Source: a phage. Taken from it: a stretch of DNA of 47,750 nucleotides. Numbering within the stretch: the first letter of the stretch is position 1; every line of letters begins with the position of its first letter. The stretch is from the sequence record PZ379542.1. One strand, 5' to 3'. The notes under the pieces were generated by a model, which was given only the letters and a program-made list of their open reading frames with translations, did not search any database and was not told the DNA's origin. Both the position numbers and the translations under genes were made by a program. This document shows, in pieces, positions 1-47,750 of the stretch.

Positions 1-723
1 CACGCAAAAGAGGATTACCCAAACGAGTGCTGCGGCGTAGTCACCCAAAAAGGCATGGCACAAAAATACCATAGAATCACCAACGCATCGAAAGACCCTG
101 AAAATGAGTTCATTCTTGACGCCAGTGAGTACATGAATATTGTCTTTAATCTTGGCTACAGCGAGTCAATTGTTTACGTAGCTCACTCACACACTGGAGA
201 TGGTGCAACTACAAGGCCTAGCCCGGCAGACATATGCAGTTGCAATGAGTGCGAGATTCCATATGTCATCGTTAGTTACCCGGAAGGAGATCTGCGAATC
301 CTTGAACCAGTTGATATGCCGCTAGCAGGAAGACCGTGGGGTTTGGGTAGCTTCGATTGCTGGGGATTGATAATGTCATTCCACGCAAAGCACGGCGTCA
401 AACTGGCTGACTACCGCGTTAATTACCCATGGTGGAACAAGGAGTATGGAGAAAATATCTATGATGACAACTGGATTAAGGAAGGATTTGAGCTAGTCGA
501 AACTGATGATATTCCAGTTGGCTCCATGATTATGATGCAGATTCAAAGTGAGGCCACAAACCACGCAGGAATCTACATTGGAGACAATAAGTTCTTGCAC
601 CATCTTTACGGCAAGATGAGTAAAGTGGATACCTATAGTGATTACTGGCGTGAGCGTACCGTTCGAATCGTTCGCCACAAAGATTTACCAGAAGGAGCAA
701 ATTACAATGCAGAGACTGATTAA
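1..723 (+). CDS. tail assembly protein K-like (MPN/JAMM + NlpC/P60); 5' partial in window, N-terminus encoded at 47715-47750
   Basis: Frame 1 is open from position 1 (HAKEDYPNECCGVV...); HSHT JAMM-like motif; the window end encodes MLTPKVKLEIMR in the continuing frame; lies upstream of I and J as in lambda. Confidence 0.85.
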   Translation, partial: HAKEDYPNECCGVVTQKGMAQKYHRITNASKDPENEFILDASEYMNIVFNLGYSESIVYVAHSHTGDGATTRPSPADICSCNECEIPYVIVSYPEGDLRILEPVDMPLAGRPWGLGSFDCWGLIMSFHAKHGVKLADYRVNYPWWNKEYGENIYDDNWIKEGFELVETDDIPVGSMIMMQIQSEATNHAGIYIGDNKFLHHLYGKMSKVDTYSDYWRERTVRIVRHKDLPEGANYNAETD

Positions 724-1282
724 GGTTAAGCTGGGCTTGTCACTTGGCAGAAGGTACGGGAAAGTCCATGAGTTGTGCGTGGAGTCTGTACCGGAAGCAC
801 TTCGAGCATTATCGGTAAACATTCCAGCATTTAAAGAGTTCATGCAAAGCCATGCTGGACAAAGGACTAGGTTCGCAATATTTGCTGACGGGAAGAACCT
901 TAATGAACATCGTATCAAGGATTTTAAGGCAGTTGGTGAGATTCGTATTATGCCAATACCTCAAGGAAGAAAAAGCGGAGGGTTATTCCAGACAGTACTA
1001 GGTGCGGCGCTCATTGGTGCTAGCTTCTTCCTTACTGGTGGTATTGCAACCGCTGTTCTTGGTGCTGGTATCTCACTAGCTGCTGGCGGTGTAGCTCAGT
1101 TACTTTCCCCACAAGCAACTGGATTAAAGACGCAGGAGTCTGCGCAAAACAGGGCTTCATACGCATTCGGGTCGGCTGTTAACACTGTAGCTGCTGGATA
1201 CCCAATATGTTTGCCATACGGTTATCGAAGTGTTGGCGGCTCTGTATTTAGTGCTGGGAGTTACTCAGAAGATATCGCTTAA
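707..1282 (+). CDS. tail assembly protein I-like
   Basis: ATG at 707 overlaps the K stop; Gly/Ala-rich hydrophobic C-terminal half; position between K and J. Confidence 0.8.
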   Translation: MQRLIKVKLGLSLGRRYGKVHELCVESVPEALRALSVNIPAFKEFMQSHAGQRTRFAIFADGKNLNEHRIKDFKAVGEIRIMPIPQGRKSGGLFQTVLGAALIGASFFLTGGIATAVLGAGISLAAGGVAQLLSPQATGLKTQESAQNRASYAFGSAVNTVAAGYPICLPYGYRSVGGSVFSAGSYSEDIA

Positions 1283-1287
1283 ATTAA

Positions 1288-1312
1288 GACCCGCCTAGTG
1301 CGGGTTTTTTAT
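1288..1312 (+). terminator. rho-independent terminator-like hairpin
   Basis: acccgc-ctagt-gcgggt followed by T-tract. Confidence 0.55.
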
Positions 1313-1322
1313 TTAGTGTAGA

Positions 1323-4300
1323 ATGGCACAAATGGTCAAAACAAATGCGGAGCTATGTGATATGGCGGAAGAAATTAAGATTTATGGAAGTAAGGGCGGA
1401 CAGCCAAAGCAGCACCAACCTGTAGAGCAGCCTGATAACCTGATATCCGTAAACAAGGTTAAGGTTTTGCTAGCTGTTTCTGATGGTGAGGTTGATAGCT
1501 CATTCTCCCTAAAGGACCTTTACCTTGCTGACGTTCCTGTACAGAACCAGAATGGCACATACAACTACGAGGGTGTAACGGCAGAGTTTCGCCCTGGCAC
1601 ACAGAGTCAGGATTACATTGCCGGGCTAGAGGGTGCTAACTCGGAAGTGCAAGTGAACAGGGAGATTAAAAACTCAACTCCTTACATCATTGCTGTTAAT
1701 AACACCCAGCTATCAGCGATTAGGGTTAAGCTGTTTTGGCCTCGTCTGATTAATCAGGAAAGTAACGGAGATCTTAACGGTACCACTTGCGAGTATGCGA
1801 TTGACCTGTCCGTTGATGGCGCTACATACACTGAGTACACGCGCGGAGTAGCTAATGGCAAGACAACTAGCGGGTACGACAGAAGTATCAGGGTTAACCT
1901 TCCTGCTGAGTTCTCGAGTGCGTTGGTGAGGGTTCGTAAGATCACGGCATATTCAGAAAGTTCGACGCTGGTTAACGACATGCAAATTACGACCTATCAG
2001 GAAGTAATTGATGCTAAATTCCGCTACCCACTTACAGCGCTGGTTTACGTTGAGTTCAGTTCTGACCTCTTCCCTAACGGAATCCCGACGATTTCAATCA
2101 AGAAGAAGTGGAAGTTGATTCGCGTTCCAACTAACTACAACCCAGAGACAAGGACTTACAGCGGAACCTGGAACGGCACCTTTAAGATGGCGTATTCCAA
2201 TAACCCGGCGTGGGTTCTTTACGACTTGGTGACGAATCAGCGTTACGGACTTGACCAGCGAGAGCTTGGCATTACTATTGATAAGTGGGGTCTGTATGAG
2301 GCGGCGCAATTCTGTGACCAGATGGTTCCAGATGGTAAGGGTGGAGTTGAGCCGCGCTACCTGTGTGATGTTGTCATTCAGCAGAAAGTTGAAGCATATC
2401 AGGTAATCCGTGATATTTGCTCTATCTTCCGTGGGCTGACATTCTATGACGGCGAGCAGATAGGTATTGTTGTCGATAAGCCGCGTCAACCATCGTACGT
2501 ATTCACCAATGACAACGTTGTTGATGGATTGTTCAACCGTACATTTGGTAGCGATAAGTCACTTTACACGGTTGCCAACGTTCAGTTTGATGACGTTGAA
2601 AACTCATACCAACAGGATGTTGAGCCAGTATTCGAGTTAGAGGCAACAAGGCGTTTTGGTTACAACCCGGTCGACCTTACAGCTATTGGATGTACTCGCA
2701 GGAGTGAGGCAAACCGCCGAGGGCGCTGGTTATTAAAGACGAACATTCGCAGCGAGACTATTAGTTTCACTACTGGTCTGGAAGGTATGATTCCAATGAT
2801 TGGTGAGGTTATTGCAGTTAATGACCAGGCATGGTCTAGCAACTACACCCTTAACCTTTCTGGTCGTATCGAGTCAGTAAGTGGGTTGCAAGTTTTTGTG
2901 CCATTTAAGATTGATGCTACTGCTGGCGACAGGATTCTAATAAACAAGCCTGATGGAATGCCAGAGTACAGGACCATTGCATCTGTATCTGAAGATGGTA
3001 TGACGCTGCAACTTAATACAGCGTTTAGCTTTACTCCTCAGCCTGACACAGTATTTGCGATTGATAAGGAAAATCTTGCTCTTCAGCAATATGTTGTGAC
3101 CGGGATTCAAAAAGCAGACAGCGATGGAGACGATGCGTTCGGTTACAGCATTACGGCAGTCGAGTACGACCCGAATAAATACGACGAAATTGATTACGGC
3201 GTAAACATTCAGGATAGGCCATCGTCAATCGTTGAACCTGACACGCTACTTGCCCCAGAAAATGTTCAGGTGAGCAGCTACAGCAAGGTTGTGCAGGGTT
3301 TATCAGTTGAGACAATGGTAATCACCTGGGACAAAGTTCAGTACGCCAAGACTTACACGGTACAGTGGCGTAAGGAGAACGGAAACTGGATTAACGTACC
3401 GCGCACAGCAAACACAGAAGTTGATATTGAAGGTATTTATGCTGGTATTTATCAGGTTCGCGTGAGGGCTGTTTCTGATACTGAAAACGTATCCGCATGG
3501 TCTGACATTGTTTCAGCAAGCCTAACTGGTAAAATTGGAACGCCGTCTGAGCCTACGGTAATCACAGCTTCAGATGATGAAATATTTGGCATTAGGGTTA
3601 AGTGGGGTTTCCCTGAAAACTCAGCCGATACGTCATACACTGAATTGCAGCAAGTAGCCGACAATGGTGATGGTACTTACTCACCAGAGAACGCCAGTTT
3701 GTTAACGCTAGTTCCTTACCCGGGTTACGAGTATTGGCACACTACATTACCGGCAGGAAAGGTTATCTGGTACAGGGCGCGACTGATTGACAAGATTGGT
3801 AACGTCTCACCATGGACTGATTTTGTAAGGGGTATGGCAAGCGATGATGTGTCGTCAATCATTGGTGATATTAAGGTTGATATAGAAAACTCAGATGGGT
3901 TCAAGTATCTCCAACAGAATGCCATTGAGTCAAACGGAGCTATTCAGGCGCAAGCGGAATCAATAATTGAGAACGCCCTGGCTAATGATGGTGACGTGCG
4001 TAGAATGACGAAGGAAAACGGCAAGAGGAAGGCCGAATTTGTTCAGGCTGTGAATCTTATCGCCGATGAAGAAAGGGCTCGCGTAGAGGCTCTGACGCAG
4101 CTTAAAGCGCAGATTGATGATGAGATTGTGGCTTCGTTGACAAGGATTGATACGGCGCTAGCGGAAGAAACGCAAGCAAGGACCACTGCGGACACTGCTT
4201 TATCTGCAAGGCTCGGTGAGAATGAAGCTGCTTTAAATGAGAAGCTGGATACTTACGTTACAGCTGATTCAATTGGTGCGCAGTACGGCATTAAGCTGGG

Positions 4301-4748
4301 TCTTACTTACAATGGGGTTGAGTACAATTCAGGGATGAGCATGGAACTAACCGGATCTGGTGGCAACGTTCGTAGTCAGTTCATTTTCGATGCTAACAGG
4401 TTCGCAATCAGTAACGGCATTAGCTCTGGATCCGGTCAGTGGTCATTGCCTTTCGTAGTTGAAGGTAATCAGGTATTCATTCAAAGCGCAGTGATTCAGG
4501 ATGGTTCAATCACTAACGCGAAGATTGGTAACCGGATTCAATCTAATAACTACGTGGCTGGTTCTCAGGGTTGGGCCATTGATAAGTCAGGCAGTGCGGA
4601 ACTTAACAATGCAACTGTAAGGGGTAGTCTGTACGCAAGTAACGGCAACTTTGCGTTTAACGGAACCAACAACACTGTTCAGATTAACAATAATGGAATT
4701 ACAGTTAATTTACCGAATGGTGGAAGGGTTGTAGTTGGAGTGTGGTAA
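1323..4748 (+). CDS. tail tip / host specificity protein J-like
   Basis: 1141 aa; YNPETRTYSGTWNGTFKMAYSNNPAWVLYDLVTNQRYG matches the conserved central block of lambda J as recalled from memory. Confidence 0.9.
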   Translation: MAQMVKTNAELCDMAEEIKIYGSKGGQPKQHQPVEQPDNLISVNKVKVLLAVSDGEVDSSFSLKDLYLADVPVQNQNGTYNYEGVTAEFRPGTQSQDYIAGLEGANSEVQVNREIKNSTPYIIAVNNTQLSAIRVKLFWPRLINQESNGDLNGTTCEYAIDLSVDGATYTEYTRGVANGKTTSGYDRSIRVNLPAEFSSALVRVRKITAYSESSTLVNDMQITTYQEVIDAKFRYPLTALVYVEFSSDLFPNGIPTISIKKKWKLIRVPTNYNPETRTYSGTWNGTFKMAYSNNPAWVLYDLVTNQRYGLDQRELGITIDKWGLYEAAQFCDQMVPDGKGGVEPRYLCDVVIQQKVEAYQVIRDICSIFRGLTFYDGEQIGIVVDKPRQPSYVFTNDNVVDGLFNRTFGSDKSLYTVANVQFDDVENSYQQDVEPVFELEATRRFGYNPVDLTAIGCTRRSEANRRGRWLLKTNIRSETISFTTGLEGMIPMIGEVIAVNDQAWSSNYTLNLSGRIESVSGLQVFVPFKIDATAGDRILINKPDGMPEYRTIASVSEDGMTLQLNTAFSFTPQPDTVFAIDKENLALQQYVVTGIQKADSDGDDAFGYSITAVEYDPNKYDEIDYGVNIQDRPSSIVEPDTLLAPENVQVSSYSKVVQGLSVETMVITWDKVQYAKTYTVQWRKENGNWINVPRTANTEVDIEGIYAGIYQVRVRAVSDTENVSAWSDIVSASLTGKIGTPSEPTVITASDDEIFGIRVKWGFPENSADTSYTELQQVADNGDGTYSPENASLLTLVPYPGYEYWHTTLPAGKVIWYRARLIDKIGNVSPWTDFVRGMASDDVSSIIGDIKVDIENSDGFKYLQQNAIESNGAIQAQAESIIENALANDGDVRRMTKENGKRKAEFVQAVNLIADEERARVEALTQLKAQIDDEIVASLTRIDTALAEETQARTTADTALSARLGENEAALNEKLDTYVTADSIGAQYGIKLGLTYNGVEYNSGMSMELTGSGGNVRSQFIFDANRFAISNGISSGSGQWSLPFVVEGNQVFIQSAVIQDGSITNAKIGNRIQSNNYVAGSQGWAIDKSGSAELNNATVRGSLYASNGNFAFNGTNNTVQINNNGITVNLPNGGRVVVGVW

Positions 4749-4754
4749 ATGATT

Positions 4755-4779
4755 AGGCCCCTTTCGGGGCCTTTTCTTT
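4755..4779 (+). terminator. rho-independent terminator
   Basis: ggcccc-tttc-ggggcc hairpin plus T-tract immediately after the J stop. Confidence 0.75.
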
Positions 4780-5741
4780 TAGTAGAAGTTTGGTATGAAT
4801 GGTAGAGCCATTGATATGTTTGTGTCGAATGGGAATCGGGCTCCCGTCTGCGTTGAGTAGTTACCTATTACAGTCCCTGGAACGGCCCTTACGGCGCCGC
4901 CAGACATGCATATGCCTTTGTATCTTAAGTTGTTATACCTTCCAGTAACCCTTGTTGTAGCTCCACACCTAAGTAGTGGGAAGAATCCACCATTTATTGA
5001 CTGGAAATCGTTAGTCATTTGTATAAAGCCACCAAGCACAAACGGTCGCCTAACGCTGGAAAAGACAATCTGGCCCAAGCTGTTAGACATTGTAAGCCCG
5101 GGTCCAGCTATCGGCGGTTCGTTTCTGAATATCACCAGTTGCACGTAAGTGCTTGCCGCCACGTCATCTGTACCAGTGTAGTTTATATTTCGGCACCAAA
5201 TTGTGCTCCCGTCGCTCTCCAGAGAAACTCCTGGGTTATCCCACTTACCAAACGGAACTCCGCTAACTGGAAGTGAAGCCGCGCCGTTAACTTGGATTCC
5301 ACCAACCCACGCCGCAGACATTAACCGCGAATTACTTGAAATTGCCAGGAAGTCAGTTGAGTTCTCAACAAGTATGCCCGGGCTTGAAGAGGATGAAGCA
5401 GCTAGTATCTCAAAGCAATTGCCAGCAAAGTTAATTATACGACCTCTTGCGCCATTGAAGTTACTAAGTTTTATCCTGCCAGTTCCGTCATTTACCTTCT
5501 GGAACCCGTTCATATAATAAACTTCAGGTACAACATCATAAGCGTCAACGTGCACAGCCTTTGTTGGAAGGCAGAATGCTGTTGAGCCTGGGGACATGGT
5601 TAAACCAAAATCCCATGATGATGCTGGCGTCGAAAGTCCATTGGTATTTATTGAGCCAGTCACAGCGGGCGCTCTTAATCCTGCCGTTATTTCCATAGGT
5701 GGCCTTCCATCATTAAGGTCAATCAATATTCCTTGAGGCAT
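4779..5741 (-). CDS. hypothetical protein; candidate receptor-binding / distal tail protein
   Basis: Long minus-strand ORF convergent with J; ATG at 5741 with AAGGAG RBS (ORF-track start at 5750 is GTG); co-oriented with and overlapping the upstream lipoprotein gene. Confidence 0.6.
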   Translation of the reverse strand: MPQGILIDLNDGRPPMEITAGLRAPAVTGSINTNGLSTPASSWDFGLTMSPGSTAFCLPTKAVHVDAYDVVPEVYYMNGFQKVNDGTGRIKLSNFNGARGRIINFAGNCFEILAASSSSSPGILVENSTDFLAISSNSRLMSAAWVGGIQVNGAASLPVSGVPFGKWDNPGVSLESDGSTIWCRNINYTGTDDVAASTYVQLVIFRNEPPIAGPGLTMSNSLGQIVFSSVRRPFVLGGFIQMTNDFQSINGGFFPLLRCGATTRVTGRYNNLRYKGICMSGGAVRAVPGTVIGNYSTQTGARFPFDTNISMALPFIPNFY

Positions 5742-5983
5742 TATTTCCACTCCTTAGACCCATGGTCAGCAACAGAGCCACCGTAACCGCCGCCAGCCTT
5801 GCTCTCAATACCAGCGTATCGCACATCAACTTCACCAGACGGTACAACCACACCATTTTCCCATTTAGCCACGCACACGCCGTTTGCTTGCGTTGCACAC
5901 CATCCGTCAGGACGCGGAGCAGAAGAACAACCCACCATCATGATTGCTGCTGCGATGATTGAAAGTTTGATTAAGTTAGTCAT
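5741..5983 (-). CDS. small lipoprotein (Llp/Cor-like superinfection-exclusion candidate)
   Basis: Signal peptide with lipobox [13 protein letters not shown]; 80 aa; AAGGA RBS; promoter cassette upstream. Confidence 0.75.
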
Positions 5984-6023
5984 TTTCGTATTCCTTAGAA
6001 GGTGTGTTTCGTTTCAATGGAGT

Positions 6024-6069
6024 AATGATATCTCATCCTTGAGATTTGTCTTTAGCAATTGGTGCTATT
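6024..6069 (-). promoter_or_regulatory. palindrome-containing promoter cassette (AATAGCACnnnTTGCTAAA + extended -10)
   Basis: Minus-strand motif aaatagcaccaattgctaaa; -10 tatcat at conserved spacing; ccattgaaacga leader; upstream of lipoprotein gene. Confidence 0.6.
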
Positions 6070-6741
6070 TGCTATGAAGACTGCTTTTGCAAAACCGCGA
6101 GGAGTTAGACTGTGAATTACCTTTGTCTTCTTACTCTTCCCACCAAGCTTCTTGTATTGGTCAGAGAATCCATCGTTAACGTCCACAGGAATCGCCTCTG
6201 GCCATTTAAACCCATTGCCATACCAAATGCATGTCTTCTTGGGATATGCGTCTTTTGTCTTTATTAGGTCGCTAAAAAACGGGTGTAAATCATCTTCCGG
6301 CAAATAGCCTCCGTATTCATATGGGTGGAAAGTCTTATTAGGCTTTCTCCAGAGTGATGACAGTACGCTGATTGGATTCTCAATCATGTATGGGACTTCG
6401 TACTTATTAGCCAAGTTAAAAGCAACTTTACATGTTTCCGCAGCTTCAATCTGGAAGTTATGGTTAACCAGTCGCTTTCGCTCAAAGTGCCTTGACCCGC
6501 TCACGGCTAAATCCGTACACGGCGGGAACGCTAAAATGATATCAGGCTTCACATCAAAGTCGAAGTTGCCATCTATCCAGGCATTAACGTAGGTGATGTT
6601 CTCATGTTCAAATTTTGCATTTAAATCCCCGCAACTACCGTGGTCAGACTCATCAAAGTTGAAACAGTAGCACTCGTGACCAGCTTCGGCCCAATCTTTC
6701 ACAGCCAGCCCTGAACCATCAAATAAAGACCAGATAACCAT
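6052..6741 (-). CDS. DNA (cytosine-5) methyltransferase-like protein
   Basis: Motif I-like SLFDGSG, motif IV-like FPPCTDLAVSG, motif VI-like MIENP; ATG at 6741 with GAGAGAGG RBS; C-terminus NSTNC encoded by the repeat motif. Confidence 0.65.
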   Translation of the reverse strand: MVIWSLFDGSGLAVKDWAEAGHECYCFNFDESDHGSCGDLNAKFEHENITYVNAWIDGNFDFDVKPDIILAFPPCTDLAVSGSRHFERKRLVNHNFQIEAAETCKVAFNLANKYEVPYMIENPISVLSSLWRKPNKTFHPYEYGGYLPEDDLHPFFSDLIKTKDAYPKKTCIWYGNGFKWPEAIPVDVNDGFSDQYKKLGGKSKKTKVIHSLTPRGFAKAVFIANSTNC

Positions 6742-6772
6742 TTTGAAATCCTCTCTCGTTTTTTTGTGTGAC

Positions 6773-6818
6773 CAACTATACATGGTTTTGCGGATTAGTT
6801 TTAGCTATTCGTGCTGTT
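6773..6818 (-). promoter_or_regulatory. palindrome-containing promoter cassette (variant)
   Basis: Minus-strand cagcacgaatagctaaa; tgtatagt extended -10; upstream of methyltransferase-like gene. Confidence 0.5.
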
Positions 6819-6904
6819 GGTTACGCGTAACCGATGTAACTCTATGTATACCATATGCATCAGCGGGAAATCGTATACGCCTAGTTACGCTTTGATACGC
6901 CATA

Positions 6905-6967
6905 GTTACATAATAATATCTATATATATCAACCATTTACTCTTATTATTATTATTATATATATTAC
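6905..6967. repeat. AT-rich conserved block, copy 1 (gttacataataatatctatatatatcaacc...ttattattattat...)
   Basis: Near-identical to 26178-26242; (tta)n(ta)n tract. Confidence 0.85.
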
Positions 6968-7282
6968 TGTGTATATCATGTAACTACTGTTCTGGAGTGT
7001 TCCGGTTATAATTTTTATATAATGTGATTTTATACAGTATTGCGTGGCGCATATAACTATGCACCCTCCGCAAAAATCGGTATACACGGTATACGCACTA
7101 TTTACATTGAGCTATAGCTGGGCTGAAGTGGTGAAAAACGTAACTAATGGCAATGTCTACACATAGTTACGGATTTATACGCGTATACTTGATTAATTAA
7201 TCGGTGATACCAATTGGACTGTGTGTCTTGCGTGCGGCATCATTAACGCATCGAAAGCAAACAACAACAGAGAGATACAGAA

Positions 7283-7477
7283 ATGACCTACTACATTATC
7301 AAAGAGAAAAACAACGCACTGTTCGGCGACTGCTACTTTGGTGGCCCAGCCGGATACACTACCAAAAAATCTGAAGCCGACCAATTCGAGACAAAGGAAG
7401 AGGCCAAGGAGTTGCTTACAGGATACTTCACTGAAGAAGATTTGAAAGCTATTAAGATTGTTAAAATTAAGGATTGA
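7283..7477 (+). CDS. hypothetical protein
   Basis: First ORF of rightward operon; ATG with upstream purine-rich RBS. Confidence 0.5.
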   Translation: MTYYIIKEKNNALFGDCYFGGPAGYTTKKSEADQFETKEEAKELLTGYFTEEDLKAIKIVKIKD

Positions 7478-7480
7478 ACC

Positions 7481-8452
7481 ATGACATTTAAAGTTTATAC
7501 GAACGACGAGCTAACCAATGAAGCCTATCACGAAGAGAAAGACCATATCTCTGGCTCTTCGCTGGCTGAGATTCTTGCTACTTCTCCAGCAAAATGGAAA
7601 TTTAAGCAGCGCAGCAACTCTAGCGCAGCACTTAAATTTGGCACACTAAGTCACTGCATGATGCTAGAGCGCGAGGTATTTGACTTAACATACATGCGAG
7701 CTACTGACTTTGACGAAGTGGAAGGATTGATTACTAGCCAAACGGCTTTATCCGCAGCGCTTAAAAAAGTTGGAGTTTCAGGCACGTCAGGTAAGGGATA
7801 TAGCGAGCTCGTGGAGATGATGTATAAATCTGGTGAGGATTGGCCTGTTAAATGGTTAATTGAGCAGCAGGAGAGCGCTGAGGCGTTAATTAGTGGCAAA
7901 GAGCTCGTTACTGCGAAAGATTACGATAAGGTAATCTCAATGCGCGAGGTTCTGACTAATATCCCAGCTTACGATGCGATTATTAACTCACCAACAGCAC
8001 AGAAAGAGCTATCAATCTTTGGTGAGATTCTTGGGTGTGGTGTTAAGGTTAGGCTTGATCACGTGGATGTTGTTGATGGCGTGGTTTTCATTACTGACTA
8101 CAAGACGACGGCGGACGCAAGCCCGAGAGGATTTGGCAAGTCAGCTTATGACCATGGATACCTGTGCAAAATGAGCCTTCAGCGTGACTTGTTCGTGAAG
8201 GCATTTAACGAGAAGCGTAAGGTTGTGGTTCGACTTCTGGCGCAGGAAAAAACGGAGCCTTACTTACCAATGAGCTACACGCTTACAGATGAACAGCTTC
8301 GCATTGGTCGTTTACAATATTGTGAGGCACTAGCAACATACAAACAGTGCAAGGAGCTTGATGTATGGCCTGGGTATAGCAATGGGATTACAGAGCAAGA
8401 TTTGATGATTCCTGAGTGGGTAAGTAAGCAGTATCAAGAACTTCTAAAATAG
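7481..8452 (+). CDS. PD-(D/E)xK family exonuclease (recombination exonuclease)
   Basis: VRLDHVDVVDGVVFITDYKT D...D/E-x-K signature; adjacent to ERF and SSB. Confidence 0.7.
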   Translation: MTFKVYTNDELTNEAYHEEKDHISGSSLAEILATSPAKWKFKQRSNSSAALKFGTLSHCMMLEREVFDLTYMRATDFDEVEGLITSQTALSAALKKVGVSGTSGKGYSELVEMMYKSGEDWPVKWLIEQQESAEALISGKELVTAKDYDKVISMREVLTNIPAYDAIINSPTAQKELSIFGEILGCGVKVRLDHVDVVDGVVFITDYKTTADASPRGFGKSAYDHGYLCKMSLQRDLFVKAFNEKRKVVVRLLAQEKTEPYLPMSYTLTDEQLRIGRLQYCEALATYKQCKELDVWPGYSNGITEQDLMIPEWVSKQYQELLK

Positions 8453-8493
8453 CACTAATTGCTAAAGACAAAATCAAAAGGTGAGGTATGATT
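8448..8493 (+). promoter_or_regulatory. palindrome-containing promoter cassette
   Basis: aatagcactaattgctaaa; tatgat at -10 position; ctgaaacga leader; motif TAG is the stop codon of the exonuclease gene. Confidence 0.6.
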
Positions 8494-8522
8494 GCCCCAC
8501 TGAAACGAAAGAGAGATAGTTA

Positions 8523-9173
8523 ATGAAAACTTCAGATCAAAACAAGCAAGTATTGAAGGCTTTATTTGAGGCCAAATCAAAGTTTGCAAAGGCTGAAAAG
8601 TCAAAGCAGAACTCGCACCTAAAGAACAGGTACGCCACCCTGGAAGACGTACTGGCGGCTGTAGAGCCTGGCCTTGCAGATAGCGGACTGGTCATGTTTC
8701 AAGACATGATTGATGATGAAGCCACAACTAGAATTAAGGTTGAAACAACTGTCTATCATGCAGAATCTGGAGAGTGGGTCAGCTTCCTGACAATCGTCCC
8801 AATCAGCAAGCAAGATGCTCAAGGTTACGGCTCATCACTTACATATGCTCGCCGTTATGCAATTACAGCGTCATTAGGCTTGAGCCAGGCAGATGATGAT
8901 GGTCAGCTTGCAGTTAAGGGTATCAACTCATTTAAGAAAGATTTAGCTAAGTGCAACACTCTTGATGACCTGCGTGATGTATACAAAGAAGCTAAGCAGT
9001 CTCTTGATTCAGCTGGTTGGCTGGTGATTGAACCTCACATCATTGAGCGTAAGGCAGAAATTCAGGCTAATGCAACTAACGGCTTCAATCCTGCAAAACC
9101 TAAACAGGTTGCACAAAAGTCTGTTCAAGAAGAAAAAGTTGAAGTACAATCTCAAGAAATCGACACATTCTAA
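8523..9173 (+). CDS. ERF-family single-strand annealing protein
   Basis: NRYATLEDVL and YARRYAITASLGL blocks resemble P22 Erf as recalled from memory. Confidence 0.75.
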   Translation: MKTSDQNKQVLKALFEAKSKFAKAEKSKQNSHLKNRYATLEDVLAAVEPGLADSGLVMFQDMIDDEATTRIKVETTVYHAESGEWVSFLTIVPISKQDAQGYGSSLTYARRYAITASLGLSQADDDGQLAVKGINSFKKDLAKCNTLDDLRDVYKEAKQSLDSAGWLVIEPHIIERKAEIQANATNGFNPAKPKQVAQKSVQEEKVEVQSQEIDTF

Positions 9174-9213
9174 TTTAACGGGGCTGCGGCCTCAACATTA
9201 AGAGAGAAAGAAA

Positions 9214-9648
9214 ATGAGTCATGTAATCACTGGTGTTATCCGTCGCGCTCCGTTCACTAAAGAAGGTCAGAATGCAAATGGCAGTTGGAAGATGTACGCG
9301 GTTGATTTAAGTGAGCGTTACAAGGATAAAGATGGTCAATCTCAGTATAGCAACTATCGTGCCGTCTTCTTCGCAAAGGAATCAATGCTTACATGGTATA
9401 ACGAAGCGTTTCAGGAAGGGAAGATTGTTAGCGTAAGTTGTGAGACGTTAGCATTAGATGTTCGAGATAAAGATGGCAAGACTTACATAACAATTAACAT
9501 GAACAATCCTCGTCTTGAGTTTAGTCAGCGTGGTGAGGGTGCACAGCAACATAAAAATACAGAGCAACAACAGCGCCATCAACCGCAACATCAACAGCAA
9601 CAACAACAACAACAGCAAAACACATTCGACGGAGATATTCCATTCTGA
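9214..9648 (+). CDS. single-stranded DNA-binding protein with poly-Q linker and acidic DIPF tail
   Basis: C-terminus ...QQQQQQQQQNTFDGDIPF is an SSB-type tail; strong RBS. Confidence 0.7.
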   Translation: MSHVITGVIRRAPFTKEGQNANGSWKMYAVDLSERYKDKDGQSQYSNYRAVFFAKESMLTWYNEAFQEGKIVSVSCETLALDVRDKDGKTYITINMNNPRLEFSQRGEGAQQHKNTEQQQRHQPQHQQQQQQQQQNTFDGDIPF

Positions 9649-9658
9649 TAAAAGATAA

Positions 9659-9681
9659 AGCCCCTTTCGGGGCTTTTTTTA
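9659..9681. terminator. bidirectional rho-independent terminator
   Basis: agcccc-tttc-ggggct hairpin with T-tract on both strands, between convergent SSB and tailspike genes. Confidence 0.75.
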
Positions 9682-12207
9682 TGCAAGAGAAACTCTTGAG
9701 TTTGCAAATATCAAGGCGTCCCTTTGATTATCAAATTCTACAACAAAATAATCAGCAAGGCTTAATACCATACCAGTTAATCCATTGAGGTTAATGTTAA
9801 GGTTTGCAACGCCAGAAACCGAAGCCTTACCAACGCCAAATGTATGAACCCACTTACCAGCTTCTGTGAATACAGTTCCTAATGATGCGCTACCAGAAAT
9901 GTTTATAATACCATCAGCACCGCCTTGAATCCTGTTTGCAGAAATACCCCAAGCATACCATTTGCCGGAAGTTATATTAAAGCTACCATTTATCAATTCG
10001 TACTGAGCCGCACCAGCCAATTCGTAGTATCCAGATGATTGCGAGTGTATACCCCTTGTATCAGAACCTTCACTTGACGACCCTGTTCCACCAAAGTTGT
10101 TCCCACCAGTACCAAAAGGCCTCCTTACTAAAACAGTTCCGGAATCAGGGTTAAAAACTCGACCTTTAGTAACATATCCTCTAACAGATAAGTCAGATGT
10201 ACCCGTTATCTTGGCTGTCTGTGATACCAGTGACTCAACTATAACGTTTGATGTTGAAGAGCCATTCAGGTATGCATCCTTAGCAAAAATAATACTGTTC
10301 GAATCAAGAGAGAAACTTTGGTGCCCATCAGCGTTATCAAACCTGCACCCATAAGTTACAAGGTTTGAATTTGATAACTCAATGTTATTAATATAAGAAT
10401 GCTCAGCAAAGAAAACGGACGTATCGATGAGCTTCAAAACCCTTGGGAGTTCAGCTCCCTCACCTACGTTAATTGCCCCACCAGTTGCTATCGCTTCAAA
10501 CCATACGTTAGACAATCCGCAAGGTGATGTTGGGCAATCTCCAGGTTTATTCTTTAACCTTATACCGCCGCCAGCAGAGGCCTCCATTATTGAATCCCTA
10601 ATCCACCACCCACCAATTCCTCCAGCGCCAGGGTTCGTTGCGCTACTTGTGCTTGTCGCATCTAGCATTACTGAATATTGAGAGATTGTATCTGAGTGGT
10701 ATCCGTATAAAGTGTCCGCTCCTATATGCATTTCGTCATGAGCTTTTGCTCGATACCCGTAATTCGCATTTCTAATACTTACGTTTCTGTAGGTATTTCC
10801 AATGTTGCCAGCATTTTTCCTTATACCAACATCCAGGTCATTGAAGTAAAGCCTATCCAATACAACCCTTCCAGCATAAGGGCCATCCGGGAATTGAAAG
10901 CCGTTATTACCTTGTATTGCAGTACCTGTAAACTGCAAATCCGATAAATGCTTTTGCCTCCAGTGCGGAACCGATAGCGTTGAGGTGAGTCCGGTTTCAA
11001 AAGGTTTAACACTTATTACGGTATTATATCCAGAGCCTGATATGTTCCTGCCAGCAAAGGAGTAGTTATTACTCTCATAAGTTCCCGGGCTTATAACTAC
11101 CGACCCGCCATCGCCAGCGGCTTCTATTGCTGAAGATATTGAGCCGCTATAGCTTGATGTGCTTTTTGAATCTGTATTTAAAATTGATGATAATTCGCTC
11201 TTTGAGTAAACATCAAGGTTGGTTCTTGCTTCTGCTTTATCTGCAACATCAGATAAATTCAATGATTTTTGAAAAGTCTCATTTTTTGAGTAAACATCAA
11301 GCAAGCCTCTTACTCGCTGGGCGCTAGCGTCGCCAACCTTACTTCCTGATGCGACATAAAGAGCCTCTCTTGAATAGTAAGTTTTGTTTGGTGCCGTGCC
11401 AGTCTGAGTTAAATCAATCAACCTGTACGTATTATCGGATCCGGTTGATGCTGACACTTGTATGTTCTTAACACCAGTAATCCCCCTTGATGACTTAACC
11501 TCAATCGCACAAAGCGTGCTATCGGAGTAGGTTATATTTATCACCTCTGGAGCGTTGATCATTGCTGACTTTTGGCATAGGTATCTAGCTCCTGATTTGA
11601 AATCAAACGTATTCCAGTCAAGTTCTGTCAACTGAGGTGTAAACGAGCCACCGATACCCATATTGGCAAGAGTTACCATTGTGCCAGCATCACCAGCACT
11701 ATTAATTGCCTCAATAGTAGCATCTCTCGCTGATGTGGTTGTATCCCTTGCGCTAACGGCAGTAGCGGCGCTCTCTGCGGCAGCAATCTGGCTAGCTAAA
11801 GACTCGGCAGCCCCTGTTACTGATTGGTTTGCTAATTGCTCGAAGCGAGGCCAATCGAAATTATCTTGCCCGATAAATTGCAGCAAACTTTCAATAGAAG
11901 TCTCCTTTGACTGATAGTAACGCAGAGTCTCAGCAACATCCTGAGCTAAACCCTGAACGGTAATGCCATCGTGAGCAAGAATCGCGTAACCAGTTCCGGC
12001 AGGAACAGTTTCAGAATTAGGGTTGTAAACATTAATCTGAGTGTCGCTGATGATTTCAGAGATGGTATAAATTTTAAGTGGACTGGTTTTAAAAATAATG
12101 GTTGCACCTACACGAATAAGTGTAAGTGGTGCTTTCCATGTTGTCCGGACGCCAGTAACCTCGCCATTTGCGGCTAGCGACGCTGTTCCTAAGTCATAAA
12201 TTGCCAT
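9679..12207 (-). CDS. tailspike / tail fibre protein with predicted beta-helix (pectate-lyase-like) domain
   Basis: 842 aa from ATG 12207 (GGAGA RBS); Gly/Ser/Asn/Thr-rich repetitive central region. Confidence 0.75.
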   Translation of the reverse strand: MAIYDLGTASLAANGEVTGVRTTWKAPLTLIRVGATIIFKTSPLKIYTISEIISDTQINVYNPNSETVPAGTGYAILAHDGITVQGLAQDVAETLRYYQSKETSIESLLQFIGQDNFDWPRFEQLANQSVTGAAESLASQIAAAESAATAVSARDTTTSARDATIEAINSAGDAGTMVTLANMGIGGSFTPQLTELDWNTFDFKSGARYLCQKSAMINAPEVINITYSDSTLCAIEVKSSRGITGVKNIQVSASTGSDNTYRLIDLTQTGTAPNKTYYSREALYVASGSKVGDASAQRVRGLLDVYSKNETFQKSLNLSDVADKAEARTNLDVYSKSELSSILNTDSKSTSSYSGSISSAIEAAGDGGSVVISPGTYESNNYSFAGRNISGSGYNTVISVKPFETGLTSTLSVPHWRQKHLSDLQFTGTAIQGNNGFQFPDGPYAGRVVLDRLYFNDLDVGIRKNAGNIGNTYRNVSIRNANYGYRAKAHDEMHIGADTLYGYHSDTISQYSVMLDATSTSSATNPGAGGIGGWWIRDSIMEASAGGGIRLKNKPGDCPTSPCGLSNVWFEAIATGGAINVGEGAELPRVLKLIDTSVFFAEHSYINNIELSNSNLVTYGCRFDNADGHQSFSLDSNSIIFAKDAYLNGSSTSNVIVESLVSQTAKITGTSDLSVRGYVTKGRVFNPDSGTVLVRRPFGTGGNNFGGTGSSSEGSDTRGIHSQSSGYYELAGAAQYELINGSFNITSGKWYAWGISANRIQGGADGIINISGSASLGTVFTEAGKWVHTFGVGKASVSGVANLNINLNGLTGMVLSLADYFVVEFDNQRDALIFANSRVSLA

Positions 12208-12229
12208 TGTGTAAAGTCTCCATTTGTAA

Positions 12230-12276
12230 AGTAGCACTAATTGCTAAAGTGGATTGTATCATCTTTCAGGTATAAA
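12230..12276 (+). promoter_or_regulatory. palindrome cassette copy (orphan or antisense orientation)
   Basis: gtagcactaattgctaaa + tataaa; points rightward into the minus-strand primase gene; overlaps the tailspike 5' UTR. Confidence 0.4.
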
Positions 12277-12294
12277 AAAACCTCCCGAAGGAGG
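12274..12294 (-). terminator. rho-independent terminator (minus strand)
   Basis: cctcc-ttcg-ggagg hairpin followed by T7 on the minus strand, after the primase stop. Confidence 0.7.
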
Positions 12295-13221
12295 TTAGTC
12301 TAGTAATTCGTTTGCCTTGTATATTCTCTTTCTTATGCCTGACTTGAAAAAATTACCATCATTTGGAATTACAATATCAAGATTGCGATCGTCAGCAACG
12401 GCAAGTAAATCAAAAGAGTTGCGAGTACAAGCGACGCGTAACTTGTAGTTCCTAAGCGCATAAGCAACCATTTCCATGTTGTAGCTGGAGTGGCAAACAA
12501 GCACGCAGCGATTTCCAGTAGCAAGATGAACGCGAACACCATCAATCCAATTATCGACCAGATAAGCGTACTCATCATCTTTAAAGGTGCCAATAATAGA
12601 AACAGACTGGCGAGTATAATCTTTTGCAGCATAGCTAACATCTCCATCTTCATTGATAAACATTACATTGCACATATCATCTGATATGCCGTCACTATAA
12701 GCCATAAAGCACGGTACTGCGTGTATTAGTTCGCCTGATTTCGTCCTGCCAACATCAAAACCAAATTCGCTATAGATACCCTCGTATGTACTTAGCGGAG
12801 TTAATTCTACTCTTTCCGTCCTTTCCATTATCTCTAAGCATCTTTCGTGATCAATCTTGGCGCCCATTTTGTATGGTGATGTACGAGATGCTCTTTTGTT
12901 TGCTTTTGATATAACCTCTACTGGAACGAGATTCAGCCAATCACCAAGCGTATCTATTGTTTCGCTATAACTCATTCCCGAGCATTTCATAACCCAGCCA
13001 ACACCAGAATCATTTCCGCACTGGTTGCATATTGCTGCGCCATTTCCCTTTTCCTGACCTAACTCATCAGTGAAGCGAAACCTATCCCTGCCAAAGCAGT
13101 AAGGGCACGGACCATGTTTCTTGCTGAGATTCTCCTTTGTCCATCCAAGGTTCGATGAGTAGAATTCGCCCCACATTCCCTTCATTTTTGCTATCACTTC
13201 GCTCTTATCATGGTGACTCAT
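12295..13221 (-). CDS. DNA primase (zinc-ribbon + Toprim)
   Basis: CPYCFGRDRF...CNQCGND zinc-binding motif; ATG 13221 with GGAGGT RBS. Confidence 0.75.
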   Translation of the reverse strand: MSHHDKSEVIAKMKGMWGEFYSSNLGWTKENLSKKHGPCPYCFGRDRFRFTDELGQEKGNGAAICNQCGNDSGVGWVMKCSGMSYSETIDTLGDWLNLVPVEVISKANKRASRTSPYKMGAKIDHERCLEIMERTERVELTPLSTYEGIYSEFGFDVGRTKSGELIHAVPCFMAYSDGISDDMCNVMFINEDGDVSYAAKDYTRQSVSIIGTFKDDEYAYLVDNWIDGVRVHLATGNRCVLVCHSSYNMEMVAYALRNYKLRVACTRNSFDLLAVADDRNLDIVIPNDGNFFKSGIRKRIYKANELLD

Positions 13222-13245
13222 AGTTACCTCCATAAACAATAAAGG

Positions 13246-13291
13246 CACTATACACAATGTATAGCGCCACTGTTTATCAATTCGTGCTATT
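13246..13291 (-). promoter_or_regulatory. palindrome-containing promoter cassette (variant TTGATAAA)
   Basis: Minus-strand aaatagcacgaattgataaa; tgtgtatagt extended -10; upstream of primase. Confidence 0.6.
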
Positions 13292-13769
13292 TCCCTTGCT
13301 CTTTATCTTTTCGTGCTGCTTCGTTAGCGGCCTTAATCTTGCGCCATGAGCGACACTCTGGTTTAGTTGCTAGCTCAGCCTCAGTAACAACACGCAGCAT
13401 ATGACGCTTCTTGCAACGTAGAGTTAGCGGTTTCCCGTTACCGTCGAATTGCAGATCTGGTCGGCAGAATGTAGCGCGAAAACCTTCTCCATTTCGCTTA
13501 TAGTAGTTGTGCGACAACTGAGCGCCACGCGCAGAAATCATCCCGCGATCAAACCATTGCTCTACAGTCTGGTGAGATACATTTAACTGCTTGGCGATAT
13601 TGGCCTTCGTGCCGTAGAAATCAAGAACCATCTCCAGACGAGCTCGTAGCCCAGCCTTTACTTCATCTTTCAATACGTAGTAGCCTGACGGTCGTTTGCG
13701 CTGTTTCTTGTCTTGCGTGCGGATGGTTCCGTTATTGCCGTTGATAGTTCGCTTGTCAATTTCACACAT
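13287..13769 (-). CDS. HTH DNA-binding protein (candidate transcriptional regulator)
   Basis: Helix-turn-helix GTKANIAKQLNVSHQTVEQWFDRG; basic termini. Confidence 0.65.
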   Translation of the reverse strand: MCEIDKRTINGNNGTIRTQDKKQRKRPSGYYVLKDEVKAGLRARLEMVLDFYGTKANIAKQLNVSHQTVEQWFDRGMISARGAQLSHNYYKRNGEGFRATFCRPDLQFDGNGKPLTLRCKKRHMLRVVTEAELATKPECRSWRKIKAANEAARKDKEQGK

Positions 13770-13780
13770 CTCATTACCTC

Positions 13781-13826
13781 AATAGCACTTTTTGTTAAAC
13801 AATAGGTTCGATAATTGCTATTATAC
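13781..13826 (+). promoter_or_regulatory. palindrome-containing promoter cassette
   Basis: aatagcactttttgttaaa; ttgctattat extended -10; upstream of helicase; also overlaps the 5' UTR of the divergent HTH gene. Confidence 0.6.
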
Positions 13827-13865
13827 AGCAATGCAACGAACTAACAAACTGTAAGGGTATTTAAA

Positions 13866-14675
13866 ATGCTTCCAGTAGAGCGCTTAGTGGCGAACTTTGA
13901 TAAAGAGAAAATTAAACAGATTCAGAAAGATTACCAGTTTGGAGACATAACGCCTTACGAATTCCAGTGCGTGACATTTGACGCAATCGGTAAGGCTATT
14001 GGCAAGTACGAAGCGCCATTCATCGCAGACCTGTCGGTGTCTGCTGGTAAGACAATTATACTCGCCATGATTGGGAAACGAATGGAACAGCTTGGCCTTC
14101 CTTACATGGTCCTATCTCGCCAGTCAGAGATTATCAGCCAGAACGCAGAGGAACTTCGTAATTTCGGCATCCGTAATAGCGTCTATTGCGCTGGCCTTAA
14201 CGTTAAATCAGTTTACTACCCAACCATAGTGGCTAGCGAGGGTACGGCTGCCAACGGCTTATTTAAGGGGCTTGGTGACTATGTTCCGGCTGTTATCGCG
14301 ATAGATGAGTGCTTAACTGGAGACACGATGATAACCACCGATTCAGGGATGATGAGGATTGATAGCGAAGACCTTATCAATCATAAAATAAAATGCATAA
14401 ACGAAAGCACTGGTGATTACTTCTATCATAAGCCAAAAAGAGTTTTTACTAATGGTGTAAGACATGTATCATCAATTAAATTAGAAAGCGGAGAGGAAAT
14501 AAAATGCACGAGTACACACAAACTTTATTCGAACGGCTGCTGGGTAGGAGCGGGAAAACTTCGTATTGGGATGAATCTGTCGCTAGACGGCTCGCAGGAC
14601 AAATTTACGAAAAAGCTCCTGCGTGCAAGTGTGGCTGTGGTGAAAAAGTTATGCCGCATTCAAGCAAGGGGTTAG
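13866..14675 (+). CDS. SF2 helicase N-terminal part (Walker A, DE of DECH) fused to intein N-terminal splicing domain
   Basis: SVSAGKT Walker A; AIDE then CLTGDT (intein block A) and TSTH...GCWVGAGKLRIGMNL (block B); frame ends at TAG 14674-14676. Confidence 0.8.
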   Translation: MLPVERLVANFDKEKIKQIQKDYQFGDITPYEFQCVTFDAIGKAIGKYEAPFIADLSVSAGKTIILAMIGKRMEQLGLPYMVLSRQSEIISQNAEELRNFGIRNSVYCAGLNVKSVYYPTIVASEGTAANGLFKGLGDYVPAVIAIDECLTGDTMITTDSGMMRIDSEDLINHKIKCINESTGDYFYHKPKRVFTNGVRHVSSIKLESGEEIKCTSTHKLYSNGCWVGAGKLRIGMNLSLDGSQDKFTKKLLRASVAVVKKLCRIQARG

Positions 14676-15449
14676 GCGTACTTCTTAAGAACCCTTTCGA
14701 TTTCTATTTGGATTACAGAACGGGGCATCATAATTCAACCGTCAACCCATCAATGGAGGTTGATGACTTTTTACATCAAAACATTCTTGCGGCAATGGCT
14801 GGTGATGGTTGCTTGATTAAAAATACAGAAAAAGGAACGCATAGGCTATCTTGGAATATGGGAAATAAGGAGCACGCACTAAGCAAGGTTGAAAGGTTTG
14901 CAAAACTAAACCCTAGATACAGGGAGAAGAAAAACCCTGGATTTGGCGACAACTGGTTTTGCGTATCAACATCATGTACGAAAGTTCTGGATTCATATGC
15001 TGATAAGTACGGAAATTCTAAGGATGGTTACGATATTGGAAAGATATGCAGAGAGCTTAATCCAGTTGGTTGGGCTGCTTACTTTGGTGATGATGGTCAT
15101 TGCACTGTAAGCTCAGGGAAGAGGGTTGTAGAAATCCACACCGAATCATTTAGCAGGCGTGAAGTTCAATCAGTAGTTGATGCGCTAATAGCATTTATTG
15201 CTAATGACGGAGTTAAGGTTAGAAGCTATATTGGCGGCAAGAAAAAGAGAGAGCTTTACTCAGTATCAATAACAACGAGGTCGGCACAAGATGAGTTTTT
15301 TAAGAGAATTAGTAAGCACATGGAAAATGGCGTGGAATACAAAATCAAGCAAAATTAAAGACATCTCACCCATTGGCAAGGAACTTGTTTGGGATATAGA
15401 GATGCCTGAGCACCATAATTTCATTGCTGACGGGGTCGTGGCACATAAT
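14310..15449 (+). mobile_element. intein in helicase motif II (DE|CH), LAGLIDADG type; split or frame-shifted
   Basis: Starts Cys 14310; ends ...GVVAHN 15449 followed by +1 Cys; exactly 1140 nt; the endonuclease domain is in a different frame. Confidence 0.75.
14504..15358 (+). CDS. LAGLIDADG homing endonuclease (intein-associated; separate frame)
   Basis: Two motifs ILAAMAGDGC and WAAYFGDDGH about 100 aa apart; GGAGAGG RBS 7 nt before ATG 14504 (alternative ATG 14651). Confidence 0.65.
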   Translation: MHEYTQTLFERLLGRSGKTSYWDESVARRLAGQIYEKAPACKCGCGEKVMPHSSKGLGVLLKNPFDFYLDYRTGHHNSTVNPSMEVDDFLHQNILAAMAGDGCLIKNTEKGTHRLSWNMGNKEHALSKVERFAKLNPRYREKKNPGFGDNWFCVSTSCTKVLDSYADKYGNSKDGYDIGKICRELNPVGWAAYFGDDGHCTVSSGKRVVEIHTESFSRREVQSVVDALIAFIANDGVKVRSYIGGKKKRELYSVSITTRSAQDEFFKRISKHMENGVEYKIKQN

Positions 15450-17000
15450 TGCCACATGGTGGACCATATGGATATCGTAGAAGCTGAAGAGAATGAGGAA
15501 ACATTCGAGCAGATGAGCACGAAGAAGGGTGAGATGGTCTTTAAGGATGGTGTGAATACCGGGCTTCTTGGCACTGGTCGCGCGCAATACACGTTAATCA
15601 TTACCGAAATGAAGCGTCGATGCAAGGAGAAGTACGGTCGCGAACTTCGTATCTTTGGGTTAACTGGTAGCCCGTACCGTAACAACGACCACATTGTAGT
15701 TAGTAACCCAAATGTCCGTGGATTCTGGCGCAAAACTGTAATGCAAGTGCCAACCAGCTACCTTGTTGACTTGGGGTTTGTTGTTCCTACTGTCTACGGT
15801 GAAGTTGGTGATTTGGGCTACGACCTTAGTGAGTTCACTCCTGATGGAAGTGATGGGGTTAAGGACTTCAGCAAGAAAGAAATGGATGCGATGGCTGCAA
15901 AGATTCACGAAAACCAAACGATGACACAAAAGATAATGGGATTTGCTGCTAAGTTTATGGAAACAAGGAATGCTGCATTGGTAACTTGCGCTGGCAAACA
16001 GCATTGCGAGGAGGCGGCAGCCGCACTTCCAGAAGGTGTTACTTGGGCGATAGTTACCAACTCCACTGGTGAGAAGAAGCGTAGAGAGATACTTGAGAAG
16101 GCAGCCAACGGAGAATATAAGTTCATATTTCAGATTGGTTGCCTCACAACTGGCGTAAACTGCCCCCCGTGGGATACAAGCATTATCCTGAGGAAGGTTG
16201 GTAGCATTACTCTACTCATTCAGTTGCTTGGTCGTGGTATGCGTATCCTTAAGAAGAAGCACAAAGAAGCTGGAATGGTAAAAGATGACCATGTTGTTCT
16301 TGATTTTGCTGGAACGCTTGATGATATGGCTGAACTTTACTTCGACCCAATTATAGAAGAGGTACAAGACCAGAAATTTAGGTCAGCAAGAAAGCGTGGT
16401 GATGAGCCAAGAATCTGTCCGGTATGCTCTTATGGGAACTCTCCATTCGCCAGGCGCTGCAATAACGTAATTGACGGGAAGCGCTGTGAGCACTTCTTTC
16501 AGTTTAGACTGTGTGAAGATATAGCGGACCCACAGACCAAAGCTATCATCAAGAAAGGATGCGGTGAGAAGAATGATATTGCAGCTAAGAATTGCAGATG
16601 CTGTGGTGAGATGCTCATAGACCCGAATGCTAAGTTATCAGGAAAAATGTATCGTAAGGGGGACTGGTTGCGAGTTTATGACTTCAAGATTGGGTTAACA
16701 AAGAACCAGTCAGGGATTGTTGCTTCATATGAGGTAATGGCTCATAGTGGAGATAAGTTCCGAGCTTATGAAACATTCTTCCCGGAGTCAGACCATCGTG
16801 TTTGTTCTGTCAAATGGAAGGCGTTTTGCTCAACTCACATCGAGAACAGGACTGAGGCTTTTAGGATTGGCAGATTGCGTAATGCTAAAATGATTATGAC
16901 AAATGCACATCTTTTCCGTGCGCCGCTAAGGATTACGCACCGCAAGAATCAGAAGTCGCAAGATATTATCGCCAACAAATCATTTACGATGGAGGATTGA
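15291..17000 (+). CDS. intein C-terminal splicing domain fused to helicase C-terminal part
   Basis: KIKDISPIGKELVWDIEMPEHHNFIADGVVAHN|C (blocks F/G); then LTGSP and QLLGRGMR helicase motifs and Cys-rich zinc-ribbon-like C-terminus. Confidence 0.8.
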   Translation: MSFLRELVSTWKMAWNTKSSKIKDISPIGKELVWDIEMPEHHNFIADGVVAHNCHMVDHMDIVEAEENEETFEQMSTKKGEMVFKDGVNTGLLGTGRAQYTLIITEMKRRCKEKYGRELRIFGLTGSPYRNNDHIVVSNPNVRGFWRKTVMQVPTSYLVDLGFVVPTVYGEVGDLGYDLSEFTPDGSDGVKDFSKKEMDAMAAKIHENQTMTQKIMGFAAKFMETRNAALVTCAGKQHCEEAAAALPEGVTWAIVTNSTGEKKRREILEKAANGEYKFIFQIGCLTTGVNCPPWDTSIILRKVGSITLLIQLLGRGMRILKKKHKEAGMVKDDHVVLDFAGTLDDMAELYFDPIIEEVQDQKFRSARKRGDEPRICPVCSYGNSPFARRCNNVIDGKRCEHFFQFRLCEDIADPQTKAIIKKGCGEKNDIAAKNCRCCGEMLIDPNAKLSGKMYRKGDWLRVYDFKIGLTKNQSGIVASYEVMAHSGDKFRAYETFFPESDHRVCSVKWKAFCSTHIENRTEAFRIGRLRNAKMIMTNAHLFRAPLRITHRKNQKSQDIIANKSFTMED

Positions 17001-17001
17001 T

Positions 17002-17421
17002 ATGAAAATCACAGACAAAGGTGATTACCTCGAGTTCTATGGCGGACCGGTGAAGTCATGCCCAAAGGAAGACGATGAACAAATCTTCTGCTCTGATTGG
17101 GTGAAATACAACTATCCGCAGATTGTTTACTGGCACACGATTAACGAAAATAAAAAGAGCATTGGTCAAGCAAGAAAAGACCAAGCCAAGGGGCTTCTCA
17201 AAGGTGTGTCAGACTGCTTATTTCTGATACCTGAGTCATTGCGTGGCGGTTATCCATTTGGCGCCATAGAGTTAAAGAGGGCTGGTAAAACGCAAGCAAG
17301 CCCAGTTAGCAATGAGCAAAAGTCATTCCTAAAAAGCGTAAGTGAATCAGGCGGTTTCGCAGCGGTGGCTTATGGAAGAGAGGGTTTTCTTGCGGCATTC
17401 GCAGAGATGATAAGAAAATAG
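17002..17421 (+). CDS. VRR-NUC domain nuclease
   Basis: GVSDCLFLIPE...GAIELKRAGKTQASPVSNEQKSF PD-(D/E)xK-like VRR-NUC pattern; start overlaps helicase stop. Confidence 0.65.
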   Translation: MKITDKGDYLEFYGGPVKSCPKEDDEQIFCSDWVKYNYPQIVYWHTINENKKSIGQARKDQAKGLLKGVSDCLFLIPESLRGGYPFGAIELKRAGKTQASPVSNEQKSFLKSVSESGGFAAVAYGREGFLAAFAEMIRK

Positions 17422-17462
17422 CACGAATTGCTAAAGACGAATTGGTGAGTTGGTGTATTATC
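17417..17462 (+). promoter_or_regulatory. palindrome-containing promoter cassette
   Basis: aatagcacgaattgctaaa; tgtattat; ctcatcgaaacga leader; motif TAG is the VRR-NUC stop. Confidence 0.6.
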
Positions 17463-17499
17463 AACTCATCGAAACGAAACACACAAAGAGAGAAAGAAA

Positions 17500-17694
17500 A
17501 TGGCTACTATCTATACTGGTAAATTCTACGAATCACGCAAGACTGGCTACATCTACGAGATGCAAGTAACTGAAGATGGTTATGTTTTGGTTGACATTGA
17601 AGACTGCACATATGCATTCGAAGTTAGCCCAACTTACAAATATGATCTGGAAACTGTTAAAAACGAATTCGGCGAAAAATTTGATGAGGTATAA
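17500..17694 (+). CDS. hypothetical protein
   Basis: ORF with AGAGAAAGAAA RBS. Confidence 0.5.
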   Translation: MATIYTGKFYESRKTGYIYEMQVTEDGYVLVDIEDCTYAFEVSPTYKYDLETVKNEFGEKFDEV

Positions 17695-17699
17695 GAGTA

Positions 17700-17921
17700 A
17701 TGGCAATTTTAACATTTGACAAACAATGGGAACTATTTCAGGCAATGGTGGTTCAGGAATTACACAAGGCTGGATATAAAGGTGATGTTTGGGATTTGGC
17801 CTGGTGCCTTGATTACAGTTTTGAGGAAGATTACTTGCGAACCGATATCGAAACGTGGCGCGACCGCATGGTTGCAGATATCGCAGATATGAAAAAAGAT
17901 TGCCCGGAGGATTTTGAATAA
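17700..17921 (+). CDS. hypothetical protein
   Basis: ORF tightly following previous gene. Confidence 0.5.
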   Translation: MAILTFDKQWELFQAMVVQELHKAGYKGDVWDLAWCLDYSFEEDYLRTDIETWRDRMVADIADMKKDCPEDFE

Positions 17922-18046
17922 TGAAAATCGTAGATAAGGAGATGTTCGAGATTGCGCAAGTTTATGCGATTGATGCGGTTAAGAATAAATCAGAGTGGTC
18001 ATGGATGTGCGCTCGTGAATATCTGAAATTGGCATACGGCTTATGA
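17921..18046 (+). CDS. hypothetical small protein (41 aa)
   Basis: ATG overlaps preceding TAA; ends with ATGA overlap onto next gene. Confidence 0.35.
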   Translation: MKIVDKEMFEIAQVYAIDAVKNKSEWSWMCAREYLKLAYGL

Positions 18047-18285
18047 TAGTTGAAACAGGACGGGCCGCAGTCTGGGCCCACTGCGCAGAGGCTGGCATTC
18101 AGGACGACATTAAGATGATATCTAAGTACTTCGATATAAAAGATATCAGTGTCATCTTCAACGGTAAGTTTACGTACATGGATGAAAGGCCGCGCAAGTA
18201 TCTCAGGGTTAAACCTGGCGTCACGATAAACACGAATGAGTTCCTGAAAGAGAAGGGATTCAAATTTAAGATAACGAAGGGTTAA
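18043..18285 (+). CDS. hypothetical protein
   Basis: Translationally coupled ORF. Confidence 0.5.
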   Translation: MIVETGRAAVWAHCAEAGIQDDIKMISKYFDIKDISVIFNGKFTYMDERPRKYLRVKPGVTINTNEFLKEKGFKFKITKG

Positions 18286-18287
18286 TT

Positions 18288-18539
18288 ATGTTTGGATTAG
18301 ATTTCCAGCCAAAGCATTATGATTTAGTGCATGGTAGTAGCGGAGCCAGGTTTAGAGCGATACCTATTGATGACTGGTTTCCACCTGACTATGTGGATGT
18401 TAACGCGAAGACGAAGGACGGTAAATGGGTACAGATTTACTACTCTCCAGCGTGCGGTAATCTGTGCATGACAGACATGGACCAAAAATTAGCAATTAGT
18501 GCTGATTTGTTGGATTTCTGGTTAAAAGAGGTTGAATGA
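18288..18539 (+). CDS. hypothetical protein
   Basis: ORF 3 nt after previous stop. Confidence 0.5.
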   Translation: MFGLDFQPKHYDLVHGSSGARFRAIPIDDWFPPDYVDVNAKTKDGKWVQIYYSPACGNLCMTDMDQKLAISADLLDFWLKEVE

Positions 18540-18620
18540 GGTACGTAGCCCTAGTAGCATTAGCACCACTGGTTAGCTTTACTATCTTATATTTTATCGT
18601 GATGAACTAAGGACTTAAAA

Positions 18621-19757
18621 ATGGCAGCAGCAAAGATTACCAACGAGCAATTAATCGAAGAACTGAAAAACGGCCTTACTAACAAGGCGATTGCAGAGAA
18701 GTATGGTATGAACATTCGTAACGTTGAGATTCGTCGCAGTAAGTTGGCTAAGAGTGGCTTGTTCGGGCATGGTAACGAAGGCATTAAGAAGCTAGTACCG
18801 GACGGATACTTGGTAAAAGGCACTTCGACCATGATTGATGCGGATGGGAATGAGAAGCTGCGTTGGGTTAAGACTTCAATTGATAATGAGCGCCTTGAGA
18901 TTCTGCTTGAGCAAGCACGAGAGGCATTTTGTTCTGACTTACCAAAGGCAGTTGCCAGTGAGTGCCCAGACATTGATTTTGATGATGACACGATGGCTAT
19001 GTATCCGGTTTTCGACCTTCACATTGGCGCAATGGCTCATAAGCATGAGTGCGGTGAAAACTACGACACTGCAACAGCAGAGAAGGTAATGAATAGCTTC
19101 TTTGATTATGCTGTAGATAAGGCTCCTAAATCAATAAATGCGACATTAGTTTTGGGGGGTGATTTTCTGCATTACGACTCTCTAGAGGCTAAAACACCAG
19201 CATCAGGACATATCTTAGACAGCGACAGTCGCTATGCTAAATTGGTTTACGTAGCAATCCGCTCAGTGCGTCGTGCGGTTTCAAGGATGCTTGAGAAGCA
19301 CCAAATCATTGATATTAAAGTAATAAGTGGAAATCACGACGAAGCTGGGATGGTTTGGTTGCGTGCAGCATTGGCGGCATTCTATGAAGACGAGGAGCGA
19401 ATTACTGTCGACGTAAGCCCAGCAGCAATGCTGATGACAAGCTTCGGCTCAACATTGATTGGTTATACTCATGGTCACCAGATGCGAAAAGCTGAAACTC
19501 GACTTACAGTAATGGCTACAGACTTTCGTAAACTATTCGGTAACAGCGAATATGTCTATACACACTCGGGCCACTGGCATAGTCAGAAAATTACAGAAAC
19601 AAACCTGGGTATCGATGAAGTTCATGGTCAGCTTGGCGCGCCAGATGCCTATTCAGCTAATGGAGGATGGCGCTCAATGCGTCAAGCAGCGGTAATCGTT
19701 TACCATAAGCGTTTTGGTGAGGTTGGTCGATTTATTTGTCGCCCTGAGATGTTCTAA
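18621..19757 (+). CDS. calcineurin-like metallophosphoesterase with N-terminal HTH
   Basis: DLHIG, GGDF, GNHDE, GHWH phosphoesterase motifs; N-terminal LTNKAIAEKYGMNIRNVEIRRSKL HTH. Confidence 0.7.
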   Translation: MAAAKITNEQLIEELKNGLTNKAIAEKYGMNIRNVEIRRSKLAKSGLFGHGNEGIKKLVPDGYLVKGTSTMIDADGNEKLRWVKTSIDNERLEILLEQAREAFCSDLPKAVASECPDIDFDDDTMAMYPVFDLHIGAMAHKHECGENYDTATAEKVMNSFFDYAVDKAPKSINATLVLGGDFLHYDSLEAKTPASGHILDSDSRYAKLVYVAIRSVRRAVSRMLEKHQIIDIKVISGNHDEAGMVWLRAALAAFYEDEERITVDVSPAAMLMTSFGSTLIGYTHGHQMRKAETRLTVMATDFRKLFGNSEYVYTHSGHWHSQKITETNLGIDEVHGQLGAPDAYSANGGWRSMRQAAVIVYHKRFGEVGRFICRPEMF

Positions 19758-19802
19758 GTAGCACTTTTTGTTAATAAAGCCTCAAAGGATTGAGGCAAAA
19801 TG
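19757..19802 (+). promoter_or_regulatory. palindrome-containing promoter cassette (weaker -10)
   Basis: gtagcactttttgttaata; caaaat at -10 position. Confidence 0.45.
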
Positions 19803-19831
19803 AATAAACGATAACGAGATGAGGAGTTGTA

Positions 19832-20305
19832 ATGATTTACGTGTTTGATATTGATGGAACTATTGCTAACAATGAACATAGAAGCCACCTCTTACCATCT
19901 AGTGACCTTCACTTGACTTCAAGTTGGAGTGATTACAATAGAGCCTGTTCTGGAGATTCACCGATAATTCCAATGATAAACATGATGAATGCGTTAGCTG
20001 AGTTATCGCCAGTTTACATCATGACTTCAAGAAGTGACGAAGTCGAATGTATGACGCTTGAATGGCTTCAGTATAATAATATTAATTATGATGGAATATA
20101 TATGAGGAGTAGATTGGATAACAGAAATGACTATATCATTAAAGAGATGTGGCTAAATGATTTGTGTAATGGTGACAAAGCAAGTGTGATAATCTTTGAG
20201 GATAATCCTAATGTTATCAGTCACCTAAGGAATTGCGGATATACTGTAATGTCAGTTTGTGAATATAAAGAATTACCAAAAGACTGCGAATCTCACGGAG
20301 AATAA
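19832..20305 (+). CDS. HAD-superfamily phosphatase (nucleotidase-like)
   Basis: N-terminal FDIDGT motif I. Confidence 0.65.
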   Translation: MIYVFDIDGTIANNEHRSHLLPSSDLHLTSSWSDYNRACSGDSPIIPMINMMNALAELSPVYIMTSRSDEVECMTLEWLQYNNINYDGIYMRSRLDNRNDYIIKEMWLNDLCNGDKASVIIFEDNPNVISHLRNCGYTVMSVCEYKELPKDCESHGE

Positions 20306-20306
20306 A

Positions 20307-20861
20307 ATGAAAAAGTTAATCATCCTTAATGCACCCCCTGGTGCTGGAAAAGATACAGTTGCAGATATCATTGTTAATCTTGGAATTTGCAAGGATAAGG
20401 TTTCATTCAAGTCACCAATGTTTAATGTTGCAAAAGGAATACTATCAAGCGATGAGTTTGATGAATTTATTAAGAATTACGATGACCGAGAGTACAAAGA
20501 ATCACCACATGAATTTCTTGGTGGAATGACGGTTCGTGAATTTATGATTTGGATTAGTGAGTCAGTTATGAAGCCAGTCTTTGGTGATGATGTTTTCGGT
20601 AAAAGGCTAGCGCAATCACTTGGTGATGGTTGCTATATCTGTGCTGATGGTGGCTTCGCTAGCGAGATTAATACTCTCATTGATTCAGGGGTTGAAGTTA
20701 CTTTGATTAGACTTTTTAGGCCTGGCTATACTTTTGATGGAGATAGCCGCTCCTACATTCGCGGTGTCTGCGCAAGAGAAATTGACGTTCATGTTGTAGA
20801 TGGTGATATTGATGGAACCTCTGCTTTGGTAATGCACGTAATAAATAGCACGAATTGCTAA
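20307..20861 (+). CDS. P-loop deoxynucleoside monophosphate kinase-like protein
   Basis: LNAPPGAGKDT Walker A; RPG and DGD blocks resemble T4 gp1 as recalled; ATG 20307 one nt after previous stop; C-terminus NSTNC from the repeat motif. Confidence 0.65.
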   Translation: MKKLIILNAPPGAGKDTVADIIVNLGICKDKVSFKSPMFNVAKGILSSDEFDEFIKNYDDREYKESPHEFLGGMTVREFMIWISESVMKPVFGDDVFGKRLAQSLGDGCYICADGGFASEINTLIDSGVEVTLIRLFRPGYTFDGDSRSYIRGVCAREIDVHVVDGDIDGTSALVMHVINSTNC

Positions 20862-20889
20862 ACAATCGCCGGAGTAATCCGGCATAATT
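20844..20889 (+). promoter_or_regulatory. palindrome-containing promoter cassette
   Basis: aatagcacgaattgctaaa; cataat; ctacatcgaaaacaa leader. Confidence 0.6.
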
Positions 20890-20919
20890 ACTACATCGAA
20901 AACAACAGAGGATTCAAAA

Positions 20920-21093
20920 ATGACTAAATTATACTGCGTTAAAAACAACTCAAAGACACTGCCGTTCACCGAAAACCAGCCGTACAGCGCAGAGTCTCTA
21001 GGTGACGGTTACTACAAAGTTTACGGTGACGATATGACTCACATCCTTGCGCCGATTGATGGCTCTTTGGTGGAATTTATTATCGCAGATTAA
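20920..21093 (+). CDS. hypothetical small protein (57 aa)
   Basis: ATG with GAGGA RBS downstream of cassette; below ORF-track size cut-off. Confidence 0.45.
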   Translation: MTKLYCVKNNSKTLPFTENQPYSAESLGDGYYKVYGDDMTHILAPIDGSLVEFIIAD

Positions 21094-21118
21094 CACATCA
21101 AAAACATAGATTTGCATG

Positions 21119-21148
21119 CGGGGGGCCTTTTGGCTCCCCTTTTTTTTG
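21119..21148 (+). terminator. rho-independent terminator
   Basis: G-rich 8-bp stem gggggcc-tttt-ggctcccc followed by T8. Confidence 0.8.
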
Positions 21149-21156
21149 CTTATAAT
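21148..21156 (+). promoter_or_regulatory. extended -10 promoter (TGcTATAAT) for lysis cassette
   Basis: tgcttataat directly after the terminator. Confidence 0.5.
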
Positions 21157-21221
21157 TTGCCACCGCCTAATGTATGATATTTGCACTATGTATTGACAAA
21201 TTAGGATTTAAAGGTGATCAC

Positions 21222-21437
21222 ATGAGGGAAGTAATTAACGCCGCCACGGCATCAACCGGCGGAGCCGCTGTAACTGGTGCCGCAACTGGTCAAATGACTA
21301 TAGCAATAATCAGCCTTGTGGCTCTTGTTGTTTTCGGGCTGTGGGGAGCATATTGGAAGTTTAAGGACAGTCAGGCAATCAGGAAGGCTCTAGAGTCGGG
21401 TGATTTAAAGACAGCTATCAATATTAGGAGTAAGTAA
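21222..21437 (+). CDS. holin (pinholin-like, two predicted TMDs)
   Basis: Gly/Ala-rich TMD1 and hydrophobic TMD2 MTIAIISLVALVVFGLWGAYW; basic C-terminus; immediately upstream of endolysin; AAAGGTGA RBS. Confidence 0.65.
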   Translation: MREVINAATASTGGAAVTGAATGQMTIAIISLVALVVFGLWGAYWKFKDSQAIRKALESGDLKTAINIRSK

Positions 21438-21922
21438 TGAAGCAGAAGCTGGTAATTAGTGCAGCGACGGCTGTGGCAATATACATCGCAGCGCCGATTA
21501 TTGAGCTAGTAGAAGGTGTGGAATACAAGCCTTACATGGACATTGCAGGCATTCCTACGGTTTGTTCAGGTATCACTGGTCCTGATGTGGTGTGGGGTAA
21601 AAAGTACAGTGCAAGGGAGTGCAGGAACTTACTGGAGAAACACATCCAGATTCATGGAAAGTATGTGCAGGATGCAGTAACTTACCCAATCTCTCCACAG
21701 ACAAGGGCGGCGTTAATCAGCTTTAGCTACAACGTTGGTGGCGCTGCAATGAGGAAGTCAACGGCAGTAAGGCTGATTAATCAGGGCAAGATTGAAGAGG
21801 GTTGTAATGCTCTCGCCTCCTGGAATAAAGCTCGAGTAAATGGCAAGCTAAAAGTTGTTAAAGGCCTCGTTAACAGGCGCAACGAGGAGATTAAATTATG
21901 CTTAAGTGGGGTGGGTAAATGA
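21437..21922 (+). CDS. SAR-endolysin (lysozyme, P21 R21-like)
   Basis: N-terminal signal-anchor-release segment; EGVEYKPYMDIAGIPTVCSG catalytic E-x8-D-x5-T; FSYNVGGAA block. Confidence 0.85.
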   Translation: MKQKLVISAATAVAIYIAAPIIELVEGVEYKPYMDIAGIPTVCSGITGPDVVWGKKYSARECRNLLEKHIQIHGKYVQDAVTYPISPQTRAALISFSYNVGGAAMRKSTAVRLINQGKIEEGCNALASWNKARVNGKLKVVKGLVNRRNEEIKLCLSGVGK

Positions 21923-22305
21923 AGGCTGCGTTAATTGCTGCGGTAATTATACTTTCTGGTTGCTCGGCAACATCTGCGCTGACCGGGTTGATTGGTAGTA
22001 AGCCAGAGATTAGCGCTCAAGCAGGTGCGGAGAATAACAAGGTTGGAGTAGGGCTAACTAATAAGGTTGATTCAAGTTCCAGCGCAAAGGCTGAAGTGAA
22101 GAACTCTAAGGTTGACACTCTTGATAGTTCAAGCGGTAAAAAGACTTCTGATAACTCAATCAAGGCATCAACAATCACGGCTGAGAAGATTGAAATCACC
22201 AACAATGATTCGTCTGCAATCCCGTGGATTGGGAGTGGAATCATGTTTTGCGTCATCATCATTCTGCTCTTAATGATATTCAGGAAAAACAAAAAAGCCC
22301 CGTAA
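21919..22305 (+). CDS. unimolecular spanin (u-spanin)
   Basis: Lipoprotein signal IILSGC plus C-terminal TMD IMFCVIIILLLMIF; directly after endolysin as in phage T1. Confidence 0.75.
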   Translation: MKAALIAAVIILSGCSATSALTGLIGSKPEISAQAGAENNKVGVGLTNKVDSSSSAKAEVKNSKVDTLDSSSGKKTSDNSIKASTITAEKIEITNNDSSAIPWIGSGIMFCVIIILLLMIFRKNKKAP

Positions 22306-22319
22306 TGGGGCTATTTTTA
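22291..22319. terminator. bidirectional terminator
   Basis: gcccc-gtaat-ggggc hairpin flanked by A-tract and T-tract between convergent genes. Confidence 0.7.
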
Positions 22320-22652
22320 TGCAAACAATTCGTCATCACTCATGTTGGATATGTTCATCATCTCACTGATGTAGTCACTGGACCTACCTTCAAAACTCAT
22401 GAATTCAAACTGGAATGGTCGCTTGCTAGAGTCTTTGGACCAGTACACCCCATTAACTCCATCAAGATAACCAGCAGTTAGCATTCTCGCCATAAACTCC
22501 TTCGAGCAGCTTGATGCAAAATACCTTTCATCAACACCAGCAGCTTTGGCCATCCTTGCACAATCCTTGTGCTTGTAGATGAATCTTGCCAGATGTTGGC
22601 GGTTGAAGTTTTTATATCCTTCGCAGAAATTGTACAGGTCGAGCAGATACAT
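22317..22652 (-). CDS. hypothetical protein
   Basis: 111-aa ORF at the end of the leftward operon. Confidence 0.55.
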   Translation of the reverse strand: MYLLDLYNFCEGYKNFNRQHLARFIYKHKDCARMAKAAGVDERYFASSCSKEFMARMLTAGYLDGVNGVYWSKDSSKRPFQFEFMSFEGRSSDYISEMMNISNMSDDELFA

Positions 22653-22655
22653 AGC

Positions 22656-24239
22656 TTACCCCAGCAGTCGCGGATTAATGTAAATTTTATCACCAATCAG
22701 GCACGTGTAGTTTTTCTCGTCAAGCATAGGAATTAAATGGTCCTTGATACGAGTCATTACACCCGCCTGAGCTTCAAAAGGTTTAACCTTGCGAGCAGCT
22801 TCATACAATGAGCGAACACCAACAACACCTTTCCCATTCTTACCCTGCTTAATCAGGATATCAACCAGCTTATTCATCTCGGCATTGTCACCAGCATGAC
22901 CAGCGGCACTAGCAGATGACAAATAAGTCTTGCTCAGTTCGTTAAAAATCATAACCGCTTCCTGCATCGTATCAAGTTCAATCTCTCTTGATTTCTTCGG
23001 ACTTGAACCATCTGGCGCGAACCAGTTACGAATAACGTGCAGGACAGAAGCTATACGTATTGCTTGCTTATCAAATTTACCCAGCGCACCGCGTAACATT
23101 GTGTGGGAGTACTTCCCGCCATCACCAAGATGCGGCTCCATCTCCTGACGTGATCGGTTAAGGTAACGCATTGATGATGCGCTTACTGTTAGCTTAACCT
23201 CTACTTCATTCATAATCTCATGAACAAGACGGAAATAGTCTGCTTTCAGGCCGCCATCAATAGCCTCATAGGTTGAATCACCATTTTCATCAACAAATAC
23301 ACGGTCGCCAAGAAATGATTTTTCACGCACCAGAAGGAAACGCTCAGATACACCAATACCACGCGCACCAGCATTCATAATGGCATTGATTGTTTCATCC
23401 TGAGCAATTACGGAGATGCATCCCATAGCCACAAAGCTCATGTTATTTTCTGCGTTCGCACGGGCAATTGACACATTACCTGCATCCCATGCTTTCAGCA
23501 CGAGCTCGCTGTTCGTTTTCTTAGAGCCATCACCATATGTCATACCCAACAATGAGTTGACGCTAGTTGCCTCATCAGATATTACCGCAAAGTTACCCTG
23601 GCGGTTGTTGATTCGCGCAAGGCCTTCAGGTGTGGTATCGGAGACTGGAAATACGATATCGCATAGTTTCTCAAGTTTTTCCTCTAAATCCTCTTTTTCC
23701 TCAAATAGTGAAGCCATTTCAGAAGGTGATTTCTCCTGCTTCATCTCTTTAGCCAGAGCGGACAGTTTAGCCATAATCTTTTTTCGATCACGTTTACGTA
23801 CTTCATTCAACCGCTCAGTCTCAGCAATCATCGGCGCAATTGATAGCGAGTTAATGGCTGATTTACCAGTTGAAGGCGGCTGACTTGTTACCACGTACAA
23901 AGATGTTGGCTGTTGGGTTCCATGATACTCGACAGTAAAACGCCCAAGCATTGCAGCAGAAACACAACCAAGAAAGTGCATGTAAGCTGACGACTCAGGG
24001 AACTGAACCGAGCGAGCGATATTAGCCGATAGCTTACCAACAACATCAATATCATTACCGAGTGAGATTACTGGATACTTATCATTACCTGTATCAATCT
24101 CGACAGGTGCTTTCCAGAACGATTGAGACTGTCGATAGCCATTGGCATTAATAGCCACGCGAAGCGGTGGTAGGTTGTCATTGGCAGCGATTGCCATAAC
24201 TTGCTCAACAGATAGTTTATCTTCATTGAAATAAAACAT
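22656..24239 (-). CDS. putative replication-associated P-loop protein (function uncertain)
   Basis: Large ORF; ATG 24239 with GGAGAG RBS; P-loop-like SQPPSTGKSAIN; promoter cassette upstream. Confidence 0.6.
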   Translation of the reverse strand: MFYFNEDKLSVEQVMAIAANDNLPPLRVAINANGYRQSQSFWKAPVEIDTGNDKYPVISLGNDIDVVGKLSANIARSVQFPESSAYMHFLGCVSAAMLGRFTVEYHGTQQPTSLYVVTSQPPSTGKSAINSLSIAPMIAETERLNEVRKRDRKKIMAKLSALAKEMKQEKSPSEMASLFEEKEDLEEKLEKLCDIVFPVSDTTPEGLARINNRQGNFAVISDEATSVNSLLGMTYGDGSKKTNSELVLKAWDAGNVSIARANAENNMSFVAMGCISVIAQDETINAIMNAGARGIGVSERFLLVREKSFLGDRVFVDENGDSTYEAIDGGLKADYFRLVHEIMNEVEVKLTVSASSMRYLNRSRQEMEPHLGDGGKYSHTMLRGALGKFDKQAIRIASVLHVIRNWFAPDGSSPKKSREIELDTMQEAVMIFNELSKTYLSSASAAGHAGDNAEMNKLVDILIKQGKNGKGVVGVRSLYEAARKVKPFEAQAGVMTRIKDHLIPMLDEKNYTCLIGDKIYINPRLLG

Positions 24240-24268
24240 TACTTCTCTCCGCATTGTTTCTGAGCGGC

Positions 24269-24314
24269 CATTATATCAACGACCGCTTATAATTCATTAT
24301 CAATTTGTGCTATT
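24269..24314 (-). promoter_or_regulatory. palindrome-containing promoter cassette
   Basis: Minus-strand aaatagcacaaattgataa; ttgatataat extended -10 (perfect TATAAT). Confidence 0.65.
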
Positions 24315-24470
24315 TAGTAAGATGCAATCTATCTTGTAGTAGTCAAAGTGATTTTCTGAAGATATTTCTTTGTTATATTTAAACTCCTGTGCTTTGAATT
24401 CTTCATCGAAAGCGGCAATCACTTCGCTTCCATCATAGTGTGTGCAACCACTTACAATGTATAATTTCAT
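24300..24470 (-). CDS. hypothetical small protein (56 aa), C-terminus NSTN from repeat motif
   Basis: ATG 24470; stop TGA lies inside the cassette motif. Confidence 0.4.
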   Translation of the reverse strand: MKLYIVSGCTHYDGSEVIAAFDEEFKAQEFKYNKEISSENHFDYYKIDCILLNSTN

Positions 24471-24856
24471 TTGTATTGAGCCTCAAAGTGGTAAGTTTCA
24501 CACAACGTATAAAAGCCAACATCTTCGCTACGATATAGCTGCCAGGCGTTGCCATCTTCATCGTAAATGTATCCAGCTGACTGACCAAGTCCGCTATGCA
24601 TGTTGACCTGGTATCGCTTACCTTCTTTGAAGTCTTTCTTAACGCCAGACTTATGGTTAACCTTTGTGCAGTAAAGAGTTTTGGTTTTAATGTATTTTCC
24701 ACGTTCTTCCAGGTTGATCCATTTGCCGTCTTTTTTGATTTGCTCAAATTCAACTTCCTCAGCGACACCGTTAACCCACTGGTGAATCTTTTTAACGCGA
24801 GCTTTAAATAGCTTGTTGTCGTTGCTAATGAAATTTTTGGTTATCGTAGTAGTCAT
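24467..24856 (-). CDS. hypothetical protein
   Basis: 129-aa ORF, translationally coupled. Confidence 0.55.
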   Translation of the reverse strand: MTTTITKNFISNDNKLFKARVKKIHQWVNGVAEEVEFEQIKKDGKWINLEERGKYIKTKTLYCTKVNHKSGVKKDFKEGKRYQVNMHSGLGQSAGYIYDEDGNAWQLYRSEDVGFYTLCETYHFEAQYK

Positions 24857-25017
24857 TATTTTAATCTCTTAGTTGTCCACATGAATTTGTTTGGTACTGA
24901 TTTGCGCACAATACGCACAACAATCTTATCAAACTTCTGAACTAAACCGTAAATCTTACCATCTATCGACGCCCTGAGAACCGCCTCTTCCATCGCGTCA
25001 TAAAAGTTGTCGAACAT
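24856..25017 (-). CDS. hypothetical small protein
   Basis: Start placed at internal ATG (MFDNFYDAMEE) downstream of cassette TSS; track ORF 24856-25083 would start inside the promoter. Confidence 0.45.
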   Translation of the reverse strand: MFDNFYDAMEEAVLRASIDGKIYGLVQKFDKIVVRIVRKSVPNKFMWTTKRLK

Positions 25018-25048
25018 GATCTCTTGCTCTATTTCGTTTCGATGGAGT

Positions 25049-25094
25049 AAATATACGCCATCCGTGGCGGTGAGTTTTAGCAATTAGTGCTATT
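25049..25094 (-). promoter_or_regulatory. palindrome-containing promoter cassette
   Basis: Minus-strand aaatagcactaattgctaaaa; ccacggatggcgtatattt; tccatcgaaacga leader. Confidence 0.6.
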
Positions 25095-25241
25095 TCTTCT
25101 GGCCTTCTCAATTGCCTTCAACATAATCTCGTGAGACTCAAGCAGGTCCTCGTTAAACCAGTCCCCGCAAGGCCAACCCTTTCCGCTGTAAGCACTAATT
25201 ATTTCCAGATCGAAATAGTTTATCTCAGATGGTAAAAGCAT
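25077..25241 (-). CDS. hypothetical small protein (54 aa), C-terminus NSTNC
   Basis: ATG 25241; last codons AAT AGC ACT AAT TGC TAA are the repeat motif. Confidence 0.45.
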   Translation of the reverse strand: MLLPSEINYFDLEIISAYSGKGWPCGDWFNEDLLESHEIMLKAIEKARRNSTNC

Positions 25242-25444
25242 TATTCAATCACCTTAAAAGTTGCGATGCCGTGGATGATTACGTAATCAAGGCATTTAAG
25301 CGCCTGGAACGTGTCGTGATGCTTGTGTGGACGTTCGCCGGTAACAAGGCACATATCATTTTTAAACTCGGTAGCGTTGTATTCAGAGCCCTTATTGAAG
25401 GCGTCGTTAAAGTCTTTAATTATGTTAGTGCAAAGAAGTTTCAT
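25241..25444 (-). CDS. hypothetical protein
   Basis: 67-aa ORF in leftward operon. Confidence 0.5.
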   Translation of the reverse strand: MKLLCTNIIKDFNDAFNKGSEYNATEFKNDMCLVTGERPHKHHDTFQALKCLDYVIIHGIATFKVIE

Positions 25445-25445
25445 G

Positions 25446-25637
25446 TTAATCCTCTAAAATTTCAAAAATCAATCGACGCTTAACAGCGGCAATAACAAGG
25501 CCATTTTCAATGTAGCAGTAAACTGGCTTGAAGTTATCACCAACTACGTAACCATAAATTTCATCATAACTGTAATGCTTTCAACTACTGAATTCCCAGG
25601 TTCCATCATTAAGATTATTTAAGCACTTAACTTTCAT
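25446..25637 (-). CDS. hypothetical protein with in-frame TGA (possible readthrough or pseudogene)
   Basis: AAGGAG RBS, ATG 25637, in-frame TGA at 25581-25583 after 18 codons, frame stays open 44 more codons to TAA 25446. Confidence 0.35.
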
Positions 25638-25648
25638 TATTCGGCTCC

Positions 25649-25834
25649 TTACCAGGGTAAACATTCGTCGCAGCCGAGGCCATCGCAGCACAGATATTCA
25701 TCATCTGACTGGAATTGCTTAGCAAGGTCGATATCGATGCGTCCGCGTAAAACCATATCAGTATAGTCACTATTCAATCCAATCAGCGCACATTCCTGCT
25801 TTAATTGCTCAAATGCTTCGTCTTTAAGTTTCAT
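25649..25834 (-). CDS. hypothetical protein (Cys-rich C-terminus)
   Basis: First gene of leftward operon; GAGGAG RBS; C-terminal CCDGLGCDEC. Confidence 0.5.
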   Translation of the reverse strand: MKLKDEAFEQLKQECALIGLNSDYTDMVLRGRIDIDLAKQFQSDDEYLCCDGLGCDECLPW

Positions 25835-25861
25835 ATCTATCTCCTCGTTGTTGATGGATTC

Positions 25862-25907
25862 ATTATGGTATCGTCGCCAGTTTTTGTCATTAGCAAAAAG
25901 TGCTATT
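25862..25907 (-). promoter_or_regulatory. palindrome-containing promoter cassette (leftward early/middle promoter)
   Basis: Minus-strand gaatagcactttttgctaa; cataat; tccatcaacaacga leader. Confidence 0.6.
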
Positions 25908-25920
25908 CGTTGGATTTATA

Positions 25921-26026
25921 GATTGTTGCAGCTATTGCAATGATTATCATGATTATTGCACATATAGCAATATTGCATGGAATGCAATGATGTTTTTGAT
26001 TGTTGCATAATTTGCAATGATTGATG
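25921..26026. repeat. iteron-like array of TTGCA(AT) repeats incl. palindrome ATTGCAAT
   Basis: Seven TTGCA cores at 25925, 25935, 25956, 25973, 25983, 26003, 26013; TGCAATGAT x3; GATTGTTGCA x2. Confidence 0.7.
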
Positions 26027-26177
26027 TGGGGTGAATGAATGGTGGATGAACTACCATACAAGTTGATTTTGATTCTTGCTGAGCCAATTTGGATATACAC
26101 GTTATCGAAGTTATGGTGTGTATATGAGGTGCGCTTCCGAAGAATCATACACGCCTACCACGCGAGATTACGCAATG

Positions 26178-26242
26178 GTTACATAATAATATCTATATAT
26201 ATCAACCTTTTACTATATTATTATTATTATTATATATATGTA
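26178..26242. repeat. AT-rich conserved block, copy 2
   Basis: Near-identical to 6905-6967. Confidence 0.85.
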
Positions 26243-26506
26243 TGTATATGGTGTAGATTGGTCGTATGGATGGGTCGATAGTTTTTCTATGAAAACTACT
26301 AATTTTATCTATATAGATACATATGCATACCCCCGGCGAATCCGCGTAAAATCTTACACAGGGTAATTACACCGGCTATAGCTTGGCTGAGAGGTCAAAA
26401 AGCGTAACCAATGCAGATATAAACACAACATAACACTTGATAACGCGTATATTCATGATACCATGGTTTCATCTTAACGAAGAGCAACCAATCAGGAGTA
26501 ACGAAT

Positions 26507-27028
26507 ATGTCAGAACATAAAGAAGCAGTAAGTTTGGGTGAAATCATTCGATACATGGCGAGTCAGGCGCTAAAGTCAGAAGACAAAGTGTGCACAGTCC
26601 CTGTGACCATGATTGCTCGTCAATACTTCGGCATGAGTCGTGAGACGTTCGTATCGCTAAGTGGTGAGGAGGTTCTACCTGGTGGTGAATACCACATGCC
26701 AAAACTAAAATCGTCATACGTTTCAAACACCGTAAGCCGAATGCCTGAGATTAAGGCGGCTGACGTGCGCTCAAGGTTCTCACTTAGTTTTACCGACTTT
26801 GAGGGCGAGAGTGAGACATACTGCGCATCACTTAGCCTGGTTCCTGGCGCTGTAAAATCCGGCTCAAGAAGCAAAGCAGAGCAAGAGAAGGAGGCGGCTA
26901 CCATTGAAAGGTTCAAGGCTCGATTGTTGAAACTATCACCAAGCGTCGCTGGTCTTGAAGGTGATGAACTTAAGGGTGCAGTATCAATGATTAACGCATA
27001 CCAGGAAATGATTAAGGAGACTAAATAG
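26507..27028 (+). CDS. hypothetical early protein
   Basis: 173 aa; AGGAG RBS; first gene of rightward early operon. Confidence 0.6.
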   Translation: MSEHKEAVSLGEIIRYMASQALKSEDKVCTVPVTMIARQYFGMSRETFVSLSGEEVLPGGEYHMPKLKSSYVSNTVSRMPEIKAADVRSRFSLSFTDFEGESETYCASLSLVPGAVKSGSRSKAEQEKEAATIERFKARLLKLSPSVAGLEGDELKGAVSMINAYQEMIKETK

Positions 27029-27128
27029 TAGGTATCCTAGTAGACTACCATACCACTTTCGGTACGGCGAGGAGGAGGTTGAGGCGGCTATGGAGTTTTA
27101 TCGGAAAGCTAAGTCACTCCTGAATGGA

Positions 27129-27174
27129 AATAGCACTTTTTGCCTAACGATATGACGCCAAGGATGGCATAATT
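27129..27174 (+). promoter_or_regulatory. palindrome-containing promoter cassette
   Basis: aatagcactttttgcctaa; gccaaggatggcataatt; cctcatcgaaacgagagg leader. Confidence 0.6.
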
Positions 27175-27210
27175 ACCTCATCGAAACGAGAGGCACAAAG
27201 GAAAACGAAA

Positions 27211-27399
27211 ATGGCTAAGCGCATCACTAAAGAACTTAAAGTCCTGAATAAAGAAAACGTAATCACCATCCTGACAATGTTCGGATACAACGAAGAGTCA
27301 GCGATTGCAAAGGTTGAGGCTGGTTACGATGTTGCAGTACGTAGTATGCCGGAAGCAACCTCAAAAGGTATCGCCGACTTCCTTGCTACCTGCTACTGA
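27211..27399 (+). CDS. hypothetical protein
   Basis: ORF with AAGGAAAA RBS. Confidence 0.5.
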   Translation: MAKRITKELKVLNKENVITILTMFGYNEESAIAKVEAGYDVAVRSMPEATSKGIADFLATCY

Positions 27400-27454
27400 G
27401 TTATCTTACAAGGCATCTCGCGGGGTGCCTCAATAAGACAACTGGAGAAACAGC

Positions 27455-27640
27455 ATGAAAACTAAAATGGTACATAAGAGCGAAGTTAAGATTGGCGATA
27501 CTGTTATCCATCGTGGCTATCTTAGAACTGTAAATGCCAACACTTTTAGTAAGGATGAGTTTATGGGACTACTTCTTTGGGGCGACTCCTACCGGCTTGG
27601 GCAGGAGATGGTTGAAGTCATAATTGATGTTAAGTTTTGA
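27455..27640 (+). CDS. hypothetical protein
   Basis: ORF with GGAGAAA RBS. Confidence 0.5.
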   Translation: MKTKMVHKSEVKIGDTVIHRGYLRTVNANTFSKDEFMGLLLWGDSYRLGQEMVEVIIDVKF

Positions 27641-27685
27641 ATAGCACAAATTGTTAAACCTTCCGCAAGGCCATTTGATATAGTG
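27640..27685 (+). promoter_or_regulatory. palindrome-containing promoter cassette (variant TTGTTAAA)
   Basis: aatagcacaaattgttaaa; tatagt at -10 position. Confidence 0.5.
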
Positions 27686-27732
27686 GCCTTATTAAAGCAA
27701 AGCAAGAGAGGGTGGGATGGATAGGAACAAAT

Positions 27733-27947
27733 ATGAAAGAGAGATTACTGGGCTTAATGGCTAGCGGGCTGTTGTTGATGTGTATCGCACGCTATCAGCG
27801 TTCAACGTTACAGACCCAGCATGTAAGCATGCAATCAAAAAGCTGCTCTGCATGGGTTTACGAGGTCACAAGGATGTTATCACAGACCTTGATGACGCAA
27901 TAGACTCACTGAACAAGATGAAAACTTACCTGGAACAAACGAAATGA
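27733..27947 (+). CDS. hypothetical protein with apparent frameshift near 27760-27790
   Basis: ATG 27733 with AGGAA RBS opens frame 1 (MKERLLGLMASG...); protein-like frame 0 (..VYRTLSAFNVTDPACKHAIKKLL..) ends TGA 27945-27947 overlapping the next start but has no ATG of its own. Confidence 0.4.
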
Positions 27948-28177
27948 TTACAATTAACCTGTCAGAGAAAGATGCAGCAATCCTTAAATCAATCATCATG
28001 AAGCAAATGCATTCAACGCTGACCTTTGAGCAGATGCGTGTCGTAAAAGAGACTGGAGCACAAATCAACAACCAGCAATTCGACGTATCAGACTTCGAGT
28101 CATCTCGCCAGTACGAAGCTCTAAGCATCAAGAATGCTGGCTACCTCACTAACTGGGATAAGGCGACAAAGAAATGA
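27944..28177 (+). CDS. hypothetical protein
   Basis: ATGA start/stop overlap with upstream frame. Confidence 0.55.
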   Translation: MITINLSEKDAAILKSIIMKQMHSTLTFEQMRVVKETGAQINNQQFDVSDFESSRQYEALSIKNAGYLTNWDKATKK

Positions 28178-28353
28178 TTTATAAAAAAGGAGATGAGATT
28201 TACAGCAAGCACACATTGAACAGATTCATCATTGAATACACTGATGGAAATTGCGTCATCCTGAAAAGTATTGATGGCAAGTATGATGAAACTAGATGCT
28301 ACTACATGCATGACATTAAAGAGAGCTTTAGACATGTCATGGTGAAGAAATGA
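28174..28353 (+). CDS. hypothetical small protein (59 aa)
   Basis: ATGA overlaps at both ends. Confidence 0.45.
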   Translation: MIYKKGDEIYSKHTLNRFIIEYTDGNCVILKSIDGKYDETRCYYMHDIKESFRHVMVKK

Positions 28354-28493
28354 TTTACGTTCACACGTACTATACAGGTAAGTTTAACAGCGTTAAGCAC
28401 GTGCGAGTTTATGAATCCTACAAGGAAGCAAAAGCTCAGATGGATGTTCTTGGTGGTGCCGTGCATCGATGCGAAGTAGTTGAAGAATTATAA
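28350..28493 (+). CDS. hypothetical small protein (47 aa)
   Basis: ATGA overlap start; stop TAA abuts cassette. Confidence 0.4.
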   Translation: MIYVHTYYTGKFNSVKHVRVYESYKEAKAQMDVLGGAVHRCEVVEEL

Positions 28494-28538
28494 ATAGCAC
28501 GAATTGCTAAACATGAATTGGGATAGGTTGTTATACTT
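28493..28538 (+). promoter_or_regulatory. palindrome-containing promoter cassette
   Basis: aatagcacgaattgctaaa; ttgttatact extended -10; tcccatcaaaacga leader. Confidence 0.6.
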
Positions 28539-28568
28539 ATCCCATCAAAACGAGATGAGGAATTGACG

Positions 28569-28748
28569 ATGCGTTTTAGACAATCAGCCGCCAAGCTCCA
28601 GGCTAACAACTTCGATGGTTACACAACATTTATCATCGCCCAGGCTTTCGGTTTGCATGATGAACCTAAGGTTCATACTATCCACTTAAATGAAGAGCAA
28701 GCTCGAGAACTGGCTTTCGAGATTCTTGATCAATTGAATAAAATTTAA
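28569..28748 (+). CDS. hypothetical protein
   Basis: ATG 28569 with AGGAA RBS (track start 28563 is TTG). Confidence 0.5.
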   Translation: MRFRQSAAKLQANNFDGYTTFIIAQAFGLHDEPKVHTIHLNEEQARELAFEILDQLNKI

Positions 28749-28758
28749 GGTTTATAAA

Positions 28759-29181
28759 ATGAAATTAAGCAAATCTCAAAGGGAAGAGTTGAAGGGCAAG
28801 TTCGGTGGTCGCTGCGCTTATTGTGGGTGTGAACTACCTGAGAAAGGCTGGCATGCTGACCATGTTGAACCGGTGCTACGTAAATCTGAGGTATGCATGA
28901 AGGCAGCGGAGAAAGGAACTTTCAAGCTGAAGGCGACAGGTGAGTTTAATCGACCACAAGCTGATCGAATGGAAAACCTTTACCCTGCATGTGCTCCATG
29001 CAACCTCATGAAAACTTGCTATTCCCTTGAAATGTTCAGGGAACAGGTGTCTCTTCAAGTAGCTCGCGGGCGTAAGAGCAGCATGAATTTTCGCACGGCA
29101 GAGCGGTTCGGCCTCATCTCCATAGTGGAGGATCCAGTTGTTTTCTGGTTTGAGAAGTTTGAGCAAATTAACAAAATCTGA
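28759..29181 (+). CDS. HNH endonuclease
   Basis: CAYCG...HADHVEP...NLYPACAPCN HNH zinc-finger motifs. Confidence 0.8.
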   Translation: MKLSKSQREELKGKFGGRCAYCGCELPEKGWHADHVEPVLRKSEVCMKAAEKGTFKLKATGEFNRPQADRMENLYPACAPCNLMKTCYSLEMFREQVSLQVARGRKSSMNFRTAERFGLISIVEDPVVFWFEKFEQINKI

Positions 29182-29191
29182 GGATAGAGAA

Positions 29192-29326
29192 ATGCATACT
29201 GGGTTAATGATGGGTGAATTTCTGGTTGAAGCATTGCCATGGTTACTCTGGTCATTGGGCTTCATGATTATTTACATGATTTCAGCAGCCGTAGATGACG
29301 CTAAAAGCGATTCTAACGAACTATAA
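29192..29326 (+). CDS. hypothetical small membrane protein (44 aa)
   Basis: AGGATAGAGAA RBS; hydrophobic LPWLLWSLGFMIIYMI. Confidence 0.4.
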   Translation: MHTGLMMGEFLVEALPWLLWSLGFMIIYMISAAVDDAKSDSNEL

Positions 29327-29344
29327 TTTAAGTGAGGTGATTGC

Positions 29345-29506
29345 ATGATTAAGATCGTATATATTGGTGAGGATGATTATATGGCGCGCTTAAAGCATGG
29401 CGACGTATTCTATGCAGAGCCTAGCGAAGATGGCAATGGGTACTTCATTAAAAACAAGCACGATGAGGAGCTTTACATAGCAAACCACGAGGCTCTTGTT
29501 TACTAA
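29345..29506 (+). CDS. hypothetical small protein (53 aa)
   Basis: GTGAGGTGA RBS; TAATG overlap onto next ORF. Confidence 0.45.
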   Translation: MIKIVYIGEDDYMARLKHGDVFYAEPSEDGNGYFIKNKHDEELYIANHEALVY

Positions 29507-29640
29507 TGGATAACTACGAAACACCAAGCCAGTGGGCCCGCAGAATGCAGGATGAGGCAAAGACTGGCGAAGAGGCAATGAACTATTACGAGTTGGCTAA
29601 AATTTGGATGGAACGGGAGAGTAAGAAATGTCATTCGTAG
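29506..29640 (+). CDS. hypothetical small protein (44 aa)
   Basis: Coupled ORF. Confidence 0.4.
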   Translation: MDNYETPSQWARRMQDEAKTGEEAMNYYELAKIWMERESKKCHS

Positions 29641-29780
29641 ATTGGGTGATTGCATGTGAGCGCATCGCATTTGAAATGAAAACGTTCAAATGGTTCATCA
29701 TCAAGGATTGCATAAAGCCATACAAGCAAGGCGTTACTCCAGATCAGTTTGTTAAGTCATTCTATAAACAGCACGAATAG
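29628..29780 (+). CDS. hypothetical small protein (50 aa)
   Basis: Overlapping ORF; stop TAG lies in cassette variant. Confidence 0.4.
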   Translation: MSFVDWVIACERIAFEMKTFKWFIIKDCIKPYKQGVTPDQFVKSFYKQHE

Positions 29781-29812
29781 CTAAACACCAAAGGCATGGA
29801 TGCCATATAATT
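29767..29812 (+). promoter_or_regulatory. palindrome-containing promoter cassette (variant)
   Basis: cagcacgaatagctaaa; gccatataat (perfect TATAAT). Confidence 0.55.
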
Positions 29813-29840
29813 TATATATCAAACAGCGAGAGGTTAGAAA

Positions 29841-30077
29841 ATGTTCGGGTTAGACGACGCATACTTTAACGCAGTTAAGCGACAGGCTGACAAGCTGAAT
29901 GACGAATACGGCAAATTGGGCGCAAAAAAGAAAGATGATAAGGTTGTTGCGGCGCTTATCACTCAGATATGGGGGCCGGTATCCACGATAATCGCACGTG
30001 ATAAGTTTGTGTGGATAGCGGGCTATCGTCGAGGGCGTGTGGGTCATGATGAGAATGGGAATAGCCTTTATGAGTGA
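29841..30077 (+). CDS. hypothetical protein
   Basis: ORF with GAGAGG RBS. Confidence 0.5.
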   Translation: MFGLDDAYFNAVKRQADKLNDEYGKLGAKKKDDKVVAALITQIWGPVSTIIARDKFVWIAGYRRGRVGHDENGNSLYE

Positions 30078-30171
30078 TATTATCATTGATTTAGTACTAA
30101 CTCTGATCGCCATCGGATTGGCTATGGCTACGGCAATTGGGATGATTTTCTTCATATTTACATTGAATTAG
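30070..30171 (+). CDS. hypothetical small hydrophobic peptide (33 aa)
   Basis: MSDIIIDLVLTLIAIGLAMATAIGMIFFIFTLN; lies between two copies of a ~28-bp direct repeat. Confidence 0.35.
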   Translation: MSDIIIDLVLTLIAIGLAMATAIGMIFFIFTLN

Positions 30172-30179
30172 GTTAGAGA

Positions 30180-30386
30180 ATGGGAATAGCCTTTATGAGT
30201 GATAACGACAATAATCACAAACATCATTACATTTACGTGTTCACATCAATCATTAACGATTTTGACATTAAGGCGATAAGCTATGCATACCACGAGTCAA
30301 CAAAACCAAGTGTATCAATAGGTGAAACATGTGCGTTCTACGAGTGCAAAGATTGTGGCAAGATGCTTATAACTGAGGAGTTTTGA
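30180..30386 (+). CDS. hypothetical protein
   Basis: ORF starting inside second repeat copy. Confidence 0.5.
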   Translation: MGIAFMSDNDNNHKHHYIYVFTSIINDFDIKAISYAYHESTKPSVSIGETCAFYECKDCGKMLITEEF

Positions 30387-30583
30387 TGAATAAAATTATT
30401 AAGAAAGGCGATGCTATCAAGTGCACAAAGGCGGCATCGGATGACTTCATGGATGGATGCGATTACCAGGTCGAAAAGGTATCGAAGACTGGCCACGTAT
30501 TCTGCTACAGCGATAATGGCGAATTGGTGAGCATTGACTACCCGTATGACCAGAATTATGGGAAATTCGAAAGAGTAAGTTGA
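30383..30583 (+). CDS. hypothetical protein
   Basis: ATGA-coupled ORF. Confidence 0.5.
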   Translation: MMNKIIKKGDAIKCTKAASDDFMDGCDYQVEKVSKTGHVFCYSDNGELVSIDYPYDQNYGKFERVS

Positions 30584-30771
30584 CACATCTAACCCTGACT
30601 GGTACATTAACAACTGTAGACAGACGAGGCCACCAAGTGGCAACGGCGCACGGAGCGCAACACAAAGTCCATAGCTCACTAAGCAGCGTATATGGCGAAA
30701 TCGGTCGAGAAACTCGACGCTGGAAGCGTAACCAGCAATCCTTCAATAGCGCAATCGCTACTCAAGGATTT

Positions 30772-30847
30772 GTTCTGCTGGCGTAACAGGATAACGCAAA
30801 GACCTCCTAAGTCTTAGTTACTGGTTCGAGTCCAGTGCGGAACACCA
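30772..30847 (+). tRNA. tRNA-Arg (anticodon CCU)
   Basis: Hand-folded cloverleaf: acceptor gttctgc/gcggaac (one G-U), D-stem gcgt/acgc with GG in loop, anticodon stem aagac/gtctt with loop ctCCTaa, T-arm actgg-ttcgagt-ccagt, discriminator A, encoded CCA. Confidence 0.75.
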
Positions 30848-30878
30848 AATTAAGAAACCAATAATCCTGGGGGATTAA

Positions 30879-31091
30879 ATGAAAAAAGTAACAATCATCG
30901 TAAAAGATATTGAAAGCGGCACTTCCCAAAAATTCAACGCAACACTTGACCGTGAACATAAATGCTTAAAGGGTGTGATTGGCGGGGTTTCAGTTAGCGC
31001 GGATATTAAATGTTATCTCGAGCTTGAAAGAGAAACTCAAAACTATAGCAATCAGAGCGGGAAGATAAAAAATGCAGCTCTGGGATGTTAA
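30879..31091 (+). CDS. hypothetical protein
   Basis: ORF with GGGGGA RBS. Confidence 0.5.
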   Translation: MKKVTIIVKDIESGTSQKFNATLDREHKCLKGVIGGVSVSADIKCYLELERETQNYSNQSGKIKNAALGC

Positions 31092-31260
31092 GCTTTCAAT
31101 CCGATTAATGGGTCGTAGTTGCAAAAGTTGCACTCAAGAATTTATCGCGTCGGTTACTGCTAAGTCCTCAGAGGAAGCAGTAGCGAAAGTTAAGGTAATG
31201 TCTGGTGCCGACCCGGATTACCACAAATTCCTAGTAGCTTACGTTCGTGAGCGAAAGTAA
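31072..31260 (+). CDS. hypothetical protein
   Basis: Overlapping ORF. Confidence 0.45.
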   Translation: MQLWDVKLSIRLMGRSCKSCTQEFIASVTAKSSEEAVAKVKVMSGADPDYHKFLVAYVRERK

Positions 31261-31312
31261 AAGAAGTTCTACTCTCTGTTTGTTTCATATCTCTCGTTGT
31301 TGTTCGATACTT

Positions 31313-31337
31313 CGCCCTCTTCTTGAGGGCTTTTTTT
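31313..31337 (+). terminator. rho-independent terminator
   Basis: gccctc-ttcttg-agggc hairpin + T7. Confidence 0.75.
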
Positions 31338-31348
31338 CGTTTGCTATA

Positions 31349-31357
31349 TGATATAAT
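31349..31357 (+). promoter_or_regulatory. extended -10 promoter (TGaTATAAT) for packaging/head operon
   Basis: tgatataat immediately after terminator, 28 nt before terminase small subunit gene. Confidence 0.5.
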
Positions 31358-31384
31358 GCATCTCTAAACAAAGGAGGTAACAAA

Positions 31385-31909
31385 ATGAAAGACGAAAACT
31401 TCACCAGTCAGGCGCAAGAAAAGGTCCGCTCTGGCAACTTTAAAGCCATGTACAATAAAAAGTACTCAGACATTACAACGCTAGCCAAAAACCGAAGCAT
31501 GACACCCGAACAGCTATTTGAATTCGCCGTGAAATACTTCTCATGGGCTGAGGACCAGGCAATCAAGGCAATCGAGACAGCCAGCTTCCAGGGTGTGGTA
31601 AAAGAGAGCCTGGTGCACAAACCACGAGTCTTCACGCTAACCGGATTCTGCCTTTACTGCGGTGTCACCCATAGCGCTATCGAGAAATGGAGGAAGTCGG
31701 CTGGTTATGATGAGGTGATTGCGTTCATTGATTCCGTGATTCGCGAGCAGAAATACCAGCTTGCAGCATCTGGCATCATTAACCCTGGCATGATTTCCAA
31801 AGAGCTTGGAATCGACAAGCCGCAGGAGATTACCATCAGCAACAACTCTTCAGCTAACGACGTCGATACGATGAAGGAAGCGCTGGAGTCTGTGATTAGC
31901 AAACTGTAA
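31385..31909 (+). CDS. terminase small subunit (candidate)
   Basis: 174-aa ORF with AAAGGAGG RBS directly upstream of terminase large subunit. Confidence 0.55.
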   Translation: MKDENFTSQAQEKVRSGNFKAMYNKKYSDITTLAKNRSMTPEQLFEFAVKYFSWAEDQAIKAIETASFQGVVKESLVHKPRVFTLTGFCLYCGVTHSAIEKWRKSAGYDEVIAFIDSVIREQKYQLAASGIINPGMISKELGIDKPQEITISNNSSANDVDTMKEALESVISKL

Positions 31910-32027
31910 GAACATGGCGGGTTGGTATGATAAAATTGATTAAGGCATTATTGGCGTATTACATGATAGCGGCTACATGCTTCACAACTGGATTCTTAAT
32001 TGGCGTGATGGTTGGATTGGTGAAATT

Positions 32028-33596
32028 ATGGCTAATTTAGTTTGGGAGGAAATGACGACAGCAGAAAAGATGGCGGTTAAGGCGATATCCACTCATAGCT
32101 TCGAGGGATTCTTGCGGGTGTGGTTCCAGCTAACTCAGGGAGAGCGGTACATCCCAAACTGGCATCATAAATACCTTTGCAGAATCATTGACGAGATTAT
32201 CGCAGGTGAGCGCAAGGACACTATCATTAACATAGCACCAGGTAGCGGAAAAACAGAGATAGCCTCAATTCACTTCCCAGCATACTCAATGGTGAAGCTA
32301 AAGAAGGTAAGGAACCTCAACATCTCATTTGCTGACTCACTGGTTAAGCGCAACTCCAAGCGAGTGCGCGACCTGATTAAGTCTGTTGAGTTCCAGGAGT
32401 TATTCCCTTGCAAGTTCGGCACGTGCAAGGACGATGAGTTACAGGTCCTTGATGAGTCTGGAAAGGTCCGGTTTGAATCAATCTCAAAAGCTGCTGGCGG
32501 TCAGATTACCGGCGCAAGGGGTGGGTATATAACAGATTCATATAGTGGCGCAGTACTGTTAGATGATTTTGACAAACCTGCAGATATGCTTTCGGCTGTA
32601 TTCCGTGCCAACAACCATGTGATGCTAAAGAACACCATACGTTCTCGTAGGGCTAGCTCGGTAAAAGGCAAGGCGACGCCGATTATCTCTATCCAACAGC
32701 GCCTTCATGTGAATGATAGTACGTGGTTCATGATGAATGGCGGTATGGGTATTAGCTTCGACTTGATTAAGATACCGGCGCTCGTAACTGAGAATTACGT
32801 CGACACGCTCCCTGACTGGATTAAGCAGCAATTCATTGATGACGTTCTATCAAGCGAATATATTGAGCGTGATGGTGTTAGGTACTATAGCTATTTCCCT
32901 GGCAAGGAATCTGTTCACGACCTAGTTGCAATGTGGGATTCTGATAGCTATACATTCCTTAGCCAGTATCAGCAAGAACCAGTAGCACTTGGCGGCAACC
33001 TGATTAACGTAGACTGGCTTCAACGCATTAGCGACACTCTGCGACCGCCAGCTAAGTACGATTACAGGTTTATGGTCCTTGATACTGCGATGACAACCAA
33101 AAGTTACAGCGACTTTAGCGTCATGCAGCTATGGGGTTATAAGGATGGGAAGATTTATCTGCTTGACCAGCGGCGCGGTAAATTTGAAGCTCCTGAGCTC
33201 GAGGCTGAGTTATTGGATTTCGAGAAGATGGCTAGGGCATCCAATCAGATAGATGGTATCCTTCGTAAAATCATCATCGAGAAGAAAGCCTCTGGTATTG
33301 GCCTGATTCAATCAGCCGGAAGGGTTATGCGAACGCCTATCGAGCCGTACGTTCCTGATAACGATAAGCTGACTCGCGTAATGAGTGCATTGCCGCAGAT
33401 TAAAGCTGGTAACGTAATCCTTCCGGAGTCTGCTACTTGGCTTAATGGCTTGCTAACGGAGATTGCGGCATTCACGGCAGATGATTCACATGTTCACGAT
33501 GACCAGATAGACTGTTTGACAATGGCTGTCAACCTGGTACTGAACATTGCAGAAGACCCTAAATCGAGGATGATGCGCCTCGCTGGCATCAAATAG
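32028..33596 (+). CDS. terminase large subunit
   Basis: Walker A IAPGSGKT; C-terminal nuclease-like region; ATG 32028 (alternative in-frame ATG 31977); stop TAG inside cassette motif. Confidence 0.8.
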   Translation: MANLVWEEMTTAEKMAVKAISTHSFEGFLRVWFQLTQGERYIPNWHHKYLCRIIDEIIAGERKDTIINIAPGSGKTEIASIHFPAYSMVKLKKVRNLNISFADSLVKRNSKRVRDLIKSVEFQELFPCKFGTCKDDELQVLDESGKVRFESISKAAGGQITGARGGYITDSYSGAVLLDDFDKPADMLSAVFRANNHVMLKNTIRSRRASSVKGKATPIISIQQRLHVNDSTWFMMNGGMGISFDLIKIPALVTENYVDTLPDWIKQQFIDDVLSSEYIERDGVRYYSYFPGKESVHDLVAMWDSDSYTFLSQYQQEPVALGGNLINVDWLQRISDTLRPPAKYDYRFMVLDTAMTTKSYSDFSVMQLWGYKDGKIYLLDQRRGKFEAPELEAELLDFEKMARASNQIDGILRKIIIEKKASGIGLIQSAGRVMRTPIEPYVPDNDKLTRVMSALPQIKAGNVILPESATWLNGLLTEIAAFTADDSHVHDDQIDCLTMAVNLVLNIAEDPKSRMMRLAGIK

Positions 33597-33601
33597 CACG
33601 T

Positions 33602-33648
33602 TTTGCTAAAGACGCGCCGCCAAGGATGGCTTATAGTTACTTCACGCA
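33602..33648 (+). promoter_or_regulatory. palindrome-containing promoter cassette
   Basis: aatagcacgttttgctaaa; gccaaggatggcttatagt; ttcacgcaaacgagagg. Confidence 0.6.
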
Positions 33649-33665
33649 AACGAGAGGAGTAAAAA

Positions 33666-34019
33666 ATGAAAGCAGTATTTAAAGGGTATAAAAAAGCTGG
33701 TTATTTTGATTTTACCGTTGGTAAGATTTATGACTTATCAAGAACGCCTGGAAGTAATAATGAATACGTAAAAGTTAAGGATGATAAAGGCTATTTGGGC
33801 GTAATTAATCTTAGTGTTTATGATTTCGAAGTTATAGAGCCTACCGATTTTGTCGTTAAAGGTGATAATTTTAAAGTTGAAAAGGCTGGGATTAAATACT
33901 TCATCAACAAAGACATAGTAACTAAAGAGGCATTTTATGAAGTCAGAAGGGAGGTTCGCCAGTTAACACTTAATGGAGTGAAAACATCATCAATCAAGTT
34001 CGAAGTAAAATTCGAGTAA
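33666..34019 (+). CDS. hypothetical protein (inserted between terminase and portal)
   Basis: 117 aa; own promoter cassette and own terminator. Confidence 0.55.
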   Translation: MKAVFKGYKKAGYFDFTVGKIYDLSRTPGSNNEYVKVKDDKGYLGVINLSVYDFEVIEPTDFVVKGDNFKVEKAGIKYFINKDIVTKEAFYEVRREVRQLTLNGVKTSSIKFEVKFE

Positions 34020-34041
34020 CCATAAAAGCTATGCTAAACTA

Positions 34042-34064
34042 AGCCCCTAAATGGGGCTTTTTAT
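34042..34064 (+). terminator. rho-independent terminator
   Basis: agcccc-taaat-ggggct + T-tract. Confidence 0.7.
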
Positions 34065-34077
34065 TGGAGCAAATAAA

Positions 34078-35355
34078 ATGGTAAAAGCAGATTCATACGC
34101 CACGCAATTTCTTGGTGGCTCCAGTGATGGTAGCGAGATTTACGGGCACTTTGGCAACACGTATCTTACACCTCCTTTCGCTGATTCACTGTACGCATCA
34201 AACTCAATTGTACGCCGCATCGTCGACACCATACCGGAGACAGCAATCGCCGCAGGTTTCCATATCGATGGTATTGATGACGAAGGTGAATTCTGGTCCA
34301 GGTGGGATTACCTGAGGGTTAACGAGTCAATCTCTGACGCATGGTCATGGGCGAGGTTATTTGGCGGCTCTGCAATTGTGGCTATCGTTAAGGACAATCG
34401 TGCGCTAACTAGCCCGGTACGTGAAGGCGCGGAACTTGAATCACTTCGCGTTTATGAGCGTAGCCAGGTAAGAGTTCAGACTAAGGAGGAAAACCCTCGC
34501 AATGTGCGATTCGGTAAGCCATTAACGTACCGCATCACGCCAGAAGGTGGCGCCATGTTTTATGATGTGCACTACTCGCGAGTTCACATTATGGATGGCG
34601 AGAAGATTCCTAGTTCATTGCGTCGCGGTAATGACGGGTGGGGTGCTAGCGTTCTGGTTCCTGACCTGCTTGAATCAATCAAGGATTATCAGACGTGTGA
34701 GAAACTGGCAACTCAGTTATTGCGCCGCAAGCAGCAGGCGGTGTGGAAGGCTAAAGGCCTTGCTGAACTGTGTGACGACGCGGAAGGTTTTGGTGCGGCC
34801 AGGTTGAGGCTTGCCCAGGTTGATGATAACTCTGGCGTTGGTCGCGCGATTGGTATCGACGCTGAAGCTGAAGAGTACAGCGTTCTTAACTCGGATATTG
34901 GTGGGATTGATGGATTCCTCGATAAGAAGTTCGACAGAATTGTTGCTCTGAGCGGTATCCATGAAATCATTCTCAAAGGTCGTAACGTTGGCGGGTTGTC
35001 ATCAAGCCAAAACACAGCGCTAGAGACATTCCATAAGTTGATTGACCGCAAGCGTAACGAAGAGCTACTTCCAGTTCTTGGGTTCTTAATCCCGTTCGTC
35101 ACAACCGAGCAAGAATGGTCAGTTGAGTTTAACCCTCTAGCTCAGGAATCGAAGAAAGACCGCGCTGAAGTACTGAAGAATAACGTTGATTCAATTACTG
35201 CTCTTATCACTAACGGCGTGATGGATGCAGACGAAGCACGAGATACCTTGCGCGCATTAGCCCCTGAGGTTAAGATTGGTGAAGGTTCAATTGAGACAGA
35301 GGTAACAATCAATGAAACCAGTGAAGACCCGCTGGAAGTACCCGCAGACAATTGA
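34078..35355 (+). CDS. portal protein
   Basis: ~425 aa; position after terminase; ATG 34078 with GGAG RBS (track start 34051 lies in the terminator hairpin). Confidence 0.75.
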   Translation: MVKADSYATQFLGGSSDGSEIYGHFGNTYLTPPFADSLYASNSIVRRIVDTIPETAIAAGFHIDGIDDEGEFWSRWDYLRVNESISDAWSWARLFGGSAIVAIVKDNRALTSPVREGAELESLRVYERSQVRVQTKEENPRNVRFGKPLTYRITPEGGAMFYDVHYSRVHIMDGEKIPSSLRRGNDGWGASVLVPDLLESIKDYQTCEKLATQLLRRKQQAVWKAKGLAELCDDAEGFGAARLRLAQVDDNSGVGRAIGIDAEAEEYSVLNSDIGGIDGFLDKKFDRIVALSGIHEIILKGRNVGGLSSSQNTALETFHKLIDRKRNEELLPVLGFLIPFVTTEQEWSVEFNPLAQESKKDRAEVLKNNVDSITALITNGVMDADEARDTLRALAPEVKIGEGSIETEVTINETSEDPLEVPADN

Positions 35356-36040
35356 GAATCAGGTAAACCGCAACCTTAGCGTTGCGGTAACTGAGCTAAT
35401 ATCTGCAATGAAAGAATCAGCTACGCGGCTTAAGATTGACACTGCCGAGGAGCTAGAGCAGGAAGATAATTATCTCGACGCAATCATAGCAGCGCTTATA
35501 GCTTCTGTTGTAGCTACACTTCCGGCAATTGGAGCGTCAATATACAGGTATAATTCATCGCAGTTTCTTGTGCTGGCAATCAAGACCGGTGGCGGCTCGG
35601 TCCAGTCAGTTATGGACTTGAGACTTAACGGTATAAATGGAGATGAAGATTGGTATCAGCCGGATTTAAAACAGTGGCTTTACACATCAAATAAGTCCGT
35701 TGAAAAGTTACTCAACAATATCAAGGACGACTTTATTCAGTCTGCATCAATCATACAGAGTGGTGACTACCTTAAGATTAACGAAAGGTACAAGATTTAC
35801 CGCAAGAGAACTGCTAATATAGCCTCAGGCATCACGTCCAGTATTAACTCTACGTTCATGCGCAGGAGGCTAGAGGATGCTGGTGTTACCCATTACATTT
35901 GGCACGGCATGCTTGATGAAAGGGAGCGAATGACCCATTTCAAGAAAGAGGGCCTAAGCTTCAGGTTGAGCGGTAACGATCTCTTCCCTGGTCAGGAATA
36001 CGGCTGTCGTTGTTGGGCTGTGCCGGATTGGGAGTCATAA
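35312..36040 (+). CDS. minor head / head morphogenesis protein
   Basis: Position after portal, overlapping its 3' end. Confidence 0.55.
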   Translation: MKPVKTRWKYPQTIENQVNRNLSVAVTELISAMKESATRLKIDTAEELEQEDNYLDAIIAALIASVVATLPAIGASIYRYNSSQFLVLAIKTGGGSVQSVMDLRLNGINGDEDWYQPDLKQWLYTSNKSVEKLLNNIKDDFIQSASIIQSGDYLKINERYKIYRKRTANIASGITSSINSTFMRRRLEDAGVTHYIWHGMLDERERMTHFKKEGLSFRLSGNDLFPGQEYGCRCWAVPDWES

Positions 36041-36088
36041 CATGAGGATGAAAGATGAATTCGATGGATTTTAGTGAGGAGAATTGGG

Positions 36089-37195
36089 ATGTATAAGAAT
36101 CGCTTTGATACAGCAACATTCAAAGCCACCATTGACGAGAATGGTTTTCTCGTCGATACGCCAGTAGTAGCAAGGGTTGGTGTGCAGGTTTATTTCACAG
36201 AGGACGGTTCGACTGTTCGAGAGTTCAGGCCAGCAGAAGAAGTCTTCAAAGAGGAGTCGCTAGCCAGTTACCAGGGTAAGCCAATGACTCTTGACCACGT
36301 CTTTGTAAACTCCGATAACGCTAAAGACGTAGTGGTCGGCTCGGTAACTGGTAAAGCTGAGGCTCTAGGAAGTACGGTAATTGCGCCAATTGTCGTATAC
36401 TCTCAAGAAGCTATTGACGAGGCTCGCTCAGGTAACGCTAAGGAATTATCTGTAGGTTACTCTGCCGTTCTTGATGAAACTCCGGGTTGGGGTGACCCTG
36501 CAACTGGTAATTATATCCTTAGAAGTGACAACACACAGGGGCTCGACATACCTCCTGACTGGCAAGAGTTCGACGCAATCCAGAGAGACATTAAGGTAAA
36601 CCATTTAGCTATGGTCTTCAGGGGTAGGGCTGGAATTGCTAAGCTAAATATGGACGGGCAGCAAGAAAACCCGTATACTGACAACGTTGATTTAAATACT
36701 AAGGAAAACAAAATGACAGTTAAGATTAAGATTGACTCTGTTGAAGTTGAGGTGTCTAAAGAGGTTGCAGACCACATCTCCAAAATTAACTCCGCTGTTG
36801 AAGCACAGAAAGCTAAGGTTGATTCCATCGAAGCTGAGCGTGACGCACTGAAAGCCAAAGTAGACGCAATGCCCGCTGAAATCGAGAAAGCAGTCAAAGC
36901 TGCCAAAGCTGACGCTGAAGCACTTGCCGCTCTGGTTACTGTAGCCACTGAAGCTGGTGTTAAGACTGATGGCCTGGATGCTAAAGGCATTAAGGTATTA
37001 TACGTTAAAGAAGTTTCCGGCCTTGATGTTTCCGAGAAGTCCGACGCATACATCGATGCAGCGTTCGACATTGCCAAAGAATCTGATAAAATGGCTGAAG
37101 TACGTAAAGCGACTACCGCTTCCGACAAATCTGACAGCGCCGATGAGCCTAAGAAATTAGACCCACGTGCTCGTTTAGCTAAAATTAAGAAATAA
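36089..37195 (+). CDS. prohead protease / scaffolding protein (fusion-like)
   Basis: ATG 36089 with GGAG RBS; C-terminal Ala/Lys/Glu-rich coiled-coil typical of scaffolds. Confidence 0.55.
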   Translation: MYKNRFDTATFKATIDENGFLVDTPVVARVGVQVYFTEDGSTVREFRPAEEVFKEESLASYQGKPMTLDHVFVNSDNAKDVVVGSVTGKAEALGSTVIAPIVVYSQEAIDEARSGNAKELSVGYSAVLDETPGWGDPATGNYILRSDNTQGLDIPPDWQEFDAIQRDIKVNHLAMVFRGRAGIAKLNMDGQQENPYTDNVDLNTKENKMTVKIKIDSVEVEVSKEVADHISKINSAVEAQKAKVDSIEAERDALKAKVDAMPAEIEKAVKAAKADAEALAALVTVATEAGVKTDGLDAKGIKVLYVKEVSGLDVSEKSDAYIDAAFDIAKESDKMAEVRKATTASDKSDSADEPKKLDPRARLAKIKK

Positions 37196-37207
37196 GGAGT
37201 TATAAAC

Positions 37208-37705
37208 ATGGCAATTCGTTCCGTAGCACTGGCTGGTATGGTTTCTGATACTTCTCTGTATAACATCGACGGAGCTTGCGTGGTTGGCGGCAGCGATGCA
37301 ATTCCGGTTGGTGTAGCTGTTAGAGTATCTACGCTAGAACCGTTAGTTGATGGTCACAAATCCGTTGTTGCAACTGGTATTGCTGCAAACGCGGCTTATG
37401 GCGTAGTTGTTCGTTCTCATTACGAGACTCCAGGTGGCACCGCTAAAGTGAAAGAGGCTGTTAACGTAATGACCGCTGGCCGAATCTGGATGCGCACTAA
37501 CCTTACAGTAGCGCCAAACTTCGGTATTGCCGTTTTGGTGGATTCAACTGGCGTAGTTGTTGCAGACGCAGCAGCTGGCGGAGTGGCAACTGGCTGGACA
37601 TTCGCTGGCGGATTCATTCCCGCAGCAACCGCAGATGGCGCAATGCCAACTCAAGGTGATAGCGTTGATGGTCCTCTGGTAGAAGTTCAGGTTAAGCAGA
37701 AGTAA
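37208..37705 (+). CDS. head decoration-like protein (candidate)
   Basis: Gly/Ala/Val-rich 165-aa ORF between scaffold and major capsid genes. Confidence 0.45.
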   Translation: MAIRSVALAGMVSDTSLYNIDGACVVGGSDAIPVGVAVRVSTLEPLVDGHKSVVATGIAANAAYGVVVRSHYETPGGTAKVKEAVNVMTAGRIWMRTNLTVAPNFGIAVLVDSTGVVVADAAAGGVATGWTFAGGFIPAATADGAMPTQGDSVDGPLVEVQVKQK

Positions 37706-37725
37706 GATTATCATTAATTAAACAA

Positions 37726-37749
37726 GCCTCCTTCGGGAGGTTTTTTTTT
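37726..37749 (+). terminator. rho-independent terminator
   Basis: cctcc-ttcg-ggagg + T9. Confidence 0.8.
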
Positions 37750-37791
37750 GTGTATTTTGCCATCCAGATTTAAGCCTCATGTATGATGCTA

Positions 37792-37819
37792 TTGTAACAA
37801 CCACAAAGTCGTGTATAAT
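37792..37819 (+). promoter_or_regulatory. sigma70-like promoter upstream of major capsid gene
   Basis: -35 ttgtaa, 16-bp spacer, -10 tataat preceded by tg. Confidence 0.5.
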
Positions 37820-37857
37820 TGACTCGTACATACCTAACTGAAAAGGAATAAACAAGA

Positions 37858-38799
37858 ATGGCCATTAAATTTGATGCAGAACAAGCAAAAATCACCTCTC
37901 ACCTTGAGCAAATGGGCGTAGATAAAGCTGATGCCGCTGGTATCTGGACCGTTAGCCAGCTTACCGCTGCTCTGAATCGCGCTTACGAAAAAGAATACGC
38001 AGAAAACTCAGTTGTTAATATCTTCCCGGTAACTAATGAAATTCCTGGTCACGCGAAGTATTTCGAATATCCAGAGTTTGATGGTGTTGGTATTGCTCAG
38101 ATTATCGCTGATTACTCTGATGACTTGCCGCTGGTTGATGCTTTCATGACCGAGAAACAAGGTAAAGTGTTCCGTTTCGGTAACGCATTCCTGATTTCTA
38201 CTGACGAAATCAAGGCTGGCGCTGCTACTGGTCAATCACTGTCAACTCGCAAACAGGCATTAGCTTTCGAAGCGCACGACAACCTGCTTGATAAACTGGT
38301 TTGGTCTGGCTCCACCCCGCACGGTATCCCTAGCGTATTCGACCATCCTAACATCAACAACGTTGTTGCTGGTACGTGGAACTCCGCAGCTGCCGCCATG
38401 ACTGATATCACCGCACTTATTGATGCGATCGAGACTTCGACCAATGGCACTCACACCGCAACTGATATCTTGCTGCCCGCTTCCGCTCGCCGCCTGATGC
38501 AAGAGCTGGTTCCTAACACCTCTATCAGTTACGCGCAGTTGTTTGCTACCAACAACTCGGGCATCAATCTGCGTTATCTGCAGTTCCTGGATAACTACGA
38601 TGGCGCAGGTGGCAAAGCTGCTCTGGCGTTTGAGAAGGATCCACTCAATATGAGTATTGAGATTCCAGAGGTTACTAACGTGCTTCCAGCTCAACCTAAA
38701 GACCTGCATTTCCGCTATCCTGTAACATCAAAAGCGACGGGATTGATTGTTTATCGCCCTCTGACGATGGCTGTAATCAAAGGCATCACCTTCGCGTAA
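37858..38799 (+). CDS. major capsid protein (lambda E-like)
   Basis: 313 aa; strong AAAGGAATAAACAAGA RBS region; own promoter and terminator. Confidence 0.8.
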   Translation: MAIKFDAEQAKITSHLEQMGVDKADAAGIWTVSQLTAALNRAYEKEYAENSVVNIFPVTNEIPGHAKYFEYPEFDGVGIAQIIADYSDDLPLVDAFMTEKQGKVFRFGNAFLISTDEIKAGAATGQSLSTRKQALAFEAHDNLLDKLVWSGSTPHGIPSVFDHPNINNVVAGTWNSAAAAMTDITALIDAIETSTNGTHTATDILLPASARRLMQELVPNTSISYAQLFATNNSGINLRYLQFLDNYDGAGGKAALAFEKDPLNMSIEIPEVTNVLPAQPKDLHFRYPVTSKATGLIVYRPLTMAVIKGITFA

Positions 38800-38804
38800 T
38801 AAAT

Positions 38805-38827
38805 CGCCCTCTTATGAGGGCTTTTTT
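38805..38827 (+). terminator. rho-independent terminator
   Basis: cgccctc-ttat-gagggc + T6. Confidence 0.8.
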
Positions 38828-38890
38828 ACGTCTGTACCTAATGGATTTGTTGGGTTATAATCAACCATCAACTAATAAAAGGAGACAAAA

Positions 38891-39136
38891 ATGATTCGTT
38901 TAGAACACACTGGAGCTTGCCTTATCGTTTACAAAGGTGAGAAATATTTGCCTGGTGACACTTTCGAGGTTGATGTAATTTGCGACGGGCTCAAGCGTTT
39001 AATCGCAGAGGGTAAACTCACCATTGAGGGTGACACCAAAGCAACCAAACAAATCGCGCAAGAAGTTGTTAGCAAGAAAAAGCGCAAAGAACCGAAAACC
39101 ATCTCCGAGGCTGAGACTGGTAACGAGTACAAATAA
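38891..39136 (+). CDS. hypothetical structural protein
   Basis: AAAGGAGA RBS. Confidence 0.5.
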   Translation: MIRLEHTGACLIVYKGEKYLPGDTFEVDVICDGLKRLIAEGKLTIEGDTKATKQIAQEVVSKKKRKEPKTISEAETGNEYK

Positions 39137-39177
39137 CAAACAGGGCGCTTCGGCGTCCTTTATTGTATGGAGCTAAT

Positions 39178-39576
39178 ATGAATGATGCAATTTTGGCGTT
39201 TATGCGATCTCTTGTTCCTGCGCTCAAAGCGGTGGATGACGAATCAATTAATGTATGGATTGATTTGGCACGTCTCTACGTATGCGAAAGCAAGTTTGGC
39301 GCAGACAAAGATAAGGCGGTAGGACTTTACGCATTACACCTGATGCTTGCTGATGGCGCATTTAAGGGTGAGAATGAAGGCCTGGAAACATACAGCCGTA
39401 GAATGGCAAGTTATGCGCTGAGCGGTGAATTTTCTATCACTTATGATAACCAGTCAGCAATCCAGGGTGACTTATCATCTTCATCATGGGGCCGCATGTA
39501 CAAAGCACTTCTCCGCAAGAAAGGTGGCGGCTTTGGATTGATTACGTCCGCTGGGCGTGAGTGCGGTTGCCAATGA
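39178..39576 (+). CDS. head-tail connector / head completion protein (candidate)
   Basis: ATG 39178 with GGAG RBS (track start is TTG 39163). Confidence 0.45.
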   Translation: MNDAILAFMRSLVPALKAVDDESINVWIDLARLYVCESKFGADKDKAVGLYALHLMLADGAFKGENEGLETYSRRMASYALSGEFSITYDNQSAIQGDLSSSSWGRMYKALLRKKGGGFGLITSAGRECGCQ

Positions 39577-39944
39577 ATTACTCCCAAGTAGAATCATTAA
39601 TGCGCACGGGCATCAATATCTTTAGTGATGGCGATGGTACATTCACGATGAATACTGGTAAAGGTGGTGTCGAAATTGTTGACGGCGTTGAGGTTCCTGT
39701 AGCTGGCGGCACTGCATTAATCAATGGGCTGGTGAGGGAGATTAAAACCAGAGATATTGATGGCGAATATATCCAGTTTGGTGACAAGCGTGGAATTTTC
39801 ACTTCTGAAGTCCCAATCTTGCAGGGCTACAGGATTATAGTTGACGATGAAACTTACACTGTAGTCGACCCGAGGCCAGTCAAACCAACAGGAACTATAG
39901 TGGCTTACAGACCAATTCTAAGGAGGGTTGCTACCTATGGCTAG
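39561..39944 (+). CDS. hypothetical structural protein
   Basis: ORF overlapping neighbours; start uncertain (GTG 39561 or ATG 39573). Confidence 0.45.
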   Translation: MRLPMNYSQVESLMRTGINIFSDGDGTFTMNTGKGGVEIVDGVEVPVAGGTALINGLVREIKTRDIDGEYIQFGDKRGIFTSEVPILQGYRIIVDDETYTVVDPRPVKPTGTIVAYRPILRRVATYG

Positions 39945-40374
39945 AAATATTGGTGGGTTGGCTACATTTACGAATAGTATTGCTGATTGGATTGATAGAG
40001 CTGATGATAACTTCTCTGATATTGTTTCTGGCACTGTAATTAAGGCTGCTAACGCCATCGTTGATTTATCGCCTGTTGATACTGGTAGGTTTAAGGCTAA
40101 CTGGCAGATTACAGCGAACTCCCCAGCCGCTCAGTCTCTGAATGATTACGACAAAACAGGTGGAGATACAAAAAGGTATCTGGCAAGGCAAGCTCGAGCT
40201 GTGGCTAATTCACCAGCGACAAAGGTTATCTACATAACTAACAGGCTTGATTACGCCTCTGACCTTGAGTATGGATCGTCACAACAAGCGCCAGCAGGTG
40301 TACTTGGTGTAGTCAATATCCGGCTTGGGCGTTACTTCGAAGAAGCCGTAGCTGAAGCAAGGAGTAAACGATAA
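39937..40374 (+). CDS. tail completion / head-tail joining protein (candidate)
   Basis: ATG 39937 after AAGGAGGG RBS. Confidence 0.45.
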   Translation: MARNIGGLATFTNSIADWIDRADDNFSDIVSGTVIKAANAIVDLSPVDTGRFKANWQITANSPAAQSLNDYDKTGGDTKRYLARQARAVANSPATKVIYITNRLDYASDLEYGSSQQAPAGVLGVVNIRLGRYFEEAVAEARSKR

Positions 40375-40772
40375 TGCAGTATGAATTATCTTTGGCGGCA
40401 AGGAGGTTTGTGACTGATTTGGTTAAAACGTTTCCAGTCAGGTATCCAATCTCCTATGAAAACGTAGCCTTTTCCCCTCCAAGAAATGGCGGCATGTGGC
40501 TGAAGTACGATTATACCGAGGCTGACACAGTAACCTATAGCTTGAGTCGCAAGTGTAAGTATTATGTTGGCATGGTTCAGGTATCTGTCTTTTTCTCACC
40601 AGGTGATGGTGTTGATAGTGCGAGGAGAATTGCTAATCAATTGGCAGAATCAATGCTTGATGGTACAATGCTTGACACAGGCTACATTTATGAGGGCGGA
40701 GTAGTTCACCCGGTAGTGAAGTCAAAATCTGGCTGGTTTATTCCAGTTCGTTTCTATGTTCGTCTTGACTAA
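40374..40772 (+). CDS. tail terminator-like protein (candidate)
   Basis: ATGA-coupled; position before major tail protein. Confidence 0.45.
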   Translation: MQYELSLAARRFVTDLVKTFPVRYPISYENVAFSPPRNGGMWLKYDYTEADTVTYSLSRKCKYYVGMVQVSVFFSPGDGVDSARRIANQLAESMLDGTMLDTGYIYEGGVVHPVVKSKSGWFIPVRFYVRLD

Positions 40773-40782
40773 AAGGTTGCAA

Positions 40783-41268
40783 ATGAAAGAGTTCTTAAAT
40801 TCTCTTTACGATTATCGCGATGGTCAAATCTTTCATAAAGGAGGTTCAAAGCCATGTGGGTATGGAAAGCCTAACGGATACATTCAAACTTACGTCTCAA
40901 AGACTGGTAAGAAGTATGTTCACAGGATTATTTGGACAATGCATAATGGAGACATCCCAGAAGGCATGCAAATTGACCATTTAAATGGCAATAGGAGCGA
41001 CAACCGCATTGAGAATTTAAGGTGCGCATCAGTAACTGAAAATAGAAGAAATTCAGGAACGAAATATAGGTATCGTAGATTCCCTGGTGTTAATGGTGTA
41101 AACTACAATAAGCGCGATAATCTTTGGCATGCAATGATTTCTGATAATGGCGTAGCTAAGAGCCTTGGTCATTACAAGTCATTTGTTAGTGCATGTGAAG
41201 CTAGAATTATCGCAGAAGTAAATCTTGGATACCACGTAAATCACGCGATGCGTGATAGCGTATATTAA
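40783..41268 (+). CDS. HNH homing endonuclease (HNH + AP2-like DNA-binding region)
   Basis: HRIIWTMHNGDIPEGMQIDHLNGNRSDNRIENLR; paralogous to the 42982-43467 gene. Confidence 0.8.
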   Translation: MKEFLNSLYDYRDGQIFHKGGSKPCGYGKPNGYIQTYVSKTGKKYVHRIIWTMHNGDIPEGMQIDHLNGNRSDNRIENLRCASVTENRRNSGTKYRYRRFPGVNGVNYNKRDNLWHAMISDNGVAKSLGHYKSFVSACEARIIAEVNLGYHVNHAMRDSVY

Positions 41269-41277
41269 CTTAACTCT

Positions 41278-41955
41278 TTGAATTGGAGGTGTATTATTGC
41301 CCATCTCAGCAATGGCACTCAGGTCTTCGTAGAAGGCACTAGGGGAGCTGCTATCGACGTAACCGCAATTTCCAACGCGGTTAATCCTGTTTTAACTTTG
41401 TCCAGCGTTGCAGATATTGCACGCGGTGACTACCTGTTGTTTACCAGCTCCGCTTCAACTCTGCTGGCTGATAAGCAAGTTCGCGTTACCGCAGTGTCTG
41501 GTTCAACCGTAACTGTTGAAGGTATTGACACCTCCAGCACCACCAAGTTCCCGGCCGGTTTAACTGGTGAAGTGGTTAAGATTCTTAGCTGGTTTGAGGT
41601 TCCTTGCGTTCAGGACGTATCCACTGACGGCGGCGAACAGCAGTTCGTTAACTTCCAGTGTTTATCCGATGACCGTGAGCAACAGATTCCAACTTATAAA
41701 TCTGCGGTAACTAATACCTACACTTTCGCGCACGAATACACCAACCCGATATATCCGATTCTGCGTAACTATGACGAAGCTGGTACTGTTGTTGCTATCC
41801 GTCTGTTCGTACCTCGCGCTAGTGAGATGCGTCTTCAGTCTGGCACTATCGCTTTCAACGACACGCCGAGCATTGGTGTTAACGAAATCGAAACGGTATC
41901 CATTGCGGTATCTATTCGCGGCAGGCTGAGTTCTGTAGCTTCTGAACTGGCATAA
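41278..41955 (+). CDS. major tail protein (candidate); non-ATG start
   Basis: 225-aa frame has no ATG; starts with TTG 41278 or ATT 41296 after GGAGGTG RBS; followed by strong terminator. Confidence 0.55.
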   Translation: MNWRCIIAHLSNGTQVFVEGTRGAAIDVTAISNAVNPVLTLSSVADIARGDYLLFTSSASTLLADKQVRVTAVSGSTVTVEGIDTSSTTKFPAGLTGEVVKILSWFEVPCVQDVSTDGGEQQFVNFQCLSDDREQQIPTYKSAVTNTYTFAHEYTNPIYPILRNYDEAGTVVAIRLFVPRASEMRLQSGTIAFNDTPSIGVNEIETVSIAVSIRGRLSSVASELA

Positions 41956-41960
41956 AAATT

Positions 41961-41983
41961 AACCCTCTTCGGAGGGTTTTTTA
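41961..41983 (+). terminator. rho-independent terminator
   Basis: ccctc-ttcg-gaggg + T6. Confidence 0.8.
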
Positions 41984-41985
41984 TT

Positions 41986-42031
41986 GATAGCACTTTTTGT
42001 TAAAGGCTAAGTCGCGGATTGCTGTATAGTT
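41986..42031 (+). promoter_or_regulatory. palindrome-containing promoter cassette
   Basis: atagcactttttgttaaa; ctgtatagt; ttcatcgaaaaga. Confidence 0.55.
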
Positions 42032-42063
42032 CATTCATCGAAAAGAAATGAGAGATTAATGAA

Positions 42064-42312
42064 ATGAACAACGTTAAAAATATCATCAAACTTGCTGCTG
42101 CTCTTGGTGCTTTCTACCTGGCAATTCAGATTGTCAACCCAACTGGTGGCGCAACCGCTAACTCTGATGCAATAAAGTATGAACATGAATTTAATAGTGC
42201 ATATTCTCATTGTGAAAAAGTAGCTGGCGATAAGACAAATCAGATTCTGCATTATGGTCGCGAGGTGTGCACCGAAGTTGCTCACAACATTGTAAAAAAC
42301 GAATCAAAGTAA
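42064..42312 (+). CDS. hypothetical secreted/membrane protein
   Basis: N-terminal hydrophobic IIKLAAALGAFYLAIQI; own cassette promoter inside the tail module. Confidence 0.5.
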   Translation: MNNVKNIIKLAAALGAFYLAIQIVNPTGGATANSDAIKYEHEFNSAYSHCEKVAGDKTNQILHYGREVCTEVAHNIVKNESK

Positions 42313-42347
42313 TATAATCATTCAACACAAACAAAGGAGATAACGAG

Positions 42348-42662
42348 ATGGCAAAATTTAAACTTTCACTTAAGGCGCTGCCTGACTTTAAACTTCCAGT
42401 TAAGTTCCAGTTAGCTAATGGCGATGATGCAGAAGTAGTGCTAACAGTTAAGCACAAGAAATCATCTGAGTTGCAGGAGATTCTTAACCGTGAGAACTTC
42501 AGCACCAAAGAATTGATTAACGAAATCTGCTCTGATTGGGATTTAGAAGAACCATTTAACGATGAGAACGTAGAAGAGTTCGCGAACCTTTTCCCTGCCG
42601 CAGTTCCGTCATTAATGGATTCATACATGAAGGCGTTAGCGGGACAAAGGGTAAAAATTTAA
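42348..42662 (+). CDS. tail assembly chaperone (G-like)
   Basis: Acidic 104-aa ORF upstream of tape measure; GGAGA RBS. Confidence 0.6.
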   Translation: MAKFKLSLKALPDFKLPVKFQLANGDDAEVVLTVKHKKSSELQEILNRENFSTKELINEICSDWDLEEPFNDENVEEFANLFPAAVPSLMDSYMKALAGQRVKI

Positions 42663-42976
42663 GGCGCGCTGTATTTTTGCAGTACCAATCACCACCAACT
42701 GACGCTGAACTCGAAGCGATTGGAATGAAAAGATCAGACTATGACGGTGAGGAGCCTGAAGAGTTATACTTCGATGAGGATATGATGCAAAGTTGGGATT
42801 TGTACTGCGCCATGTCTACTCAGTGGAGGGTTGGTACATGCGGCGCCACAGGTCTTGATTACAACTGCTTGAATTTTCTTTTTGATGTTTACGAAGTCAG
42901 TGATAGACAAATGGTACTTAACGATATCAGGGTGCTGGAAGCTAAAGCCCTTGATATGATGAGAGATAAAAAATAA
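42566..42976 (+). CDS. tail assembly chaperone -1 frame extension (GT-like, putative)
   Basis: The -1 frame is open from 42566 and overlaps the G-like ORF 3' end; no canonical X_XXY_YYZ heptamer found. Confidence 0.35.
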   Translation, partial: ERRRVREPFPCRSSVINGFIHEGVSGTKGKNLRRAVFLQYQSPPTDAELEAIGMKRSDYDGEEPEELYFDEDMMQSWDLYCAMSTQWRVGTCGATGLDYNCLNFLFDVYEVSDRQMVLNDIRVLEAKALDMMRDKK

Positions 42977-42981
42977 AGCGC

Positions 42982-43467
42982 CTACTGGCGCTTTTTGTTA
43001 CCGTGATTTTCATGGTATTTAAATCTAAAGTCAGCATCGAATCTTGCTTTTTTAGCGTCTGAAATGTTATCAAAATACCCAAGATGAACATCTTTTCCAT
43101 CTACACCTATCCTTACCTGCCATTTTCCATTTGATTTATTCCAAGATACACCATTAACTCCGCTAGAGTTTCTTACTTGCTTTGGTTTGTTCTTTTTGTT
43201 TTCCTGCTGCGTGACTAGCCTTAGGTTTGAAATCCTGTTATCTGATTTGTCCTGATTTACATGGTCAATCTGCATCCCTTCAGGTATCTCGCCATGATGC
43301 ATCTCCCATATTATCCTATGAGCAAGGTATAGCTTCCTATTAAAGCAAACTTGAATGTATCCTCTCTTATGCTTAGTTCCCGCAACGTCGCCCTTTGTGA
43401 ATCTAGGTGATGTTGGGTTTTTCCATATCAATTTCATTCCATCATAATCAAACAAATATTTAAACAT
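42982..43467 (-). CDS. HNH homing endonuclease (HNH + AP2-like)
   Basis: AHRIIWEMHHGEIPEGMQIDHVNQDKSDNRISNLR; opposite strand inside the tail operon. Confidence 0.8.
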   Translation of the reverse strand: MFKYLFDYDGMKLIWKNPTSPRFTKGDVAGTKHKRGYIQVCFNRKLYLAHRIIWEMHHGEIPEGMQIDHVNQDKSDNRISNLRLVTQQENKKNKPKQVRNSSGVNGVSWNKSNGKWQVRIGVDGKDVHLGYFDNISDAKKARFDADFRFKYHENHGNKKRQ

Positions 43468-43558
43468 TTTACCCCCAAAGTCGAAGTGTTAATGTATTAT
43501 ACATACTGAGATTTATTGTTTTTGACTTTTGGTGCTATTAGCTACTAGTGGAGGAAAA

Positions 43559-46531
43559 ATGGCAACTAACGAAATTGCTGGTATCACGCTAGCCGTCGAC
43601 GTCGCTCAGGTCGATAAGGGTACACAATCATTACAGAAATTCAGGCAAGCAAACGAGCAAGCTGCAACAGGCATTAATAGCTTCGTCAACGCCGAACTTG
43701 TAGCCAAGACTCAAGCAAGGGACACCGCAAGGCAGCTTGAGGAGCAGCGCAAATCTTTCGCATCACTTCAACAAGTCATAGACCCAACTGCCGCTAAATT
43801 CCAGAAGCTTCAGAAAGCAGCAACTGAATTAGACAAGGCGTTTGAATCTGGAATAGTTCCTGATGATGAGTTCTTCCGGCTTGGCTCTGTTATTGAAACT
43901 CAAATAAATAAGCTAAACAGGTCTAAAGCAGCTCTTAGCGAGGAAGGGCGAGCTGCACTACAGGCATCAATAGATAAAGAAAAGGCAACAGCAGCCGCGC
44001 AAAAGTTCATTCAATCTCTTGAGAACGAGGCGAATGCAGCAAGCCTTACAAGGACTGAACTACTTCAACTTAAGGCTGCTCAACTCGGAGTTAGTGACCA
44101 AGCGGCACCGATTATCGACAGGATTGGCAAGGCCGCCGAGGCATCTGCTGTTCAGTTACAGAAGCAAAGCTCCGCTTTTGTTAAGTCAGGTTTAAGCGCC
44201 GGTCAGTACAAGCAAGCAATACGACAGCTACCAGCTCAGATTACAGATATCGGAACATCTCTTGCTGGCGGCATCCCAATCTGGCTCATTGCAATTCAGC
44301 AGGGTGGGCAGATTAAGGATAGCTTTGGTGGTATTGCTAACACCGCAAGGTTCGCACTGGCAGCCATTAACCCATTAACGGCAGTTGTTGGGACTTTGGG
44401 CTTGGCCCTCGGCGCTCTTGGTGTTGCTGCTTATCAGGCTGACAAGAACACTCGCGGACTAGCATCAACGATAACATTGGTTGGCAACTCAACTATCACG
44501 TCGACAGCGCAGATAAATCAGGTTGTTGATGGAATTGAGAGTTCAACACTAGCCACGCGCGGACTTATCCAGGAGATAGCTAACAGCCTGGTAGCAAACG
44601 GTAATCTGACTCTTACGCAGATAGATAAGATAACCAAGGCGACAGCACAATGGGCAACTGTAACATCAACAGACTCGAAAACTATTCTTGGATACTTTGA
44701 TCAGATTACAAAGGACCCAATTCAAGGTCTGATTGCACTCGATAAGCAGTTCAACTTCCTTCAGTCTGGGCAATTGAAATACATTGAGAATATCAGGAAG
44801 ACGGCTGGAGAAACAGAGGCTGTAACCGCAGCTACTGAGCTATTCGCTAACGTTATGGAAAACAGGCTAGCAGACGTAGCACTAAGCCTTAACCCTCTTG
44901 AGAGCGCATGGAATAGCTTCAGGAAGTTTGTAAGTGAGATTTGGGATGATATAAGCAAAAGGACGCTTGGGGCGCTTAACTTAATAACTGACGTTGTTGC
45001 TGGGACTATTGAGCAGATAAGGTCGTTAATAAACTCCGGCGATATCCTATTGGGCGAGTTTGCAATAGCAGCAACCAAGACACTTCAGTCAATACCTGGA
45101 CTTGGCGATTTAGGCAATGAAGCAATCGCTGAGCAGCAAAAGATTGTTGATGCAGCTAAGAAGCAAAATGAGGAGTTAGCAAAAAGCATAGCTGAGCGAG
45201 ATGCGAGAATCAGGAAGGGTGAGCTTGGTTATGTCGAGAACAACAATAACACCAACCTTAGCGGCAATAATGCATCAACCGATAAGGAGTTTGCAGCAAG
45301 GAAGAAGGCTCTTGCCGATGAGTATGATGCGATAAAGAAAGCAAGGAGTGAGAGGAAAAAGGCTGTAAAAGAAGAAAGGGATTTAACTTTATCTTATGAA
45401 TCTGGCGTTCTTGCACTTCAGGCTCAGTTAAAGGTCTTACAAGAGCACAGAACGATAAATGATGTAATAAGCAATGAAAGAAAGCAGTTATTCCAGGAAG
45501 AAGCGAAGTTTGCAATACTTGAACAAAGACAAGCGGATGGTACGCTTACAAAATCACAGGCTAAGCTACTTGCGCAGAAGAATATCATTCTTGAACAGGC
45601 TAAACAGAAGGCTGAACTTGGTGACCAGATTGTGCTTCAGGAGAGGTCAAACAAGTTACTTGATGACAACCTTAAGAAGACTGTGCAGATTACAAATGAA
45701 GCAAATAATTTTTCACTTGCTGCTAATTTATCTGACAGGGAGAAGCAAAGAGCAAAAGAGCTTCAGGCACTTCAATCCAATCAGGTAAACAAAGGTGGTT
45801 CTGTAGATGATACTGATTTTCAGGCATTACTAGAAGCCAGGCGTAATTTCTATGCTCAAGAGGATGCGCTACGTGAAAACTGGCTTGCTGGTGTGCAATC
45901 ATCCTTCGCTAATTGGGCAGAGAGCGCGACAGATGCATTCTCTATCGCTGGTGAATTGACCACTTCCGTCTTTACCGGAATTACCGAGCAGATCACCAGC
46001 CTTGTAACAACTGGCACGGCAGACTTCAGGAGTTTTACCGTTGAGATCCTGAAACAGATTGCCAGGATTGCGACTCAACTCTTAATTGTTAAGGCCATTG
46101 AGTCAAGTCTGAGTAGTTTTGGTGGTACTGGCGGCGCTATTGGTTCAATTGGTAGTGCGCTTGGTTTTGCTGGCGGAGGTTATACTGGTGATGGCGGGAA
46201 ATATCAACCTGCTGGGACTGTTCACCGTGGTGAGTTTGTATTCACAAAAGAGGCTACAAGCAGGATTGGTGTTAAGAATCTGTACAAGCTGATGCGCGGT
46301 TATGCAAATGGAGGTGCTGTTGGTGGGCCATCTGGTTATGCTAATGGTGGGGTTGTCGGCGGTACTAATGTCAGTGTTGGTGGTGTGACGGTTAACGTAA
46401 ACTCTGGAATCGGTGGCGGAAATGATGCTAAGGCGATAGAATCTGGAGTTAAGGTTATCGTGGCTGAGGAAATCAGCAAATCATTCCAACAGGGTGGCAG
46501 AGCGTATCAGTTCTTGCGCGGTTACAACTAA
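43559..46531 (+). CDS. tape measure protein
   Basis: 990 aa, Ala/Gln-rich coiled-coil, Gly-rich C-terminus; ATG 43559 with GGAGG RBS. Confidence 0.85.
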   Translation: MATNEIAGITLAVDVAQVDKGTQSLQKFRQANEQAATGINSFVNAELVAKTQARDTARQLEEQRKSFASLQQVIDPTAAKFQKLQKAATELDKAFESGIVPDDEFFRLGSVIETQINKLNRSKAALSEEGRAALQASIDKEKATAAAQKFIQSLENEANAASLTRTELLQLKAAQLGVSDQAAPIIDRIGKAAEASAVQLQKQSSAFVKSGLSAGQYKQAIRQLPAQITDIGTSLAGGIPIWLIAIQQGGQIKDSFGGIANTARFALAAINPLTAVVGTLGLALGALGVAAYQADKNTRGLASTITLVGNSTITSTAQINQVVDGIESSTLATRGLIQEIANSLVANGNLTLTQIDKITKATAQWATVTSTDSKTILGYFDQITKDPIQGLIALDKQFNFLQSGQLKYIENIRKTAGETEAVTAATELFANVMENRLADVALSLNPLESAWNSFRKFVSEIWDDISKRTLGALNLITDVVAGTIEQIRSLINSGDILLGEFAIAATKTLQSIPGLGDLGNEAIAEQQKIVDAAKKQNEELAKSIAERDARIRKGELGYVENNNNTNLSGNNASTDKEFAARKKALADEYDAIKKARSERKKAVKEERDLTLSYESGVLALQAQLKVLQEHRTINDVISNERKQLFQEEAKFAILEQRQADGTLTKSQAKLLAQKNIILEQAKQKAELGDQIVLQERSNKLLDDNLKKTVQITNEANNFSLAANLSDREKQRAKELQALQSNQVNKGGSVDDTDFQALLEARRNFYAQEDALRENWLAGVQSSFANWAESATDAFSIAGELTTSVFTGITEQITSLVTTGTADFRSFTVEILKQIARIATQLLIVKAIESSLSSFGGTGGAIGSIGSALGFAGGGYTGDGGKYQPAGTVHRGEFVFTKEATSRIGVKNLYKLMRGYANGGAVGGPSGYANGGVVGGTNVSVGGVTVNVNSGIGGGNDAKAIESGVKVIVAEEISKSFQQGGRAYQFLRGYN

Positions 46532-46562
46532 TTAATGGGGCTTCGGCCCCTAAGGATTTTAA

Positions 46563-46910
46563 ATGGCATTGCAAACTTTTAATTGGTGCTTGAACGTTCA
46601 GGCTGGATTATCATTCTCAAACCAGAATAACGTCAGAGTTGTATCATTTGGGAATGGATTCCAGCAGCGTGGAACTGGTGGGTACAGGACAAACAAAAGG
46701 ACTTACACGGTTAGCTACGTTGGTCGTGAGTGGGAGGCAGTAATGAACTTCTGCTTTGACCATATCGTAAAACCTTTCGCATGGACTACGCCGCAGGGTG
46801 AGCTAAAACTTTTTGTTATTCAGCAGGATAGCATTAGCGTCTCTCCGAGCACAAAAGAAGTTCAGACTGTTAGTATGCAATTTACTGAAGTTTTCACGTC
46901 AATGAGTTAA
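46563..46910 (+). CDS. minor tail protein M-like
   Basis: 115 aa after tape measure. Confidence 0.65.
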   Translation: MALQTFNWCLNVQAGLSFSNQNNVRVVSFGNGFQQRGTGGYRTNKRTYTVSYVGREWEAVMNFCFDHIVKPFAWTTPQGELKLFVIQQDSISVSPSTKEVQTVSMQFTEVFTSMS

Positions 46911-46914
46911 ACTA

Positions 46915-46937
46915 AGGCTCATGTGGGCCTTTTTTTA
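46915..46937 (+). terminator. weak terminator-like hairpin
   Basis: 4-bp stem aggc/gcct + T7. Confidence 0.4.
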
Positions 46938-46948
46938 TTGGAGAGAAT

Positions 46949-47704
46949 ATGGCAAGTGTAAAGTTTGAGAACCAGCTTCAATCACTTTTCCCTGGTGAGG
47001 TGGTTACGCTTATTGAGGTTGACGGCAGTAAGTTTGGCGCAAGGGTTTACAGGTTCCATGGTGAGAACATCTCATACACGCCTGAAGAAATCATGCAATC
47101 ACAATCCTCTGGCCAGCCACTGCCAGCCAAGACAATTACATTTCGTGGTGAAGAATATGGAGCAAGGCCATTCGGTATTAGCGGAATTAACCTAACTTCT
47201 GACGGCAAAGCAAACAAACTCACGCTAATTCTATCAAACGTTGACCAGGCTGTTTCAGCGCTAATCCGTCAGTATAATGGTATGGTTCAGGCTAAGGTGA
47301 CAATCTGGGTTACCATCAAGGATAATATCAATGAGGATGGCAGCATTGCAGATGGCGATTATCGTAAGATGGTTTACTTTATTGAGCGACCAAAGCAGGT
47401 TGACTACAAAACTGCTTCTTTTGAGCTATCTAGTCCAATTGACATGGATGGTATTTATATTCCTGCGAGGTTAGTCCAGTCAGTATGCCATTGGGCTTCT
47501 CGTGGCTGGTATCGTAGTGGTAACGGTTGTGATTATGCCGGGAATCGATACTTTGATAAAGACAATAATCCGGTTGATGACCCTGGCCTGGATTTCTGCG
47601 CCGGAACTGTTGATGCATGTAAGTTAAGGTTTGGTGAAAACAACCAGCTATCATTTGGAGGTTGTGCCTCCGCTAGCTTGCAAGCCAAGAATAACCAGAA
47701 CTAA
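46949..47704 (+). CDS. minor tail protein L-like
   Basis: Cys cluster CHWASRGW...C...C...C near C-terminus as in lambda L. Confidence 0.75.
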   Translation: MASVKFENQLQSLFPGEVVTLIEVDGSKFGARVYRFHGENISYTPEEIMQSQSSGQPLPAKTITFRGEEYGARPFGISGINLTSDGKANKLTLILSNVDQAVSALIRQYNGMVQAKVTIWVTIKDNINEDGSIADGDYRKMVYFIERPKQVDYKTASFELSSPIDMDGIYIPARLVQSVCHWASRGWYRSGNGCDYAGNRYFDKDNNPVDDPGLDFCAGTVDACKLRFGENNQLSFGGCASASLQAKNNQN

Positions 47705-47714
47705 GGAGTCTAAA

Positions 47715-47750
47715 ATGCTTACACCAAAAGTTAAACTAGAAATCATGCGC
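47715..47750 (+). CDS. 5' end of tail assembly protein K gene (continues at window position 1)
   Basis: AAGGAG RBS, ATG 47715 MLTPKVKLEIMR; frame continues without stop into position 1. Confidence 0.8.
   Translation, partial: MLTPKVKLEIMR

What the first reader, a model, noticed from the sequence alone, without database searches (positions are those of the whole stretch)
25921..26026. Iteron-like array of TTGCAAT / TGCAATGAT repeats beside the leftward early promoter
Seen in sequence: seven TTGCA cores within ~100 bp (gattgttgca x2, tgcaatgat x3, perfect 8-bp palindrome ATTGCAAT at 25934-25941), spaced ~10-20 bp. They lie between the leftward cassette promoter (25862-25907) and the AT-rich block of copy 2. 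Inference: binding array for a dimeric DNA-binding protein, either an operator cluster or an origin iteron set. The overlapping track ORF 25903-26148 is probably not coding.
Basis: partly seen in the sequence, partly recalled or inferred. Interest (0 to 1): 0.5.

Follow-up and report, generated by a model that had tools for sequence, protein, structure and literature searches.

The report
Repeat array at the phage packaging-start site
The TTGCA repeat cluster is real, non-coding and almost unchanged across a large group of T1-like coliphages, and it sits where relatives' packaged DNA is reported to begin, so it is most likely part of the signal that tells the packaging enzyme where to start.

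Summary
Positions 25921-26022 hold eight TTGCAA-like hexamers, forming four palindromes TTGCA-N5-(T/A)GCAA in two 47-bp tandem units. Their spacing (9-21-9-8-9-21-9) is symmetric about 25971/25972. No simulated genome reached this density.

The window is a T1-like, Rtp-like coliphage (Drexlerviridae). The array lies in the 670-bp gap between divergent early operons. It is nearly invariant across three lineages although the flanking genes diverge. T1 keeps exactly one 47-bp unit; TLS has GATTG/GATTTG repeats at the same place.

ORF 25903-26148 is broken by stops in all five relatives. No RNA family or covariation was found.

Genome ends reported for relatives map into or just right of the array: T1 position 1 (25972), Rtp (25966), the MSK PhageTerm peak (26054), SU57 (about 26071) and Rao1 (about 26045). 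The small terminase is a P22 gp3 homologue.

Best reading (about 0.45): the array is the recognition part of the pac site, with the first cut in or beside it. Rivals are an operator or enhancer array for a dimeric regulator (about 0.2) and origin iterons (about 0.18). This would be a new member of a known kind, of moderate interest.

The parts
25921..26022 (.). TTGCAA-hexamer array. It has four palindromes: S1 25926-25940, S2 25956-25970, S3 25973-25987 and S4 26003-26017. These sit in two 47-bp tandem units. The dyad axis is at 25971/25972, inside the perfect palindrome GCAATATTGC (25967-25976).
   Evidence: It is near-invariant in relatives. T1 record position 1 aligns to 25972 and Rtp position 1 to 25966.
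26023..26085 (+). Purine-rich, G-skewed conserved block (GATGTGGGGTGAATGAATGGTGGATGAACTACCATACAAGTTGATTTTGATTC). It is the candidate cleavage zone for series initiation.
   Evidence: GC skew reaches +0.81 and the block is conserved. The MSK PhageTerm terminus maps to 26054, the SU57 record junction to about 26071 and Rao1 position 1 to about 26045.
25887..25907 (-). One copy of the T1-family dispersed 21-nt repeat (AATAGCACTTTTTGCTAATGA; palindromic core TAGCA-N5-TGCTA at 25891-25905). It overlaps the -35 hexamer of the leftward promoter by four bases and extends upstream of it. It is a separate element from the array.
   Evidence: There are ten TAGCA-N5-TGCTA copies in the window against 0.5 expected. 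It matches the consensus aaATAGCACnnnTTGnTAAAA described for TLS, T1 and Rtp (PMC11447400).
25862..25890 (-). Leftward early promoter-like site, ATGACA-17-CATAAT.
   Evidence: 10 of 12 matches. The -35 GTCAT is conserved in relatives.
25913..25919 (+). Invariant GATTTAT, shared with the core of the P22 pac sequence (AAGATTTATCTG). This is a resemblance only.
   Evidence: It is invariant in alignment A1. The P22 pac sequence is quoted in PMC11447400.
26169..26239 (.). Core of the AT-rich cassette, flanked on its left by ACGC-type short repeats. It is duplicated at 6896-6964. It is not part of the array but lies in the same control region.
26437..26464 (+). Rightward early promoter-like site, TTGATA-16-TACCAT, with a TG upstream of the -10.
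   Evidence: It is conserved in relatives.
31385..31909 (+). Small terminase subunit, a P22 gp3 homologue. It is the proposed reader of the array.
   Evidence: PHROG 606, E = 1e-57. Pfam PF16677, E = 1.6e-12. PDB 3P9A, E = 1.4e-13.
31977..33596 (+). Candidate large terminase subunit: a 539-aa ORF immediately downstream of the small-terminase gene. It is the proposed nuclease that makes the initiating cut.
   Evidence: ORF list. It is 78% identical to the homologous Sd1 product and 56-58% identical in T1 and TLS, at the position of the annotated terminase large subunit. It was not run against any family library here.
25903..26148 (-). Spurious 81-aa ORF overlapping the array.
   Evidence: It has no family hit. 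It is interrupted in all three frames in IME542, JulesPiccard, Sd1, P817 and 12210I.

Best explanation
The array is the recognition part of this phage's pac site, the cis-acting signal at which headful DNA packaging starts on the replicated concatemer.

Proposed mechanism:
1. The oligomeric small terminase (31385-31909, a P22 gp3 homologue), possibly with a helper protein, assembles on about 100 bp of A/T-rich DNA that is punctuated by eight GC-cored TTGCAA hexamers.
2. The large terminase then makes the series-initiating cut, imprecisely, within the array or in the conserved purine-rich block 25-50 bp to its right (about 26045-26071).
3. Packaging proceeds rightward, towards the small early genes and the terminase and head genes.

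What is shown: the array's existence, uniqueness and strong conservation; its non-coding nature; the terminase homology; and the mapping of relatives' reported ends onto it.

What is inferred: that the small terminase binds the hexamers, the position of the cut in this particular phage, and the wrapping geometry.
For: 1. Locus identity. The window is a T1-like, Rtp-like phage.
- The T1 RefSeq record starts with an annotated 2800-bp terminal repeat_region at position 1. T1 position 1 (G|TTGCATGGTGTGCAAC...) aligns to window 25972, the dyad centre of the array.
- Rtp position 1 aligns to 25966.
- The TLS pac site, mapped by restriction analysis, lies at the homologous place.

2. Read-based ends in close relatives.
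- PhageTerm gave a forward-strand terminus for phage MSK at position 36,862 (p = 1.6e-9; PMC8421802). This aligns to window 26054.
- The SU57 end, chosen at an abrupt change in read coverage (PMC7718038), maps to about 26071. The Rao1 record starts at about 26045.
- Seven record ends or termini, counting ESCO41 (25926) and FP (25897) as well, fall within 175 bp of a 45-50 kb genome.

3. Uniqueness. The array occurs once in the genome. It is absent from 5,426 E. coli genomes and 72,556 plasmids.

4. Conservation. The array is the most conserved non-coding stretch of the region. Similar sequence occurs in 130 phage records, and the aligned relatives span three lineages, while the neighbouring small genes have no detectable homologues.

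5. Lineage-specific repeats at a fixed position: T1 has one unit, TLS and others have GATTG-type repeats. This is the pattern expected of a specificity site.

6. Terminase. The small terminase is a gp3-type protein. Published small-terminase rings have a circumference of about 300 A and HTH motifs about one helical turn apart. They are proposed to favour about 100-bp A/T runs interspersed with GC steps (PMC4737164). That matches the 102-bp array at 30-33% G+C.

7. Two mosaic lineages favour the terminase over the nearby helicase as the partner.
- Contig 2706796100 has an 84% identical DUF3987 helicase, a TLS-level small terminase and a TLS-like array.
- T1 has a 57% identical helicase, but small-terminase residues 28-90 are 74% identical and it keeps a TTGCA unit.
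Against: - No end data exist for this phage itself.
- I could not read the experimental basis of T1 position 1 (Roberts et al. 2004 is not held). Several record starts may simply copy the T1 or Rtp convention.
- The MSK GenBank record is flagged UNVERIFIED, and I assumed the paper's coordinates match that record.
- The sites are palindromes with half-sites one helical turn apart. That geometry is typical of dimeric HTH regulators rather than of a ring of identically oriented subunits.
- Small-terminase covariation is inconsistent. The window's small terminase is only 62-69% identical to those of phages with 90-95% identical arrays. The L183-L186 lineage keeps a site-4-like element with the most divergent small terminase, 49% over residues 28-90. 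An unbiased scan found another protein (18621-19757) that tracks the T1-versus-TLS difference better than the small terminase does.
- According to the MSK paper, earlier authors looked to ATATA repeats, which would be the AT-rich block, as the T1 pac signal.
- For P22 gp3 the HTH-like motif is reported as occluded, and DNA binding is attributed to the C-terminus.
Confidence: 0.45

Rival explanations
1. The array is an operator or enhancer cluster. A dimeric HTH protein binds the four palindromes upstream of the leftward early promoter and tunes or times the divergent early operons. The protein could be phage-encoded, for example the Pir-like regulator at 13287-13769 or a small early protein.
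For: - The 5-N5-5 palindromes have half-site centres 10 bp apart, the classic dimeric HTH geometry.
- The array starts 31 bp upstream of the -35 of the leftward promoter.
- It lies next to a palindrome of the same geometry, TAGCA-N5-TGCTA (25891-25905). That palindrome belongs to a promoter-associated dispersed repeat family.
- The T1 homologue of 13287-13769, Orf23/Pir, is an experimentally shown transcription regulator (PMC6737242). It is 87% identical between the window and Sd1 and 100% identical over the mid-protein stretches that include its weak Cro-like HTH match.
Against: - The array does not overlap either promoter core. It spans about -66 to -167 relative to the leftward start and lies about 415 bp from the rightward promoter.
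- The two motif types are strictly separated. All ten dispersed promoter-linked copies are TAGCA/TGCTA, and all TTGCA/TGCAA sites are in the array. This argues for a different reader.
- Spacers and flanks are as invariant as the half-sites, which is more than a simple operator needs.
- This reading does not explain why genome ends map here.
Confidence: 0.2
2. The array is a set of origin iterons. A phage initiator binds the repeats and melts the nearby AT-rich block to start replication. The initiator could be the DUF3987 P4-alpha-like helicase at 22656-24254 or the primase partner.
For: - Repeats plus a 17-18% G+C block lie within 160 bp, in a non-transcribed gap.
- The lambda-type precedent is palindromic iterons next to an A/T-rich segment (established knowledge).
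- A DUF3987 helicase gene lies 1.7 kb away.
- Between the window and Sd1 the replication proteins are the best-conserved proteins (85-90%), paralleling the array, whereas the small terminase is 62%.
Against: - The spacing of 30-17-30 is not helically phased direct repeats.
- The AT-rich cassette is about 150 bp away and is duplicated at 6896-6964 with no array beside it.
- That cassette has its own adjacent ACGC/TTACGCC short repeats, which are better iteron candidates.
- Helicase similarity does not track array type. T1 has the most divergent helicase but keeps a TTGCA unit. TLS and contig 2706796100 have closer helicases but no TTGCA sites.
- GC skew only follows the direction of transcription.
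- This reading does not explain the mapped ends.
Confidence: 0.18
3. The array is a cluster of binding sites for a host factor. E. coli CytR, a LacI-family protein with flexible half-site spacing, or a similar host protein would bind the TTGCA/TGCAA pentamers. It would act either as a regulator or as an architectural helper, as IHF does at lambda cos.
For: - The published CytR consensus is TGCAA-N2-3-TTGCA, the palindrome TTGCAA, or the octamers GTTGCATT/AATGCAAC with variable spacers (PMC3454398).
- The array contains AGCAA-TA-TTGCA at its centre and several 7-of-8 octamer matches: GTTGCATA, AATGCAAT, and in T1 GTTGCATG and TGTGCAAC.
Against: - Natural CytR operators are sandwiched between two CRP sites. 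No CRP-like site with two or fewer mismatches lies within about 1.4 kb of the array.
- A 5-bp core carries little information.
- There is no obvious rationale in a virulent phage.
- Other lineages replace the motif with GATTG-type repeats, which fits a co-evolving phage protein better than a fixed host factor.
Confidence: 0.05
4. The array is a structured RNA or an extruded DNA hairpin or cruciform formed by its long dyad.
For: The plus strand folds into a long hairpin of -37.9 kcal/mol with z = -2.5. The dyad is conserved.
Against: - None of the 24 predicted pairs shows a compensatory change.
- Many pairs are G-U, which would be mismatches in DNA.
- The minus strand has z = -1.25.
- There is no Rfam hit at E <= 1.
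- No promoter is predicted to transcribe the plus strand across the array.
- The fold follows automatically from repeated palindromes.
Confidence: 0.03
5. The array is the coding sequence of the 81-aa ORF 25903-26148 on the minus strand.
For: An open frame with an ATG start exists in this phage. A promoter-like match within the AT-rich block points leftward.
Against: - The frame is interrupted by stops or frameshifts in all five relatives examined, although the DNA is conserved.
- There is no Pfam or PHROG match.
- The peptide is low-complexity and rich in I, C, N and H, dictated by the repeat.
Confidence: 0.01

Closest known systems
Phage P1 pac site (hexamer clusters flanking the cut; recalled from the P1 literature, not checked here)
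   Same: - Both are roughly 100-160 bp non-coding signals built from multiple copies of a palindromic hexamer. P1 has TGATCA/G in groups of 4 and 3; here there are TTGCAA-like hexamers in groups of 4 and 4.
- Both are arranged on either side of a central point where a genome end is reported.
- Both are used for headful packaging.
   Different: - The P1 hexamers carry GATC and are controlled by Dam methylation. The hexamers here contain no GATC.
- The P1 recogniser, PacA, is unrelated to gp3-type small terminases.
- Binding and cleavage are demonstrated for P1 and untested here.
SPP1/SF6 pac (pacL-pacC-pacR with boxA, boxB and boxC repeats)
   Same: - Sets of short repeats lie in a promoter-containing intergenic region.
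- About 100 bp of bendable A/T-rich DNA with GC steps is proposed to wrap a small-terminase ring.
- The cut lies between or beside the repeat sets (PMC4737164).
   Different: - The SPP1 repeats are direct, not palindromic, and lie at the start of the small-terminase gene. Here the site is 5.4 kb upstream of that gene.
- The small-terminase families differ.
P22 and Sf6 pac with gp3-type small terminase
   Same: - The small terminase is homologous (PF16677; PDB 3P9A, E = 1.4e-13).
- Series-initiation ends in P22-like phages are imprecise (P22's spacing recalled from the literature, not checked here; for Sf6, cleavage spread over about 1800 bp is quoted in PMC9915841). This resembles the 175-bp scatter of reported ends here.
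- A GATTTAT heptamer is shared with the P22 pac core.
   Different: - P22 pac is a single asymmetric 22-bp sequence inside the small-terminase gene. Here the signal is a 102-bp symmetric repeat array in a distant intergenic region.
Previously reported T1-family pac assignments (T1 record start, TLS 'AGATTT', ATATA repeats)
   Same: It is the same locus, the gap between the divergent early operons, about 540 bp upstream of the first rightward gene.
   Different: - None of the papers I could read describes the TTGCA array.
- The TLS site was assigned by resemblance to P22. The SU57 authors state that the pac site was not identified. According to the MSK paper, ATATA repeats were proposed for T1.
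Lambda ori iterons and lambda OR/OL operators
   Same: Several palindromic sites for a dimeric protein sit close together in a control region. An A/T-rich segment lies nearby, as at ori.
   Different: - Spacing is irregular (30-17-30).
- The A/T-rich block is not adjacent and is duplicated elsewhere.
- The sites do not overlap promoter cores.

Membership tests
pac site of a headful-packaging phage | The phage encodes pac-type terminase subunits and belongs to a group shown to package by the headful mechanism. | tested here: met
   The small terminase matches PF16677, PHROG 606 and PDB 3P9A. A large-terminase candidate lies at 31977-33596. Headful packaging is reported for T1, TLS, MSK and SU57.
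pac site of a headful-packaging phage | The ends of first-headful chromosomes map to the site. | tested here: inconclusive
   The feature is met by homology in relatives: T1 position 1 with its repeat_region, the MSK PhageTerm peak, the SU57 coverage break, the TLS restriction map, and the Rtp and Rao1 record starts. There are no reads or virion DNA for this phage, and some record starts may be convention.
pac site of a headful-packaging phage | The signal is unique in the genome. | tested here: met
   All TTGCA-N5-TGCAA sites and the only dense hexamer cluster are here.
pac site of a headful-packaging phage | The small terminase binds the site specifically, and the site alone confers packaging or transduction on a plasmid. 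| not testable with these tools
   This needs EMSA or footprinting and a transduction assay.
iteron-type replication origin | There are several same-orientation repeats of about 17-22 bp at regular, helically phased spacing. | tested here: not met
   The sites are palindromes with centre spacings of 30, 17 and 30 bp. The repeat unit is 47 bp.
iteron-type replication origin | An A/T-rich unwinding element lies immediately adjacent and is specific to the origin. | tested here: inconclusive
   An A/T-rich block exists but starts about 150 bp away. Its core recurs at 6896-6964 without an array.
iteron-type replication origin | A cognate initiator co-varies with the repeats. | tested here: not met
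   The similarity of the DUF3987 helicase, primase and HTH regulator does not follow the presence or absence of TTGCA sites in T1, TLS and contig 2706796100.
operator cluster for a dimeric HTH regulator | The sites have inverted half-sites about one helical turn apart. | tested here: met
   There are four sites of the form TTGCA-N5-(T/A)GCAA.
operator cluster for a dimeric HTH regulator | The sites overlap or closely flank the promoter core elements they control. | tested here: not met
   The array begins 31 bp upstream of the leftward -35 hexamer and extends away from it. The rightward promoter is about 415 bp away.
T1-family dispersed 21-nt repeat (aaATAGCACnnnTTGnTAAAA) | The element has an ATAGCAC...TTGnTA core, lies upstream of genes and is oriented with transcription. 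| tested here: not met
   Array sites are TTGCA/TGCAA, never TAGCA/TGCTA. The true family member is the neighbouring 25887-25907 copy.
CytR operator | The operator has TGCAA/TTGCA half-sites. | tested here: met
   Compare.
CytR operator | The operator is flanked by tandem CRP sites. | tested here: not met
   No TGTGA-N6-TCACA match with two or fewer mismatches lies between 24503 and 28528.

The most novel reading that the evidence does not exclude
The array is a shared hub where a dimeric sequence-specific protein, not the terminase ring itself, marks the packaging start. That protein would be a phage early protein or a recruited host LacI-type factor such as CytR. Initiation of headful packaging in T1-like phages would then be licensed by a transcription-factor-like adaptor and coupled to early gene expression or to the host's nucleoside state.
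Probability: 0.07. Interest if true: 0.7.

Novelty: new member of a known kind. Interest (0 to 1): 0.4.

Why it matters
T1-like phages (Drexlerviridae) are common laboratory and fermentation contaminants, generalized transducers and therapy candidates. Even so, none of the papers I could read defines their pac signal. One assigns it by resemblance to P22, one cites ATATA repeats, and one states it was not identified.

A concrete, testable candidate is a 102-bp symmetric array of eight TTGCAA hexamers plus an adjacent cleavage zone. It would let people do four things:
- orient and compare these genomes on a biological landmark;
- design packaging-competent vectors or packaging-dead therapeutic phages;
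- predict pseudo-pac sites that drive transduction;
- study how a gp3-type small terminase reads a repeat array rather than a single 22-bp site.

Tried and rejected
- Coding ORF: rejected.
- Known RNA family or structured RNA: no Rfam hit and no covariation.
- GC-skew evidence for an origin: the skew only mirrors the direction of transcription.
- Satellite, prophage or plasmid mimicry of the site: no match in E. coli genomes or plasmids.
- Protein-array covariation. A windowed T1-versus-TLS identity scan over all ORFs and Mantel-style correlations of array similarity with small-terminase segments (Spearman 0.18-0.23) were too weak to decide. The DUF3987 helicase domains also do not track.
- Literature on the basis of T1 position 1 and Rtp position 1: Roberts 2004, Wietzorrek 2006 and Leavitt 2013 are not held.
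- Search for a T1-array-like sequence in the lambda P-Q interval. From memory, T1 was reported to start packaging lambda DNA there. Only a chance-level 22-of-32 match was found, and the exact site is unknown to me.
- CRP sites that would support a CytR cassette: none.
- The pattern scan of viral contigs returned mostly chance hits. The useful relatives came from protein-anchored loci.

Full report
**What the window is**

The nearest records are Escherichia phages ES and AN_ECEAS, at 98% identity. More distant relatives are IME542, Rtp, JulesPiccard, Sd1 and P817, all Drexlerviridae, the T1 superfamily.

The finding lies in a 670-bp gap between two divergent operons. A leftward operon has its first gene starting at 25834. 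A rightward operon starts at 26507 with a DUF7174 protein. The small terminase is at 31385-31909, followed by a 539-aa ORF at 31977-33596 in the large-terminase position. A DUF3987 helicase, homologous to T1 gp09, is at 22656-24254 on the minus strand.

**Checking the observation**

The anatomy can be sharpened.

- Eight hexamers within one mismatch of the palindrome TTGCAA start at 25926, 25935, 25956, 25965, 25973, 25982, 26003 and 26012. The expectation is 0.55 in 102 bp.
- They pair into four palindromes TTGCA-N5-(T/A)GCAA. These lie in two 47-bp tandem units that are 72% identical.
- The spacings are 9-21-9-8-9-21-9. They are exactly symmetric about 25971/25972, which is the centre of the perfect palindrome GCAATATTGC.
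- The density of TTGCA/TGCAA is 9 per 106 bp. It exceeds every one of 150 simulated genomes (maximum 7) and the next densest real location (5).
- All three TTGCA-N5-TGCAA matches in 47.75 kb are here.

**The array is not coding and not a known RNA**

The overlapping 81-aa ORF (25903-26148, minus strand) has no Pfam or PHROG match. In five relatives every minus-strand frame across the homologous stretch has stops, and the length differences are not multiples of three.

Rfam gives nothing at E <= 1. The plus strand can fold into a long hairpin (z = -2.5). This follows automatically from the repeated palindromes. None of its 24 pairs shows a compensatory change in nine relatives.

**Conservation**

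A block of about 410 bp (25885-26295) is found in 130 phage records at 73-99% identity and is mostly unannotated.

In alignments spanning Braunvirinae, Rogunavirinae (Sd1) and Nouzillyvirus (P817), the stretch from 25885 to about 26085 is almost invariant, spacers included. The small genes on either side have no detectable homologues in Sd1, T1 or TLS.

The most constant pieces are:
- site 1 and site 2;
- the right half of site 3 (ATGCAATGATG);
- GATTGTTGC of site 4;
- the block GGACTACCATACAAGTTGATTTTGATTC to the right of the array.

T1 and its close relatives carry exactly one 47-bp unit, with hexamers at offsets 0, 9, 30 and 39.

TLS and several uncultivated lineages have no TTGCA sites. 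At the same position they have GATTG/GATTTG or other short repeats, followed by a purine-rich run and then an A/T-rich block. The architecture is therefore family-wide while the repeat motif is lineage-specific.

**Separate neighbouring elements**

- The sequence TTAGCAAAAAGTGCTAT (25890-25906) overlaps the -35 of the leftward promoter by one base and extends upstream of it. It is one of ten TAGCA-N5-TGCTA copies in the window, against 0.5 expected. It matches the 21-nt repeat aaATAGCACnnnTTGnTAAAA described for TLS, T1 and Rtp, whose function is unknown.
- The two motif types are strictly separated. Dispersed copies are TAGCA/TGCTA and array copies are TTGCA/TGCAA. This suggests different readers.
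- The A/T-rich block to the right (core 26169-26239) is part of a cassette. A second copy of the cassette lies in the other divergent gap, at 6784-7283, with no array.

**Where packaging starts in relatives**

- The T1 RefSeq record begins with an annotated 2800-bp terminal repeat. Its first bases, G|TTGCATGGTGTGCAAC, align to window 25972.
- Rtp position 1 aligns to 25966, ESCO41 position 1 to 25926 and FP position 1 to 25897.
- The TLS pac site was mapped by restriction analysis to the homologous place, and the final base was chosen by resemblance to P22 pac.
- For MSK, an Rtp-like phage, PhageTerm reported a forward-strand terminus at 36,862 (p = 1.6e-9). I aligned this to window 26054.
- The SU57 end was chosen at an abrupt change in read coverage. 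It maps to about 26071. The Rao1 record starts at about 26045.
- So seven ends fall within 175 bp. Three of them lie in a 26-bp stretch 23-50 bp to the right of the array.

Caveats:
- I could not read how T1 and Rtp position 1 were set.
- Some records may copy a convention.
- The MSK record is flagged UNVERIFIED.
- Nothing is known for this phage itself.

**Terminase**

The small subunit is a clear homologue of P22 gp3 (PF16677; PDB 3P9A, E = 1.4e-13, residues 39-150).

Published work on small-terminase rings gives a circumference of about 300 A and HTH motifs about one DNA turn apart. It proposes a preference for about 100-bp bendable DNA with A/T runs interrupted by GC steps. The 102-bp array has 30-33% G+C, with one GC step per hexamer. 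It fits that description.

As my own arithmetic, DNA wrapped on a ring of 45 A radius has a path of about 2*pi*55 A, or about 102 bp. The same paper warns that the gp3 HTH-like motif is occluded and that DNA binding is attributed to the C-terminus, so the mode of reading is open.

**Which protein tracks the array?**

The result is mixed.

- Between the window and Sd1 the arrays are almost identical. The replication proteins are 85-90% identical, but the small terminase is only 62%. This favours a link to replication.
- Contig 2706796100 has an 84% identical helicase, yet it has a TLS-like array and a TLS-level small terminase.
- T1 has the most divergent helicase (57%) but keeps a TTGCA unit. 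Its small-terminase residues 28-90 are 74% identical to the window, against 52% for TLS. Both of these mosaic cases favour the terminase.
- Against that, lineage L183-L186 keeps a site-4-like element with the most divergent small terminase. An unbiased scan found that the 378-aa protein at 18621-19757 tracks the T1-versus-TLS contrast better.
- I treat covariation as weak support only.

**Rivals**

- An operator or enhancer array for a dimeric HTH regulator fits the palindromic geometry and the position just upstream of the leftward promoter. The T1 homologue of 13287-13769 (Pir) is a proven regulator. However, the array avoids promoter cores, its motif differs from the promoter-linked repeats, and this reading does not explain the ends.
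- Origin iterons fit the combination of repeats and an A/T-rich block. However, the spacing is irregular, the A/T cassette is distant, duplicated and has its own ACGC-type repeats, and the helicase does not co-vary.
- Host CytR shares the pentamer consensus, but the flanking CRP sites that define its operators are absent.

**Verdict**

The array is a conserved protein-binding element.

The best-supported function is the recognition part of the pac site of this T1-like phage, with the first cut in or just right of it (confidence about 0.45). An operator or enhancer role (about 0.2) and an origin role (about 0.18) remain open, and dual use is possible.

None of the papers I could read describes the array. 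The class of element is well known, so this is a new member of a known kind, of moderate interest.

Noticed in passing
window 6784-7283 versus 26095-26470 (core 6896-6964 = 26169-26239): A cassette of about 400 bp occurs twice, once in each of the two divergent intergenic gaps. It contains an A/T-rich block (TACATAATAATATCTATATATATCAACC...TTATTATTATTATTATATATAT), a GCTATAGCTnGGCT motif and a promoter-like region. The core is 91.5% identical between copies. Its function is unknown. It could be a strong early-promoter upstream region or an unwinding element.
   Followed up: partly
window 6053, 8450, 12232, 15189, 17419, 20846, 25078, 25891, 28495, 33594: Ten copies of TAGCA-N5-TGCTA are present, against 0.5 expected. 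They correspond to the 21-nt intergenic repeat aaATAGCACnnnTTGnTAAAA that the TLS paper lists as an open question. The Pir-like HTH regulator (13287-13769) is a natural candidate reader, but this was not tested.
   Followed up: partly
window about 26140-26180; T1 (L008) 196-217; window 6875-6905: Short ACGC-type repeats sit immediately left of the A/T-rich block in both cassette copies and in T1. In T1 they are AAATTACGCC twice, 11 bp apart. In the window they are ACACGCC, CCACGCG and TTACGCA. This iteron-like layout is a better origin candidate than the TTGCA array.
   Followed up: no
window 13866-17000: The large SNF2/DEAD-type helicase gene appears split (13866-14675 and 15291-17000). Both parts give weak Intein_splicing hits. 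An intervening ORF (14504-15358) has no homologue in Sd1, T1 or TLS. This suggests an intein or a homing-endonuclease insertion.
   Followed up: no
window 18621-19757: This 378-aa protein corresponds to the T1 gene annotated 'DNA repair exonuclease'. It is 84% identical to the T1 protein, while neighbouring proteins are 40-55% identical. This indicates a recent exchange between lineages.
   Followed up: no
L097/L146 (IMGVR_UViG_2706796100_000001): This is a mosaic phage. Its DUF3987 helicase is 84% identical to the window, but its small terminase is at TLS level (52%). Its pac-region repeats are TLS-like (GATTAGATTTGATGAG..., plus TATTCC/GGAATA repeats). It would be a useful natural swap for testing which protein reads the repeats.
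   Followed up: partly
phage record MG065688.1 (hit H7): A record named Campylobacter phage A110b is 75% identical to this coliphage region over 586 bp. The host label looks doubtful; it may reflect contamination or a mis-assignment.
   Followed up: no
window 25985-26050: The top strand has almost no C over about 65 bp (GC skew +0.81). A purine-rich run of the type GTGAGTGAGTGAATGA follows the repeats in every lineage examined, including TLS and T1.
   Followed up: partly

Follow-up and report, generated by a model that had tools for sequence, protein, structure and literature searches.

A single arginyl-tRNA is a published feature of T1-like phages (PMC4070988), and assistance in the reading of rare codons has been proposed for the version that recognises AGA (PMC7718038). 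The annotated genes divide into those with the anticodon CCU, found in Rogue1, AKS96/AHP24/AHS24 and TR1-TR3, and those with UCU, found in SU57, CEB_EC3a, JeanPiccard/JulesPiccard, the vB_EcoS-12210 group and MSK/OzMSK. Rtp and DTL have been stated to have no tRNA-Arg (PMC8421802), contrary to which ARAGORN detects one in both genomes. The slot in which the gene lies has a common arrangement in these phages, with a block of small open reading frames (ORFs) followed by a leader, the tRNA, a small CxxC protein and the gene for the terminase small subunit, terS. To our knowledge, the regulation of late genes in T1-like phages is essentially uncharacterised. Two better described systems offer points of comparison: phage T4 has eight tRNAs in a cluster, including a tRNA-Arg(UCU), co-transcribed with the stable RNAs known as species 1 and 2 (rnaC/rnaD), while put of HK022 and the boxB of lambda nut are promoter-proximal antitermination RNAs.

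The stretch of DNA analysed here, referred to as the window (47,750 nucleotides), is a near-complete genome of a coliphage of the Braunvirinae (Drexlerviridae, T1/Rtp-like), the tRNA and leader locus of which is 100% identical to that of phage ES and 98.6% identical to that of AN_ECEAS. Its tRNA-Arg(CCU) gene is located approximately 540 nt upstream of terS, after a block of small ORFs on the + strand, and occupies the slot described above. The tRNA is 96% identical to that of Rogue1 and nearly identical to that of TR3, and no substantive difference from the annotated tRNA-Arg genes of relatives can be discerned. It is merely without annotation in the closest records, ES and AN_ECEAS, as it is in those of Rtp and DTL; at the same position it is annotated in TR1-3, Rogue1, AKS96, SU57, EC3a, JeanPiccard/JulesPiccard, OzMSK and the 12210 group. 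As one arginyl-tRNA has been published for T1-like phages, the gene is already known rather than new, and its presence is routine, in that this phage, like its relatives, supplies its own decoder for a codon scarcely read by the host. What is added beyond the known tRNA is the co-evolution of its alleles with codon usage and the conserved structured leader in which it is found. The locus resembles the T4 cluster in that a virulent coliphage carries a rare-codon arginine tRNA in what would be a common precursor with a structured RNA that is not a tRNA. Unlike T4, the window has one tRNA instead of eight, and its structured RNA also exists in phages without the tRNA; no sequence relationship between the two is expected.

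Table 1. Features of the tRNA-Arg locus, in order along the window
Feature	Position	Strand	Sequence or basis
Sigma70-type promoter	30580..30608	+	TTGACA (30580-30585), 17-nt spacer, TACATT (30603-30608); extended -10 TG at 30600-30601
Non-coding leader RNA, ~156 nt, hairpins H1-H6	30616..30771	+	conservation, fold, covariation
H1	30625..30645	+	stem 30629-30633/30637-30641 (GCCAC CAA GUGGC), with CG/CG extension at 30625-26/30644-45
H2	30646..30658	+	GCGC ACGGA GCGC; RNAalifold prediction
H3, bipartite	30667..30696	+	30669-30676 paired with 30685-30688 and 30692-30696
H4	30704..30718	+	GUCGAG AAA CUCGAC, perfect hairpin
H5	30719..30736	+	GCUGG AAGCGUAA CCAGC; 5-bp stem, stacked directly on H4
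H6	30737..30770	+	AAUCCUU..UAGCG CAAU CGCUA..AAGGAUU; MFE fold; abuts the tRNA 5' end
tRNA-Arg(CCU), 76 nt	30772..30847	+	ARAGORN, Rfam RF00005
Small ORF, 70 aa, first gene 3' of the tRNA	30879..31091	+	phrog_16862, E=1.7e-8; preceded by the ribosome-binding sequence GGGGGA
Small CxxC protein, 62 aa	31072..31260	+	phrog_2919, E=5e-28
Intrinsic terminator	31314..31340	+	GCCCTC TTCTT GAGGGC + T7; separates terS from the small genes
Terminase small subunit (terS)	31385..31909	+	phrog_606, E=1.3e-57; Pfam GP3_package

The sequence at 30772-30847 is a genuine phage-encoded tRNA-Arg gene with anticodon CCU. It is very probably functional, in that it would supply AGG decoding, and appears to be an insertion in a structured leader that is older than itself and belongs to the packaging/late operon. 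ARAGORN places a tRNA-Arg(cct) at precisely these positions and finds no other tRNA in the whole 47.75-kb window, while the Rfam tRNA model RF00005 matches over its full length (1-71) with 58.9 bits (E=2.7e-10), against a gathering score of 29. The sequence-only reading had described a 76-nt cloverleaf with GG in the D-loop, the anticodon loop ctCCTaa, a TTCGAGT T-loop and an encoded CCA, and every one of these details is borne out by the sequence. The acceptor stem is GTTCTGC/GCGGAAC, the D-loop AACAGGATA contains G18 and G19 and, as AACAGGAUA, puts an A at position 20, the anticodon is at 30806-30808, and the discriminator A73 precedes the CCA at 30845-30847. All of the conserved tRNA nucleotides are found (U8, A14, G18G19, A20, U33, A37, the GTTCGAG of the T-loop and CCA). 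The same reading assigned the gene to a small-gene early region, of which the position at the end of the small-ORF block stands; its location can be refined to the border with the terminase/structural module, within a 5' untranslated leader.

The minimum free energy fold of the tRNA is the exact cloverleaf, at -21.8 kcal/mol. With z = -1.60 and 13 of 200 shuffled sequences equally stable, this energy neither sets the sequence apart from its controls nor informs on its nature, folding energy being a weak test for tRNAs, and the reality of the gene was instead judged by covariance-model score and covariation. Among 13 syntenic phage homologues, 99.2% of the cells in the cloverleaf are paired, compared to 28-55% in controls with slid partners. 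Compensatory double changes are present in 10 of the 21 tRNA pairs and are spread over all four stems in these homologues, a level reached by none of 500 shuffles. The possibility that the sequence is a pseudogene is excluded by this covariation.

Codon usage was counted with a uniform caller (ATG ORFs of at least 100 aa, chosen greedily without overlap), and a 50-kb sample of the K-12 chromosome, treated alike, represented the host. AGG is the commonest arginine codon in the window, with 162 occurrences (13.8 per 1000 codons, or 28.5% of Arg), as opposed to 0.8 per 1000 in the host sample. No other codon is as strongly enriched in the phage: AGG stands at approximately 16-fold, followed by ATA (4.9-fold) and AGA (4.8-fold), in keeping with the earlier statement that CCU decodes a rare codon. 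The comparison of late genes with the host that had been proposed alongside that statement is strongly positive: AGG reaches 17.1 per 1000 (36.6% of Arg) in the late/structural genes, as against 9.6 per 1000 in the other genes. AGG-rich examples are the genes at 43559-46531 for the tape measure, at 1323-4748 for the J-like tip and at 9679-12207 for the tail fibre. By contrast, the major capsid gene contains no AGG and no AGA. The avoidance of both codons by what is presumably the most highly expressed late gene suggests that their supply is still limiting. A decoder of AGG is relevant both to predicting the growth of such phages across hosts and to the heterologous expression of the AGG-rich tail genes.

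The identity set recognised by the arginyl-tRNA synthetase (ArgRS) of E. coli consists of A20, C35, U36 or G36, and A or G at position 73. The window tRNA has A20, C35, U36 and A73; the first three are invariant among the phage and host arginine tRNAs compared, and A73 is as in the host gene argW. The presence of this identity set, an anticodon loop like that of argW and the high demand for AGG make the supplementation of AGG decoding the best-supported mechanism. The functional steps can be proposed from the sequence. Host RNA polymerase would initiate at the sigma70-type promoter and produce a precursor in which the structured leader of 156 nt and the tRNA are followed by the message for two small proteins; RNase P and 3' processing would free the tRNA from this precursor. 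Its nucleotides A20, C35, U36 and A73 should allow charging by the host ArgRS, and the charged tRNA would then increase the capacity of the cell for a codon that is nearly unused in E. coli and frequent in the late structural genes of the phage.

The phage tRNA exists as two alleles. The CCU allele, with A73, is carried by the window, AN_ECEAS and TR3, and by Rogue1 and AKS96 of the Rogunavirinae; the UCU allele, with G73, is carried by Rtp, OzMSK/Msk, EC3a, DTL, SU57, the two Piccard phages, the 12210 group and SCS31/IME542. The T arm and the 3' half of the acceptor stem are common to both. Like argW of E. coli, the window tRNA has a CU-CCU-AA loop, A20 and A73, but it is only 63% identical to argW, from which its acceptor, D and anticodon stems differ, compared to 77-80% identity between the CCU allele and the phage UCU allele. 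The greater similarity to the latter suggests that the window tRNA descends from a phage gene by a switch of anticodon and was not captured from argW. A recent capture from the host can be rejected, as a blastn search of 5,426 E. coli genomes was negative and identity to argW is 63%. The UCU allele is identical to host argU at 38 of 40 positions over the D and anticodon arms, and both have G73.

Codon usage in ten genomes sorts by tRNA allele into three groups that do not overlap. The four CCU phages use AGG at 12.4-13.8 and AGA at 7.3-8.7 per 1000 codons, the four UCU phages use AGG at 7.6-9.0 and AGA at 10.6-12.1, and the two phages without the tRNA (T1 and TH21) use AGG at 5.2-6.3 and AGA at 6.3-7.9; the comparison rests on few independent lineages, with CCU occurring in two subfamilies. 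The same tendency is seen site by site. At conserved orthologous arginine positions, sites with AGG in the genome that has the CCU allele and AGA in the one that has UCU outnumber the opposite combination by 27:5 for the window and Rtp, 35:7 for the window and JeanPiccard and 34:6 for TR3 and Msk (p=1e-4 to 8e-6), and AGG in the window opposite CGN in T1 outnumbers the reverse by 33:3. T1 and TH21 still use AGG six to eight times as often as the host sample, which implies that the tRNA is helpful but not indispensable. Taken together, the distribution of cassettes with one or the other allele suggests that AGG/AGA usage in these phages has co-evolved with the allele carried, such that a single phage tRNA may shape genome-wide codon choice or be shaped by it, in either causal direction. 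CCU and UCU cassettes in close relatives with shifted AGG/AGA usage thus amount to a natural experiment that provides clean site-level evidence. No description of the split between alleles, or of its coupling to codon usage, was found in literature searches.

A different purpose for the tRNA would be to replace host tRNA-Arg lost to a tRNA-targeting nuclease (colicin D-like, retron, PARIS or Schlafen-type), with its differing body allowing it to escape cleavage. Phage tRNAs are reported to evade or replace nuclease-hit host tRNAs for other isoacceptors (PMC10264068), and the tRNA-Lys of T5 is cited as acting against PARIS. Host tRNA-Arg is one of the tRNAs cut by retron Eco2, and the divergence of the tRNA body from argW, with no near-copy in the E. 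coli genomes searched, would suit escape of this kind. Furthermore, a polynucleotide kinase is present in relatives, and one gene in the Rtp record is annotated for its similarity to T4 Stp, which activates PrrC of the host; both indicate that tRNA warfare belongs to the biology of the family. Against this, the CUCCUAA loop is identical to that of argW, as is the CUUCUAA loop of the UCU type to that of argU, so that no escape mutation is apparent in the anticodon loop. The altered anticodon loop by which nuclease-evading tRNAs are recognised in PMC10264068 is hence absent from tRNA-Arg(CCU), and that paper gives no tRNA-Arg-specific nuclease determinants. As recognition may use elements outside the loop, its identity to the host lowers the probability of such a role without reducing it to nothing. 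Nor would this role predict the coupling of allele-specific anticodons to AGG/AGA usage; the isoacceptor concerned is the rarest, which fits supply better than replacement, and in the BASEL screen of the Eco2 paper no Eco2 defence against the representatives of the Drexlerviridae was observed. Anti-defence as the main function of this tRNA is consequently considered improbable, and decoding of AGG is retained as the preferred explanation.

The tRNA is preceded by a promoter that fits the sigma70 consensus at 10 of 12 positions, in addition to the extended -10 TG. It is the sole match of this quality from the small-ORF block to the terminase genes, others of 10/12 being found inside the structural module, and transcription is predicted to begin at about G30616. 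All relatives compared have a promoter at this position, despite a 7-nt rearrangement, with TTGCAT-17-TAATAT in the Rtp type and TTGACC or TTGACG in T1, TH21 and Phc. The leader then opens with the family-wide motif GUAGACAGACGAGG (30616-30629), of which the family form is GUAGACARACGAGG. It is kept together with the tRNA in the Braunvirinae, and without it in the T1-type phages, TH21 and Phc. The 188 nt upstream of the tRNA fold better than most shuffled sequences (z = -2.65, with 3 of 200 folding as well). Indels of 1 and 4 nt and differences of whole hairpin modules among close relatives show the leader to be non-coding, in agreement with the non-coding appearance noted in the sequence-only reading, and the perfect hairpin picked out there (gtcgag-aaa-ctcgac) is real, being H4. 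That reading also left room for a second degenerate structured RNA upstream of the tRNA; a structured RNA, conserved and with compensatory changes, is indeed there, but it is not a degenerate tRNA.

The evidence for individual hairpins of the leader differs in kind. H1 exhibits double changes in four of its five stem pairs (GCCAC/GUGGC, CCAUC/GAUGG, CUAGC/GCUAG), and is represented by GCGC/GCGC in T1 and Phc. H2 is invariant in the Braunvirinae, so that covariation is silent on it either way, and at its place T1 has another hairpin (GUGAGA CGAU UCUCAC). In H3, an A-U to G-C double change and a U-A/U-G/C-G series are observed, with 96-100% of cells paired. Double changes affect four of the six pairs of H4 (GUCG/CGAC versus GCUG/CAGC), which a covariance model places at the syntenic spot in the outgroups. 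H6 is present only in the window/TR3 and SCS31/IME542 lineages, with differing inner-stem sequences, and is absent from the Rtp type. In H5 the sequence of the stem is free (GCUGG, CCCGG, GGGGG in Phc, GCCGC in T1, CCCGC in Rogue1 and CCGG in TH21), while the loop is conserved as A-N-N-C-G-U-A-A (ANNCGUAA) and ends in (C/G)GUAA in all cases. Conservation of the loop while the stem varies suggests that H5 is a binding site for a protein or other factor.

Considered as blocks in alignments of related sequences, the 5' part of the leader is 98.5% paired, versus 13-46% for slid partners, and none of 500 shuffles attained its covariation score. For H4-H5 in the Braunvirinae alone, 94.5% of cells are paired and 6 of 11 pairs are doubly changed (0/500 shuffles). 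As MAFFT distorted the alignment of H4-H5 with the outgroups, a covariance model was used instead, and in the resulting alignment, which is fitted to that model, 94.7% of cells are paired and 8 of 11 pairs doubly changed (0/500 shuffles). Approximately 29 G.U cells in the leader fall on the + strand only, as fits an RNA transcribed from the promoter. Rfam at gathering thresholds gave no RNA family match for the leader in a search of the whole window, and Rfam 15 at E<=10 over 30380-30900 returned no family apart from tRNA, with only noise at E>3. Likewise, literature searches on T1-like phages turned up no account of such a leader, of an sRNA or of an antitermination element, and the leader therefore appears to be undescribed so far.

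Searches for further copies were also undertaken. A genome-wide regular expression for hairpins of the H5 type, which failed to catch the GCGTAA variant of the window itself, gave one convincing copy per genome, the other matches being weak stems inside genes. In IMG/VR, the pattern AACGGCGCRCGKAGCG retrieved 72 stretches but only 7 true homologues, mostly GenBank isolates, while the pattern CGTAGACARACGAGG retrieved 40 stretches, about 14 of them true and all of these of the T1 type and without the tRNA; a locus search based on terS gave 3 loci. The promoter, the 5' motif and the terminal hairpins are shared by T1, the approximately 14 T1-type contigs, TH21 and Phc, none of which has a tRNA.

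The leader, an element separate from the tRNA, probably serves as a regulatory RNA, either in cis or by binding a protein. The gene terS opens the packaging/structural module, and a conserved promoter and structured leader at the head of the packaging and late genes provide a concrete point of entry to late-gene control in T1-like phages. ORFs homologous to the CxxC protein, for which a Pfam search gave no match, follow the leader in TR3, DTL, SU57, TH21, Phc and L092. A joint reading, held tentatively and at somewhat less than even odds, is that the leader is a family-wide regulatory RNA of the Drexlerviridae which is bound by a factor and controls the packaging/late operon, and that the tRNA-Arg cassette was inserted later, driving allele-specific AGG/AGA drift. 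As part of the same tentative reading, the factor may be of phage or host origin, and might for example let transcription pass the numerous intrinsic terminators. Any one role proposed for the leader is held with low confidence.

By analogy, the leader would be compatible with a modifier of read-through near the promoter, as are HK022 put and lambda nut, or with a platform on which a regulatory protein assembles. Like put and nut, it would be a structured RNA just 3' of a promoter and 5' of an operon interrupted by terminators, and H5 recalls boxB in being a 5-bp hairpin with a free stem and a conserved loop, although both likenesses are of analogy only. The window has at least seven strong co-oriented intrinsic terminators (31314, 34041, 37724, 38806, 39142, 41961 and 46914), a counterpart of the first being annotated in T1 and EC3a, and the T1 and AKS96 records have many annotated terminators in the packaging/structural transcription unit. 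Such terminators downstream of an element in a promoter-proximal position are circumstantial support for antitermination. However, the leader differs from put and nut in that it is present in a single copy rather than two, has five or six hairpins rather than two, has an 8-nt loop in H5 and shows no Rfam similarity. The single copy argues against a put-like tether, as do the several promoter-like sites inside the late module and the toleration of an inserted tRNA, hence of an RNase P site, between leader and operon, which would sever such a tether. It is equally possible that, in the phages with the tRNA, the leader is freed by RNase P as a stable RNA that acts on its own.

The hairpins could alternatively operate as DNA, whether as a pac site, a replication origin or a single-strand initiation site. 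The leader is approximately 600 bp upstream of terS, and its hairpins could form in single-stranded DNA, where G.T pairs are tolerated. On the opposite strand, however, the G.U cells of the leader would become A.C mismatches; in addition, a conserved promoter is located immediately 5' and oriented in the same direction as the tRNA and the genes, and compensatory stem changes are not expected of sites in double-stranded DNA. A pac site in particular can be discounted from T1, whose annotated terminal repeat spans 1-2800; supposing that packaging begins there, the leader at 7624 is approximately 7.6 kb away. A role at the level of DNA is therefore judged quite unlikely, and a regulatory RNA remains the favoured interpretation of the leader.

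The relationship between leader and tRNA can be followed at their junction. In the phages without the tRNA, the conserved CAUUCAAAG is followed directly by GGAG/GAGG, the ribosome-binding site of the small gene that comes next, whereas in the Rtp-type phages the tRNA starts immediately 3' of CAUUCAAAG. This suggests that the tRNA cassette is an insertion into an older 5' leader, and its point of entry into this family-wide element would be after the last hairpin and before the ribosome-binding site. Such exact placement could also be taken to mean that the cloverleaf is kept chiefly as a signal for RNase P and RNase Z/E, by which the leader is cut from the downstream mRNA, with decoding being secondary. 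A mere processing signal would nevertheless not be expected to maintain the anticodon loop, A20, C35 and the discriminator, nor the co-variation of anticodon and codon usage, and the T1-type phages manage without any tRNA; this alternative is considered very improbable, and the cassette is better regarded as an inserted decoder of AGG. Least credible of all is that 30584-30771 is a second degenerate tRNA or the remnant of one: the stretch is non-coding, rich in hairpins and adjoins a tRNA, and EC3a has a second, unusual tRNA, but that lies downstream of its tRNA-Arg, ARAGORN and the permissive Rfam search detected no tRNA in the stretch, its five or six independent hairpins in a row do not form a cloverleaf, and the same element is found in relatives that have no tRNA. 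In GenBank records, spurious ORFs are annotated over the leader region.

The tRNA-Arg is preceded by a promoter and a structured leader RNA that can be found throughout the Drexlerviridae, including the tRNA-less phages T1, TH21 and Phc. No Rfam family matched the leader, and no description of it was found in the literature. In phage JulesPiccard, the stacked hairpin pair near its 3' end (H4-H5) occurs as two tandem copies, scoring 67 and 46 bits with the covariance model of this module (R1), while the leaders of other relatives carry further inserted hairpin modules, namely GAGG..CCUC and GACCUAGCGCAAAUAGGC. The leader is modular and a hotspot for insertions. Across 13 sequences, the fifth base of the 5' motif GUAG[A/G]C (column 9 of leader alignment A3, window 30620) covaries perfectly with the outermost pair of the first hairpin, H1 (columns 18/30, window 30629/30641), A accompanying G-C and G accompanying C-G. 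Either a tertiary contact or simply the common ancestry of two clades could account for it.

Coordinates of the features at the tRNA locus, in the late operon and in related phages
Feature	Record	Position	Strand	Description
Sigma70-type promoter and leader	window	30580-30771		~156-nt leader of 5-6 hairpins; conserved, covarying
Tandem H4-H5 modules	L008 (JulesPiccard)	751-794, 821-863
Rogue1_0013	L014/L088 (Rogue1, JQ182736)	3249-3371		40 aa
Second tRNA	L006 (CEB_EC3a, NC_047812)	753-851		unannotated; immediately 3' of tRNA-Arg(UCU)
Polynucleotide kinase / rtp6 entries	L087 (Rtp)	1444-1983, 2432-2524
Polynucleotide kinase	L090 (TR3)	28715-29263
Intrinsic terminators (at least seven)	window	31314, 34041, 37724, 38806, 39142, 41961, 46914	+	well-formed

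Existing annotation of this locus has several problems. The call of Rogue1_0013 spans the conserved leader hairpins, and this ORF is probably spurious. The tRNA-Arg itself is left unannotated in the two closest records, ES (OR466728) and AN_ECEAS (PP944860), as well as in Rtp (NC_007603) and DTL (NC_047893); it has been reported as absent from the latter two (PMC8421802), which is contradicted by ARAGORN calling it in both.

The second tRNA of CEB_EC3a, which has a long variable arm, scores 41.3 bits with Rfam; ARAGORN gives no call for it. Its anticodon loop, CUUAUAC, corresponds to the anticodon UAU, reading AUA, and a similar sequence is present at approximately 1900-2010 of L091. ATA ranks second among the phage-enriched codons of the window, at 12.2 per 1000 codons against 2.4 in a 50-kb K-12 sample.

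Comparing the UCU-type phage tRNA (Rtp/JeanPiccard) with E. coli argU (L096, 224-300) in alignment A4 reveals that the D and anticodon arms are identical at 38 of 40 positions, whereas the acceptor and T stems are unrelated. On this alignment, the phage tRNA looks either chimeric or convergent under constraint from the host modification and charging enzymes.

This one small genome is strongly heterogeneous in its codon usage. AGG constitutes 42-56% of the arginine codons in the tape measure, J-like tip and tail fibre genes, and is absent from three ORFs: the major capsid ORF (37858-38799) and ORF 13287-13769, which also lack AGA (0/8 and 0/17 arginine codons, respectively), and ORF 22656-24254, with two AGA among 29 arginine codons.

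Relatives of the window phage encode a polynucleotide kinase, and the Rtp record lists rtp6 as a T4 Stp-like activator of the PrrC of the host. Such genes belong to the arms race of tRNA cleavage and repair.

The intrinsic terminators of the window separate packaging and structural genes with which they are co-oriented, which implies that transcription of the late operon involves attenuation or programmed read-through. The same pattern is annotated in the T1 and AKS96 records.

What the first reader, a model, noticed from the sequence alone, without database searches (positions are those of the whole stretch)
40783..43467. Two paralogous HNH homing endonucleases flank the major tail and chaperone genes in opposite orientations, plus a third HNH at 28759
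Seen in sequence: 40783-41268 (+) and 42982-43467 (-) share the block HRIIW.MH.G.IPEGMQIDH.N...SDNRI.NLR. The second is the only minus-strand gene inside the tail operon, between the chaperone and the tape measure gene. A distinct HNH (CAYCG...HADH...ACAPCN) is at 28759-29181. Together with the intein endonuclease this genome carries four homing-type nucleases.
Basis: partly seen in the sequence, partly recalled or inferred. Interest (0 to 1): 0.45.

Follow-up and report, generated by a model that had tools for sequence, protein, structure and literature searches.

The report
Two selfish HNH nuclease genes in tail operon
Two related but independently inserted "homing endonuclease" genes (selfish, mobile nuclease genes) sit directly in front of the tail-tube and tape-measure genes of a T1-like coliphage; this is common in such phages, apart from one oddity, that the first insertion is always linked to a non-ATG start codon on the tail-tube gene.

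Summary
ORFs 40783-41268(+) and 42982-43467(-) are 161-aa paralogues (40% identity, E 2e-34). Both match Pfam HNH_3 plus an AP2-like DNA-binding domain, and both keep the I-HmuI catalytic residues. Neither is a core gene. The HNH-1 site is empty in 59 of the 60 best relatives, and the HNH-2 site in all 60.

HNH-1 belongs to an old, site-specific lineage (60-100% aa, dN/dS about 0.1). Every member recovered lies between the tail terminator and major tail protein (MTP) genes.

HNH-2 has no relative above 59% identity among 5.8 billion proteins. Its site is otherwise empty, even in metagenome contigs that carry an identical HNH-1. It lies in a tract where the window is 70-82% identical to relatives that are 94-100% identical to each other, which fits gene conversion.

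The third HNH (28759-29181, PF01844) is real and sporadic. The fourth nuclease is a LAGLIDADG ORF, but it is not in frame with its intein.

Verdict: ordinary freestanding homing endonuclease genes, new members of a known kind.

One unexpected detail stands out. Every HNH-1-occupied allele replaces the MTP ATG with ATT or ATC behind an invariant GGAGG. Phage DTL keeps this junction without the nuclease gene.

The parts
40374..40772 (+). Tail terminator gene, which forms the left boundary of the HNH-1 insertion. Its stop TAA is at 40770-40772, and the old MTP Shine-Dalgarno AAGG (40773-40776) now precedes HNH-1.
   Evidence: Pfam Phage_tail_terminator_5, E 3e-19. Junction read. The BLAST breakpoint against Rao1 is at 40776.
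40783..41268 (+). HNH-1, a freestanding HNH_3/AP2-type homing endonuclease gene (161 aa). Catalytic residues are D65, H66, N78, N87.
   Evidence: PF13392 E 1.5e-23. phrog_99 E 1e-44. I-HmuI alignment. Orthologues of 60-100% identity are always at this site. dN/dS is 0.06-0.14.
41269..41298 (+). HNH-1 3' junction element. It comprises an invariant TGGAGGTGTATTATT (SD GGAGG at 41285-41289) and ATT at 41296-41298, at the position of the MTP ATG in empty-site phages.
   Evidence: The element is identical in 8 of 9 occupied loci although dS is saturated. L025 has ATC. The HEG-less phage DTL keeps the element.
41296..41955 (+). Major tail (tube) protein gene. The inferred start is ATT 41296. The mechanical ORF call starts at TTG 41278.
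   Evidence: Phage_tail_3 E 2e-67. Protein-level conservation with synonymous changes begins at Ala codon 41299.
41961..41978 (.). Terminator-like hairpin after the MTP gene.
   Evidence: Fold energy -11.1 kcal/mol.
42064..42312 (+). 82-aa ORF of unknown function (phrog_22925) in a variable slot between MTP and chaperone.
   Evidence: It is absent from L020 and replaced by another ORF in RobRod40.
42348..42662 (+). Tail assembly chaperone gene.
   Evidence: Phage_TAC_4 E 7.5e-32.
42677..42976 (+). DUF1799 chaperone-associated gene. Its 3' half is a strongly divergent allele linked to HNH-2.
   Evidence: PF08809 E 8e-15. Over 42525-42975 the window is 70-82% identical to L011, Rao1 and L026, which are 94-100% identical to each other.
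42975..42994 (.). Bidirectional terminator-like hairpin with T-runs on both strands. It overlaps the last codons of HNH-2.
   Evidence: Fold energies are -12.9 (+) and -12.8 (-) kcal/mol, z about -4. HEG-less L011 has a different hairpin plus U6 at the same place.
42982..43467 (-). HNH-2, a freestanding HNH_3/AP2-type homing endonuclease gene (161 aa) lying antisense in the tail operon. Catalytic residues are D68, H69, N81, N90.
   Evidence: PF13392 E 5.5e-24 and AP2 E 4.7e-4. phrog_99 E 1e-67. AF2 model pLDDT 87.5, with top PDB matches I-HmuI and then AP2 domains. The best homologue anywhere is 59% identical.
43468..43558 (.). Divergent control region brought in with HNH-2. On the minus strand it has SD GGGGG (43472-43476) and a perfect TATAAT (43501-43496). 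On the plus strand it has a new SD GGAGG (43550-43554) for the tape measure gene.
   Evidence: Sequence read. There is no homology to the 28-nt empty-site spacer of L011 or Rao1. The consensus scan found no full promoter here.
43559..46531 (+). Tape measure protein gene. Its first ~800 nt belong to the HNH-2-linked divergent tract.
   Evidence: The start is aligned with L011 and Rao1. Identity to L011 is 87-97% up to about 44350 and 100% beyond.
28759..29181 (+). Third HNH nuclease gene, a zinc-finger type of the PF01844 family. It is unrelated to HNH-1 and HNH-2.
   Evidence: It occurs sporadically in 178 phage records of many groups, is 100% identical in AN_ECEAS and is absent from IME253.
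14504..15358 (+). LAGLIDADG endonuclease ORF lying between the two halves of a helicase intein, in a different reading frame.
   Evidence: LAGLIDADG_2 E 4.8e-7. Frames shown. In-silico splice.

Best explanation
HNH-1 and HNH-2 are two independently acquired freestanding homing endonuclease genes of the I-HmuI-like HNH_3 family, each with a C-terminal AP2-type DNA-binding domain. Each occupies an intergenic slot immediately upstream of the start codon of a conserved tail gene: HNH-1 before the major tail protein, HNH-2 before the tape measure protein. Each replaces the native spacer and supplies a new Shine-Dalgarno sequence for the downstream gene.

The inferred mechanism is as follows. During co-infection with a related phage that lacks the gene, the nuclease nicks or cuts the empty allele near the insertion site. 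Recombinational repair from the occupied genome then copies the nuclease gene, together with flanking sequence, into the recipient.

HNH-1 is an old, site-specific lineage. It is translated in line with the late operon from the former MTP ribosome-binding site. It carries a junction that leaves the MTP with an ATT start behind a strong GGAGG. HNH-2 is a recent or rare arrival. It comes from an unsampled donor lineage and forms a self-contained antisense cassette (hairpin terminator, gene, -10 element), accompanied by about 0.5 kb of donor sequence on the left and 0.8 kb on the right.

Shown here: family membership, intact catalytic residues, insertion boundaries, sporadic and site-specific distribution, purifying selection on HNH-1, and the divergent flanks around HNH-2. 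Inferred only: cleavage, target sites, homing, promoter use and the ATT start.
For: - **Paralogy and family:**. The profile matches I-HmuI at residues 1-98 (E 1.5e-7) and an AP2 domain at residues 99-150 (E 2.5e-5). The structure model agrees.
- **Catalytic residues:** D/H/N/N are invariant.
- **Empty sites:** Rao1 has 10 nt (AAAATATATG) where the window has 40777-41294. Rao1 and L011 have 28 nt where the window has 42976-43548. Occupancy is 1 of 60 for the HNH-1 site and 0 of 60 for the HNH-2 site.
- **HNH-1 site specificity:** the same site is occupied in two subfamilies, Braunvirinae (RobRod40) and Rogunavirinae (phiEB49), and in six metagenome lineages.
- **Selection on HNH-1:** dN/dS is 0.06-0.14.
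- **Recent spread of HNH-1:** HNH-1 and about 1.2 kb upstream are 100% identical between the window and L010, whereas the MTP gene immediately downstream is only 88-93% identical.
- **HNH-2 flanks:** the gene sits in the middle of a tract in which only the window diverges.
- **Literature:** freestanding phage endonucleases, co-conversion of flanks and marker exclusion are established for T-even phages (PMC2988022, read).
Against: No cleavage, target site or homing event is demonstrated. HNH-2 is a single sequence, so selection on it cannot be measured, and no donor is known. The divergent tract around HNH-2 could come from ordinary mosaic recombination, which is frequent in these genomes; other 60-80% blocks occur far from any nuclease gene. 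Strong purifying selection on HNH-1 with saturated dS also fits a long vertical association, or a benefit to the phage. Promoter scans are inconclusive for HNH-2 and for the tape measure gene.
Confidence: 0.82

Rival explanations
1. The nucleases are retained because they benefit the phage, for example as weapons that cut competing related phages in co-infection (marker exclusion) or in some role in phage DNA metabolism. They would then not be purely selfish mobile genes.
For: HNH-1 orthologues are under strong purifying selection (dN/dS 0.06-0.14) with saturated dS, which indicates long retention of a working protein. Marker exclusion by phage endonucleases is documented (PMC2988022).
Against: Both genes are absent from nearly all close relatives, which are viable isolates. 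DTL appears to have lost HNH-1. A competitive benefit also does not exclude homing; it uses the same mechanism.
Confidence: 0.1
2. The genes arrived by ordinary homologous or illegitimate recombination as passenger genes within mosaic blocks. Their own nuclease activity plays no part in their spread.
For: The genomes are patchworks of 100% and 60-80% identity blocks even away from any HNH gene. The tract around HNH-2 also covers interacting partners (chaperone and tape measure N-terminus), which could be exchanged as a co-adapted unit.
Against: The HNH-1 lineage is found only at one site, across two subfamilies with diverged flanks. Identity breakpoints coincide with the HNH genes. The catalytic residues are conserved.
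Confidence: 0.06
3. The proteins act as AP2-type DNA-binding regulators of tail gene expression, and their nuclease function is lost or irrelevant.
For: The C-terminal domain resembles AP2/ERF DNA-binding domains. Both genes lie directly upstream of highly regulated tail genes.
Against: The catalytic D-H...N...N residues are invariant. Most relatives express the same tail genes without these proteins. AP2 domains are the known DNA-binding modules of this endonuclease family (own knowledge: Magnani et al. 2004).
Confidence: 0.02

Closest known systems
I-HmuI (Bacillus phage SPO1 intron-encoded HNH nicking endonuclease, PDB 1U3E)
   Same: It is the best solved-structure match, by sequence profile (E 1.5e-7 over residues 1-98) and by fold. 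It shares the N-terminal beta-sheet DNA-binding region and the HNH beta-beta-alpha motif with the D-H...N...N catalytic and metal-binding residues.
   Different: I-HmuI is encoded inside a group I intron and has a helix-turn-helix C-terminal domain. The window proteins are freestanding, lie in intergenic positions and carry an AP2-like C-terminal domain. Whether they nick or cut both strands is unknown.
HNH-AP2 homing endonucleases of phages and cyanobacteria (Pfam HNH_3 + AP2; PHROG 99)
   Same: The domain order and length are the same. Thousands of homologues occur in enterobacterial phages, with 2,686 and 3,994 phage records matched, and they are commonly annotated as HNH homing endonuclease or AP2 domain protein.
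   Different: HNH-2 is a distant member, at most 59% identical to anything in 5.8 billion proteins. It sits at a site not seen occupied elsewhere, in antisense orientation.
Freestanding endonucleases of T-even phages (Seg and Mob families; 'intronless homing')
   Same: These are intergenic nuclease genes with sporadic distribution among relatives. Their inheritance comes with co-conversion of flanking markers (PMC2988022). The HNH-2-linked divergent tract and the identity breakpoints at HNH-1 fit this picture.
   Different: Seg proteins are GIY-YIG enzymes, and Mob proteins are HNH enzymes with other DNA-binding domains. Mobility of the window's genes has not been tested.

Membership tests
HNH_3 / I-HmuI-like HNH endonucleases | Significant match to the family profile above the curated threshold | tested here: met
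   PF13392 scores 82.5 and 84.0 bits against a cutoff of 24.8.
HNH_3 / I-HmuI-like HNH endonucleases | Catalytic and metal-binding residues of the beta-beta-alpha-metal motif present (I-HmuI D74, H75, N87, N96; residue roles from own knowledge of Shen et al. 2004) | tested here: met
   HNH-1 has D65/H66/N78/N87 and HNH-2 has D68/H69/N81/N90. These residues are invariant in 33 homologues and align to I-HmuI.
HNH_3 / I-HmuI-like HNH endonucleases | Fold resembles the solved family member | tested here: met
   The AF2 model has pLDDT 87.5. The top Foldseek PDB hit is 1U3E (probability 1.00, 71 columns, rmsd 2.8 A). The E-value is only 9e-3 because the match covers a single domain.
HNH-AP2 architecture | C-terminal AP2-type DNA-binding domain | tested here: met
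   The profile matches WRI1 AP2 at E 2.5e-5. Fold matches to TEM1, WRI1 and AtERF1 AP2 domains have probability 1.00. The single-sequence Pfam AP2 hit is below threshold (20.8 against 33.3 bits).
Homing endonuclease gene (mobile, selfish) | Presence/absence polymorphism among close relatives, with precise empty sites | tested here: met
Homing endonuclease gene (mobile, selfish) | The same lineage recurs at the same genomic site in diverged genomes | tested here: met
   This is met for HNH-1. It cannot be assessed for HNH-2, which is a singleton.
Homing endonuclease gene (mobile, selfish) | Site-specific cleavage of the empty allele and cleavage-dependent super-Mendelian inheritance | not testable with these tools
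   This needs in vitro cleavage assays and mixed-infection crosses.
Terminase-associated HNH (HK97 gp74 type), considered for the third HNH at 28759 | Gene adjacent to terminase or portal genes and conserved across the phage group | tested here: not met
   The gene lies 2.2 kb upstream of terS among small early genes. It is present in only a few Drexlerviridae and is scattered over unrelated phage groups.

The most novel reading that the evidence does not exclude
The HNH-1 element is inseparably linked to a non-AUG start codon on the major tail protein gene. All nine occupied loci examined, which include five clearly distinct alleles, carry ATT (ATC in one) six nucleotides after an invariant GGAGG, at the exact position of the ATG in empty-site phages. 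Two occupied alleles (phiEB49, L025) and the HEG-less phage DTL have no in-frame ATG, GTG or TTG upstream. A single T-to-G change would restore ATG, yet it has not done so over saturated synonymous divergence. The most novel reading is that the G of the ATG is part of the nuclease's recognition or cleavage site. ATH would then be an immunity mutation that the element carries with it, with a stronger Shine-Dalgarno sequence compensating for weaker initiation. DTL would then be an immune empty allele left by loss of the element.
Probability: 0.2. Interest if true: 0.55.

Novelty: new member of a known kind. Interest (0 to 1): 0.27.

Why it matters
As a catalogue entry this is routine, because T1-like phages are known to be heavily populated by HNH homing endonuclease genes. 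The comparisons nonetheless give three usable things.

1. They provide base-precise occupied and empty allele pairs for two insertion sites in an E. coli phage tail operon. These could be used directly for cleavage-site mapping and mixed-infection crosses.
2. They correct an annotation. The major tail protein of HNH-1-bearing phages, and of DTL, most likely starts at ATT or ATC, and it is truncated in the public records of phiEB49 and DTL.
3. They give an example of a mobile nuclease gene rewiring the translation signals of an abundant structural gene. If the ATT is an immunity mutation, it would show how such elements protect their own genome at the cost of a weak start codon.

Tried and rejected
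- **Composite element or invertible cassette bounded by the two HNH genes:** rejected. The only inverted repeat is 70 nt at 79% identity, within the conserved HNH core. The two genes also have different histories: HNH-1 lies in a block 100% identical to L010/L011, while HNH-2 is absent from those contigs.
- **HNH-1-MTP fusion by stop-codon read-through:** the two ORFs are in the same frame in six loci but not in L020, L026 or L025. Rejected.
- **More copies of the HNH-1 3' junction:** searches of IMG/VR and JGI metagenomes returned only phiEB49, DTL and two unrelated chance matches.
- **Close relatives of HNH-2:** none were found in IMG/VR, by exact-protein look-up or in the 5.8-billion-protein search. 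The contexts of the nearest homologues (P0002, P0004, P0005) are unrelated to the chaperone|TMP site.
- **Additional homing-type nucleases in the window:** Pfam scans of 20 further ORFs found none. VRR-NUC, a PDDEXK-like exonuclease and ERF are recombination or repair genes, not homing genes.
- **Promoters:** sigma-70 consensus scans gave no convincing promoter for HNH-2 or for restarting tape measure transcription. Eleven sites were found against 7.3 expected.
- **Chaperone frameshift:** no canonical -1 slippery heptamer in phase was found at the TAC/DUF1799 junction. This was left open.
Full report
**What the window is.** The region carries a T1/Rtp-like (Drexlerviridae, Braunvirinae-type) coliphage structural module. 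The gene order is terS, terL, portal, capsid, tail terminator, tail tube, chaperones and tape measure. The closest deposited phages (Rao1, TR2, TR3, CY1, ES, AN_ECEAS) are about 88-90% identical over the tail region.

**Check of the observation.** ORFs 40783-41268 (+) and 42982-43467 (-) both encode 161 aa.
- They are 40% identical over 156 residues (E 2e-34), and the shared region includes the quoted motif block.
- Both match Pfam HNH_3, at 82.5 and 84.0 bits against a cutoff of 24.8. Both also match PHROG 99 'HNH endonuclease'.
- A six-frame phmmer scan finds no third paralogue.
- HNH-2 is the only credible minus-strand gene in the late operon.
- The distinct HNH at 28759-29181 is real (PF01844; phrog_2118 E 7e-55).

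**What the proteins are.** I built a 33-sequence alignment of both proteins and their homologues.
- H50, D68, H69, N81, L82, R83, N90 and N93 (HNH-2 numbering) are invariant.
- A profile of this alignment matches I-HmuI (PDB 1U3E) over residues 1-98 (E 1.5e-7). It matches the AP2 domain of WRI1 over residues 99-150 (E 2.5e-5).
- The pairwise alignments place HNH-2 D68/H69/N81/N90 and HNH-1 D65/H66/N78/N87 on I-HmuI D74/H75/N87/N96. The catalytic roles of those I-HmuI residues come from my own knowledge of the I-HmuI structure paper.
- An AlphaFold2 model of HNH-2 has mean pLDDT 87.5. Its best PDB matches are I-HmuI and then several AP2 domains, all with probability 1.00, although the E-values are modest because each match covers one domain.

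Both proteins are intact HNH-AP2 endonucleases.

**They are insertions, not core genes.** Against Rao1, window 40777-41294 is replaced by the 10 nt AAAATATATG. Window 42976-43548 is replaced by a 28-nt spacer.
- For the terminator|MTP interval, 59 of the 60 best phage records span about 1,040-1,080 bp instead of 1,582 bp. Only RobRod40 is occupied, and only 1 of 688 matching records covers 80% or more of the query.
- For the chaperone|TMP interval, all 60 best records span about 1,410 bp instead of 1,953 bp. In a spread sample of the 394 matching records, every record that aligns on both sides is also empty.

**HNH-1 is an old, site-specific lineage.** Orthologues of 60-100% identity were found in RobRod40 (Braunvirinae), in phiEB49 (Rogunavirinae) and in several metagenome contigs. 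In every case the gene lies between the tail terminator and the major tail protein (MTP) genes.
- Pairwise dN/dS is 0.06-0.14 and dS is at or beyond saturation, so a working protein has been kept for a long time.
- There are also signs of recent spread. Contigs L010, L011 and L012 carry an HNH-1 100% identical in protein to the window's. In L010 the 100% block (39567 to about 41290) ends right at the 3' end of HNH-1, and the adjacent MTP gene is only 88-93% identical.

**An unexpected feature of the HNH-1 junction.**
- In empty-site phages the MTP begins ...AAGGAAAATAT-ATG-GCC-CAT (M-A-H-L-S-N-G).
- In every occupied locus the ATG is replaced. The sequence reads TGGAGGTGTATT-ATT-GCN-CAY in eight loci and TGGAGGTGTACC-ATC-GCA-CAC in the most divergent one, L025.
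- From the Ala codon onward the lineages differ by synonymous changes (GCC/GCT/GCA, CAT/CAC, CTC/TTA, AGC/TCA), so this part is translated.
- Upstream of the Ala codon the 15 nt are invariant at the DNA level, which fits a ribosome-binding element better than coding sequence.
- phiEB49 and L025 have no in-frame ATG, GTG or TTG between the preceding stop and the Ala codon. Gene callers have consequently truncated their MTP to 184 aa.
- I infer that the MTP of HNH-1-bearing phages starts at AUU or AUC, six nucleotides after a GGAGG.
- On the other side of the insertion, HNH-1 has taken over the former MTP ribosome-binding site (AAGG, 40773-40776).
- Phage DTL lacks the nuclease gene but has GACTAA-ATTAACTCATTTATTTGGAGGTGTATTATT-GCT. 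That is the HNH-1 3' junction, including the ATT, and its MTP is likewise mis-annotated as truncated.
- DTL is therefore either a deletion derivative of an occupied allele or a relic of the allele into which the element first inserted. The similarity of its flanks to occupied lineages favours deletion, but I did not test this with a phylogeny.
- DTL and phiEB49 are cultured phages, so the ATT allele is clearly viable.

**HNH-2 is a singleton at a new site.**
- The exact protein is not on record.
- The best homologue among 5.8 billion proteins is 59% identical, and the best among deposited phages is 57%.
- The nearest homologues sit in unrelated contexts.
- Contigs L010 and L011, which share the identical HNH-1, have an empty chaperone|TMP site.

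The inserted cassette is self-contained.
- A hairpin at 42975-42994 has T-runs on both strands (-12.9 and -12.8 kcal/mol) and overlaps the last codons of HNH-2.
- The antisense gene is preceded on the minus strand by GGGGG (43472-43476) and a perfect TATAAT (43501-43496), with a poor -35.
- A new GGAGG (43550-43554) lies ahead of the tape measure ATG at 43559.

Empty-site relatives have a different hairpin plus U6 at the same place (-15.5 kcal/mol). A partial terminator between chaperone and tape measure genes therefore seems ancestral, and HNH-2 landed just downstream of it. How plus-strand transcription reaches the tape measure gene is not resolved, and promoter scans are inconclusive.

**Flanks of HNH-2.**
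- In the 450 nt to the left (42525-42975), L011, Rao1 and L026 are 94-100% identical to one another, but the window is only 70-82% identical to each of them.
- To the right, the window is 87-97% identical to L011 up to about 44350 and 100% beyond.
- Further to the left, it is 100% identical from 39567 to about 42370.

HNH-2 thus sits inside a tract of about 1.9 kb of foreign origin. This is what co-conversion during homing produces (PMC2988022). Ordinary mosaic recombination cannot be excluded, because similar blocks occur elsewhere in these genomes.

**The other two nucleases.**
- *Third HNH.* The HNH at 28759-29181 belongs to a different, zinc-finger-type family. It occurs in 178 phage records scattered over unrelated groups, is 100% identical in AN_ECEAS, and is missing from the corresponding region of IME253. 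It is sporadic and plausibly mobile. It is not terminase-adjacent.
- *Intein nuclease.* The LAGLIDADG ORF (14504-15358) lies in a different frame from the two intein halves. Joining 13866-14309 to 15450-17000 gives a 664-aa helicase that aligns without gaps to the uninterrupted 664-aa helicase of Rao1. The same three-ORF layout is present in ES and AN_ECEAS at 96.6% identity. This looks like a split intein with a freestanding endonuclease gene between its halves, as in the 'fractured genes' of PMC2677866.

The count of four homing-type nucleases holds, with that qualification.

**Verdict.** These are ordinary freestanding HNH homing endonuclease genes, new members of a very large known family in a phage group known to be full of them (PMC8594841). 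Homing itself remains inferred. The points worth keeping are three:
- the exact occupied and empty allele pairs;
- the HNH-2-linked conversion-like tract;
- the conserved ATG-to-ATT/ATC replacement on the tail tube gene linked to HNH-1.

Whether that replacement reflects self-immunity of the element, retuned translation or mere hitch-hiking is open.

Noticed in passing
window 13866-17000 (+): The helicase gene is interrupted at its DE|CH motif by an intein that is not one ORF. The N-extein plus a 121-aa N-intein ends at a stop (14675). A LAGLIDADG ORF (14504-15358) follows in another frame, and a third ORF (from 15291) supplies the C-intein (...VVAHN|C) and the C-extein. An in-silico splice restores a 664-aa helicase colinear with Rao1's. 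The same layout is present in phages ES and AN_ECEAS. It looks like a split intein with a freestanding endonuclease gene between the halves ('fractured gene', PMC2677866) in a cultured-type coliphage.
   Followed up: partly
window 41269-41298; L030 (phage DTL) 401-431; L003 (phiEB49) 3984-4007; L025 3490-3506: The major tail protein gene has ATT or ATC in place of ATG, behind an invariant GGAGG, in all HNH-1-occupied alleles and in HEG-less DTL. The public annotations of phiEB49, DTL and contig L025 truncate the protein to an internal Met.
   Followed up: yes
window 42064-42312 (+): An 82-aa ORF (phrog_22925, unknown function) with a hydrophobic N-terminal segment lies between the MTP terminator hairpin and the chaperone gene. 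The slot is variable: it is empty in L020 and holds a different 128-aa ORF in RobRod40. It may be a moron.
   Followed up: no
window 38800-38890; L001 (Rao1) 260-856; L003 (phiEB49) 996-1520; L020 432-1061: A third homing site in the same module lies between the major capsid gene and the next gene. It is occupied by another HNH (HNH_3/AP2) gene in Rao1, phiEB49 and L020, but it is empty in the window.
   Followed up: no
window 35813-46800 versus L010/L011: There is sharp mosaicism. Blocks of 100% identity alternate with blocks of 57-68% identity (37213-37770, 38870-39470, 45770-46160) between the window and metagenome contigs from other samples. This indicates very recent recombination among co-circulating lineages.
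   Followed up: partly
window 42566-42976 (+): The DUF1799 reading frame is open from 42566 and overlaps the end of the chaperone gene in the -1 frame, as expected for a G/GT-type frameshift product. No canonical in-phase slippery heptamer was found near 42650-42662.
   Followed up: partly
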